This document shows, piece after piece, positions 1 through 64,000 of a stretch of 64,000 nucleotides of DNA. The notes beneath the pieces were generated by a model that worked only from the letters and a program-made list of their open reading frames with translations, had not been told where the DNA came from and searched no databases. The position numbers and the translations under genes are program-made. Within the stretch, counting starts at the first letter, position 1. Each line of letters starts with the position of its first letter. Source of the DNA: Macrostomum lignano (Eukaryota); assembly GCA_002269645.1 (NCBI GenBank), contig NIVC01001931.1:26292-90291 (forward strand), in the 5' to 3' direction.

Positions 1-325
1 ATTAGCGCGCTTTGCCCGGAACAAGTTGTGCGTGCAAATCCCGTACACTAAATCGCCTCCTGCAGACTCATCGGTATTTTCCTATGCCTGTGCCATATTT
101 GCCCATTAAAACTTGCACTGAGTTGAAATTCTGGACTTGCAGCTTTTTGTAAAATTGTATTTTTCTCCAACTTATCAAGAAAATAGATCGGTGTTGAAAG
201 CTTCGTGTTTTGGTCCGCTTCGTGGCATTAAACGGGTGTCACAATCTCATTGCCGCTTTCTTGATTTGGTCACGGATGGAACTTCGAACTTGGCGGCCAC
301 AAGAATAGGGGAGCGGCGCCGATAT

Positions 326-600
326 GAGGGGCGCCAAATTTGCTGAGGGGCGCAAAATTTGGTGAGGGGCGCTGGATTTGGTGAGGGCGCTGGATTTGGT
401 GAGGGCGCTGGATTTGGTGAGGGCGCTGGATTTGGTGAGGGGCGCCGAATTTGGTGAGGGGCGCCGAATTTGGTGAGGGGCGCTGAATTTGGTGAGGGGC
501 GCCACATTTGGTAAGAGGCGCTATAGTTGGTGAGACTGCGCCACATTTGGTAAGAGGCGCCAAAGTTGGTGAGCGGGCGCCACATTTGGTAAGAGCCGCT
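326..600. repeat. GC-rich 18-20 bp imperfect tandem repeat (GGGGCGCCxxATTTGGTGA / GCGCTGGATTTGGTGAGG)
   Basis: Direct inspection. It explains the repetitive ORFs 239-505, 247-720 and 270-635. GGGGCGCC motifs resemble the subterminal repeats of the small hAT-like MITE at 29490-29600. Confidence 0.8.
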
Positions 601-1253
601 ATCGAGTGAGCATATTCTGACGCCAAATTTAACAAACATTTTTTCTACCAATAGCCGCTGAAAACCTGCAGTTGATGCACGGGAGGGATTCTGGGTCGAG
701 GTGCAAGAGGTGCAGATCAACCAAAGCCGGAAACAGTCCGGGTTTTCAGCGCATAGGCGCTCATGTTTATAGCTACCGAGTCTATCTACATTGTGTAGTC
801 GTACACGAGACTGATGTAATTACTATTATTAGAGTTCTTCAGCATCTAATCAGATGAAAGCCCCTGACGCCGAAACTTTCTACAGCAAAGAAAATATTTT
901 AGAATTTTCCTGTCCTATATCTATGCTCCATTTATCAACCTACAGTAGCTATAAGTTCCGAACAGTGAAGAGTGAATGGCTACTCGTAGTCTTAGTAGCT
1001 GCTAGGCAATTGAAAATGTCTCCAGAGAAGAGCGACAGGTTGACCCTTCGAGCAAGGCAAATCCAACAATGGCATGTGTTGTGAGCAGCCATTCTTCTGG
1101 CCGGTCTCGTTCACTCTAGCTCCATCCTTTGCCGCAAGGTCGCATTATTTTAACTAACATTTGTTTCATTTGTCGGCGGTGTGTGTATCTACCATTAAGT
1201 TGAATAGCAGCAGTCTGAGTCAGCGACAGTCTGGCTGGGTGGCGTTGATCTGA

Positions 1254-4200
1254 CTTTGCTCTGATAGCGTGTTTTGGCTATTGACTTTACACTGATAGCG
1301 TGTTTTGGCTACTGACTTTACACTGATAGCGTGTTTTGGCTACTGACTTTACTCTGATAGCGTGTTTTGGCTACTGACTTTACTCTGATAGCGTGTTTTG
1401 GCTACTGACTTTACACTGATAGCGTGTTTTGGCTACTGACTTTACTCTGATAGCGTGTTTTGGCTACTGACTTTACTCTGATAGCGTGTTTTGGCTACTG
1501 ACTTTACTCTGATAGCGTGTTTTGGCTACTGACTTTACACTGATAGCGTGTTTTGGCTACTGACTTTACTCTGATAGCGTGTTTTGGCTACTGACTTTAC
1601 TCTGATAGCGTGTTTTGGCTACTGACTTTACTCTGATAGCGTGTTTTGGCTACTGACTTTACACTGATAGCGTGTTTTGGCTACTGACTTTACTCTGATA
1701 GCGTGTTTTGGCTACTGACTTTACTCTGATAGCGTGTTTTGGCTACTGACTTTACACTGATAGCGTGTTTTGGCTACTGACTTTACTCTGATAGCGTGTT
1801 TTGGCTACTGACTTTACTCTGATAGCGTGTTTTGGCTACTGACTTTACACTGATAGCGTGTTTTGGCTACTGACTTTACTCTGATAGCGTGTTTTGGCTA
1901 CTGACTTTACACTGATAGCGTGTTTTGGCTACTGACTTTACTCTGATAGCGTGTTTTGGCTACTGACTTTACACTGATAGCGTGTTTTGGCTACTGACTT
2001 TACACTGATAGCGTGTTTTGGCTACTGACTTTACTCTGATAGCGTGTTTTGGCTACTGACTTTACACTGATAGCGTGTTTTGGCTACTGACTTTACTCTG
2101 ATAGCGTGTTTTGGCTACTGACTTTACACTGATAGCGTGTTTTGGCTACTGACTTTACTCTGATAGCGTGTTTTGGCTACTGACTTTACTCTGATAGCGT
2201 GTTTTGGCTACTGACTTTACACTGATAGCGTGTTTTGGCTACTGACTTTACACTGATAGCGTGTTTTGGCTACTGACTTTACTCTGATAGCGTGTTTTGG
2301 CTACTGACTTTACTCTGATAGCGTGTTTTGGCTATGACTTCGCACTGATAGCGAGTTTTGGCTATTGACTTTCGCACTGATAGCGTGTTTTGGCTACTGA
2401 CTTTACACTGATAGCGTGTTTTGGCTACTGACTTTACTCTGATAGCGTGTTTTGGCTACTGACTTTACTCTGATAGCGTGTTTTGGCTACTGACTTTACT
2501 CTGATAGCGTGTTTTGGCTACTGACTTTACACTGATAGCGTGTTTTGGCTACTGACTTTACTCTGATAGCGTGTTTTGGCTACTGACTTTACTCTGATAG
2601 CGTGTTTTGGCTACTGACTTTACTCTGATAGCGTGTTTTGGCTACTGACTTTACACTGATAGCGTGTTTTGGCTACTGACTTTACTCTGATAGCGTGTTT
2701 TGGCTACTGACTTTACTCTGATAGCGTGTTTTGGCTACTGACTTTACTCTGATAGCGTGTTTTGGCTACTGACTTTACACTGATAGCGTGTTTTGGCTAC
2801 TGACTTTACTCTGATAGCGTGTTTTGGCTACTGACTTTACTCTGATAGCGTGTTTTGGCTACTGACTTTACACTGATAGCGTGTTTTGGCTACTGACTTT
2901 ACTCTGATAGCGTGTTTTGGCTACTGACTTTACACTGATAGCGTGTTTTGGCTACTGACTTTACTCTGATAGCGTGTTTTGGCTACTGACTTTACACTGA
3001 TAGCGTGTTTTGGCTACTGACTTTACACTGATAGCGTGTTTTGGCTACTGACTTTACTCTGATAGCGTGTTTTGGCTACTGACTTTACACTGATAGCGTG
3101 TTTTGGCTACTGACTTTACTCTGATAGCGTGTTTTGGCTACTGACTTTACACTGATAGCGTGTTTTGGCTACTGACTTTACTCTGATAGCGTGTTTTGGC
3201 TACTGACTTTACTCTGATAGCGTGTTTTGGCTACTGACTTTACACTGATAGCGTGTTTTGGCTACTGACTTTACACTGATAGCGTGTTTTGGCTACTGAC
3301 TTTACTCTGATAGCGTGTTTTGGCTACTGACTTTACTCTGATAGCGTGTTTTGGCTATTGACTTCGCACTGATAGCGTGTTTTGGCTACTGACTTTACAC
3401 TGATAGCGTGTTTTGGCTACTGACTTTACACTGATAGCGTGTTTTGGCTACTGACTTTACTCTGATAGCGTGTTTTGGCTACTGACTTTACACTGATAGC
3501 GTGTTTTGGCTACTGACTTTACACTGATAGCGTGTTTTGGCTACTGACTTTACACTGATAGCGTGTTTTGGCTACTGACTTTACACTGATAGCGTGTTTT
3601 GGCTACTGACTTTACTCTGATAGCGTGTTTTGGCTATTGACTTCGCACTGATAGCGTGTTTTGGCTACTGACTTTACTCTGATAGCGTGTTTTGGCTACT
3701 GACTTTACTCTGATAGCGTGTTTTGGCTACTGACTTTACTCTGATAGCGTGTTTTGGCTACTGACTTTACTCTGATAGCGTGTTTTGGCTACTGACTTTA
3801 CACTGATAGCGTGTTTTGGCTACTGACTTTACACTGATAGCGTGTTTTGGCTACTGACTTTACACTGATAGCGTGTTTTGGCTACTGACTTTACTCTGAT
3901 AGCGTGTTTTGGCTACTGACTTTACACTGATAGCGTGTTTTGGCTACTGACTTTACTCTGATAGCGTGTTTTGGCTACTGACTTTACTGATAGCGTGTTT
4001 TGGCTACTGACTTTACTCTGATAGCGTGTTTTGGCTACTGACTTTACTCTGATAGCGTGTTTTGGCTACTGACTTTACACTGATAGCGTGTTTTGGCTAC
4101 TGACTTTACTCTGATAGCGTGTTTTGGCTACTGACTTTACTCTGATAGCGTGTTTTGGCTACTGACTTTACACTGATAGCGTGTTTTGGCTACTGACTTT

Positions 4201-6803
4201 ACTCTGATAGCGTGTTTTGGCTACTGACTTTACTCTGATAGCGTGTTTTGGCTACTGACTTTACACTGATAGCGTGTTTTGGCTACTGACTTTACTCTGA
4301 TAGCGTGTTTTGGCTACTGACTTTACTCTGATAGCGTGTTTTGGCTACTGACTTTACTCTGATAGCGTGTTTTGGCTACTGACTTTACTCTGATAGCGTG
4401 TTTTGGCTACTGACTTTACTCTGATAGCGTGTTTTGGCTACTGACTTTACTCTGATAGCGTGTTTTGGCTACTGACTTTACTCTGATAGCGTGTTTTGGC
4501 TACTGACTTTACTCTGATAGCGTGTTTTGGCTACTGACTTTACACTGATAGCGTGTTTTGGCTACTGACTTTACACTGATAGCGTGTTTTGGCTACTGAC
4601 TTTACTCTGATAGCGTGTTTTGGCTACTGACTTTACACTGATAGCGTGTTTTGGCTACTGACTTTACACTGATAGCGTGTTTTGGCTACTGACTTTACAC
4701 TGATAGCGTGTTTTGGCTACTGACTTTACACTGATAGCGTGTTTTGGCTACTGACTTTACACTGATAGCGTGTTTTGGCTACTGACTTTACTCTGATAGC
4801 GTGTTTTGGCTACTGACTTTACACTGATAGCGTGTTTTGGCTACTGACTTTACTCTGATAGCGTGTTTTGGCTACTGACTTTACACTGATAGCGTGTTTT
4901 GGCTACTGACTTTACTCTGATAGCGTGTTTTGGCTACTGACTTTACTCTGATAGCGTGTTTTGGCTACTGACTTTACACTGATAGCGTGTTTTGGCTACT
5001 GACTTTACTCTGATAGCGTGTTTTGGCTACTGACTTTACTCTGATAGCGTGTTTTGGCTACTGACTTTACACTGATAGCGTGTTTTGGCTACTGACTTTA
5101 CTCTGATAGCGTGTTTTGGCTACTGACTTTACTCTGATAGCGTGTTTTGGCTACTGACTTTACTCTGATAGCGTGTTTTGGCTACTGACTTTACTCTGAT
5201 AGCGTGTTTTGGCTACTGACTTTACTCTGATAGCGTGTTTTGGCTACTGACTTTACTCTGATAGCGTGTTTTGGCTACTGACTTTACTCTGATAGCGTGT
5301 TTTGGCTATTGACTTCGCACTGATAGCGTGTTTTGGCTACTGACTTTCGCACTGATAGCGTGTTTTGGCTACTGACTTTACACTGATAGCGTGTTTTGGC
5401 TACTGACTTTACTCTGATAGCGTGTTTTGGCTACTGACTTTACTCTGATAGCGTGTTTTGGCTACTGACTTTACACTGATAGCGTGTTTTGGCTACTGAC
5501 TTTACACTGATAGCGTGTTTTGGCTACTGACTTTACACTGATAGCGTGTTTTGGCTACTGACTTTACTCTGATAGCGTGTTTTGGCTACTGACTTTACTC
5601 TGATAGCGTGTTTTGGCTATTGACTTCGCACTGATAGCGTGTTTTGGCTACTGACTTTACTCTGATAGCGTGTTTTGGCTACTGACTTTACTCTGATAGC
5701 GTGTTTTGGCTACTGACTTTACTCTGATAGCGTGTTTTGGCTACTGACTTTACTCTGATAGCGTGTTTTGGCTACTGACTTTACTCTGATAGCGTGTTTT
5801 GGCTACTGACTTTACTCTGATAGCGTGTTTTGGCTACTGACTTTACACTGATAGCGTGTTTTGGCTACTGACTTTACACTGATAGCGTGTTTTGGCTACT
5901 GACTTTACACTGATAGCGTGTTTTGGCTACTGACTTTACTCTGATAGCGTGTTTTGGCTACTGACTTTACACTGATAGCGTGTTTTGGCTACTGACTTTA
6001 CTCTGATAGCGTGTTTTGGCTATTGACTTCGCACTGATAGCGTGTTTTGGCTACTGACTTTACTCTGATAGCGTGTTTTGGCTACTGACTTTACTCTGAT
6101 AGCGTGTTTTGGCTACTGACTTTACACTGATAGCGTGTTTTGGCTACTGACTTTACTCTGATAGCGTGTTTTGGCTACTGACTTTACTCTGATAGCGTGT
6201 TTTGGCTACTGACTTTACACTGATAGCGTGTTTTGGCTACTGACTTTACTCTGATAGCGTGTTTTGGCTACTGACTTTACTCTGATAGCGTGTTTTGGCT
6301 ACTGACTTTACTCTGATAGCGTGTTTTGGCTACTGACTTTACTCTGATAGCGTGTTTTGGCTACTGACTTTACTCTGATAGCGTGTTTTGGCTACTGACT
6401 TTGCTCTGATAGCGTGTTTTGGCTACTGACTTTGCTCTGATAGCGTGTTTTGGCTACTGACTTTACTCTGATAGCGTGTTTTGGCTACTGACTTTACTCT
6501 GATAGCGTGTTTTGGCTACTGACTTTACTCTGATAGCGTGTTTTGGCTACTGACTTTACACTGATAGCGTGTTTTGGCTACTGACTTTACACTGATAGCG
6601 TGTTTTGGCTACTGACTTTACTCTGATAGCGTGTTTTGGCTATTGACTTTACACTGATAGCGTGTTTTGGCTACTGACTTTACACTGATAGCGTGTTTTG
6701 GCTACTGACTTTACACTGATAGCGTGTTTTGGCTACTGACTTTACTCTGATAGCGTGTTTTGGCTACTGACTTTACTCTGATAGCGTGTTTTGGCCACTG
6801 ACT
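1254..6803. repeat. 31-bp satellite array (CTGATAGCGTGTTTTGGCTACTGACTTTAC[A/T]), about 180 copies
   Basis: Near-perfect tandem unit over about 5.55 kb with no spacers. One A/T dimorphic site, a rare TATTGACTTCGCACT variant and a few 1-bp losses. Confidence 0.98.
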
Positions 6804-7191
6804 CATTCATTTCGGTGCTTTTTTAGCTGTTCAGGTGATAGTGAATTCTTCTGGTCTAAGAACGATTAACAAGAAGGCGACATGACAAAAGAACGCAAAA
6901 ACATGAAGAACTGTTTTTCCATTTTCGTATTTGAGTAAATAAAAATGAACACATGACACATTCGTCAGTAGCCTGTTTGTATTTGAGTAGAAAAGTTTGT
7001 TAAGCAAAAGCGACACACAAAAAGTGACTGACATAATTATCAATGCCCATAGAAACGTGGCTGACATAAAACTAAGCGCACACAAGCATGCTGTAACTAG
7101 CTAGTGAGTAAATCAAAATGCCAGCACCCTGCGCTGCTGCTGCCAAAAAGTAATGCAGATGCCCGTTTAGTCTGTCAGTTATGCTTACACA

Positions 7192-7197
7192 TTTATT
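7192..7197 (-). promoter_or_regulatory. Candidate poly(A) signal AATAAA for UBE2K
   Basis: TTTATT on the plus strand, about 245 nt downstream of the UBE2K stop codon. Confidence 0.4.
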
Positions 7198-7441
7198 GAA
7201 TAGTGAGACACATTTTAGGCAAAATAGTCAGCTGAATGAACTCATGTAACGGATAAGCAACAGCTTGGCTTGGATAACCAGAACAGGTGGCGTGTCGCTG
7301 AGCAGTCCACACAGACAATTAGCAAAGGAAAGCACACGGACAAGGAGAGAGGGGCAGGCCGGAGGGAGTAGCGATGGCCTGCACTGCAGCAAGCTGGAGG
7401 TAGGGAGCGCCAAGCCGAGGCTTAGGAATTTAACTAATCCG

Positions 7442-8306
7442 TCAAGTGCTGCTGCATCCCTGGCTCAGCAGGTGCTCGGCTGCTCGCTCCGGGTTCCACA
7501 GGTGCATCGATAGGGCGACTCGACATTCGTGCTGGAAAATAAAAAAATGATACTTGGGTGCAGGCAAGATGGCCGTTGCTCTGATTAATAGCCATTTACC
7601 TACTTTGATACTTTAAGGTAGTTCAATTTAGCGCCAACTGAAGTTACATAGGGGAGGGGAACCCCAACAGTCTAAAAATATAGAGAGAATACGTGTCTAA
7701 AAATAGACACGAACAGGGAATTACACCAATCTAAAAATAGAAACATCATAGAGAACGGAAATCCACAAACAAACGAACCTCGGAGAATCCCATCTGCTGG
7801 AGCGCCGCAACCTTCCTGGTCAGCTCCGGCTCCCTGTCCGGCGCGTTAGCGTAGGCGGCAGCCCAGTGGCGCGCAGTGGCCAGAAAGATGTCGTGCCGCT
7901 CCCTGAACTGGCTGGCCACCACGGCGTCCTGTGGATCGTCGGGCTCGGCACAGGCCAGCAGGGCCTGCAGGGACAGCAGCACGGTGCGCAGAGTCATGGC
8001 GGCGGCCCACTGGTCCTTGAGAATGTCCAGACAGATGGCGCCAGTCACTGAGCTGATGTTGGGGTGCCAGATTCTGGTGACGAATTTCACAATGGGAGGC
8101 GAGAACGGGTAATTGTCGGGGATGCGGATCTCCAGCTGGAAGCGGCCCTGATCGTAGGGCGTGTCGGGCGGCCCGACGATTTCGCCGCGCAGCTCGCGGA
8201 GCGACTCGGCGGCCGGGAGGACGCGGATCTGGTGGCTGGTGATCTCCTTGCTGGTCATGACCTCCTTGAACTCGCGCCGGATTCGCTGGTCGGCTATGCT
8301 GGTCAT
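7442..8306 (-). CDS. UBE2K: Ubiquitin-conjugating enzyme E2 K (HIP2/E2-25K), 205 aa; exons 8306-7779 and 7531-7442
   Basis: UBC core contains HPNISSVTGAICLDILKDQW (catalytic Cys), as in UBE2K orthologues. The ORF runs into a GAG|GTTCGT donor at 7779. A TTTTCCAG acceptor at 7532 gives in-frame HECRVALSMHLWNPERAAEHLLSQGCSST*, completing the C-terminal UBA domain diagnostic of UBE2K. Kozak context GCCGCCATG. Confidence 0.96.
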
Positions 8307-8326
8307 GGCGGCTTGGGACTGAAAAG
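8307..8326 (-). promoter_or_regulatory. Splice acceptor (CTTTTCAG) 12 nt upstream of the UBE2K ATG: 5' UTR intron or trans-splice acceptor
   Basis: Minus strand reads CTGGCTTTTCAG|TCCCAAGCCGCC-ATG. Confidence 0.5.
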
Positions 8327-9023
8327 CCAGGGGGTCATTGAGGGCATTTCAGGGCAGCGGACGCAGTGCGACCAGCCTGTTGGGACTCGGGAGCCACAAG
8401 TACTGGGGAGTTCTGATAGTAATGAATGAGCTCAGCTTGTGACTGAGAGTTCAGGCAGCAGTGGGGAGTTCAGGTAGCAGTGGGGACAATATAAATTTCC
8501 CAGGAGCACCTTAAATCCTTCAGCCCAAATTAGAAGGTAATTACATGTATGAAAAGTAAATAAGAAAGGAAAAGTATTGCAAGCATACGCAGTTCATATC
8601 AGCCAATTTTATTCTATCAGTAATCAGACTATCAATACTTTTATTCATAATAAATTACTAAGAATTTCACTAGGACACATGGACAACAAATACATAACAG
8701 TTGTGGACTTACTGTCACTTACATAAGATTCGACTGTCATTACTAAGGTGCCAACGCAAATACGATAAACAGCGCACGGGTGAGCAAAGCCGCTGCACTT
8801 TAGCGATCGATATTCGACAAAGAATTTTCCAGAAAAAAGTACAAACCCAAAACCCTACACCCACGCCCTGCTCGCATGATTGCCTTGTCTATGAAATCCG
8901 ATTGCTCACGAAAGCTTTTTACAGTTACTGGGATCAAGCTGCAGCCAGTGCTCAAGGCTTCATCTATCTATATAGCATTAGCCAGAGCAGGTCTAATCTG
9001 ATAAATTCCCTGGGATCACCTGC

Positions 9024-9583
9024 GACTGCTCATTGTTGGCTAACTGATAGCTGACTGCTCATTGTTGGCTAGCTGATAGCTGACTGCTCATTGTTGGCTA
9101 GGTGATAGCTGACTGCTCATTGTTGGCTAACTGATAGCTGACTGCTCATTGTTGGCTAACTGATAGCTGACTGCTCATTGTTGGCTAACTGATAACTGAC
9201 TGCTCATTGTTGGCTAGCTGATAGCTGACTGCTCATTGTTGGCTAGCTGATAGCTGACTGCTCATTGTTGGCTACTGATAAGCTGACTGCTCATTGTTGG
9301 CTAACTGATAACTGACTGCTCATTGTTGGCTAACTGATAACTGACTGCTCATTGTTGGCTAACTGATAGCTCTGACTGCTCATTGTTGGCTACTGATAGC
9401 TGACTGCTCATTGTTGGCTAGCTGATAGCTGACTGCTCATTGTTGGCTAGCTGATAGCTGACTGCTCATTGTTGGCTAACTGATAGCTGACTGCTCATTG
9501 TTGGCTAACTGATAGCTGACTGCTCATTGTTGGCTAGCTGATAGCTGACTGCTCATTGTTGGCTAACTGATAGCTGACTGCTC
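9024..9583. repeat. 29-bp minisatellite (CTGACTGCTCATTGTTGGCTAACTGATAG), about 19 copies
   Basis: Direct inspection. Confidence 0.95.
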
Positions 9584-9964
9584 AGCATAATAACACAGCA
9601 ATTAGATAGAATTTGATCAGGGGAAAACAGAAAATTAATAAAAGGGGAATTATAGAAGGAACTAAACAAAGAGCATCGATAACAGATAGTTACTGCAGTA
9701 GTAGTGCTATCTGTAAACCGAATCTATTCTGTATATTGACTTTCATGACGAATAGAACAAAACTAAACGAAACGAGTTTACAAGGACAAGCAATAAATTC
9801 AAACCAATATTGATGCAGTCAAGCAAACACAGGAATAGCAATTACGAGATGCGCGTGCAAAACAGGCAGATGTGCTGTACTCCGCGCAAGCTTTGATCTT
9901 TGCTAGGCCAGTGCGGGCTCTGGTTCGGGACATTATGATCATGGTAGCGGATTTGACTTAGCAC

Positions 9965-10245
9965 AGATAACCAGGGTGACACAGGGACACAGGGGTGACC
10001 CTGGGGAACAGGGGTGACACAGGGACACAGGGGTGACGCTGGGGAACAGGGGTGACACAGGGACACGGGTGACGCTGGGAACAGGGGTGACACAGGGACA
10101 CAGGGGTGACGCTGGGAACAGGGGTGACACAGGGACACGGGTGACGCTGGGGAACAGGGGTGACACAGGGACACAGGGGTGACGCCGGTTAACAGGGGTA
10201 ACACAGGGACACAGGGGTGACGCTGGGGAACAGAGGTGATGCTGG
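9965..10245. repeat. About 38-bp G-rich minisatellite (ACAGGGACACAGGGGTGACGCTGGGGAACAGGGGTGAC), about 7 copies, 3' of RNF121
   Basis: Direct inspection. It explains repetitive ORFs 9842-10378 and 9939-10316. Confidence 0.9.
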
Positions 10246-10411
10246 GGGGGGGGAGCTGGGGAAGTGACACTTGGGTACCGATGGAGTTGGGCAGCAGGGA
10301 GGGATACCAATTGCAACAGTTGTTACCAGATCGATGGCAGATCACAGTAAAACGGTGGCTCAAGTTAGGAGTGTACAACTAAGAGCTGAGAGTCATATTT
10401 GTAGCAAGTCA

Positions 10412-15492
<5,081 letters not shown>

Positions 15493-17399
15493 CTAGAGTG
15501 CAATTAAAAGATTAAACATTGTATCGAATTAACCACATAATACAATATTGTGGCATAAATAAAAAAATCATTACATACCTTGTTGTTAACAACAACAATG
15601 CCACTCTGTCCATGAAACGACATTTCAAGTCTGGAAAAAAGGTTTGCCATATATTAGAATTAGTGATGAGATGCTTACAACTTTGCAATCTTAGCATTTA
15701 GGTAATCACAAAACTTCCATAGAGGTTAGCAAATTGATTTCAAGTAGAATGGCTTGTTAAATTATAGTTGGGACAAGGATAAAATAAGAAAGTGGTTTCA
15801 TATTTCATCTGATCATGCTAAATGCCCAAAGCACAGCTTGCATTGTACTTTGTATATGACTATAATAAGTGTTTACAATACCCAACATCATTTCAAATTT
15901 GAAACATAACCCTAGAATTATAATATAATTAATATGTCCTACTAATATATTCTAAATAACTTGCTAATTATTTATTACAATTATTAACTACAATATTAAT
16001 AATGATTAGCTTGGCTCCACATAGATTAATTAGACCCTATAGATATGCCTAGGCTAGGCCCCATAATGAAGAACATGGCAAGTGTACAATAAAATGATTT
16101 TTAGGGATGGTCAATTGTACACTAAAAAACCTAAGTATGCACCAAATTTGTAATTATATGCCAATTTTTTCTTAATGATATAGATGCTACATTAATACTT
16201 TACTGCCATATGTCCATAGCTCAAGATTAATTATTAAAGGGCATTTTAACAATATGAATAATAAGAAAGATCTATCAAATTTATTAAACAAAACTTAAAG
16301 AGGGTAGATTCAAGAATTCATGACCAAGATATAAAAATGATATCAAGCTGTATCTGTTCTATAGAGCTATATAATAAAACATCAAGGTCCTTGGTCCTAT
16401 CTATGTTATAAATCATAGTCTATGATATTGATATGCCCTATTGCCTGGATATCAATGCTGTGGTTTCTTTTGCAAAATTATTTTCCTTGCATTTTTAACT
16501 GCCATGATTGTCAGCTATTAGAATAGATCATAAATAATAGTCTAGTATTATGTTTGGTCAATAAAATATGTAATTAGTTTTTTATTAATATGTAACTTTT
16601 ATTTTCCATTTTTATTTCAAATGGTCCTTCAAACTATTATAGTATACTCTATAGACTTTGGCCTATCCTTTTTATTGTAACATTGATCAAATATTTTAAT
16701 ATTTATCTGGCAATATGGCTAGTAGACAACCAGCTCTAACTCTTATTTTATTACCTAGTGAAATCAGCATATACTTTTGAGAGCCATATATTGATGGCCA
16801 ACCTGGACAATGCATTTGATGCAATCTTGTAGGCTTCTTAGATATCCCTTCATTATCTACTCAGTGTTGGGCACCAGTCTGTTAATAAGCCTTAAAAAGC
16901 ATTAAGATTTTTTGCACCAATAGATTAACAAATTTTAAATTTAAGTCATTAATTTTGTTAGTTAACAAAAAAATCATTGATAACATTAATTACAATGCCT
17001 ATGAGACCAAAGATGCAAAAAAGTTATTTTCTCTTACTTTATACTACTTTTAGTAGCCTTTTATATATAAGTTTTTGCTATTATTTGTTACTAAATAAAT
17101 TGTAAATTGATTGGATGATGTCTCCATATCTTTATGTTGGCTGACAAAAAATGGAAAAGCAAAGACAGTGCATTTTGAAGTTTGTTTTATAAAAAAAGTG
17201 AAATATTATTGTATGTTGTGTTAACATTAACATAATAATGCTTAATAATGAATATGAGTTAACTTTCATTTTCAGTAAACTTAATGAAATTAAGAGTTAA
17301 TAAGTAAGTTAACACTTCCATTAATAGAAGTTAAGATTTTAATCAAGCTACTACCCAATGGTGATAAAGAAATAACTCATAATTCTCCAGAATGATATA

Positions 17400-20300
17400 G
17401 CTATTGGTGCCAAGCCACTCAACATGAATGCTATTCACAGGCATTAGCTGCTGGTCTAAGAGGCTAGAGGGATAATCTAACTAGACTAGTACCATGTCAA
17501 TAGCTTGCTAGACCTGTTAGATCAGGCAAAGCTGGACCTTGCTTAGCTTGCAAGGCATATTCAGCATGCCAGTGAAGTATAAGACTGACTAGGCCCAAGG
17601 GCTAAGGTCTACGATGCTCCATACCTACCTCTATCTTTAGTAGGTTAAGGCTAGTGGGAGGTCTACACCTATTTGCCACTGCCCCCTCACTACATTGCCT
17701 CGCAAGCCAACCCAGGGGTACCCATCCCCAAAAGTGTTCAAAGTAGACCCTAGGGCTCCAGTGTTGTTGACCCATCTAGTGGCTCTTGTTGAACTTGGAT
17801 ATGCTAGTCTGGCTTGCCAGTCTGCAGGCCATGGTACTGCTCAACATATCCTCTAATGCCTAAGGTATTGACCATGCCAATGGGCTAGAAGGCTAGGGAG
17901 TAGTTTGGTTACAAGTGGTCTCCTTCCTGGTGTCAGGCCAGCCTTGAAGTTTTTTTTGGCCTATTGCCTGGTCAGGTGGAGTGACTAGGTGGGTACTGTG
18001 CCCCTTTGAGGATAGCCCACCAACCTTTATCAAGGCCTTCAAGCTGACTATAGATAATCAAGTTATATCGAGGGACAGGAAACTTTCTAAACCCCAACTT
18101 CAGTCCAAAGGTTGGGGGACTTGCTGGCAGATCCCAACCAACTGATTCAACTGTGGCAAAGGAAGAACCAGCTGGCTCTGCTGGCAGATCCAACCAGAGC
18201 TACCAAAACCAAAGTAGCCAAAGACCTGCCAGCTTTGCTGGTGGATCTAAGGGAACTGCAGGCTCTGAGCCTTGAGGACCAGCCAAATCTAGCAGATCTA
18301 ACAAAGCTCAACAAGCTTGGCTTAAGTACAAATGTGCTAAGCAACATGCCAAGAGGCAGGCCAAGAAGGGAGCTGCGAGGGCCGCCTAAGTGGTAGCATC
18401 CACCATGGATGCTAAAGCAACTGGTGTCCCAAGGCAACCAGACAAGCCAGCTGGTGGAAGCTCTAGCAGTTTAGTGGCAGCACTTCCTTGTGGATGTTGC
18501 TGTAGCTGCTAAGGCCAAAAACATGGTGCAACAAATGGCCACTGCTAACAAGAAAGTTCCTTTGGGAGCTACCTTTGCAGCAAAAGCCAAGGCCAAAATC
18601 CTGGGAGTGATCATTCAAGGTTGCAACTAGGACTAGACCACTGGTCAGCTTCAAAACGTGTGGAGTGCTATTGACTCCTATCTGATTGGGCTGACTGTTG
18701 AGGAGGGAATTTCTATCAGCATTGAGCAGATGGTGCTACAAAGCACATTTGTTCTTTTTGCTCCTAGCAGTGAGAAGGATATTTAGCAGCTGCTCCAGTG
18801 GCTGGTGATGGTCTACTTAGATGCTGAGCTCAGTGGAGCCCTTTTTCTTTGCGAAGGCCAGCATCAAAGACAATAATACCCTACATGGTTTTTGTCCCTT
18901 CCAAGAGCACAATAGCTAGACTAGACATTGTATACCGGGTCCTACTGCGTCTAAATTGTAATCTCTTTGCTAGTAGACTGGTGTATCACTGCAAGGTCTG
19001 CAGGGGGACATGGGCAATTCAATCATCCTCAGCTTATCCAATGCTTGGGCAAGTTGGTACCCCAATGGATTTTCTTTCTAGCTAGGTACCCTCAAGCTCA
19101 AGCTGCACCAAGGAAAATCTGCCAAAGGGAAGGCTACTTGCCAACCCCGGCATCTCTGGCAAGAGCAAGGCATAGTCTAAGGCCCAAGGAAAGGTGCAAA
19201 CCAATCCCAAAGCCAAAGCTACATCTTGCCCCTCTGCTAGCAGCAATTGGGCAATTGCAGTGATGGCTCCAGCCAAGCCCTAGGAACTGAACCTACCAGC
19301 TAGAGAAAGAGTTAAGGACAAGGCTAGGTCTTTAGAATCTAAGCTCTTCTTGGCCACCCTAGTAGGGTCTAAGGGCAAAGATGCAAATGAGGAAACCTCC
19401 ATCTTGTCATTGGAGCCCGAGGAATCTGCGGGGGCTAGTAGAGGTAAGGAGGCCATGGATATCAACCAACTCCCATCTTCCCATCAAGCCCCAATGGCCT
19501 AGGACAAGGATGAACTGTTGTCCAAGTCTCCTTGATGGCCTAGGGTTCTAGCCAGCTATTGCATTTAATACAGTATGACTAAGCTCCATTCTGCCAAAGG
19601 AGTAGCATACATTCTGTCTGCAAATTAATTTACAGCATTGCATATCTGTGGCAGTAAATCTGATGAAGATTGCTGAGCTGTATAGGCTAGGCCTTATCCT
19701 GATCCAGGAACCCTAGATTTGCAATGGTAAATTGCCTAACATTCCTCCTAGCTATACTGATTTTTGTGTTATGGCCTAGGGAACAGCCACCCTAGAGTGG
19801 CTATCCTTGCTACTAGCCATCTCCACGCTTGGCTAAAGACTGATCATTCAGATAGAGACTTCTGTGTCATCCAATCTAATTATCTCTCTCTGCATATATG
19901 TCTTGTTGCCTCAATCTATATTCTAGGCAATAGAGACCTGGCACCTGAGAGTCTGCTGCACCTTGCATAGTATTGCAAGTCCCAGAATGCTAAGCTATGC
20001 TTAGGGGGCAACTTCAATGTACAACATAAGCATTGAGGCAGCAAAGACACCAATACTAGAGGGGAGAAGCTCTTGGCCCTTATCTCTAATACAAACCTTA
20101 TGCTCTGCAATTGCAGTAGCACTCTTACTTTCAACAATGACAGATAGACTGAGGTCCTCAATGCCATACTCATTACCCCCAAGACTCTTTGACAGAGTCA
20201 AGGAGTGGAAAGTCTAGTCTTAGGAGCCCTTTCTATCTGACCACTGCTTTGTTGCCTTTAACTAAACCCCAGTTCTTGATCACTTGGAGGTGTAATATTA

Positions 20301-20620
20301 ACAACACTGATTGGGTGGCCTATAAGGCTACCCTTGATCTGCATCTGCAAGAACTCAGACTTATATCCAATTAAAACCTACAAAGATATGGACCATATGG
20401 CCAAGATGTTGACAGGTTGTATTATTGCAGCCTATGAAGTGGCCTACCCTGTTTATGCTTACAAAGGTACCATGTAGGCATAATGGTACCATGGTAAAAC
20501 CCAGAGCTGGGGAAACTCAGGCAAAAGGCCAAACCCTTTACCGCCATGCCATGAAGACCAATAACAAGGGCATTATGACAATGTTTCATAGAAACCAAGT
20601 ATTATATTTCTTTATTTTGT
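17400..20620 (+). mobile_element. Degenerate non-LTR retrotransposon (LINE) remnant: putative ORF1 region plus ORF2 apurinic endonuclease domain (about 19600-20260)
   Basis: Reading through stops and frameshifts gives LQINLQH...LILIQEP*, GGNFNVQHKH*GSKDTNTRGEKL and LSDH, matching the APE motifs QINLQH/LIQEPW, GDFNAHH..WGS..TN.RGE.L and SDH. The left boundary and ORF1 identity are uncertain. Confidence 0.75.
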
Positions 20621-20694
20621 AAGTATATTGTACATTATTAGTATTTCTTTGCTTTATTTTATTAATATTTTATACAATATATATTAATATTGCA

Positions 20695-21225
20695 CATTAA
20701 TATTTCAACTGCACTGTTGACCAGAGTGTCTCCTACATGGGGAAGACCAAAAGACACGCACACTAGAACCAAGGAGCACTGGCTCAAACCATTGGCCATC
20801 CAAACCTACCTTTTGGAATGTAACAGCTGCTCTAATTGTACACCTGAAGAACATTTTAAAATCATTGATCAATGCCCATCTAATCACAAGCTCAAGATCT
20901 TAGAAGCCTTGTATATAAAAAACCAGTTGCCCACCCTTAATACACAACTCCAACACAGTGGTACAGGCCATGTTCTCCATGTATTCTGAGTGAGAGAGCA
21001 CTGACCTTGTAACCAGTGCTCATTCAATTATATTTTGTTTTCTGCCTATTGGTCTTTGCCCTACCCTACAGACTATCAACCTCTTACTATTTTGTACATA
21101 CAAAATACTTACTTACCAGTTATATATGTTTCATTGACAAATAATTTATAAATTCGCTTACTCACACCTTTCGTTTCAAACAATATACCTGACAATGCAC
21201 CTTGGTATACAAAATGTGTCAAAAA
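20695..21225 (+). mobile_element. Penelope-like element 3' fragment: GIY-YIG endonuclease C-terminus plus 3' region with a decayed hammerhead core
   Basis: YFNC...SYMGKTKRH-(frameshift)-TRTKEH...C..C....FKII...LKILEALYIKNQLPTLNTQ...LHVF* matches the PLE GIY-YIG pattern YIGKT.R.L..R..EH ... EAL.I....P.LN.Q. Confidence 0.75.
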
Positions 21226-21934
21226 AACCACATGTTGATTTTCTGATTTCTCTTTATTTTACTTGCCAAGCAAGCCACTTTACCTAATATTGCATTTATG
21301 TTACTTTTGTATTTGTTGCCTAATATGAATTTATTTTACTATTTCATTTGTATTTCATGCATATCATACTATTTCTCAATCTCATAGAGAAGTTTAGACT
21401 TTTTAAAGTTTATATTGATAAAATACTTCAATTTTTCCATTTTTTTTAATTTTCACCAGACACTTGGTGGATGCCCAAAATGATAAAAAAGCAAAAAAAT
21501 CCCCAAAAAACCACATTCTATGGTAATGCAACCTCAGTTTATTAATTGACTATGATGTCAATAAGAATTTGATAAAAATTGTTTCAATGAAATTTGTATT
21601 TAAAAATGAATATTTTTCAAAACAAAAAAGTTAACTTGCTTTGTGAATATAAAATTAAGAAATCACAAGTAATATTCATCATTTTCCAACTATAATATAT
21701 AGTGAATACAAATGACTTTATCAAATTTGGTATTGAGTTTTGTTATAATGTCAAATAATTGCCTTGTCACAGTTTCCTCTATTTTAAATTTGCTATATCT
21801 ACGATGTGCGACAATATTATTGTCTTCTATATTGTGATTTGTTGCTACCTTTGCCATTGTGGTTGATATTAATATCTCTTACCAAATGATTTAGTGATAT
21901 AAGTATTGTAATTAATCATATTACAAATGTCTAA

Positions 21935-22680
21935 TATTCAAGTTTGCATTGATAAAATCAACCTCCATGAAGAATCCCCTACTCAAAAACCTATTATCCT
22001 ATTCCATGCCCCGATAGTTGATCATTTATCTTTTTGTAAAGATCAATCCCTTTTTCCTGGAGTTTAGAATTTATCAACACCATTTTGAATAGGTCTCTAT
22101 GCCTCTATTAAAGTTTATGTTGATAAAATCAACCCCTATATAGAATCCTTTATCTTAAAAACCCCCATCCTATTACTCATGCCCCAGTGTTTGGTCATTG
22201 ACATTTTGGTTAGGTCTACCTTTCCACTGAGTCTAGAATTTATCAATACCATCCTAGGTTTTTTTGTGCGCAGAGTGTGCATATGCACCCTAAATTTTAA
22301 AATTGCATCCTGAAATTAAAAAAGTAGGTGCGGTCTTATAACCATTTTTCTTTAAAGGCGAGATAACAGACAAGAAGTCAAGGCATTCTTTATACAAAGA
22401 TGTATAGACATAAGACATGTCTATACATTCCCAGTTGTCTGAAACAAGACTCAAGAGAAATTGCACTCTGAACCTTAAAATCGCACCTTGAAATTTGGCA
22501 CAAGGTGCGATTTTGCACCTTGTCTCTGGCGAAAAAAAGCCCCAGATACTATCTTGAATAGGTCTCCATGCCTCTATTCAAGTTTATGTTGATAAAATCA
22601 ATCCCCATGAAGAATCTCCCTACCTAAAACCTCCCATTCCCTATGTCCCAACTCCCAGTAGTTGGTTTGAAGCCTGGATG
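21935..22680. repeat. Three degenerate copies of an approximately 170-bp unit (GATAAAATCAACC.CCATGAAGAATC...), the last two separated by a possible 290-bp MITE (about 22254-22548)
   Basis: Shared blocks near 21950, 22120 and 22590. The insert has weak inverted ends and an imperfect 8-bp duplication (ATACCATC/ATACTATC). Confidence 0.45.
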
Positions 22681-23174
22681 GAATTCTTGCAGAAAAATCA
22701 CAACGCGTTATGCGATTGCGCAAAAAAATGCAATTTTGCATAAAAAAATCCGGAAAAAATATGTCGCAGAATTTCAGACAAAATTGCTAATTCTTAATAT
22801 ATGCAAAAGTGCACTTGAGATATTGCATTTTGCAAAAGATAATCCTACTAGCTAAGATCACGAAGAAAAAAAGAATAAAAAGTAAAAACTAAATAAGGCA
22901 CAAAAGTAATAATTCGAAAAAATTCTATAAAAAGTAGAAACTCGTAACATTCTCTAACATACGTATTTGGACAAAAATTCAAATTACTATATTTTCTTAG
23001 AATGCATTTTTCATTATTGTCTTATTGATTACTTTTTTAGATGAACATACATTTACCATTTTGCAACGTACTAAGTACCAAAATAAAAAATGCGACCAAT
23101 CAAAAATATTTTGCATGCCATAAAAAAAATTGCATAATTATGTTTGACTTTAGAAATACAAGAATTCCATCCTA
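22674..23174. mobile_element. About 500-bp MITE with 13-bp TIR GGATGGAATTCTT and flanking direct repeat GGTTTGAAGC
   Basis: TIRs at 22676-22688 and 23160-23172; direct repeat at 22664-22673 and 23175-23184. Retains CpGs, unlike the surrounding DNA. Confidence 0.6.
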
Positions 23175-24526
23175 GGTTTGAAGCACCTACATATGGTTTG
23201 AAACTATTATAAATGAAGCTCAAATCAGATCATAAATGAAGCTCAGATTTCAGGTGCTATGAAATCAGCACCATCAAAACCCCTAGGCCTATAGAGGCAA
23301 AATTATGCTCCTATCAAATTGCAACTAATTTATAAACATAAACTTGAAGAAGTCTAGAAGCTCCTATCTTGTATATATACCAATTAGCTTTATAGTATTC
23401 TAGCATAATATTTTAATGATTTATTTGTGAATTGCACCTGGGAGGGTTTGTCTGGTTCTTAGATTAAGTTTGTTATCAATTGTTATCTTGCTTAGGCCCC
23501 TACCTTATTTATAAATATAGGCCTATACTTTGCAGTCAGCAGCCACTTTCTCACTTCATTTCACCTTTTGTCCCTCTTTTGCTTGCAGGGCCTAAAGCCA
23601 TCTGGCTTTCTTTGCCTTCCTAATTCTACACCCTCCCACTGCCTACCTCATTAGGGCTTAGCCTAGGCTACCAATCAATAGGCGCATAGGGTCTTGACTG
23701 GCCTTTGCAAAGCACAACCTGAGCCAATTAAAGTTATAGGCTAAACTAATTTAGGCTATAAACTAGTAGGCCTATGAAATTGGCTGCTGATCTGCATTGT
23801 AGACTTTATCTAAATTAACTGCTACATCAAAGAAAAACGGTATATGCATAGGCATAGGGCATAGCCATAGGCCTAGTACATCATGGCTCATGGGATTCGT
23901 GGACATATATGGGCCTATATATATAAGTAATGATACATAAAATATAAATATTTATCACATGTAGCCATTACAGCCTGTCTGTAGAGCATGTAGGCGTAAC
24001 ACAAAAATGAAAAATTGAGATGGCCTAATTCAATTAGCAATCGCAGAATTTCATTTCGCAGAAAGAGAAAAGAAAAGAAGGTCCATACATACGATCTCAA
24101 GCACAAAATTTTAACCCTATTTTATTGCATTCAAATCAAACAGTGGAATTGAAAACCGGAATAATCAAAGAAAAATATTAACAAAGGCGAAGTGTCACGA
24201 ACGATCAGAGTAATTGAGACGGGAAATTGAGCTGGATTTTGGGGGATAAGAGCTGGAGTCTTAAAACTACATTTTCTGTTATAAATCAGAGGGCCTATAA
24301 TGAAAATTGTTTGTCTATCGGTTGAAATCTCTAATGAAAAATTGAACTTTAAAATTTGACCCCAGATGTACATGTATACGAGCGTACATAACGCCATATA
24401 CCTCAGTAGTTCCTGAATTCCCCTACACTAACACTAAACACGTTCTATGGCGATGGAATGATGCAGTCAGGAATTGATTTTAATTGACTATTTTACACCT
24501 ATTGACGCATCAAATCCTTGCACTAT

Positions 24527-26702
24527 TGTGACGTTGTCAGTTTAAGGTGGTCCCGAAAAGGGCCGTTGGACTGCTGTTCTCCATAGTCATTCAACCCTTC
24601 AGTTTCACCGTTTCAACTAAACTTTTGGCTGGCGCGTGGCGCCGTTCCCTGCCGTGGCGCCCTGTCGCCGTTTCCTGCCTTGGCGCGTGGCGCCGTTCTC
24701 TGCCTTGGCGCGTGGCGCCGTTCCCTGCCGTGGCGCCCTGTCGCCGTTTCCTGCCTTGGCGCGTGGCGCCGTTCCTTTGCCTGGCGCGCTGCGCCGTCCT
24801 CTGCCTTGGCGCTCTTGCGCCGTTCTCCGCCTGGCGCGCTGCGCCGTCTCCTGCCTTGGCGCGTTGCGCCTTTCTCCGCCTGGCGCGCTGCGCCGTTTTC
24901 TGCCTTGGCGCTCCGCGCCGTCCTGTCTCCGCCTTGGGCGCTCCCTTGCCGGTTTCTCCCTCCCGCCTGTTTGGCGCGCCGCGCCGTGTCCCGCCGCCCT
25001 TGGCGCTTGTCGTCGTTTGCCCGCAGTTGTCCGGACTGTGTCTCTGTTTCGTGCCTCTGCTCTGCATCTTTTGCCTCATCCATCTTGTCACCTTTGTTCT
25101 GTGCTCCTTGCCTCATCTGTCTTGTCACCTCTGTTCGTCCTGTCGTTTTTTTGTGCGTTTGCGTGCCCCGCGCGCTCCGCTCTGCGCTACTTTTGTAACC
25201 AATGTTATTCTCACTGCCATACCTACGTTGACTTTGATTTTCACCATTCATCTACCTGTATTCATTATTTACTGCAGTCTGTTCCTTTGTTTTCGTATTC
25301 CCCTTCAGCCTCTTCACTTCTTTTTGCGAGCGTGTGAAACATCCCATTTTGTTGCGGTGCCGGACCTCGAAAGCCGGGCGCCATAGGCGTTTTTCAACGC
25401 TCTTTCTTTTCTCTGTGCCTGTTTTTTTTTCTTTGCGCCTCTGTGCGCGTGTCTGGGCGGCGCCTGCGTCCCATTGGGGGCGAGCCCATGCGGTCCACCG
25501 GGACCGGCCCAGCTGTTGAGCCGTTTGTCGGCTGGCTGCACCCTGCAGCGGATGCATTCTGCATCGTTTACACACCTTCACTCCACTGCTTCCCTCGCGT
25601 GCTAGCTCTTCTTTGTAATGTTCTGTAACTTTCTGTAATCCTACCACCTGTTCTGTAATTTGACTTCGATTATTCAGCCACTCATAAGCCTGTGGGTTAG
25701 TAATCCCTAAAGCCTCCAGTAATCATATGCTCATACAAACTGACTCAACCCCACTGTAATTCATTCTACTGTAATTTCATTTGCTGCGGTCATGCTGTGT
25801 TTTTCTTGCCGTCACCCCGCGTGTTGGTTTTCTTTTTGCGCGACCCTATCCTTTTTCGGAAGGGAGGCGGGTGTGACGTTGTCAGTTTAAGGTGGTCCCG
25901 AAAAGGGCCGTTGGACTGCTGTTCTCCATAGTCATTCAACCCTTCAGTTTCACCGTTTCAACTAACCTTTTCCATTCGTTTATTGCGACGTTTACTTGTA
26001 GTAGTGCCCAACGATTTTGTGGCAATTTCTAATTCACTGTATATTTTGCTATCCTCTCTCGCGACCGTATAAAATTGGCACGATCGATAATTTTAAGTTC
26101 TCTCGCCAGCCAATGAAATCACTCGTGCTCGCGCTACCCCCCTCTGCGCTCTTTTATTAAACCCCCCCGCCTGGCGGCGGGCACTCCACGCTCCCCTCGC
26201 TCTCTCTCGCTCGTCTCTCCCCGCCTGTTCCTTGTTTCCTTCCCTGCGGCCTCTTAGCTGTCTTATCTGTTTGTCTGGCTGCCTCGAGCCTCCTTATTTC
26301 TCACCACGGCCCTTCTGTCTGGGCCAGCCTGCTCACACACTTACTTGACTGTTTCACGCCACGACCGACGCCAACTTTCCCTGCCTTCACTGTGCTCATA
26401 GCCACTGCTCACGTCACGTCGCCATTGTGTCATTCGCCTGCCACTTGACTTCATATCCAAATTATATTCAACCCATTGCTGCAGCCGCCAGTGCCCAGAA
26501 AGCTATAGTCTGTTTATTGCCAGTAACAACCAAACTTAATACTGATATTAACAATAAAGACAACTACGGCAGTTCCTGCCTTTATCGCCAAGTGCTCCGC
26601 TACAAAATCCGCTTTACAAGAATTGACTTCAACTTATTTTGGGACTAAAACGGCCCTTTTAAGGGTCACCGCATAGCTGGCCGCTACGCCAATAACGTGA
26701 CA
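24527..26702 (+). mobile_element. Internally deleted LTR retrotransposon (Gypsy-like): truncated 5' LTR 24527-24626, GC-rich repetitive internal segment, PPT, full 831-bp 3' LTR 25872-26702
   Basis: About 95-bp direct repeat beginning TGTGACGTTG at 24527 and 25872. PPT GGAAGGGAGGCGGG directly precedes 25872. Element ends TGTGACGTT...AACGTGACA. 4-bp TSD CTAT at 24523-24526 and 26703-26706. TATAAAA and AATAAA inside the 3' LTR. No gag/pol motifs. Confidence 0.8.
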
Positions 26703-26873
26703 CTATAGTATAATGCCTCTTTTTTTTATGCAGACTATATGCTTATCTGACGGAGTTGATTTTGTTATATCTGCTCTATCTGGTGTGCAAATCGAATTAC
26801 CTTGCATTGCAGCTTATGGACTATTGTTCTCATCTTGAACCCAATATTGCGCACGACTGCAGCTAATCTAACT

Positions 26874-29628
26874 CAGTGGCGTACGCAGGATTTTTGTATC
26901 GGGGGGGGGGGCAACCCTAGATGAAGTTCTGTTTACTCATTCTTGGCAGATCTGTTCTTACTTAAATTTCTTAGCAGATCTGTGAATTTTGGTTAACACA
27001 TTCTTAACAGATCTGTTCTTACTTAAATCTCTTAGCAGATCTGTATCTGCTTTTGTCTTACAAGATCTTACAAATCTTTGCAAGCCATTTTTTATTGTTT
27101 GGTACGTAAAAAACATTCGTAATTTTTTAGAAAATACTTATTAGGTAAAGAGAAAACAAAATTTCCAACTGTATATCAGAAAAAAGACTTTCGTATATTT
27201 TCACATTTCTCTGCTGGATCTTGTCAGATCAGTTCTTGCAGATCTGTACAGACCAGTTTTGAAAAGTGTCTGAATTGTTTTTTTCCACAAAACATTTAAC
27301 ATAATAGTAATTGCGTTTTTTAATGATTTGTATTTATTTTAGTTGTTCTTCTGGCAGCCAACAGTAAATGAATTTGTTTAAATACTCTTTCCGCAGTAAC
27401 TGAACATAGTGGACCCTTATAGTTTGAATTCTCGCTCTTTCAATATCCATCCATCTCAGTTCTTTCTTTTGACTTAGCCGAATACATAATTTTTAATTCC
27501 TTAAATTGTTTCATAGTGTAGTATCACTATCTTTTACTTTTTTAGCCATAATAACTTTTTTGATTAAGTATAGCTATGGCTTTAAATGAAGAGCAGATCG
27601 CGTCATCAATTCAAAAAATTTGACATAATTGACAGACTGACTATAAAATGTATGATATGCTATATATATATCTATATTATATATATATATATATATATCT
27701 AGGCTTGTTTCCTACTCCTAGGACTATAAGTATGAGTAGGCCTAGGCCTATGACTTTGTTATATGCTTTAATAGAAACAGAATGCATGTCTAGACCTAGT
27801 GATGTTGTCCATTAATAATTCATTAATCCATTAATAATTCAGAAATTCAGTTACATACATAGATCTGTATTTTTTGTAGTCTTTTGCATTTCATTATATT
27901 ATATTTATATATACATACCTAGTTCTAGCCCCTAGGCTAGGGCTAGGCTAGTTCTAGTGACCTAGCTAGTAAGTAAATCTTAATTAAATAGGTCTATTCT
28001 GTTTTTGTTTGTTTTATATATGCTTATCTAGATTTATAAATAGGTAGACTGACATATCTGTAAAACTTGGTTTTAATCCCTCCTTGATTTTAAACACTTA
28101 GGTTAAGAGTGTAATGTCTATTTTTAGTAAATAGTGTTATAACTAGAGGCTTATCATTTTAATTTTAAAATAAAATAGGCCTTACTCTACTAAAAATTGT
28201 AATTGCTATATAGGGTATAGTTTTTATGAATTAGAATTAAACCTGGATGCTTAAATATAGGCTTATGGTTGTTAGAAAGTTATCTTAAGCCTTGACCTAC
28301 TATTTGAAGAATATAGATAGGCATAGCAAAATCTAAAAGTATTTATACTAGATAGGCCTAGATAAATAATATGAAAAATATAGAATAGAAGAAAAACAGG
28401 TCTAAATTTAATTAGACCAAAGAACTTTTACAAAAGTTATTACTCTGACTATTTAAAAACATAACAATGATATTTGTTTTATATTTTAGTTATTTTGAAT
28501 TGAATATTAATGTTTAAAATCCCAGAACTTTACTACAATTTTCCTTTTAATTGATGCTACTTTACATGGTCAATATGGCATCGCTACTTATGGGTTCCAA
28601 GCTTGTCTTTATAGGCCTACCAAGTGGCAAAGTGGCAAGCATCCTATGATTGCTAAAAGAAAAAATGAAGCCAGCCTAAAGTAAAAATGCAACATGATAA
28701 AGAGCCCTAAAGTATTACTAAGAGCTCTTATAGACCTACTTTTATTGATAACAAAGTAAGCTTTCTAGCAATATTGACTTTAAAATCTTTCAGTACTGGA
28801 CTCTTTCAGTTTCAATTATTTGCATACCAATTTAATTGTACATTGTAGTAAAAGATGCACCTGGTTTTTTTCAAATGTTTCTGCTTCTATTTTTTAGTTT
28901 CTAAAAGTATTGCTCACCCTAATTTTATTAGTCCATTGTACCATTAGTATTTTTTCTATTGAATGTGTGCTTAAATTTTGTTTTGAAGTTGACTTATTTT
29001 TTGCTTGTGATATTTCCCTTGTGCATAGAAGTTTTATTTCATGAGCATATATGTGTATTTGTTTACATTTTCACAAATAAATATGTCTACTTTATTTTAA
29101 TTGTTCAATGACATTTGCTTTTGTTCTGGCAGCTTACTAGCACAATACTAAAAGTGCAGAATCAAATAAGAAAGTCCTGTCATAACTCGTGTTCTTTATT
29201 GGAATTAAATTAGTGCATTGGGGTTTTATAAATGGATTACTAAACAGATCTGGGAAGATTTGATAAGACGGACAATGCATTCAATTGGTAAAGCCTAATA
29301 CATCTTACAAGATCTGCCCAGATCTCCTAAGATCTGCTCGTGCAGACCGTGCAAGATCTTCCTGCAGATCTTGTAAGTTCTGCCTATATATTTTAATGCT
29401 GCAGATCTGTTACGTTCTTGCAAGAACGTAGCGAGAAGCTCCAGACAGATCTGCTAAGAAATGGCATGACGATTTCATCTAGGGAATCCTTAGGGGCGCC
29501 AATATTGAGTGTCTTGTGGGGGGCGCCATTCTGGGGGGGCGCAGTTTTTGTGGGGCGCAATTTTTTTGGCGGGCGATTAGGGGGCGGACTGTGCCCCCCC
29601 TCCCCTTGCGTACGCCATACATGCACTG
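26874..29628. mobile_element. hAT-like MITE (about 180 bp when empty) split by a CMC-type insertion
   Basis: Ends CAGTGGCGTACGCA and TGCGTACGCCA[tacatgca]CTG. Perfect 8-bp TSD ATCTAACT at 26866-26873 and 29629-29636. Confidence 0.85.
26915..29484 (+). mobile_element. Non-autonomous CMC (CACTA/EnSpm-type) DNA transposon, copy 1, 2570 bp
   Basis: TIR CCCTAGATGAA...TTCATCTAGGG fits the 5'-CMCWR consensus. 2-bp TSD AA. Many subterminal CAGATCT repeats at both ends. AT-rich non-coding interior. Strand is arbitrary. Confidence 0.8.
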
Positions 29629-30412
29629 ATCTAACTTCCCTGGCGTTAAAAAGGCCATTCATATTACATGTAGATCTCAAGATGGGGTCTAGCCTAGCTA
29701 CACTGCGACTGCATGCTGCATTGTACATGTCCTTGCATGTACATAGTAGCTGTCGAGTAACTGCTGCTAACATGTAGGTAAGTCGTTACTGATTAGTCAT
29801 GAAGCTACTGCAGCCTCTACTCAACGCGTCTCACTCATTCTCTTTAATTTTAGCTTTTAGTTTCTATAGCGCATGTAAATGATGTATCACATGTACTAAA
29901 AACACCGCTGTTCAGGTCATCAACATTTGACTGACAGTCTTCTACTGTGAGGCAACAGCAGTCAAATAGTTCACATTGATAGTCAAATGTTCATGTCAAT
30001 CTTTTGGCGATCCGGCCTAATTACCGTTTCATTTCAGAAGCTCGAATATACAGTGTCAGTAATATAGCATCAAGAACTTTATTTTACATGTCGAACAGCA
30101 AATTAGTTGCCAGCGCAATTTATTCATCTGCCTTCCAAATGCCTATTCGAATTAATAGCAGAAGACTAGCAATCTACGCCCCCCGTTGGGGAGCCAAATA
30201 AATGCAATACACGTTTTTTTAATAAGCTACATATATCCTTGAAATCTTAAAAAATCTCCTGTCAAACCTTGTAAGCCTTGACATGTCAGTAATTCCCCCC
30301 CCCCCACAAGCTTTGACATATCAACTTCCCCCCTTGACATCTCAGCAATGCCCCCAATAAGCCTTGGAAATCTAAAAATATCTGTCAACCTTCTAACCCT
30401 AGCCTAACCCTA

Positions 30413-32951
30413 CCCTAGATGAAATCGTCATGCCATTTCTTAGCAGATCTGTCTGGAGCTTCTCGCTACGTTCTTGCAAGAACGTAACAGATCTGCACTA
30501 TTTAAATATATAGGCAGAACTTACAAGATCTGCAGGAAGATCTTGCACGGTCTGCACGAGCAGATCTTAGGAGATCTGGGCAGATCTTGTAAGATGTATT
30601 AAGCTTTACCAATTGAATGCATTGTCCGTCTTATCAAATCTTCCAAGATCTGTTTAGTAATCCATTTATAAAACCCCAATGCACTAATTTAATTCCAATA
30701 AAGAACACGAGTTATGACAGGACTTTCTTATTTGATTCTGCACTTTTAGTATTGTGCTAGTAAGCTGCCAGAACAAAAGCAAATGTCATTGAACAATTAA
30801 AATAAAGTAGACATATTTATTTGTGAAAATGTAAACAAATACACATAAATGCTCATGAAATAAAACTTGTATGCACAAGGGAAATGGCACAAGCAAAAAA
30901 TAAGTCAACTTCAAAACAAAAGTTAAGCACACATTCAATAGAAAAAATACTAATGGTACAATGGACTAATAAAATTAGGGTGAGCAATACTTTTAGAAAC
31001 TAAAAAATAGAAGCAGAAACATTTGAAAAAAAACCAGGTGCATCTTTTACTACAATGTACAATTAAATTGGTTTGCAAATAATTGAAACTGAAAGAGTCC
31101 AGTACTGAAAGATTTTAAAGTCAATATTGCTAGAAAGCTTACTTTGTTATCAATAAAAGTAGGTCTATAAGAGCTCTTAGTAATACTTTAGGGCTCTTTA
31201 TCATGTTGCATTTTTACTTTAGGCTGGATTCATTTTTTCTTTTAGCAATCATAGGATGCTTGCCACTTTGCCATTTGGTATAAAGACAAGCTTGGAACCC
31301 ATAAGTAGCAATGCCATATTGACCATGTAAAGTAGCATGAATGAAAGGGAAAATTGTAGTAAAGTTCTGGGATTTTAAACATCAATATTCAATTCAAAAT
31401 AACTAAAACATAAAACAAATATCATTGTTATGTTTTTAAATAGTCAGAGTAATAACTTTTGTAAAAGTTCTTTGGTCTAATTAAATTTAGACCTGTTTTT
31501 CTTCTATTCTATATTTTTCATATTATTTATCTAGGCCTATCTAGTATAAATAATTTTAGATTTTGATATGCCTATCTATATTCTTCAAATAGTAGGTCAA
31601 GGCTTAAGATAACTTTCTAACAACCACAAGCCTATATTTAAGCATCCAGGTTTAATTCTAATTCAGAAAAACTATACCCTATATAGCAATTACAATTTTT
31701 AGTAGAGTAGGGCCTATATTATTTTAAAATTAAAATGATAAGCCTAGTTATAACACTATTTACTAAAAATAGACATTACACTCTTAACCTAAGTGTTTAA
31801 AATCAAGGAGGGATTAAAACCAAGTTTTACAGATATGTCAGTCTACCTATTTATAAATCTAGATAAGCATATATAAAACAAACAAAAACAGAATAGACCT
31901 ATTTAATTAAGATTTACTTACTAGCTAGGTCACTAGAACTAGCCTAGCCCTAGCCTAGGGGCTAGAACTAGGTATGTATATATAAATATAATATAATGAA
32001 ATGCAAGACTACAAAAATACTGATCTATGTATGTAACTGAATTTCTAAATTATTAATGGATTAATGAATTATTAATGGACATCACTAGGTCTAGACATGC
32101 ATTCTGTTTCTATTAAAGCATATAACAAAGTCATAGGCCTAGGCCTACTCATACTTATAGGCCTGGGAGTAGGAAACAAGCCTAGATATATATATGATAT
32201 AGATATATATATAGCATATCATACATTTTATAGTCAGTCTGTCAATTATGTCAAATTTTTTTAATTGATGACGCGATCTGCTCTTCATTTAAAGCCATAG
32301 CTATACTTAATCAAAAAAGTTATTATGGCTAAAAAAGTAAAAAATAGTGATACTACACTATGAAACAATTTAAGGAATTAAAAATTACGTATTCGGCAAA
32401 GTCAAAAGAAAGAACTGAGATTATTGCAAGAGCGAGAATTCAAACTATAAGGGTCCACTATGTTCAGAACTGCGGAAAGAATATTTAAACAAATTCATTT
32501 ACTGTTGGCTGCCAGAAGAACAACTAAAATAAATACAAATCATTAAAAAACGCAATTACTATTATGTTAAATATTTTGTGGAAAAAAACAATTCAGACAC
32601 TTTTCAAAACTGGTCTGTACAGATCTGCAAGAACTGATCTGACAAGATCCAGCAGAGAAATGTGAAAATATACGAAAGTCTTTTTTCTGATATACAGTTA
32701 GAAATTTTGTTTTCTCTTTACCTCATAAGTATTTTCTAAAAAATCACGAATGTTTTTTACGTATTAAACAATAAAAAATGGCTTGCAAAGATTTGTAAGA
32801 TCTTGTAAGACAAAAGCAGATACAGATCTGCTAAGAGATTTAAGTAAGAACAGATCTGTTAAGAATGTGTTAACCAAAGTTCACAGATCTGTTAAGAAAT
32901 TTAAGTAAGAACAGATCTGCCAAGAATGAGTAAACAGAACTTCATCTAGGG
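30413..32951 (-). mobile_element. Non-autonomous CMC-type DNA transposon, copy 2, 2539 bp, inverted relative to copy 1 and inserted inside Helitron unit A
   Basis: Reverse complement of 26915-29484 with scattered substitutions and indels. Same TIRs; 2-bp TSD TA at 30411-30412 and 32952-32953. Confidence 0.8.
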
Positions 32952-32996
32952 TAACCCTAACCCTAGCCCTAACCCTAACCCTAACCCTAACCTAAC
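32952..32996. repeat. Telomere-like (TAACCC)n tract, continuing from 30394-30412 across the CMC insertion
   Basis: TAACCCTAGCCTAACCCTA|insertion|TAACCCTAACCCTAGCCCTAACCCTAACCCTAACCCTAACC. Confidence 0.7.
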
Positions 32997-33828
32997 ATTG
33001 AAATTTCAGTAATTCTCTCTAAGAGTCACTATAGCACTACTACAGCATTATAGCGATTTCCTGCAAGCCTCGACATCGTAGGGATTCCCAAATGAATCTC
33101 TTAACTTCGACATGAAGCTTCTTTTATTTTTTACATTACGCTTTTTTTATCAGCGATCCCTCCCCTGAGGAGGCATCAAATAATGTAATAAAAAGTTTTC
33201 AATAAACTACATGTAGCTTCTGACTTTAGCCTTGAAATCTCATTTATACCCCGTGAGCCTTGACATCTCAGCTATTCCCCCGTAAGCCTTAACATGTCAG
33301 CGATGGCCTCCATAAACCTTGAAATCTAAAAAATCCCCTGTTATTCTGTTAACCTTGAAACCCGATAAAATATAACCCTCAACCCACACCTGACCTAAAC
33401 CTAACTTTAACCCAACCTAAAGCCTTGAAATCTCAGCAATTCTTCTCCCCTAAGCCTTGACATTTTAGTGATTCCTTCTTTAAGAATCACAGCACTATAA
33501 CGATATCCACCAAGCTTTGACATCGTAGCAATTCCCAAATGAATCTTTTAACTTGAACATGACTTTTCTTTTATGTATAGCTCGTACATACGCTCGTAGT
33601 GCTACTTTTATTTTTTACATGACTCTTCTTCTATAAGCGCCTCCCGTGGCGAGCCAACAAAGAATGCAATAAAAAAATTGAGTAAAGTACATGAACTTTG
33701 AAGTAGCTTCTGACTTTTGCTTTGACATCTCAGAAACCCCCCCCCCCGTAATCTCAGCAGTTATTCTCTGAGAGCCTTTACGTCTCAGTTTTTCTCCCCA
33801 GCACAGCATTATAGCTGCATTTAATTTT

Positions 33829-36195
33829 TGATTTTTATGATTTTCTATGATTTTTAAATGACGCTTCTACGATTTTTACATGACGCTTCTATGATTTTTT
33901 ACATGACGCTTCTATGATTTTTTACATGACGCTTCTATGATTGTTTACATGACGCTTCTATGATTTTTTAAATGACGCTTCTATGATTGTTTACATGACG
34001 CTTCTATGATTGTTTACATGACGCTTCTATGATTTTTTACATGACGCTTCTATGATTGTTTACATGACGCTTCTATGATTGTTTACATGACGCTTCTATG
34101 ATTGTTTACATGACGCTTCTATGATTCTTTACGTGACGCTTTTATGATTTTCACATGACGCTTCTATGATTTTTTAAATGACGCATCTATGATTTTTATA
34201 TGACGCTTCTATGATTTTTTTAAATGACGCTTCTATGATTGTTTACATGATGCTTCTTTGATTTTTTAAATGACGCATCTATGATTTTTTTACATGACGC
34301 TTCTATGATTCTTTACATGACGCTTCTATGATTGTTTACATGACGCTACTATGATTTTTTTACATGATGCTTCTATGATTGTTTACATGACGCTTCTATG
34401 ATTGTTTACATGACGCTTCTATGATTTTTTCATGACGCTTCTGTGATTGTTTACATGACGCTTCTATGATTGTATACATGATTCTTTTATGATTGCTTAC
34501 ATGACGCTTCTATGATTGTTTACATGACGCTTCTATGATTGTTTACATGACGCTTCTATGATTGCTTACATGACGCTTCTATGATTGTTTACATGACTCT
34601 TCTATGATTTTTTACATGACGCTTCTATGGTTGTTTACATGACGCTTCTATGATTTTTACATGACGCTTCTATGATTTTTTATATGACGCTTCTATGATT
34701 TTTTTAAATGATGCATCTATGATTTTTATATGACGCTTCTACGATTTTTTACATGACGCTTCTATGATTGTTTACATGACGCTTCCATAATTTTTTAAAT
34801 GACGCATCTATGATTTTTGCATGACGCTTCTATGATTTTTTAAATGACGCTTCTACGATTTTTTACATGACGCTTCTATGATTGTTTCATGACGCTTCTA
34901 TGATTGTTTACATGACGCTTCTATGATTGTTTACATGACGCTTCTATGATTTTTTTACATGACGCTTCTATAATTGTTTACATGACGCTTCTATGATTTT
35001 TTACATGACGCTTCTATGATTGTTTACATGACGCTTCTATGATTGTTTACATGACGCTTCTATGATTCTTTACGTGACGCTTCTATGATTTTTATATGAT
35101 GCTTCTATGATTTTTTAAATGACGCTTCTATGATTGTTTACATGATGCTTCTATGGTTTTTTAAATGACGCATCTATGATTTTTATATGATGCTTCTATG
35201 ATTTTTTAAATGAAGCATCTATGATTTTTATATGACGCTTCTATAATTTTTTATATGACGCTTCTACGATTTTTTACATGACGCTACTATGATTTTTACA
35301 TGACGCTTCTTTTTAAAAAGTCTTTTAGTTTTCCTGACGTTGAAAAGCTTTAATTAAAAAAATTATACTCTATGAAAATTCGAACCATCGTCGCTGCATT
35401 TAGCAGTTCAGTCTGTTCACCTCTAGGCATCTATGATGCATCTATGATTTTTATATGACGCTTCTATGATTGTTTACATGACGCTTCTATGATTGTTTAC
35501 ATGACGCTTCCATGATTTTTTAAATGACGCATCTATGATTTTTGCATGACGCTTCTATGATTTTTTAAATGACGCTTCTACGATTTTTTACATGACGCTT
35601 CTATGATTGTTTACATGACGCTTCTATGATTGTTTACATGACGCTTCTATGATTGTTTACATGACGCTTCTATGATTTTTTTACATGACGCTTCTATAAT
35701 TGTTTACATGACGCTTCTATGATTTTTTACATGACGCTTCTATGATTGTTTACATGACGCTTCTATGATTGTTTACATGACGCTTCTATGATTCTTTACG
35801 TGACGCTTCTATGATTTTCACATGACGCTTCTATGATTGTTTACATGACGCTTCCATGATTTTTTAAATGACGCATCTATGATTTTTATATGACGCTTCT
35901 ATGATTTTTTTAAATGACGCTTCTATGATTGTTTACATGATGCTTCTATGATTTTTTAAATGACGCATCTATGATTTTTATATGATGCTTCTATGATTTT
36001 TTAAATGACGCTTCTATGATTGTTTACATGATGCTTCTATGGTTTTTTAAATGACGCATCTATGATTTTTATATGATGCTTCTATGATTTTTTAAATGAC
36101 GCATCTATGATTTTTATATGACGCTTCTATAATTTTTTATATGACGCTTCTACGATTTTTTACATGACGCTACTATGATTTTTACATGACGCTTC
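33829..36195. repeat. 23-bp satellite type A (GACGCTTCTATGATTGTTTACAT), interrupted by a duplicated tRNA-like segment at about 35309-35428
   Basis: Direct inspection. Confidence 0.95.
35365..35428 (-). pseudogene. tRNA-derived Pol III cassette, 5'-truncated duplicate in unit A
   Basis: Minus strand GCCTAGAGGTGAACAGACTGAACTGCTAAATGCAGCGACGATGGTTCGAATTTTC followed by T7. Confidence 0.55.
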
Positions 36196-36251
36196 TTTTT
36201 AAAAAGTCTTTTAGTTTTCCTGACGTTGAAAAGCTTTAATTAAAAAAATTA

Positions 36252-36323
36252 TACTCTATGAAAATTCGAACCATCGTCGCTGCATTTAGCAGTTCAGTCT
36301 GTTCACCTCTAGGCTAGTTCTCA
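36252..36323 (-). pseudogene. tRNA(Ser-GCT)-derived Pol III cassette, unit A
   Basis: A-box-like TAGCCTAGAGG, CTGCTAA anticodon-loop-like heptamer, B-box-like GGTTCGAAT and downstream TTTTTTT. No acceptor-stem pairing. Confidence 0.6.
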
Positions 36324-36782
36324 TCTTTTTGATAACATCAAATTTTGCACTTATATATATATATATAATTCAACAGTTTAAAATCCAAGCATAGAGTAAA
36401 TCACACGAAGCAGTTATGACATAATCAGTTTCTCAGTCAGTCAGTATCAGTTAACAATATGGTTACGCAATTTAAATCAAGTCTGGTGCTACGCTTCCAC
36501 ACTGCATTTTCAATTCAAGTCGGAGTTACAATTCAGTGATGATGCAATCTATTTCAGAACCAGAATTCAACCAGTCAGTTTTTTCTCTAGCATTCTTACA
36601 ATGCATTTCAAGTCGAAAAGTTTGCTTGACCTTTGCAAAAAAGCATGTTTTTCGAATATTTAATGCCTTTAGCATCGAGCAATTTCTTAGCCGCGATGCA
36701 TGTACAGTCACGGGAAAATTTCTGATCGAACAGTGCAAGTTTGAACAAAATCGGTCCAGCCATTTTTTCTCTAATCGATCAC

Positions 36783-36815
<33 letters not shown>

Positions 36816-36861
36816 CACAGACAGACCATTTTTAGTATATAGGATTTCTCTAATCGATCAC

Positions 36862-36894
<33 letters not shown>

Positions 36895-37069
36895 CACAGA
36901 CAGACCATTTTTAGTATATAGGACTAGCAATCTTCGCCCCCCGATGGGGGACATCTGGATAGAATCTCTGTTCTCTACAAGTAACAAAAAAACAGCTAAA
37001 AATCCTTCAAAAAGACAACAGACAAACTGCTCAAATGAAGTGCATTGCAAAAAGAAATCATCCCAAGAC

Positions 37070-37512
37070 TGCAAGCATCCCCCAGATAGCAAGCATCCCC
37101 AAGATAGCAAGCATCCCCAGATAGCAAGCATCCCCCAGATAGCAAGCATCCCCCGGATAGCAAGCATCCCCAGAAAGCAAGCATCCCCCAGATAGCAAGC
37201 ATCCCTCAGATAGCAAGCATCCCCCAGATAGCAAGCATCCCCCAGATAGCAAGCATCCCCCAGATAGCAAGCATCCCTCAGATAGCAAGCATCCCCCAGA
37301 TAGCAAGCATCCCCAAGATAGCAAGCATCCCCTAGATAGCAAGCATCCCCCAGATAGCAGGCATCCCCTAGATAGCAAGCATCCCCAGATAGCAGGCATC
37401 CCCCAGATAGCAAGCATCCCCCAGATAGCAAGCATCCCCCAGATAGCAAGCATCCCCAAGATAGCAAGCATCCCCAAGATAGATAGCATCCCCAAATAGT
37501 AAGCATCCACCA
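37070..37512. repeat. 17-19-bp minisatellite (CCCCAGATAGCAAGCATC), unit B
   Basis: Direct inspection; source of the GGCLLS/GDACYL ORFs. Confidence 0.95.
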
Positions 37513-37599
37513 GACAATAAGTAGCTAGTGCGACAATTTCCTTAGCATTATAGCGGCTCCTTTAAAATTCGCTTACTTTTACGTTTGAAATTGTGTATC

Positions 37600-40500
37600 T
37601 TTTATGTTTAACAAGGTGGCTCTTTTATGTTATACATTGTGGCTCTTTTATGTTATACATTGTGGCTCTTTTTTGTTCTACGCTCGTACATGGTAACTCT
37701 TTTATGTTTGATACGGTGGCTTTTCAATGTCTGACATGGTGGCTCTTCTATGTTTGACATGGGGGCTCCTCTTTGTTTGACATGGGGGCTCTTCTATGTT
37801 TGACATGGGAGCTCTTCTATGTTTGACAAAGTGGCTTTTTAATGTTTGACATGGTGGCTCTATTATGTTTGACATGGTGGCTCTATTATGTTTGACATGG
37901 TGGCTCTTTAATGTTCAAAAAGGTGGCTCTTTTATGTTTGACATGGTGGCTCTTTAATGTTTGACATGGTGGCTCTTTAATGTTTGACATGGTGGCTCTT
38001 TAATGTTAGACAAAGTAGCTCTTTAATGTTTGACATGATGGCTCTTAAATGTTAGACATGGTGGCTCTTTACTTTTTGACATGGTGGCTCTTTAATGTTG
38101 GACATGGTGGCTTTTTAATGTTAGACATGGTGGCTCTTTAATGTTCGACATAAAGTCACTTATATGTTTGACATGGTGGCTCTTTAATGTTTGACATGGT
38201 AGCTCTTTTATGTTCGACATGGTGGCTCTTTTATGTTCGAAATGGTGTCGCTTCAATGTTTGACATGGAGTTACGTATATGTTTTACATGGTGGCTCTTT
38301 TATGTTCGACATGGTGGCTCTTTAATGTTTGACATGGGGTCTCTTCAATGTTTGACATGGAGTTACGTATATGTTTGACATGGTGGCTCTTTAATGTTTT
38401 ACATGGTGGCACTTTCATGTTTGACCTGGAGGCTCTTTAATATTTGACATGGTGGCTCTTTTATGTTTGACATGGTGGCTCTTTTATCTTTGACATGGTG
38501 GCTCTGTAATGTTCGACATGGAGTCATGTATATGTTTCACATGGTAGCTCTTAAATGTTCGACATGGTGGCTCTTTAATGTTCAACATGGAGTCATGTAT
38601 ATGTTTGACATGGTGGCTCTTAAATGTTCGACATAGTGGCTCTATAATGTTTGATATGGTGGCTCTTCAATGTTTGACATGGTGGCTCTTTAATGATCGA
38701 CATGGCGTCATGTATATGTTTGACATGGTAGCTCTTGAATGTTCAACATGGAGTCATGTATATGTTTTACATGGTGGCTCTTAAATGTTCGACATGGTGG
38801 CTCTTTAATGTTTGACATAGTGTCTCTTTAATGTTTGACATGGAGTCATGTATATGTTTGCCATGGTGGCTCTTTAATGTTAGACATGGTGGCTCTTTTA
38901 TGTTTTGCATGGTGGCTCTTTTATGTTCGACATGGTGTCTCTTCAATGTTTGACATGGCGTCATGTATATGTTTTACATGGATGCTCTTGTATTTTTAAC
39001 ATGTTGACTCTTTAATGTTCGAAATGGTGGCTCTTAATTGCCTAACATGGAGTCACGTATATGTTTGACATGGAGTCATGCATATGCCTGATATGGTAGC
39101 TCTTTAATGTTTTACATGGAGTCACGTATATGTTTCACATGTTGGCTATTTTATGTTTGACATGGTGGTTCTTAAATGTTCGACATGGTGGCTCTTTAAT
39201 GTTTTACATGGTGGCACTTTCATGTTTGACCTGGTGGCTCTTTAATGTTTAACATGGTGGCTCTTTAATATTTGACATGGTGGCCCTTTTATGTTCGACA
39301 TGGTGGCTCTTCAATGTTTGACATGGAGTCATGTATATGTTTGACCTGGTGGCTCTTTAATGTTTGACATGGTGGCTCTTTAATGTTTTACATGGTGGCA
39401 CTTTCATGTTTGACCTGGTGGCTCTTTAATGTTCGACATGGTCGCTCTTTAATGTTCGACATGGTGGCCCTTTAATGTTCGACATGGTGTCGCTTCAATG
39501 TTTGACATGGAGTTACGTATATGTTTTACATGGTGGCTCTTTTATGTTCGACATGGCGTCATGTATATGTTTGACATGGTAGCTCTTGAATGTTCAACAT
39601 GGAGTCATGTATATGTTTGACATGGTAGCTCTTGAATGTTCAACATGGAGTCATGTATATGTTTGACATGGTGGCTCTTAAATGTTCGACATGGTGGCTC
39701 TTTAATGTTTGACATGGAGTCATGTATATGTTTGACATGGTAGCTCTTGAGTGTTCGACATAGAGTCATGTATATGTTTGCCATGGTGGCTCTTTAATGT
39801 TAGACATGGTGGCTCTTTTATGTTTTGCATGGTGGCTCTTTTATGTTCGACATGGTGTCTCTTCAATGTTTGACATGGAGTCATGTATATGTTTGACATG
39901 GTGGCTCTTGCATTTTTAACATGTTGGCTCTTTAATGTTCGACATGGTGGCTCTTTAATGTCTAACATGGAGTCATGTATATGTTTGACATGGAGTCATG
40001 TATATGTCTGATATGGTAGCTCTTTAATGTTTTACATGGAGTCACGTATATGTTTCACATGGTGGCTATTTTATGTTTGACTTGGTGGTTCTTAAATGTT
40101 CGACATGGTGGCTCTTTAATGTGTTACATGGTGGCACTTTCATGTTTGACCTGGTGGCTCTTTAATGTTTTACATATAGTGTCTCTTTAATGTTTGACAT
40201 GGAGTCATGTATATGTTTGACATGGTAGCTCTTGAATGTTCGACATAGAGTCATGTATATGTTTGCCATGGTGGCTCTTTAATGTTAGACATGGTGGCAC
40301 TTTCATGTTTGACCTGGTGGCTCTTTAATGTTTGACATGGTGGCTCTTTAATATTTGACATGGTGGCCCTTTAATATTTGACATGGTGGCCCTTTAATGT
40401 TCGACATGGTGGCTCTTCAATGTTCGACATGGAGTCATGTATATGTTTGACCTGGTTGCTCTTTAATGTTTGACATTGTGGCTCTTTAATGTTCGACATG

Positions 40501-40845
40501 GTGGCTCTTTTAGGTTTGAAATGGTGGCTCTTAAATGTTTGACATGGTGGCTTTTTAATGTTCGACATGGTGGCTCTTTTATGTTCGACATGGCGTCATG
40601 TATATGTTTCACATGGTAGCTCTTGAATGTTCAACATGGAGTCATGTATATGTTGGACATGGTGGCTCTTTAATGTTCGACATGGTGGATCTTTAATGGT
40701 CGACATGGTGGCTCTTTAATGTTCGACATGGTAGCTCTTTAATGTTCGACATGGTGTCTCTTTAATGGTCGACATGGTGGCTCTTTAATGGTCGACATGG
40801 TGGCTCTTTAATGTTTGACATGGTGGCTCTTTAATGTTTGACATT
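37600..40845. repeat. 23-bp satellite type B (GACATGGTGGCTCTTTAATGTTY), unit B
   Basis: Direct inspection; several sub-variants, for example GGAGTCATGTATATGTTT. Confidence 0.95.
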
Positions 40846-40904
40846 GTGCTTTTTTGTGTTTAGCATTTTGTGTTTTTAAGGTTTTTAAATAAAAAAATCT
40901 TTTT

Positions 40905-40974
40905 GCACTACTAAGATTCGAACCCAGATCGCTGCATTAGCAGTCCAGTCTGTTCGCATCTATGCTATCTCTTT
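40905..40974 (-). pseudogene. tRNA(Ser-GCT)-derived Pol III cassette, unit B
   Basis: Minus strand TAGCATAGATGCGAACAGA-CTGGA-CTGCTAA-TGCAG-CGAT-CTGGG-TTCGAAT-CTTAG-TAGTG followed by T7. GGACTGCTAAT resembles the eukaryotic tRNA-Ser(GCT) anticodon arm; acceptor stem and long variable arm are missing. Confidence 0.65.
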
Positions 40975-41593
40975 TCAATTGGAGTACATGAAGTGTGGCC
41001 CTTATAATTAAATTCTTATAGCAAATCGGTTAGAGTAAAAAGTTATGACATAATCAATTTCTCAGTCAGCCAGTATCAGTGTCAATTCAAGTTAGCAATA
41101 TTGTTACGCAATTTAAATCAAGTTTTGTGTGCATTTGTTCGGCACTGTTTTCAACTGGTTGTGATGTAATCTTTATCACAATTGGAATTCAGTCAGTCAG
41201 TTTTTTCTCTAGCATTCTTACAATGCATTTCAGGTCGAAAGAGCTGCTTGACCTTTGCAAAAAAGCATGTTTTTCGAATATTTAATCCCTTTAATATTGA
41301 GCAATTTCTTAGCCAAGATGCATGTACCGTCCCAGGAAAATTTCTGATCGAATGGTGCAAGTTTGAAGAAAATCGGTTGAGCCATTTTTTCTGAAATCTA
41401 TCGCATACCTACCCACATACAGACAACTCATTTTTAGTATATAGGACTAGCAATCTTCGCCCCCGATGGGGACATCTAGATAGAATCTCTGTTCTCTACA
41501 AGTATCAATAAGATGGCCAAACAAAGCCTTCACATAGTCAATAGAAAAACTGCTCAGATGAAGTGCAACGCGAAAAGAAAACATCCTTAGACA

Positions 41594-42165
41594 GCAAGCA
41601 TCCTCCCAGATAGCAAGCACCTCCAGATAGCAAGCATCCCCCCAGATAGCAGGCACCCCCCAGATAGCAAGCATCCCCCCAGATAGCAAGCACCCCCCAG
41701 ATAGCAGGCACCCCCCAGATAGCAAGCATCCCCCAGATAGCAAGCACCCCAGATAGCAAGCACCCCCCAGATAGCAGGCACCCCCAGATAGCAAGCATCC
41801 CCCAGATAGCAAGCACCCCAGATAGCAAGCACCCCCAGATAGCAAGCACCCCCAGATAGCAAGCACCCCAGATAGCAAGCACCCCCAGATAGCAAGCACC
41901 CCCAGATAGCAAGCACCCCCAGATAGCAAGCACCCCAGATAGCAAGCACCCCAGATAGCAAGCACCCCCAGATAGCAAGCACCCCAGATAGCAGGCACCC
42001 CAGATAGCAGGCACCCCCAGATAGCAGGCACCCCCAGATAGCAGGCACCCCCAGATAGCAGGCTCTCCCAGATAGCAAGCACCCCCAGATAGCAAGCACC
42101 ACCAGATAGCAAGCACCCCCAGATAGCAGGCTCTCCCAGATAGCAAGCACCCCCAGATAGCAGGC
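41594..42165. repeat. 17-19-bp minisatellite (CCCCAGATAGCAAGCAC), unit C
   Basis: Direct inspection. Confidence 0.95.
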
Positions 42166-45100
42166 GACATGGTGGCTTTTTACTGTTAGACATGGTGGCT
42201 CTTTAATGTTAGACATGGTGGCTCTTTAATATTAGACATGGTGGCTCTTTAATGTTCGAAATGGTGGTTCTTTAATGTTAGACATGGTGGCTCTTCTATG
42301 TTTAACAATGTGGCTCTTTAATGTTTTACATGGTGGCTCTTTTAGGTTTGACATGGTGGCTCTTTAATGTTCGACATGGTGGTTCTTTAATGTTCGACAT
42401 GGTGGCTCTTTAATATTAGACATGGTGGCTCTTTAATGTTCGAAATGGTGGTTCTTTAATGTTAGACATGGTGGCTCTTCTATGTTTAACAATGTGGCTC
42501 TTTAATGTTTTACATGGTGGCTCTTTTAGGTTTGACATGGTGGCTCTTTAATGTTCGACATGGTGGTTCTTTAATGTTCGACATGGTGGCTCTTTAATGT
42601 TCTACATGGTGGCCCTTTAATGTTCGACATGGTGGCTCTTTACTGTTAGACATGGTGGCTCTTTAATGTTCGATTTGGTGGCTCTTTAATGTTTGACATC
42701 ATGCCAGATTTATGTTTGACATGGTGGCTCTTTAATGTTCGACATGGTGGCTCTTTTAGGTTTGACATGGTGGCTCTTTACTGTTCGACATGGTGGTTTT
42801 TTAATGTTCGACATGGTGGCTCTTTAATGTTCTACATGGTGGCCCTTTAATGTTCGACATGGTGGCTCTTTACTGTTAGACATGGTGGCTCTTTAATGTT
42901 CGATATGGTGGCACTTTAATGTTTGACATCATGCCAGATTTATGTTTGACATGGTGGCTCTTTAATGTTTGACATGGTGGCTCTTTTCTGTTAGACATGG
43001 TGGGTCTTTTTGGTTTGACATGATGGCATCTTTATGTTTTGACATGGCGGCTCTTTAATGTTTTACATGGTGGCTCTTTAATGTACGACATAATGGCTCT
43101 TTTATGTTTAACAATGTGGCTCTTTAATGTTTTACATGGTGGCTCTTTAATGTTCGACATGGTGGCTCTTTAATGTTCGACATGGTGGCTCTTTAATGTT
43201 CGAAATGGTGGCTCCTTAATGTTTGACATAAAGTCACATATATGTTTGACATAAAGTCACATATATGTTTGACATAAAGTCACATATATGTTTGACATAA
43301 AGTCACATATATGTTTGACATAAAGTCACATATATGTTTGACATAAAGTCACATATATGTTTGACATAAAGTCACATATATGTTTGACATAAAGTCACAT
43401 ATATGTTTGACATAAAGTCACATATATGTTTGACATAAAGTCACATATATGTTTGACATAAAGTCACATATATGTTTGACATAAAGTCACATATATGTTC
43501 GACATGGTGGCTCTTTTTAACATCTGACATGGTGGCTCTTCTATGTTTAACATGGTGGCTCTTTTATGTTTGACATGGTGGCTCTTTAATGTTCTTCATG
43601 GTGGCTCTTTAATGTTCGACATGGTGGCTCTTTTTTGTTCGACATGGTAACTCTTTTATGTTTGATACGGTGGCTTTTTAATGTCTGACATGTTGGCTCT
43701 TTTATGTTTGACGTGGTGGCTCTTTAATGTTCGACAAAGGGGCTCTTTAATGTTTGACATGGTGGCTGTTGTTTGACATGGTGGCTCTTTAATTTTCGAA
43801 ATAGTGGCTCTTCAATGTTTGAAATGGTGGCCCTTTTATGTTTGATACGGTGGCTTTTCAATGTCTGACATGGTGGCTCTTCTATGTTTGACATGGGGGC
43901 TCCTCTTTGTTTGACATGGGGGCTCTTCTATGTTTGACATGGGAGCTCTTCTATGTTTGACAAAGTGGCTTTTTAATGTTTGACATGGTGGCTCTATTAT
44001 GTTTGACATGGTGGCTCTATTATGTTTGACATGGTGGCTCTTTAATGTTCAAAAAGGTGGCTCTTTTATGTTTGACATGGTGGCTCTTTAATGTTTGACA
44101 TGGTGGCTCTTTAATGTTTGACATGGTGGCTCTTTAATGTTAGACAAAGTAGCTCTTTAATGTTTGACATGATGGCTCTTAAATGTTAGACATGGTGGCT
44201 CTTTACTTTTTGACATGGTGGCTCTTTAATGTTGGACATGGTGGCTTTTTAATGTTAGACATGGTGGCTCTTTAATGTTCGACATAAAGTCACTTATATG
44301 TTTGACATGGTGGCTCTTTAATGTTTGACATGGTAGCTCTTTTATGTTCGACATGGTGGCTCTTTTATGTTCGAAATGGTGTCGCTTCAATGTTTGACAT
44401 GGAGTTACGTATATGTTTTACATGGTGGCTCTTTTATGTTCGACATGGTGGCTCTTTAATGTTTGACATGGGGTCTCTTCAATGTTTGACATGGAGTTAC
44501 GTATATGTTTGACATGGTGGCTCTTTAATGTTTTACATGGTGGCACTTTCATGTTTGACCTGGAGGCTCTTTAATATTTGACATGGTGGCTCTTTTATGT
44601 TTGACATGGTGGCTCTTTTATCTTTGACATGGTGGCTCTGTAATGTTCGACATGGAGTCATGTATATGTTTCACATGGTAGCTCTTAAATGTTCGACATG
44701 GTGGCTCTTTAATGTTCAACATGGAGTCATGTATATGTTTGACATGGTGGCTCTTAAATGTTCGACATAGTGGCTCTATAATGTTTGATATGGTGGCTCT
44801 TCAATGTTTGACATGGTGGCTCTTTAATGATCGACATGGCGTCATGTATATGTTTGACATGGTAGCTCTTGAATGTTCAACATGGAGTCATGTATATGTT
44901 TTACATGGTGGCTCTTAAATGTTCGACATGGTGGCTCTTTAATGTTTGACATAGTGTCTCTTTAATGTTTGACATGGAGTCATGTATATGTTTGCCATGG
45001 TGGCTCTTTAATGTTAGACATGGTGGCTCTTTTATGTTCGACATGGTGTCTCTTCAATGTTTGACATGGCGTCATGTATATGTTTTACATGGATGCTCTT

Positions 45101-46956
45101 GTATTTTTAACATGTTGACTCTTTAATGTTCGAAATGGTGGCTCTTAATTGCCTAACATGGAGTCACGTATATGTTTGACATGGAGTCATGCATATGCCT
45201 GATATGGTAGCTCTTTAATGTTTTACATGGAGTCACTTTTATGTTTCACATGTTGGCTATTTTATGTTTGACATGGTGGTTCTTAAATGTTCGACATGGT
45301 GGCTCTTTAATGTTTTACATGGTGGCACTTTCATGTTTGACCTGGTGGCTCTTTAATGTTTGACATGGTGGCTCTTTAATATTTGACATGGTGGCCCTTT
45401 TATGTTCGACATGGTGGCTCTTCAATGTTTGACATGGAGTCATGTATATGTTTGACCTGGTGGCTCTTTAATGTTTGACATGGTGGCTCTTTAATGTTTT
45501 ACATGGTGGCACTTTCATGTTTGACCTGGTGGCTCTTTAATGTTCGACATGGTCGCTCTTTAATGTTCGACATGGTGGCCCTTTAATGTTCGACATGGTG
45601 TCGCTTCAATGTTTGACATGGAGTTACGTATATGTTTTACATGGTGGCTCTTTTATGTTCGACATGGCGTCATGTATATGTTTGACATGGTAGCTCTTGA
45701 ATGTTCAACATGGAGTCATGTATATGTTTGACATGGTAGCTCTTGAATGTTCAACATGGAGTCATGTATATGTTTGACATGGTGGCTCTTAAATGTTCGA
45801 CATGGTGGCTCTTTAATGTTTGACATGGAGTCATGTATATGTTTGACATGGTAGCTCTTGAGTGTTCGACATAGAGTCATGTATATGTTTGCCATGGTGG
45901 CTCTTTAATGTTAGACATGGTGGCTCTTTTATGTTTTGCATGGTGGCTCTTTTATGTTCGACATGGTGTCTCTTCAATGTTTGACATGGAGTCATGTATA
46001 TGTTTGACATGGTGGCTCTTGCATTTTTAACATGTTGGCTCTTTAATGTTCGACATGGTGGCTCTTTAATGTCTAACATGGAGTCATGTATATGTTTGAC
46101 ATGGAGTCATGTATATGTCTGATATGGTAGCTCTTTAATGTTTTACATGGAGTCACGTATATGTTTCACATGGTGGCTATTTTATGTTTGACTTGGTGGT
46201 TCTTAAATGTTCGACATGGTGGCTCTTTAATGTGTTACATGGTGGCACTTTCATGTTTGACCTGGTGGCTCTTTAATGTTTTACATATAGTGTCTCTTTA
46301 ATGTTTGACATGGAGTCATGTATATGTTTGACATGGTAGCTCTTGAATGTTCGACATAGAGTCATGTATATGTTTGCCATGGTGGCTCTTTAATGTTAGA
46401 CATGGTGGCACTTTCATGTTTGACCTGGTGGCTCTTTAATGTTTGACATGGTGGCTCTTTAATATTTGACATGGTGGCCCTTTAATATTTGACATGGTGG
46501 CCCTTTAATGTTCGACATGGTGGCTCTTCAATGTTCGACATGGAGTCATGTATATGTTTGACCTGGTTGCTCTTTAATGTTTGACATTGTGGCTCTTTAA
46601 TGTTCGACATGGTGGCTCTTTTAGGTTTGAAATGGTGGCTCTTAAATGTTTGACATGGTGGCTTTTTAATGTTCGACATGGTGGCTCTTTTATGTTCGAC
46701 ATGGCGTCATGTATATGTTTCACATGGTAGCTCTTGAATGTTCAACATGGAGTCATGTATATGTTGGACATGGTGGCTCTTTAATGTTCGACATGGTGGA
46801 TCTTTAATGGTCGACATGGTGGCTCTTTAATGTTCGACATGGTAGCTCTTTAATGTTCGACATGGTGTCTCTTTAATGGTCGACATGGTGGCTCTTTAAT
46901 GGTCGACATGGTGGCTCTTTAATGTTTGACATGGTGGCTCTTTAATGTTTGACATT
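42166..46956. repeat. 23-bp satellite type B, unit C, including a homogeneous TATGTTTGACATAAAGTCACATA sub-array at about 43220-43500
   Basis: Direct inspection. Confidence 0.95.
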
Positions 46957-47015
46957 GTGCTTTTTTGTGTTTAGCATTTTGTGTTTTTAAGGTTTTTAAA
47001 TAAAAAAATCTTTTT

Positions 47016-47085
47016 GCACTACTAAGATTCGAACCCAGATCGCTGCATTAGCAGTCCAGTCTGTTCGCATCTATGCTATCTCTTT
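47016..47085 (-). pseudogene. tRNA(Ser-GCT)-derived Pol III cassette, unit C
   Basis: Same sequence as the unit B copy at offset +6111. Confidence 0.65.
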
Positions 47086-47704
47086 TCAATTGGAGTACAT
47101 GAAGTGTGGCCCTTATAATTAAATTCTTATAGCAAATCGGTTAGAGTAAAAAGTTATGACATAATCAATTTCTCAGTCAGCCAGTATCAGTGTCAATTCA
47201 AGTTAGCAATATTGTTACGCAATTTAAATCAAGTTTTGTGTGCATTTGTTCGGCACTGTTTTCAACTGGTTGTGATGTAATCTTTATCACAATTGGAATT
47301 CAGTCAGTCAGTTTTTTCTCTAGCATTCTTACAATGCATTTCAGGTCGAAAGAGCTGCTTGACCTTTGCAAAAAAGCATGTTTTTCGAATATTTAATCCC
47401 TTTAATATTGAGCAATTTCTTAGCCAAGATGCATGTACCGTCCCAGGAAAATTTCTGATCGAATGGTGCAAGTTTGAAGAAAATCGGTTGAGCCATTTTT
47501 TCTGAAATCTATCGCATACCTACCCACATACAGACAACTCATTTTTAGTATATAGGACTAGCAATCTTCGCCCCCCGATGGGGGACATCTAGATAGAATC
47601 TCTGTTCTCTACAAGTATCAATAAGATGGCCAAACAAAGCCTTCACATAGTCAATAGAAAAACTGCTCAGATGAAGTGCAACGCGAAAAGAAAACATCCT
47701 TAGA

Positions 47705-48279
47705 CAGCAAGCATCCTCCCAGATAGCAAGCACCTCCAGATAGCAAGCATCCCCCCAGATAGCAGGCACCCCCCAGATAGCAAGCATCCCCCCAGATAGC
47801 AAGCACCCCCCAGATAGCAGGCACCCCCCAGATAGCAAGCATCCCCCAGATAGCAAGCACCCCAGATAGCAAGCACCCCCCAGATAGCAGCACCCCCCAG
47901 ATAGCAAGCATCCCCCAGATAGCAAGCACCCCAGATAGCAAGCACCCCCAGATAGCAAGCACCCCCAGATAGCAAGCACCCCAGATAGCAAGCACCCCCA
48001 GATAGCAAGCACCCCCAGATAGCAAGCACCCCCAGATAGCAAGCACCCCAGATAGCAAGCACCCCAGATAGCAAGCACCCCCAGATAGCAAGCACCCCCA
48101 GATAGCAGGCACCCCCAGATAGCAGGCACCCCCAGATAGCAGGCACCCCCAGATAGCAGGCACCCCCAGATAGCAGGCTCTCCCAGATAGCAAGCACCCC
48201 CAGATAGCAAGCACCACCAGATAGCAAGCACCCCAGATAGCAGGCTCTCCCAGATAGCAAGCACCCCCAGATAGCAGGC
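47705..48279. repeat. 17-19-bp minisatellite, unit D
   Basis: Direct inspection. Confidence 0.95.
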
Positions 48280-50726
48280 GACATGGTGGCTTTTTACTGT
48301 TAGACATGGTGGCTCTTTAATGTTAGACATGGTGGCTCTTTAATATTAGACATGGTGGCTCTTTAATGTTCGAAATGGTGGTTCTTTAATGTTAGACATG
48401 GTGGCTCTTCTATGTTTAACAATGTGGCTCTTTAATGTTTTACATGGTGGCTCTTTTAGGTTTGACATGGTGGCTCTTTAATGTTCGACATGGTGGTTCT
48501 TTAATGTTTGACATGGTGGCTCTTTAATGTTCTACATGGTGGCCCTTTAATGTTCGACATGGTGGCTCTTTACTGTTAGACATGGTGGCTCTTTAATGTT
48601 CGATTTGGTGGCTCTTTAATGTTTGACATCATGCCAGATTTATGTTTGACATGGTGGCTCTTTAATGTTCGACATGGTGGCTCTTTTAGGTTTGACATGG
48701 TGGCTCTTTACTGTTCGACATGGTGGTTTTTTAATGTTCGACATGGTGGCTCTTTAATGTTCTACATGGTGGCCCTTTAATGTTCGACATGGTGGCTCTT
48801 TACTGTTAGACATGGTGGCTCTTTAATGTTCGATATGGTGGCACTTTAATGTTTGACATCATGCCAGATTTATGTTTGACATGGTGGCTCTTTAATGTTT
48901 GACATGGTGGCTCTTTTCTGTTAGACATGGTGGGTCTTTTTGGTTTGACATGATGGCATCTTTATGTTTTGACATGGCGGCTCTTTAATGTTTTACATGG
49001 TGGCTCTTTAATGTACGACATAATGGCTCTTTTATGTTTAACAATGTGGCTCTTTAATGTTTTACATGGTGGCTCTTTAATGTTCGACATGGTGGCTCTT
49101 TAATGTTCGACATGGTGGCTCTTTAATGTTCGAAATGGTGGCTCCTTAATGTTTGACATAAAGTCACATATATGTTTGACATAAAGTCACATATATGTTT
49201 GACATAAAGTCACATATATGTTTGACATAAAGTCACATATATGTTTGACATAAAGTCACATATATGTTTGACATAAAGTCACATATATGTTTGACATAAA
49301 GTCACATATATGTTTGACATAAAGTCACATATATGTTTGACATAAAGTCACATATATGTTTGACATAAAGTCACATATATGTTTGACATAAAGTCACATA
49401 TATGTTTGACATAAAGTCACATATATGTTCGACATGGTGGCTCTTTTTAACATCTGACATGGTGGCTCTTCTATGTTTAACATGGTGGCTCTTTTATGTT
49501 TGACATGGTGGCTCTTTAATGTTCTTCATGGTGGCTCTTTAATGTTCGACATGGTGGCTCTTTTTTGTTCGACATGGTAACTCTTTTATGTTTGATACGG
49601 TGGCTTTTTAATGTCTGACATGTTGGCTCTTTTATGTTTGACGTGGTGGCTCTTTAATGTTCGACAAAGGGGCTCTTTAATGTTTGACATGGTGGCTGTT
49701 GTTTGACATGGTGGCTCTTTAATTTTCGAAATAGTGGCTCTTCAATGTTTGAAATGGTGGCCCTTTTAGGTTTGACATGGTGGCTCTTAAATGTTTCACA
49801 TGGTGGCTCTTTAATTTTTAACATGGTGCCTTTTTGATGTTCTTCATGATATAGCTCTTTTATGTTACACATGGTGGCACTTTAATGTTCGACATGGTGG
49901 CTCTTTAATGTTTGACATAAAGTCACATATATGTTTGACATGGTGGCTCTTTAATGTTCTTCATGGTATAGCTCTTTTATGTTAGACATGGTGGCTCTTT
50001 AATGTTTCGACATAGTGGCTTTTTAAGGTTTGAAATGGTAACTCTTTAATGTTTGACATAAAGTCACATATATGTTTGACATGGTGGCTCCTAAATGTTC
50101 GACATGGTGGCTCTTTTTTGTTCTACATGGTAACTCTTTTATGTTTGATACGGTCGCTTTTTAATGTCTGACATGTTGGCTCTTTTATGTTTGACATGGT
50201 GGCTCTTTAATGTTCGACAAAGTGGCTCTTTAATGTTTGACATGGTGGCTCTTAAATGTTTGACATGGTGGCTCTCTAATGTTCGACATGGTGGCTCTTT
50301 AATGTTCGACATGGTGGCTCTTTAATGTTCGACATGGTGGCTCTTTAATGTTTGACATGGTGGCTTCTAATTGTTTGACATGGTGGCTCTTTAATGTTCA
50401 AAATGGTGGCTCTTTAATGTTCGAAATGGTGGCTCTTTAATGTTCGAAATGGTGGCTCTTTTATGTTTGACATGGTGGCTCTTTTATGTTTGACCTGGTG
50501 GCTCTTTTATGTTTGACATGGTGGCTCTTTTATGTTTGACCTGGTGGCTCTTTTATGTTTGACATGGTGGCTCTTTTATGTTTGACATGGTGGCTCTTTT
50601 ATGTTTGACATGGTGGCTCTTTTATGTTTGACATGGTGGCTCTTTTATGTTTGACATGGTGGCTCTTTTATGTTTGACATGGTGGCTCTTTAATGTTCGA
50701 CATGGTGGCTCTTCTATGTTTGACAT
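48280..50726. repeat. 23-bp satellite type B, unit D, including the ATAAAGTCAC sub-array at about 49150-49430
   Basis: Direct inspection. Confidence 0.95.
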
Positions 50727-50792
50727 TGCGCTTCTTTGATGTTTAGCAGTTTTGTTGTGTTTTTAAGGTGTTTTAATAAAAAAAATCTTTTT

Positions 50793-50862
50793 TTACTACT
50801 AAGATTCGAACCCAGGTTGCTACATTAGCATTCCAGTCTGTTCGCATCTAGGCTATCTCTTT
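50793..50862 (-). pseudogene. tRNA-derived Pol III cassette, unit D
   Basis: Minus strand TAGCCTAGATGCGAACAGACTGGAATGCTAATGTAGCAACCTGGGTTCGAATCTTAG followed by an oligo-T run. Confidence 0.6.
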
Positions 50863-51653
50863 TTAATTGGAGAACATGAATTGTGGCCCTTATAATTCAA
50901 TTCTTACAGCAAGTCAATCGGAGTAAAAAGTTATGACATAATCAATTTTTCAGTCAGCCAGAATCAGTCTCAATTTAAGTTGGCAATATGGTTATGCAAT
51001 TTCATTCAAGTCGTGTGTGCATTTCTTTGACACTGTTTTCAACTTGTTGTGATGCAATCTTTATCACAATCGGAATTCAGCCAGTCAGTTTTTTCTCTAG
51101 CATTCTTACAATGCATTTCAAGTCGAAAATTTTGCTTGACCTTTGCAAAAAAGCATGTTTTTCGAATATTTAATCCCTTTAACATTGAGCAATTTCTTAG
51201 CCAAGATGCATGTACCGTCCCAGGAAAATTTCTGATCGAATGGTGCAAGTTTGAAAAAAATCGGTTGAGCCGTTTTTTCTGGAATCTATCGCATACCTAC
51301 CTACCCACAGACAACTCATTTTTAGTATATAGGATTGCAGAGCTAGGTAGACATCAAACTTTTAGTTGTAGCAAAGACTATAATTATAATTAGTCTGTAA
51401 TAATAGCCAGATCGAGCAAAAATCTGGTTGTCTGTAGTCTGCCTGATGGCGAGTAGTTTTTGTACTCGTTTTAATTTTAATGAGTTATAGAATTTTACGA
51501 GGTGAAAGCTCGCTTAAAATAAAATTTTCAATGAACGGGCCGGGATGATGATTCTTCTAAAATGAAAAGTTGCGCCATACAAAAGAGTCCCTGCCAACAT
51601 TTAACAAGTAGCTAGAAAATTAACTCATCCAGAAGAATTAAATCGCATAGTCT

Positions 51654-51799
51654 TAGTCTATGGTTCATAGTCTATGGCCTGACTCACAATCTTTCTTGCG
51701 TCTCTGTACGTCTGTCAGTCTAACTGTACAACTAAAAGTTCATTGAGACAAGTTGGGCTGCTCAACGTTTCTGAAACTCGCATTGAACCATAGACTATG
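51654..51799. mobile_element. Possible 145-bp MITE with inverted ends TAGTCTATGGTTC / GAACCATAGACTA
   Basis: 13-bp perfect inverted repeat at 51654-51666 and 51785-51797; TSD not clearly defined. Confidence 0.35.
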
Positions 51800-51945
51800 C
51801 TTATCTGACGGAGTTGATTTTGTTATATCTGCTCTATCTGGCGTGCAAATCGAATTGCCTTGGAATCGACCCTAGATTCTCCTGTAAAAAGTTATCACTT
51901 GATTTTTAAATTGACAAAACCTCGAATTTCGGCTCAAATTTTGCA

Positions 51946-52631
51946 ATGCATCTCCGTTGCATTCTGGGTATGGCCACGTGCCTGTTGGCCATCCAACTGC
52001 TTTCTGCCTCGGTTGATCGGCCATCGACGTTTAACCCAGTCGAACTCAAGTCATCGCGACTGCCTTTTTTGCGAGCCTGGTCAAGCATAAGGTGAGAAAA
52101 AATCATATTTTTATTATGTCCATGCTTTTCTAGTTAATGCGCAATGGGATCGGCAAACGAATTTTATCTGTCATAACTGCATGCAGTCCAGGAGGGAGAA
52201 GAGAGTATAGAGAAGAGGCGAGAGAAAATAGATGAGAGACGAGAGAAAAGAGGAGAAAGGAGAGGAGGGAGGGTAGAGGAGAGAGGAGAGATAGTAGAGG
52301 ATAGAGAGAGTTGCTGAGAAGAGACAAACCTTAAGTTGTTCTGATTGCTTTTACATGTATGAAATTGAAAAGGACCCGAATTAATGAATAAAATAAATGG
52401 TTGTTTTATTTTAGTGTTGAACTAAATTTCTGACATTCTATTATTCTATTGAATGATATATTTTCCCCTTATAGTCTCGCAGACTGATGGGAAACTGTTC
52501 ATTTAATTTTTAGAATGAGATGTGCTCAACGTGGTGGAAGTTGCGGCCAAGATTGGTTCGGGTACAAGAGTTGCTGCAATGGCCAACACAAGTGCACTCG
52601 CACTGTATTTGGTGCCTCCTATTGTTATTGA
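51946..52631 (+). CDS. Secreted cystine-knot (ICK/knottin, CBM1-like spacing) prepropeptide, 87 aa; exons 51946-52091 and 52514-52631
   Basis: Exon 1 MHLRCILGMATCLLAIQLLSA-SVDRPSTFNPVELKSSRLPFLRAWSSI ends AG|GTGAGA (phase 2). Exon 2 follows a TTTAATTTTTAG acceptor and begins with A, completing Arg, then MRCAQRGGSCGQDWFGYKSCCNGQHKCTRTVFGASYCY*. Intron phases match, there are no stops, and AATAAA lies at 52721-52726. Confidence 0.85.
52190..52322. repeat. Imperfect (AG/GAGAG)n purine tract inside the knottin-gene intron
   Basis: Direct inspection. Confidence 0.85.
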
Positions 52632-53657
52632 ACAGCTCAGAACAATTCAATCAAATTGAACCTTTGTTATAACAGTTTAAAGCTAACATGAAAGTTTTTT
52701 GGCGCTGAGATTAAAAAACAAATAAACAAGAAATACTTCAAAAATGAACTATTGTTTTTGTTTGTCAAAAATTCGCGCAACAACTGCATAAAAAGATGGC
52801 AAGTTGCATACACGTACATGACTTTATTGCACTAAACAATGCAAAAGATACAGCCACGTGGCACCCACAAGTGTACAGCACCCAGTCGCTACAACTGTTA
52901 TACATGTAGTTTTGCACCATATATACTCAACAGCATTAAAAAGTCGCCACCTTTGAAAGTGCGCAGTGAAATACAGCTCAGTGTTGACTTTTGAGTGACG
53001 CAACTTGCGCCACGCGACGCAGAGTTGGGAGCGGGTGAGGAGGGATTGGGAAGAGCGGAGGGCGAAGATTTGATGGATTGAAGCTTCCGCCCGGTTTTCA
53101 TTGTTTTTTCATTTAATTTATCAAAATGGTTGGCCAGGTGATAAACGCTGGTCGAAAGACACTGCTCACTGGGGCAAAGGGTGGCCAGCGACTTTGTTGC
53201 TGTCAAGGATAGACGCCTTTTTTCTTCATTCAAATTGGTGCGCGTCCGTCAGCAGTCAGACGTGGCAGCGTGGCGGAGACGGACAAGCCAAAGAAATTGG
53301 CCATAGACAACAGAAATCTGCTTGGTTTTACTCTTGGAAGGAATGACTGAAGTAAAGAATGGCGCAGAGAGGACCATGCGCTAGTCCTGGGAACAGGGAG
53401 TCAGAGCATGCATACGTGACATGGCAATGTGGAGTTTGATGTTCTTTGGTTAACTTAGATTTTTCTATTTTGTCCATTTTTACTATTTCTCACGGGGTCC
53501 CGGAGAATTTAGTGTACGAGTGATTTTTGAATTGCTTGATGCAATCTAAAGTGAACTCTAATAGTGAAGCACCCCGATGAAGCTACCCAATCAGTTTTCT
53601 CGTATCTTTTATTTCAGAACAGTCCAAGAGAAATTGGTCACTGGCGCATAGAGTGGC

Positions 53658-54262
53658 GACACCACAGCCTCGACACCACAGCCTCGACACCACAGGTCCT
53701 CGATACCACAGCCTCGACACCACAGCCTCGATACCACAGCCTCGACACCACAGCCTCGATACCACAGCCTCGACACCACAGCCTCGATACCACAGCCTCG
53801 ATACCACAGCCTCGATACCACAGCCTCGACACCATAGCCTCGATACCACAGCCTCGATACCACAGCCTCGATACCACAGCCTCGATACCACAGCCTCGAT
53901 AGCCTCGATACCACAGCCTCGATACCACAGCCTCGATACCACAGCCTCGACACCACAGGTCCTCGATACCACAGCCTCGACACCACAGCCTCGATACCAC
54001 AGCCTCGACACCACAGCCTCGATACCACAGCCTCGACACCACAGCCTCGATACCACAGCCTCGACACCACAGCCTCGACACCATAGCCTCGATACCACAG
54101 CCTCGATAGCCTCGATACCACAGCCTCGATAGCCTCGATACCACAGCCTCGATACCACAGCCTCGATACCACAGCCTCGATACCACAGCCTCGATACCAC
54201 AGCCTCGATACCACAGCCTCGATATCACAGCCTCGATACCACAGCCTCGATACCACAGCCTC
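53658..54262. repeat. 14-bp minisatellite (CGATACCACAGCCT), about 40 copies
   Basis: Direct inspection; source of the VVSRLWYRGCGIEA ORFs. Confidence 0.95.
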
Positions 54263-55233
54263 GCGGCTGAAACTCTGGTCATGAGTTGGCACGCTCAGAT
54301 GGGGTATATCGGAGCCGGAAATAATTAGCATGTATAGTCGGGCCAGTGCGAGACTCGGACTTATCTACCTTTAAGTACAATTAAAATTAAAATTCAAATT
54401 CAAATCAACAAAATCTCGGAATAATTTCTGTTGAATCACGGATGCCCGTTAGCAGGACATCGCGGCCATAATTTCGAAATTATTTACTGGATCATTTTTA
54501 AATTGTTTAATATTTAGCTTTGTCTATTATAATATAATTACAGACAATATTATAATAATGTTACCAGTGCGCGCAGAGTATAAAAGACGGAACGAACTAA
54601 GCATAGAAAGTACACACAGATCGGGCAGTGTTGGGTCCCAGAGCTCAATAGCATTCGAAGTTGTTTGAACTGTGCGGTGAGAACTCTGGGTCTCAGGTTA
54701 ATTGTGTCGCTAAGGAATGCGGCACTGGGTGCTCCAAGCCAGGCCGGTCCAGCATGTACATCAAGAAAGGCCACTTCGTTAACGATCGCTGATAAAAGTA
54801 CAAAATTGGAATGCGTGGGCGTACAACGGACCAACGAGACCCAACGGTTTAAAGTACTACATGATCTGTTAAAAAAAGCAAGACTCAATTAAATTTCATT
54901 ATGCAGAAACAATAACTGTAAAGCCTAGGGAATGTAGTGAATGTTTTAGCAGCAATATACGGGTAAGCAAAATTATGAATAAATAAAAACAACTGGACAC
55001 TTAGGCATGCACTGTTGAAGGAAAACTTTTGGGATAAACAAAGCATTAACAAGGGAGACTTACAAATAGTATTAGCGATTCAGTAACGCAAAACCGAACG
55101 ACAGCAACGCTGCAAAGAAGCATCAAAAGATTGAATTTGCAAATTCACAGCGCGGAGCAGATGGAATGCGAATAATTTTCACCGCATCTGTGCGCTGGAA
55201 CGCCTGGTCCGACCGAAACATGCATGTGAGAAA

Positions 55234-58200
55234 GGTTTGTGGGCGATTCTTTAGGAGCGGCTTGTGGGCGATTCCTTCTGAGCGGCTTGTGGGCGATTCT
55301 TTAGGAGCGGCTTGTGGGCGATTCCTTCTGAGCGGCTTGTGGGCGATTCTTTAGGAGCGGCTTGTGGGCGATTCCTTCTGAGCGGCTTGTATGCGATTCT
55401 TTAGGAGCGGCTTGTGGGCGATTCTTTATGAGCGGCTTGTGGGCGATTCTTTAGGAGCGGCTTGTGGGCGATTCTTTATGAGCGGCTTGTGGGCGATTCT
55501 TTATGAGCGGCTTGTGGGCGATTCTTTAGGAGCGGCTTGTGGGCGATTCTTTATGAGCGGCTTGTGGGCGATTCTTTATGAGCGGCTTGTGGGCGATTCT
55601 TTAGGAGCGGCTTGTGGGCGATTCTTTATGAGCGGCTTGTGGGCGATTCTTTAGGAGCGGCTTGTGGGCGATTCTTTATGAGCGGCTTGTGGGCGATTCT
55701 TTAGGAGCGGCATGTGGGCGATTCTTTGGGAGTGGCTTGTGGGCGATTCTTTGGAGTGGCTTGTGGGCGATTCCTTCTGAGCGGATTGTGGGCGATTCTT
55801 TATGAGCGGCTTGTGGGCGATTCTTTAGGAGCGGCTTGTGGGCGATTCTTTAGGAGCGGCTTGTGGGCGATTCTTTAGGAGCGGCTTGTGGGCGATTCTT
55901 TATGAGCGGCTTGTGGGCGATTCTTTAGGAGCGGCTTGTGGGCGATTCTTTATGAGCGGCTTGTGGGCGATTCTTTAGGAGCGGCTTGTGGGCGATTCTT
56001 TATGAGCGGCTTGTGGGCGATTCTTTAGGAGCGGCTTGTGGGCGATTCTTTGGGAGTGGCTTGTGGGCGATTCTTTGGGAGTGGCTTGTGGGCGATTCCT
56101 TCTGAGCGGATTGTGGGCGATTCTTTGGGAGTGGCTTGTGGGCGATTCCTTCTGAGCGGATTGTGGGCGATTCTTTGGGAGTGGCTTGTGGGCGATTCTT
56201 TAGGAGTGGCTTGTGGGCGATTCTGTGGGAGTGGCTTGTGGGCGATTCTTTAGGAGTGGCTTGTGCGCGATTCTTTGGGAGTGGTTTGTGGGCGATTCCT
56301 TCTGAGCGGATTGTGGGCGATTCTTTGGGAGTGGCTTGTGGGCGATTCTTTAGGAGTGGCTTGTGGGCGATTCTGTGGGAGTGGCTTGTGGGCGATTCTT
56401 TAGGAGTGGCTTGTGCGCGATTCTTTGGGAGTGGTTTGTGGGCGATTCCTTCTGAGCGGATTGTGGGCGATTCTTTGGGAGTGGCTTGTGGGCGATTCTT
56501 TAGGAGTGGCTTGTGGGCGATTCTTTGGGAGTGGCTTGTGGGCGATTCTTTAGGAGTGGCTTGTGGGCGATTCTTTAGGAGCGGTTTGTGGGCGATTCTT
56601 TAGGAGTGGCTTGTGGGCGATTCTTTAGGAGTGGCTTGTGGGCGATTCTTTAGGAGTGGCTTGTGGGCGATTCTTTAGGAGCGGTTTGTGGGCGATTCTT
56701 TAGGAGTGGCTTGTGGGCGATTCTTTGGGAGTGGCTTGTGGGCGATTCTTTAGGAGTGGCTTGTGGGCGATTCTTTAGGAGCGGCTTGTGGGCGATTCTT
56801 TATGAGCGGCTTGTGGGCGATTCTTTAGGAGCGGCTTGTGGGCGATTCTTTATGAGCGGCTTGTGGGCGATTCTTTAGGAGCGGCTTGTGGGCGATTCTT
56901 TGGAGTGGCTTGTGGGCGATTCTTTGGAGTGGCTTGTGGGCGATTCCTTCTGAGCGGATTGTGGGCGATTCTTTGGGAGTGGCTTGTGGGCGATTCCTTC
57001 TGAGCGGATTGTGGGCGATTCTTTGGGAGTGGCTTGTGGGCGATTCTTTAGGAGTGGCTTGTGGGCGATTCTGTGGGAGTGGCTTGTGGGCGATTCTTTA
57101 GGAGTGGCTTGTGCGCGATTCTTTGGGAGTGGTTTGTGGGCGATTCCTTCTGAGCGGATTGTGGGCGATTCTTTGGGAGTGGCTTGTGGGCGATTCTTTA
57201 GGAGTGGCTTGTGGGCGATTCTGTGGGAGTGGCTTGTGGGCGATTCTTTAGGAGTGGCTTGTGCGCGATTCTTTGGGAGTGGTTTGTGGGCGATTCCTTC
57301 TGAGCGGATTGTGGGCGATTCTTTGGGAGTGGCTTGTGGGCGATTCTTTAGGAGTGGCTTGTGGGCGATTCTTTGGGAGTGGCTTGTGGGCGATTCTTTA
57401 GGAGTGGCTTGTGGGCGATTCTTTAGGAGCGGTTTGTGGGCGATTCTTTAGGAGTGGCTTGTGGGCGATTCTTTAGGAGTGGCTTGTGGGCGATTCTTTA
57501 GGAGTGGCTTGTGGGCGATTCTTTAGGAGCGGTTTGTGGGCGATTCTTTAGGAGTGGCTTGTGGGCGATTCTTTGGGAGTGGCTTGTGGGCGATTCTTTA
57601 GGAGTGGCTTGTGGGCGATTCTTTAGGAGCGGCTTGTGGGCGATTCTTTATGAGCGGCTTGTGGGCGATTCTTTAGGAGCGGCTTGTGGGCGATTCTTTA
57701 TGAGCGGCTTGTGGGCGATTCTTTAGGAGCGGCTTGTGGGCGATTCTTTGGGAGTGGCTTGTGGGCGATTCTTTGGGAGTGGCTTGTGGGCGATTCCTTC
57801 TGAGCGGATTGTGGGCGATTCTTTGGGAGTGGCTTGTGGGCGATTCCTTCTGAGCGGATTGTGGGCGATTCTTTGGGAGTGGCTTGTGGGCGATTCTTTA
57901 GGAGTGGCTTGTGGGCGATTCTGTGGGAGTGGCTTGTGGGCGATTCTTTAGGAGTGGCTTGTGCGCGATTCTTTGGGAGTGGTTTGTGGGCGATTCCTTC
58001 TGAGCGGATTGTGGGCGATTCTTTGGGAGTGGCTTGTGGGCGATTCTTTAGGAGTGGCTTGTGGGCGATTCTGTGGGAGTGGCTTGTGGGCGATTCTTTA
58101 GGAGTGGCTTGTGCGCGATTCTTTGGGAGTGGTTTGTGGGCGATTCCTTCTGAGCGGATTGTGGGCGATTCTTTGGGAGTGGCTTGTGGGCGATTCTTTA

Positions 58201-59162
58201 GGAGTGGCTTGTGGGCGATTCTGTGGGAGTGGCTTGTGGGCGATTCTTTAGGAGTGGCTTGTGCGCGATTCTTTGGGAGTGGTTTGTGGGCGATTCCTTC
58301 TGAGCGGATTGTGGGCGATTCTTTGGGAGTGGCTTGTGGGCGATTCTTTAGGAGTGGCTTGTGGGCGATTCTTTGGGAGTGGCTTGTGGGCGATTCTTTA
58401 GGAGTGGCTTGTGGGCGATTCTTTAGGAGCGGTTTGTGGGCGATTCTTTAGGAGTGGCTTGTGGGCGATTCTTTAGGAGTGGCTTGTGGGCGATTCTTTA
58501 GGAGTGGCTTGTGGGCGATTCTTTAGGAGCGGTTTGTGGGCGATTCTTTAGGAGTGGCTTGTGGGCGATTCTTTGGAGTGGCTTGTGGGCGATTCTTTAG
58601 GAGTGGCTTGTGGGCGATTCTTTAGGAGCGGTTTGTGGGCGATTCTTTAGGAGTGGCTTGTGGGCGATTCTTTAGGAGTGGCTTGTGGGCGATTCTTTAG
58701 GAGTGGCTTGTGGGCGATTCTTTAGAAGTGGCTTGTGGGCGATTCTTTAGGAGTGGCTTGTGGGCGATTCTTTAGGAGCGGCTTGTGGACGATTCTTTAG
58801 GAGCGGATTGTGGGCGATTCTTTAGGAGCGGCTTCTGGGCGATTCTTTAGGAGCGGCTTGTGGGCGATTCTTTAGGAAGGAGCGGCTTGTGGGCGATTCT
58901 TTAGGAAGGCGCGGCTTGTGGGCGATTCTTTAGGAAGGAGTGGCTTGTGGGCGATTCTTCAGGAGCGGCTTGTGGGTGATTATTCCTTGTGGGCGTTTCT
59001 TCAGGAGCGGCTTGTGGGTGATTATTCCTTGTGGGCGTTTCTTTAGGAGCGGCTTGTGTGCGATTCTTTAGGAGTGAAGCGGCTTGTGGGCGATTCTTTA
59101 GGAGCGGTGATTATTCCTTGTGGGCGATTCTTTAGGAGCGGCTTGTGTGCGATTCTTTAGGA
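55234..59162. repeat. 25-bp satellite (GCGGCTTGTGGGCGATTCTTTAGGA), about 155 copies, with 150-bp and about 850-bp higher-order repeats
   Basis: ORF-track translations recur every 50 aa (6 monomers) and at offsets 848-850 (56038/56886/57736; 56136/56984/57834; 56663/57511). Confidence 0.95.
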
Positions 59163-59293
59163 TCGATCCTTATCGAACCCTAGGAGTCGATACAAAAGCA
59201 TAATTAAGCTATTAGGAGGGAATTTTCACAAGGAAAATTATGAATAATGTTAATACGCAGAGCAAGTCAGTTACAGAAACATTTCCAAAACAA

Positions 59294-62200
59294 TCAATAA
59301 TGCAGAGCAAGCAGGCGCGCCAGGCCAGCCAGCGCCAGCGCCCACAGGGAAGCGCGCAGCCCGGCGCCGGAACAGATGAACACGTAGCGCACGTCCGGCG
59401 CCTCCCAGCTGGCGCCGGGCACGCAGCGGTCCTTGGGGATGAGCATGAACTGGATCATCGGGCTGCTGTAGGTGCCGATGCCGCCAGACGAATAGGCGTA
59501 CACCCGGAGGTCGTAGCGAGTCTCGCTGGACAAGTAGCGGACCGTCACCTCGTTGCTGAGGCCGGCGTCAACGTCCGTGAAGTTCACGGCTGGGGCGCCC
59601 GTCACCCAGTAGCGCACCTGGCCGGAGCGGGCGTGATGTCAATGAGCACCCCTTCGACGAACTTCAGTTAGCTGCAAATCCCTCCCTTCTGATCCTTCAG
59701 GTAGCTGCTAATCCCTCCCTTCTGATCCTTCAGGTAGCTGCAAATCCCTCCCTTCTGATCCTTCAGGTAGCTGCTAATCCCTCCCTTCTGATCCTTTAGG
59801 TAGCTGCTAATCCCTCCCTTCTGATCCTTCAGGTAGCTGCTAATCCCTCCCTTCTGATCCTTCAGGTAGCTGCTAATCCCTCCTTTCTGATCCTTCAGGT
59901 AGCTGCTAATCCCGCTTTTGTTCTCCTTCAGGTAGCTGCTAATCCCTCCCTTCTGATCCTTCAGGTAGCTGCTAATCCCTCCCTTCTGATCCTTCAGGTA
60001 GCTGCAAATCCCTCCCTTCTGATCCTTCAGGTAGCTGCTAATCCCTCCCTTCTGATCCTTCAGGTAGCTGCAAATCCCTCCCTTCTGATCCTTCAGGTAG
60101 CTGCTAATCCCTCCCTTCTGATCCTTCAGGTAGCTGCTAATCCCTCCCTTCTGATCCTTTAGGTAGCTGCTAATCCCTCCCTTCTGATCCTTCAGGTGAC
60201 TGCAAATCCCTCCCTTCTGATCCTTCAGGTGACTGCAAATCCCTCCCTTCTGATCCTTCAGGTAGCTGCTAATCCCTCCCTTCTGATCCTTTAGGTAGCT
60301 GCTAATCCCTCCCTTCTGATCCTTCAGGTGACTGCAAATCCCTCCCTTCTGATCCTTCAGGTGACTGCAAATCCCTCCCTTCTGATCCTTCAGGTAGCTG
60401 CTAATCCCTCCCTTCTGATCCTTTAGGTAGCTGCTAATCCCTCCCTTCTGATCCTTCAGGTAGCTGCTTATCCCTCCCTTCTGATCCTTCAGGTGGCTGC
60501 AAATCCCTCCCTTCTGATCCTTCAGGTAGCTGCTAATCCCTCCCTTCTGATTCTTTAGGTAGCTGCTAATCCCTCCCTTCTGATCCTTCAGGTAGCTGCA
60601 AATCCCTCCCTTCTGATCCTTCAGGTGACTGCAAATCCCTCCCTTCTGATCCTTTAGGTAGCTGCTAATCCTCCCTTCTGATCCTTCAGGTAGCTGCAAA
60701 TCCCTCCCTTCTGATCCTTCAGGTAGCTGCAAATCCCTCCCTTCTGATCCTTCAGGTAGCTGCTAATCCCTTTTGACGAATTCTTCAGCCGACTGCTAAT
60801 CCCTCTTGACTAATCCTTCAGCCGACTGTTAATCCCTCTTGACTAATCCTTCAAGCGACTGCTAATCCTTCCAGCGACTGCTAATCCCTCTTGACTAATC
60901 CTTCAAGCGACTGCTAATCTTTCTTCACTAATCCTTCAAGCGACTGCTAATCCCTCTTGACTAATCCTTCAAGCGACTGCTAATCTTTCTTCACTAATCC
61001 TTCAAGCGACTGCTAATCCTTCTTCGCTAATTCTTCAAGCGACTGCTAATCCCTCTTGACTAACCCTTCAAGCGACTGCTACTCCCTCTTCCGTGGTCAT
61101 GAGGCGGCCGCCAAACCCCAGTCCCTCACCATATATCCATCCACGCTCTCCTCATTGGGCTGCTGCCGGACGCCGTTCCAGGTGACGCTGATGCTGCTGT
61201 ACTCGCCAGTGCTGTGCACCACCACGTTGGTTGGCAGGTCTGTCGGCCACATCTTATTGGTTGAGACGTCGCGCCAAGAGGACTCGGGCTGTCGCCGGCT
61301 GAGTTGAACAGCTGCACGCTGAAGCAGTAGAAGCTGTCGGCCTCCAGCCCGATCACCTGGCCGTAGGTGGCCTTGCCGTAGGTGGTCTGGCGCTGGGCCA
61401 GCAGCACCTTGTACTTGTTGTTTTCCACGCTGCAAGCGGAGGCGATTCTGGGCCAGTAGACGATGCGGTAGCCGAGGATGTCGCCAACGATGCCATCATA
61501 GTTCAGCGGCGGCTCCCAGAACACGTCAACAGCGGTGGCGTTGAACGGAGTGATCCGGATATTGATGGGGGCGCTGACCGGCACCTGCTCGGCGCTGCGG
61601 AGTCTGCCAAGAGATGATGAGGGAGAAAACTTTTGTAGCAGAATTTTATCCGTTATACTGGATGAGCTTGACAGAGGGGTAGGGACCGAAGGAGAAAGTA
61701 GATTGTGAGGGAGAGAGTAGGGAGTGAAGGAGAGAGTAGGGAGTGAAGGAGAGAGCAGGGAGTGAAGGAGAGAGTAGGGAGTGAGGGAGAGAGCAGGGAG
61801 TGAAGGAGAGAGTAGGTAGTGAGGGAGAGAGCAGAGAGTGAAGGAGAGAGCAGGGAGTGAAGGAGAGAGTAGGTAGTGAGGGAGAGAGCAGAGAGTGAAG
61901 GAGAGAGAGAGAGTATGGAGTGAAGGAGAGAGAGTAGGGAGTGAAGGAGAGAGTAGGTAGTGAGGGAGAGAGCAGGGAGTGAAGGAGAGAGTAGGGAGTG
62001 AGGGAGAGAGCAGGGAGTGAAGGAGAGAGTAGGTAGTGAGGGAGAGAGCAGAGAGTGAAGGAGAGAGAGAGTAGGGAGTGAAGGAGAGAGAGAGTAGGGA
62101 GTGAAGGAGAGAGTAGGTAGTGAGGGAGAGAGCAGGGAGTGAAGGAGAGAGTAGGGAGTGAGGGAGAGAGCAGGGAGTGAAGGAGAGAGTAGGTAGTGAG

Positions 62201-64000
62201 GGAGAGAGCAGAGAGTGAAGGAGAGAGTGAGTAGGGAGTGAAGCAGAGAGTAGGTAGTGAGAGAGAGGGTAGGGAGTGAAGCAGAGAGTAGGTAGTGAGA
62301 GAGAGAGTAGGTAGTGAGAGAGAGAGTAGGTAGTGAGGGAGAGGGTAGGTAGTGAGGTAGATGGTAGGGAGTTAGAGAGAGAGGCAAATACAAACAGGAG
62401 GGCGCGGCTGACCTTATAATGTCAGACCAGGGCCCGGTCAGGCGAGTCTTTGTCTCAACGTTGTTAATTGTTTCAATCTTGACGCTGGCTCCGCGAACCC
62501 TGGCTTCGAACATCTTGAAGCTGATTTCGTTGGTGGCACCGGACAGCACAATGGCGGTCTCCACGTGATCCGGCGGGATGTGCATCGGCTTGCCGACGAT
62601 CCGGCTGGCCTCCAGCCAGTCAGCGTCGCCGACCCGTCTGTACTGGACATCGTAGGTGAAATTGGAGCCGCCCTGGTAGGCTAAAGGAATCTTCTTCCAG
62701 CGAACCACCAGCGTCTTGACCTGCGAGCGGCGATTGCGGGGAGGTTGTCGATTATGCTGATATTACAGCGGGGAATTCAGAGCGATTCTTAAGAATTCAG
62801 AGCGATTCTTGGAAATCAAAGCAATTCTGGGGAATTCAGGGCGATCCTAGAATTTAGAGCGATTCTGGGGAATTCAGGGCGATCCTAGGAATTCAGAGCG
62901 ATTCTGGGGAATTCAGGCCGATTATGGGGAATTCAGAGCGATTCTGGGGAAATCAAAGTAATTCTGGGGAATTCAGGGCGATCCTAGGAATTCAGAGCGA
63001 TTCTGGGGAATTCAGGCCGATTATGGGGAATTCAGAGCGATTCTGGGGAATTCAGGGCGATCCTAGGAATTTAGAGCGATTCTGGGGAATTCAGGGCGAT
63101 CCTAGGAATTCAGAGCGATTCTGGGGAATTCAGAGCGATTCTGGGGAATTCAGAGCGATTCTGGGGAATTCAGAGCGATTCTTGGGAATTCAGAGCGATT
63201 CTGGGGAATTCAAAGCGATTCTGGGGAATTCAAAGCGATTCTGGGGAATTCAGAGCGATTCTTGGAAAATCAAAGCAATTCTGGCGAATTCAGGGCGATC
63301 CTAGGAATTTAGAGCGATTCTGGGGAATTTAGGGCGATAATAGGAATTTAGAGCGATTCTGGGAATTCAGGGCGATCCTAGGAATTCAGAGCGATTCTGG
63401 GTAATTCAGGGAGTTCTTTCGCTTTAGATTTCGTGAGACTACAATTTGAAAATGATCACCCAGGCCTCGCATGGCAACAGAATCTTAATTAAAAGGATTC
63501 GCACCTTGCCGCCGCCGCAGTGATATTCTGCGGCGCCCGGGACGGCGGCCGGACACGGTGACGAACACCTGGCTGGGCGGGCTGGCCAGCCCAACGCCGT
63601 ACACATTGATGGCGCTGACCCGGATGCGGTACTGCTGGTAGAACGGCAGCCCCTTCACCTGGGCCTGCCGCAGGCCCGTGTCCTCGTTTGACCTCTCACG
63701 GACTATGATGTCCTCTGACATTGGCACAGTGCTGTGGACTGTCCACTGGCCCGGGTTGACTGCCAGCTCCAGCTCCAGCTGGTAGGCGGTGATGGGGCTC
63801 TGGTGGCTGTGCCCGACCGCCAGCGGATGTTGAACACCGTGCTGTTGATGGACGGCACTTCCACGCCAGCGCAGGGTCCGGGCGGACCGGCCACGCGGAG
63901 GTAGGGACCTCTCCTCGTGCCCAGCGGCGTCTGGGCCTGGCAGGTGTAGTTGCCTGCGGTGGGTGCGACTTCAGCTGGTCTCACACTGAACCTTCAGCTG
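59294..64000 (-). CDS. Cont: Contactin-like GPI-anchored Ig/FNIII cell-adhesion protein, 3' part (last Ig plus 4 FNIII plus GPI signal); exons >64000-63505, 62720-62413, 61603-61130, 59617-59294; four apparent 1-nt losses
   Basis: AGNYTCQAQTPLG...YLRVAGPPGPC is the contactin Ig6-FN1 junction. FN1-2 linker restores to RPSRAPQNITGGGGK|VKTLVVRW. Four FNIII units (YRIRVSAINVYG, FEARV, FSVQLFNSAG, YDLRVYAYSSGG) and a hydrophobic C-terminus SGAGLRASLWALALAGLARLLALHY* with no cytoplasmic tail. GT-AG introns with matching phases. The gene continues beyond the window. Confidence 0.85.
59668..61090. repeat. 33-bp minisatellite (CTTCAGGTAGCTGCTAATCCCTCCCTTCTGATC), about 33 copies, followed by a related degenerate unit (about 60780-61090), filling the last contactin intron
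   Basis: Direct inspection; the 354-aa DQKGGISSYLK ORF is a by-product of the 33-bp period. Confidence 0.95.
61690..62385. repeat. Polypurine minisatellite (GGAGAGAGTAGGGAGTGAA variants) filling contactin intron 61604-62412
   Basis: Direct inspection; almost purely G/A with sparse T/C. Confidence 0.9.
62770..63410. repeat. 20-bp minisatellite (GGGGAATTCAGAGCGATTCT) filling contactin intron 62721-63504
   Basis: Direct inspection. Confidence 0.9.

What the first reader, a model, noticed from the sequence alone, without database searches (positions are those of the whole stretch)
51946..52726. Hidden two-exon gene for a secreted toxin-like cystine-knot peptide with CBM1-identical cysteine spacing
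Seen: an 87-aa precursor absent from the ORF track because both exons are short. Signal peptide MHLRCILGMATCLLAIQLLSA, propeptide ending R-M-R, mature CAQRGGSCGQDWFGYKSCCNGQHKCTRTVFGASYCY. Canonical phase-matched intron and AATAAA 90 nt after the stop. Established: signal-pro-mature layout with C-C-CC-C-C is the architecture of conotoxin framework VI/VII and spider ICK toxins. The spacing C-X6-C-X9-CC-X5-C-X9-C is that of the six-Cys CBM1 of Trichoderma reesei Cel6A ([35 protein letters not shown], quoted from memory), and GQDWFG echoes GQNWSG. The flat aromatic face of CBM1 (W before GQC, YY before SQC) is not conserved. Inference: an undescribed venom, defence, antimicrobial or reproductive peptide, or a repurposed and possibly horizontally acquired CBM1-like knottin, wedged between a Helitron array and satellites.
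Basis: partly seen in the sequence, partly recalled or inferred. Interest (0 to 1): 0.9.

Follow-up and report, generated by a model that had tools for sequence, protein, structure and literature searches.

The report
Unannotated flatworm gene for cysteine-rich peptide
A small two-exon gene missing from the Macrostomum lignano annotation probably encodes a secreted six-cysteine peptide with a toxin-like cysteine framework, but it has no detectable relatives, is not a fungal cellulose-binding module, and has no expression evidence yet.

Summary
Window 51946-52091 plus 52514-52631 splices in phase (GTGAGA donor, TTTAATTTTTAG acceptor) into an 87-aa precursor. It has a signal-peptide-like N-terminus, a C-terminal C-x6-C-x9-CC-x5-C-x9-C domain, and AATAAA 89 nt after the stop. 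The window is Macrostomum lignano contig NIVC01001931.1, whose deposited annotation has no gene here.

My rough chance model gives about 1e-5 such arrangements per 64 kb window. Exons are 51% GC against 36-37% for the intron and 5' flank. A real or recently real gene is therefore the best reading.

The CBM1 link is spacing only: there is no Pfam CBM_1 hit, non-Cys identity is 3/30, and the profile score is no better than Cys-preserving shuffles. No homologue was found in 1.84 billion proteins, the PDB, Pfam, prokaryotic genomes or metagenomes, but these hold no other Macrostomum data. The ICK fold is untested, because the AlphaFold models were uninformative. The R-M-R cleavage site is not canonical, and GC3 is far below that of neighbouring genes.

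Verdict: a plausible lineage-restricted secreted cysteine-rich peptide gene, of modest interest until RNA evidence exists.

The parts
51796..51862 (+). 67-bp dispersed repeat copy in the putative promoter region, 84-150 nt upstream of the ATG. It is probably a transposable-element fragment, and its role is unknown.
   Evidence: 97% identical to window 26738-26804. No comparable gene lies downstream of the other copy.
51885..51911 (+). A/T-rich TATA-like elements (TAAAAAG at 51885-51891, TTTAAAT at 51905-51911), 35-61 nt upstream of the ATG. Possible core promoter; this is inference only.
   Evidence: Read directly from the sequence. No transcription-start data were available.
51946..52091 (+). 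Exon 1 coding part: start codon (G at -3), signal peptide (codons 1-21, 51946-52008, predicted cleavage LSA|SV), and most of a basic 30-residue pro-region.
   Evidence: My hydrophobicity and (-3,-1) heuristic is met. AF2 places a helix at residues 3-23, at low confidence.
52092..52513 (+). Phase-2 GT-AG intron of 422 nt (GTGAGA ... TTTAATTTTTAG) with a purine-rich GA tract at about 52190-52320.
   Evidence: GC is 36% against 51% in the exons. The average M. lignano intron is 1.1-1.4 kb (PMC5730564).
52514..52631 (+). Exon 2 coding part: R-M-R, then the 36-residue six-Cys domain (52521-52628) CAQRGGSCGQDWFGYKSCCNGQHKCTRTVFGASYCY, then the TGA stop (52629-52631).
   Evidence: The domain is 3973 Da, pI 8.65, net charge about +2.8, 17% aromatic.
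52632..52745 (+). Putative 3' UTR with the AATAAA poly(A) signal at 52721-52726. The end coordinate is approximate.
   Evidence: The cleavage site itself is not known.

Best explanation
This is an unannotated, lineage-restricted protein-coding gene of Macrostomum lignano, at contig NIVC01001931.1 positions about 78237-79017, plus strand. It makes an 87-aa secretory precursor. Inferred mechanism: the N-terminal signal peptide takes the chain into the ER and is cut after Ala21. The six cysteines of the C-terminal 36 residues form three disulfides, giving a small, cationic, aromatic-rich, protease-resistant module that is most likely knottin-like. The basic 30-residue pro-region is either removed after Arg51 or retained. 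The peptide is released from a gland or epithelial cell and acts outside the cell by binding a target. My preferred role is a defence or antimicrobial peptide, or a reproductive (seminal-fluid type) peptide, rather than a prey-capture venom, because M. lignano is a diatom grazer. Shown: the gene structure and the Cys framework. Inferred: expression, secretion, processing, disulfide pattern, fold and role.
For: The splice structure, phase, start, stop and AATAAA are exact. This is the only ICK-like Cys pattern in the window, with the exact spacing in 0/200 shuffles and the relaxed pattern at 0.075 per shuffle. A signal-peptide-like exon with a consensus donor is rare, at 0.0064 per kb per strand. 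The joint chance expectation is about 1e-5 per window, or about 0.1 per 764 Mb genome. The GC step from exons to intron and flank is 51% against 36-37%. The reading frames close immediately outside the proposed exon edges. The gene lies in a 2.3 kb segment that is unique within the window (51335-53656). Absence from the annotation has an explanation: coding potential was assigned with TransDecoder (PMC5730564), whose default minimum ORF is 100 aa (my knowledge). The first half of the framework, C-x6-C-x9-CC, occurs in a solved spider ICK toxin, 2LL1. Orphan secreted proteins are documented in this animal: 31 of 76 prostate-limited transcripts had no BLAST hit and 38 of 65 had signal peptides (PMC5977470). 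Reproduction-related genes evolve fast in the genus (PMC7336406).
Against: There is no transcript, proteomic or conservation evidence. No homologue or paralogue was found anywhere I could search. GC3 is 51%, against 82-87% in the two neighbouring conserved genes, so the gene lacks the local codon bias. R-M-R is not a canonical convertase site. The basic pro-region (pI 11.8) would be unusual for a cationic antimicrobial peptide, which typically has an anionic pro-region (my knowledge). The AF2 models are low to moderate confidence and did not retrieve any knottin. The gene sits in satellite- and repeat-rich DNA.
Confidence: 0.6

Rival explanations
1. It is a non-functional ORF: a never-expressed fortuitous arrangement, a decaying relic of a former gene, or a very young proto-gene that makes no stable peptide.
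For: No homologues or paralogues. Not annotated. GC3 is near background and far from the neighbouring genes. The processing site is non-canonical. The context is repeat-rich, with a dispersed repeat fragment in the promoter region. The first-stage reader selected on exactly these features, so some selection bias applies.
Against: The joint chance expectation is about 1e-5 per window and about 0.1 per genome. The ORF is intact, with all signals in the right order and spacing. There is an exon/intron GC step. The stop comes one residue after the last Cys, as is typical of such peptides.
Confidence: 0.33
2. It is a genuine CBM1 (fungal-type cellulose-binding module), possibly acquired horizontally and repurposed.
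For: The six-Cys spacing is identical to the T. reesei Cel6A CBM1, and that recalled sequence is validated as CBM_1 by Pfam at 58 bits.
Against: No CBM_1 hit for the candidate at E<=10. It scores 1.1 bits against a CBM1 mini-profile with filters off, and 194/1000 Cys-preserving shuffles score as high; non-Cys identity is 3/30. The flat-face aromatic positions (5, 31, 32) are G, G, A in the candidate. There is no QCGG motif in register. It is a stand-alone peptide with a spliceosomal intron, not attached to a linker and catalytic domain. No donor-like sequence was found in prokaryotic genomes or metagenomes or among 1.84 billion proteins.
Confidence: 0.02
3. It is an ICK neurotoxin in the narrow sense: a venom or defensive peptide that blocks or modulates ion channels of prey or predators, like conotoxin framework VI/VII or spider toxins.
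For: The C-C-CC-C-C framework, a signal-pro-mature-like layout and a cationic, aromatic-rich surface. Half of the framework matches the spider toxin 2LL1.
Against: No similarity to any toxin family in Pfam or the PDB. No tandem paralogue cluster, although toxin genes usually form one. M. lignano has no known venom apparatus and grazes on diatoms (my knowledge). No flatworm ICK toxin is reported in the searchable literature.
Confidence: 0.1
4. It is a prohormone or neuropeptide-like signalling peptide, that is, an endogenous cysteine-rich ligand.
For: A small signal-peptide-bearing precursor of the kind annotation pipelines routinely miss. Several monobasic sites lie in the pro-region. Knottin-type endogenous neuropeptides exist in arthropods (agatoxin-like peptides; my knowledge, not tested here).
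Against: There are no dibasic cleavage sites and no C-terminal amidation signal (the peptide ends ...CY-stop). No homologues exist, whereas hormones are usually conserved at least within a phylum.
Confidence: 0.07

Closest known systems
Inhibitor cystine knot (knottin) peptides: conotoxin framework VI/VII and spider ICK toxins such as U1-TRTX-Sp1a (PDB 2LL1)
   Same: Six Cys in the C-C-CC-C-C order, about 36 residues, a secretory precursor with the Cys-rich domain at the extreme C-terminus, and a cationic, aromatic character. The C-x6-C-x9-CC half matches 2LL1.
   Different: No sequence similarity to any such family. The full loop-length set was not found in any solved structure. Disulfide connectivity and fold are unknown. 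The gene is single-copy in the window, and the pro-region lacks the usual cleavage motifs.
Fungal CBM1, six-Cys variant (T. reesei Cel6A)
   Same: Identical Cys spacing, C-x6-C-x9-CC-x5-C-x9-C, and similar length.
   Different: It fails the Pfam CBM_1 profile. Non-Cys identity is 3/30. The cellulose-binding aromatic face and the QCGG motif are absent. It is not appended to an enzyme, and it is an animal gene with an intron. As I recall, CBM1 disulfides pair 1-3, 2-5, 4-6, which is not the ICK pairing.
Knottin-type host-defence peptides: Mytilus CRP-I (PMC10138031), plant Mj-AMP/PAFP-S, insect Alo-3
   Same: Small secreted cationic knottin-framework peptides from non-venomous organisms, often lineage-restricted and missed by annotation. 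The first loop C-x3-G-G-x-C resembles CIGNGGRC and CIKNGGRC, which I recall from memory and did not test.
   Different: No detectable sequence relationship. Loop lengths differ. CRP-I has eight Cys and occurs as a large, variable gene family.
Orphan secreted prostate-limited (putative seminal fluid) transcripts of M. lignano (Weber et al. 2018, PMC5977470)
   Same: Same species. These are short secreted proteins with signal peptides and no BLAST homologues, and they evolve fast.
   Different: I could not test whether this gene is among them, because no transcript sequences were accessible. Nothing links it to the prostate.

Membership tests
Inhibitor cystine knot (knottin) | Six cysteines in the order C-C-CC-C-C within about 25-45 residues | tested here: met
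   C-x6-C-x9-CC-x5-C-x9-C in 36 residues. The exact spacing was seen in 0 of 200 shuffles.
Inhibitor cystine knot (knottin) | Disulfide connectivity 1-4, 2-5, 3-6, with the third bond threading the ring | not testable with these tools
   This needs a folded peptide with disulfide mapping or NMR.
Inhibitor cystine knot (knottin) | Compact triple-stranded antiparallel beta-sheet fold | tested here: inconclusive
   The single-sequence AF2 model has pLDDT 71.8 and four short strands, including a hairpin between Cys5 and Cys6. Foldseek against the PDB gave only noise at E>3. The precursor model has pLDDT 55.5.
Inhibitor cystine knot (knottin) | Sequence or profile similarity to a described knottin or toxin family | tested here: not met
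   No Pfam family at E<=10 apart from an irrelevant SMRP1 hit. PDB phmmer returned only spurious hits.
Venom-type signal-pro-mature precursor | Signal peptide followed by a propeptide that ends in a recognised cleavage motif (KR/RR, R-X-K/R-R, or the spider PQM) | tested here: inconclusive
   The signal peptide meets my heuristic; SignalP was not run. The junction I-R-M-R|C has Arg at P1 and P3 only, so no canonical motif is present (read from the sequence; cleavage rules from my knowledge).
CBM1 (Pfam PF00734) | Scores above threshold against the CBM_1 profile | tested here: not met
   Not listed at E<=10, while the Cel6A CBM positive control scores 58 bits. The unfiltered mini-profile gives 1.1 bits, and 194/1000 Cys-preserving shuffles reach that score.
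CBM1 (Pfam PF00734) | Three-aromatic flat cellulose-binding face (positions 5, 31, 32) and the G-Q-C-G-G motif | tested here: not met
   In the Cys-anchored ungapped alignment the candidate has G, G, A at those positions and GSCGQ in place of GQCGG. Non-Cys identity is 3/30. The roles of these positions are from my knowledge.
CBM1 (Pfam PF00734) | Cys spacing of the six-Cys subtype | tested here: met
   Spacing is identical to the Cel6A CBM sequence, which Pfam validates as CBM_1.
CBM1 (Pfam PF00734) | Binds crystalline cellulose; usually joined by a linker to a carbohydrate-active enzyme | not testable with these tools
   Binding needs an experiment. On architecture, the peptide stands alone, with a stop one residue after the last Cys.

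The most novel reading that the evidence does not exclude
This is the first knottin-type secreted peptide gene of a flatworm, and the visible member of a Macrostomum-specific family of short genes that are systematically missing from the annotation. It could be a bioactive toxin, an antimicrobial peptide or a seminal-fluid manipulator. Alternatively, given its near-background codon usage and repeat-rich setting, it could be a recently born disulfide-rich peptide gene. The exact match to the six-Cys CBM1 spacing would then be convergence on a loop-length solution that folds well.
Probability: 0.2. Interest if true: 0.55.

Novelty: new member of a known kind. Interest (0 to 1): 0.3.

Why it matters
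If the gene is expressed, it shows that the M. lignano annotation misses short secreted cysteine-rich peptides, probably through a minimum ORF length. That class often carries the most interesting biology in invertebrates, including defence, toxins and sexual conflict. It would also be a first candidate knottin from Platyhelminthes in a model with transgenesis and RNAi, so its function could be tested directly. A single orphan peptide with no family, no expression data and no demonstrated fold is a lead rather than a discovery. The CBM1 and horizontal-transfer angle, which drove the high first-stage score, does not hold up.

Tried and rejected
1. A word-indexed search of 5.8 billion proteins found no candidate.
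2. Exhaustive phmmer over 1.84 billion representatives gave one hit, P0121, a bacterial 1299-aa protein with Ig-like repeats. I rejected it: only Cys1 aligns, the match crosses the pro/mature boundary, and the score is a short WSS..C..GG.G..W.G motif summed over eight repeats.
3. PDB phmmer gave Perforin-like protein 1 at E 0.002. I rejected it because the cysteines are not aligned.
4. Pfam gave only SMRP1 at E 0.079, which is irrelevant.
5. tblastn and a regex scan found no paralogue in the window or in the 21 kb of the duplicate contig that I could fetch.
6. I tried to obtain an independent copy through the neighbouring FN3 gene. The locus returned was the window's own contig.
7. The UBE2K gene led to a duplicate contig, NIVC01001922.1, that is 98.4-98.9% identical and collinear to at least window 18.4 kb. 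The candidate's counterpart would lie more than 30 kb beyond the 10 kb fetch limit, and no called gene there could serve as a handle.
8. Exact look-ups of the 87-aa, 38-aa and 49-aa products found none in the 15-billion collection.
9. Pattern plus tblastn scans of JGI metagenomes and GTDB genomes found nothing.
10. AF2 and Foldseek were uninformative.
11. A Cys-only profile against the PDB gave only the half-framework match to 2LL1.
12. Rfam on 50.7-53.7 kb returned only a sub-threshold snoRNA hit, and not in the gene.
13. The bacterial promoter/terminator scan is irrelevant for a eukaryote and showed no enrichment.
14. Literature searches for flatworm knottin or ICK peptides found nothing specific. 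The 'fungistatic metabolite' prostate transcripts of Weber et al. are a different class, with alignments of about 230 aa.
15. The attempt to build an M. lignano splice-site model from neighbouring genes recovered only one clean intron.
Full report
**Source and context.** The window is the last 64 kb of contig NIVC01001931.1 of the Macrostomum lignano assembly Mlig_3_7 (GCA_002269645.1). Window position equals contig position minus 26291. Three results establish this. A UBE2K-like ORF at 7746-8306 (minus strand) is 100% identical to UniRef A0A1I8GTA6 of M. lignano. The locus fetched through the FN3 gene BOX15_Mlig025164g1 is 100% identical to window 50000-64000 over 14,001 bases. A second fetch through UBE2K confirms the coordinate offset. 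The candidate lies in a 2.3 kb segment, 51335-53656, that is unique within the window. On one side is a 23-bp satellite array ending at 50744 plus a repeated element reaching 51334. On the other side is a 14-bp satellite starting at 53657. In the 14.4 kb of the deposited annotation that I could see, only the FN3 gene is called, and nothing is called at the candidate.

**The observation.**
- Exon 1 is 51946-52091 and starts at an ATG with G at -3.
- The donor is AG|GTGAGA at 52092, the only GT[AG]AG in 51900-52700.
- The intron is 422 nt and ends TTTAATTTTTAG.
- Exon 2 is 52514-52631 and ends with TGA.
- The phase-2 junction gives an 87-aa product.
- AATAAA lies at 52721-52726, 89 nt after the stop.
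- Outside the proposed exon edges the frames close at once. Exon 1 runs into a stop one codon after the donor, and the exon-2 frame is open for only nine codons upstream of the acceptor.
- The exons are 51% GC, against 36% for the intron and 37% for the 5' flank.

**Is it chance?** The exact Cys spacing never appeared in 200 dinucleotide-preserving shuffles of the window. A relaxed C-C-CC-C-C pattern appeared 0.075 times per shuffle. In the real window this is the only instance in six frames, even though the satellites create many Cys-rich ORFs. By my own heuristic, a signal-peptide-like first exon ending in a consensus donor appears 0.0064 times per kb per strand in shuffles. The heuristic requires a basic n-region, a 10-residue uncharged stretch with mean Kyte-Doolittle hydrophobicity of at least 2.0, and small residues at -3 and -1. 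Only two such exons exist in the real window, one of them this exon. With a 1/3 phase match and p = 0.039 for AATAAA at the right distance, the joint expectation is about 1e-5 per window, or about 0.1 for the whole 764 Mb assembly. This model is rough, and shuffles underestimate the structure of real DNA. Even so, it makes a purely fortuitous arrangement unlikely.

**Why the gene is missing from the annotation.** The Mlig_3_7 gene set was derived from transcript models whose coding potential was assigned with TransDecoder (PMC5730564). To my knowledge its default minimum ORF is 100 aa, so an 87-aa product would be dropped even if it is transcribed. Absence from the annotation is therefore uninformative. 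The reported average intron of 1.1-1.4 kb makes a 422-nt intron ordinary.

**Homology searches.** None of them found a credible relative.
- The word-indexed search found no candidate.
- The exhaustive phmmer over 1.84 billion representatives found one hit, P0121. It is a bacterial 1299-aa repeat protein, and the match is an artefact. Only the first Cys aligns, the other five fall opposite non-Cys residues, the alignment crosses the pro/mature boundary, and the score accumulates over eight copies of a short motif.
- Pfam gives nothing relevant at E<=10.
- PDB sequences give only spurious matches.
- The window has no paralogue.
- The exact sequences of the precursor and of both exon ORFs are absent from the 15-billion-protein collection.
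- Pattern plus tblastn scans of JGI metagenomes and of 185,579 prokaryotic genomes found nothing.

There is an important caveat. For UBE2K the next-best hits after M. lignano itself are a 77% M. lignano paralogue and then molluscs and others at up to 69%. The databases therefore hold no other Macrostomum species and apparently no M. lignano transcript assemblies. The negative result excludes close relatives in annotated proteomes and in prokaryotes. It does not exclude conservation within the genus or unannotated paralogues.

**The duplicate contig.** A copy of the region exists. Contig NIVC01001922.1 carries an identical UBE2K protein and is 98.4-98.9% identical and collinear with the window out to at least 18.4 kb. 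This is as expected for this neopolyploid (PMC10733133, title and abstract). The candidate's counterpart would be more than 30 kb beyond what I could fetch, and no called gene there gives a handle. The single most accessible comparative test therefore remains undone.

**The CBM1 claim.** The recalled Cel6A CBM sequence is a valid CBM1, scoring 58 bits against Pfam PF00734, and its Cys spacing is indeed identical to the candidate's. Nothing else is shared.
- The candidate is not listed against CBM_1 even at E<=10.
- With filters off, it scores 1.1 bits against a mini-profile built from three CBM1 sequences: two taken from PDB alignments, plus the recalled Cel6A sequence. Of 1000 Cys-preserving shuffles, 194 score at least as well.
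- Non-Cys identity in the Cys-anchored alignment is 3 of 30.
- The GQDWFG/GQNWSG echo is off by one position when the cysteines are aligned.
- The three aromatic flat-face positions are G, G and A in the candidate.

The peptide also stands alone, has a spliceosomal intron, and has no donor-like relative anywhere. It is not a CBM1 and there is no sign of horizontal transfer. The shared spacing is best read as coincidence or convergence.

**The ICK/toxin claim.** The C-C-CC-C-C framework is met, but that is the only defining feature I could confirm. A profile carrying information only at the six Cys positions (alignment A1) retrieved just one relevant solved structure from the PDB. That is the tarantula ICK toxin U1-TRTX-Sp1a (2LL1), which matches the first half, C-x6-C-x9-CC, at E 0.017. 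No chain has the full spacing. AlphaFold2 without an alignment gave a moderate model of the 38-mer: pLDDT 71.8, with four short strands including a hairpin between Cys5 and Cys6, which is compatible with either a knottin or a CBM1-like sheet. Foldseek returned only kinase N-lobe noise. The full precursor model is poor (pLDDT 55.5) and shows only an N-terminal helix over residues 3-23. Fold and disulfide connectivity are therefore untested.

**Processing and product.** The proposed propeptide cut after R-M-R is an assumption. Arg sits at P1 and P3 only, so this is neither a dibasic site, nor R-X-K/R-R, nor a monobasic site with a basic P4, P6 or P8 (rules from my knowledge). The secreted form could equally be the 66-residue species. 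The putative 36-mer is 3973 Da, pI 8.65, net charge about +2.8 and 17% aromatic. The pro-region is strongly basic, with pI 11.8.

**Points against a well-established gene.** GC3 is 51%, whereas the UBE2K and FN3 exons nearby have GC3 of 87% and 82%. The gene therefore lacks the local codon bias, as expected for a young, weakly expressed or non-functional ORF. A 67-bp dispersed repeat fragment sits 84-150 nt upstream of the ATG.

**Conclusion.** The best explanation is a real but unannotated, lineage-restricted gene for a small secreted three-disulfide peptide (confidence about 0.6). The main rival is a non-functional or proto-genic ORF (about 0.33). M. lignano has many orphan secreted prostate transcripts: 31 of 76 have no BLAST hit (PMC5977470). 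Reproduction-related genes evolve fast in the genus (PMC7336406). The animal has no known venom system. This preference is inference. In the searchable literature I found no report of ICK-type peptides characterised from flatworms. If confirmed, this would be a new member of a known kind in a new phylum. That is modestly interesting, and well below the first-stage score, which rested largely on the CBM1 and horizontal-transfer idea that fails here.

Noticed in passing
window 7746-8306 (-), and L003 (NIVC01001922.1:66589-87462): A UBE2K-like E2 gene (UBC plus UBA domains, two exons) is present in near-identical copies on at least three contigs of the assembly. Contig NIVC01001922.1 is 98.4-98.9% identical and collinear with window 3-18.4 kb, consistent with the neopolyploid genome. 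Gene models differ between the copies: a 224-aa gene on one and a 328-aa RING-finger gene on the other, upstream of UBE2K.
   Followed up: partly
window 51796-51862 and 26738-26804: A 67-bp segment is 97% identical between the candidate's putative promoter region and a site 25 kb away. It is probably a fragment of a dispersed repeat. No similar small gene lies downstream of the second copy.
   Followed up: partly
window 53421-53501 (+): A weak full-length match to the C/D-box snoRNA family snoZ175 (RF00318): 33.1 bits against a gathering score of 43, E 0.014. It lies about 700 nt downstream of the candidate gene and is probably chance.
   Followed up: no
window 59602-63606 (-): The annotated FN3 gene BOX15_Mlig025164g1 (299 aa) has coding exons at about 63484-63606, 62412-62726 and 61117-61626. 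Its annotated extent runs on through the 33-bp satellite (59662-60771), so the 3' UTR appears to contain a satellite array. A 19-bp repeat (61679-62383) fills an intron and creates a long spurious ORF. The gene converges on the candidate from about 6.9 kb away.
   Followed up: partly
window 35000-50744, 53657-54263, 55237-59104: There are very large tandem arrays: a 23-bp unit over about 13 kb with an embedded duplication of about 6.1 kb (41447-42193 against 47545-48330, each with a 17-bp array), a 14-bp unit and a 25-bp unit. The segment 50772-51295 is 75% similar to 36235-36785.
   Followed up: no
window 52190-52320 (candidate intron): A purine-rich GA-type low-complexity tract of about 130 nt sits inside the intron.
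   Followed up: no
P0121 (bacterial protein, 1299 aa): The only database 'hit' is a GC-rich bacterial surface protein with at least eight Ig-like repeats that share the motif W-S-S-x3-C-x-A-x-G-G-x-x-G-D-G-W-x-G. It shows how summed repeat matches can push a spurious hit to E about 1e-5 against a short Cys/Gly-rich query.
   Followed up: yes
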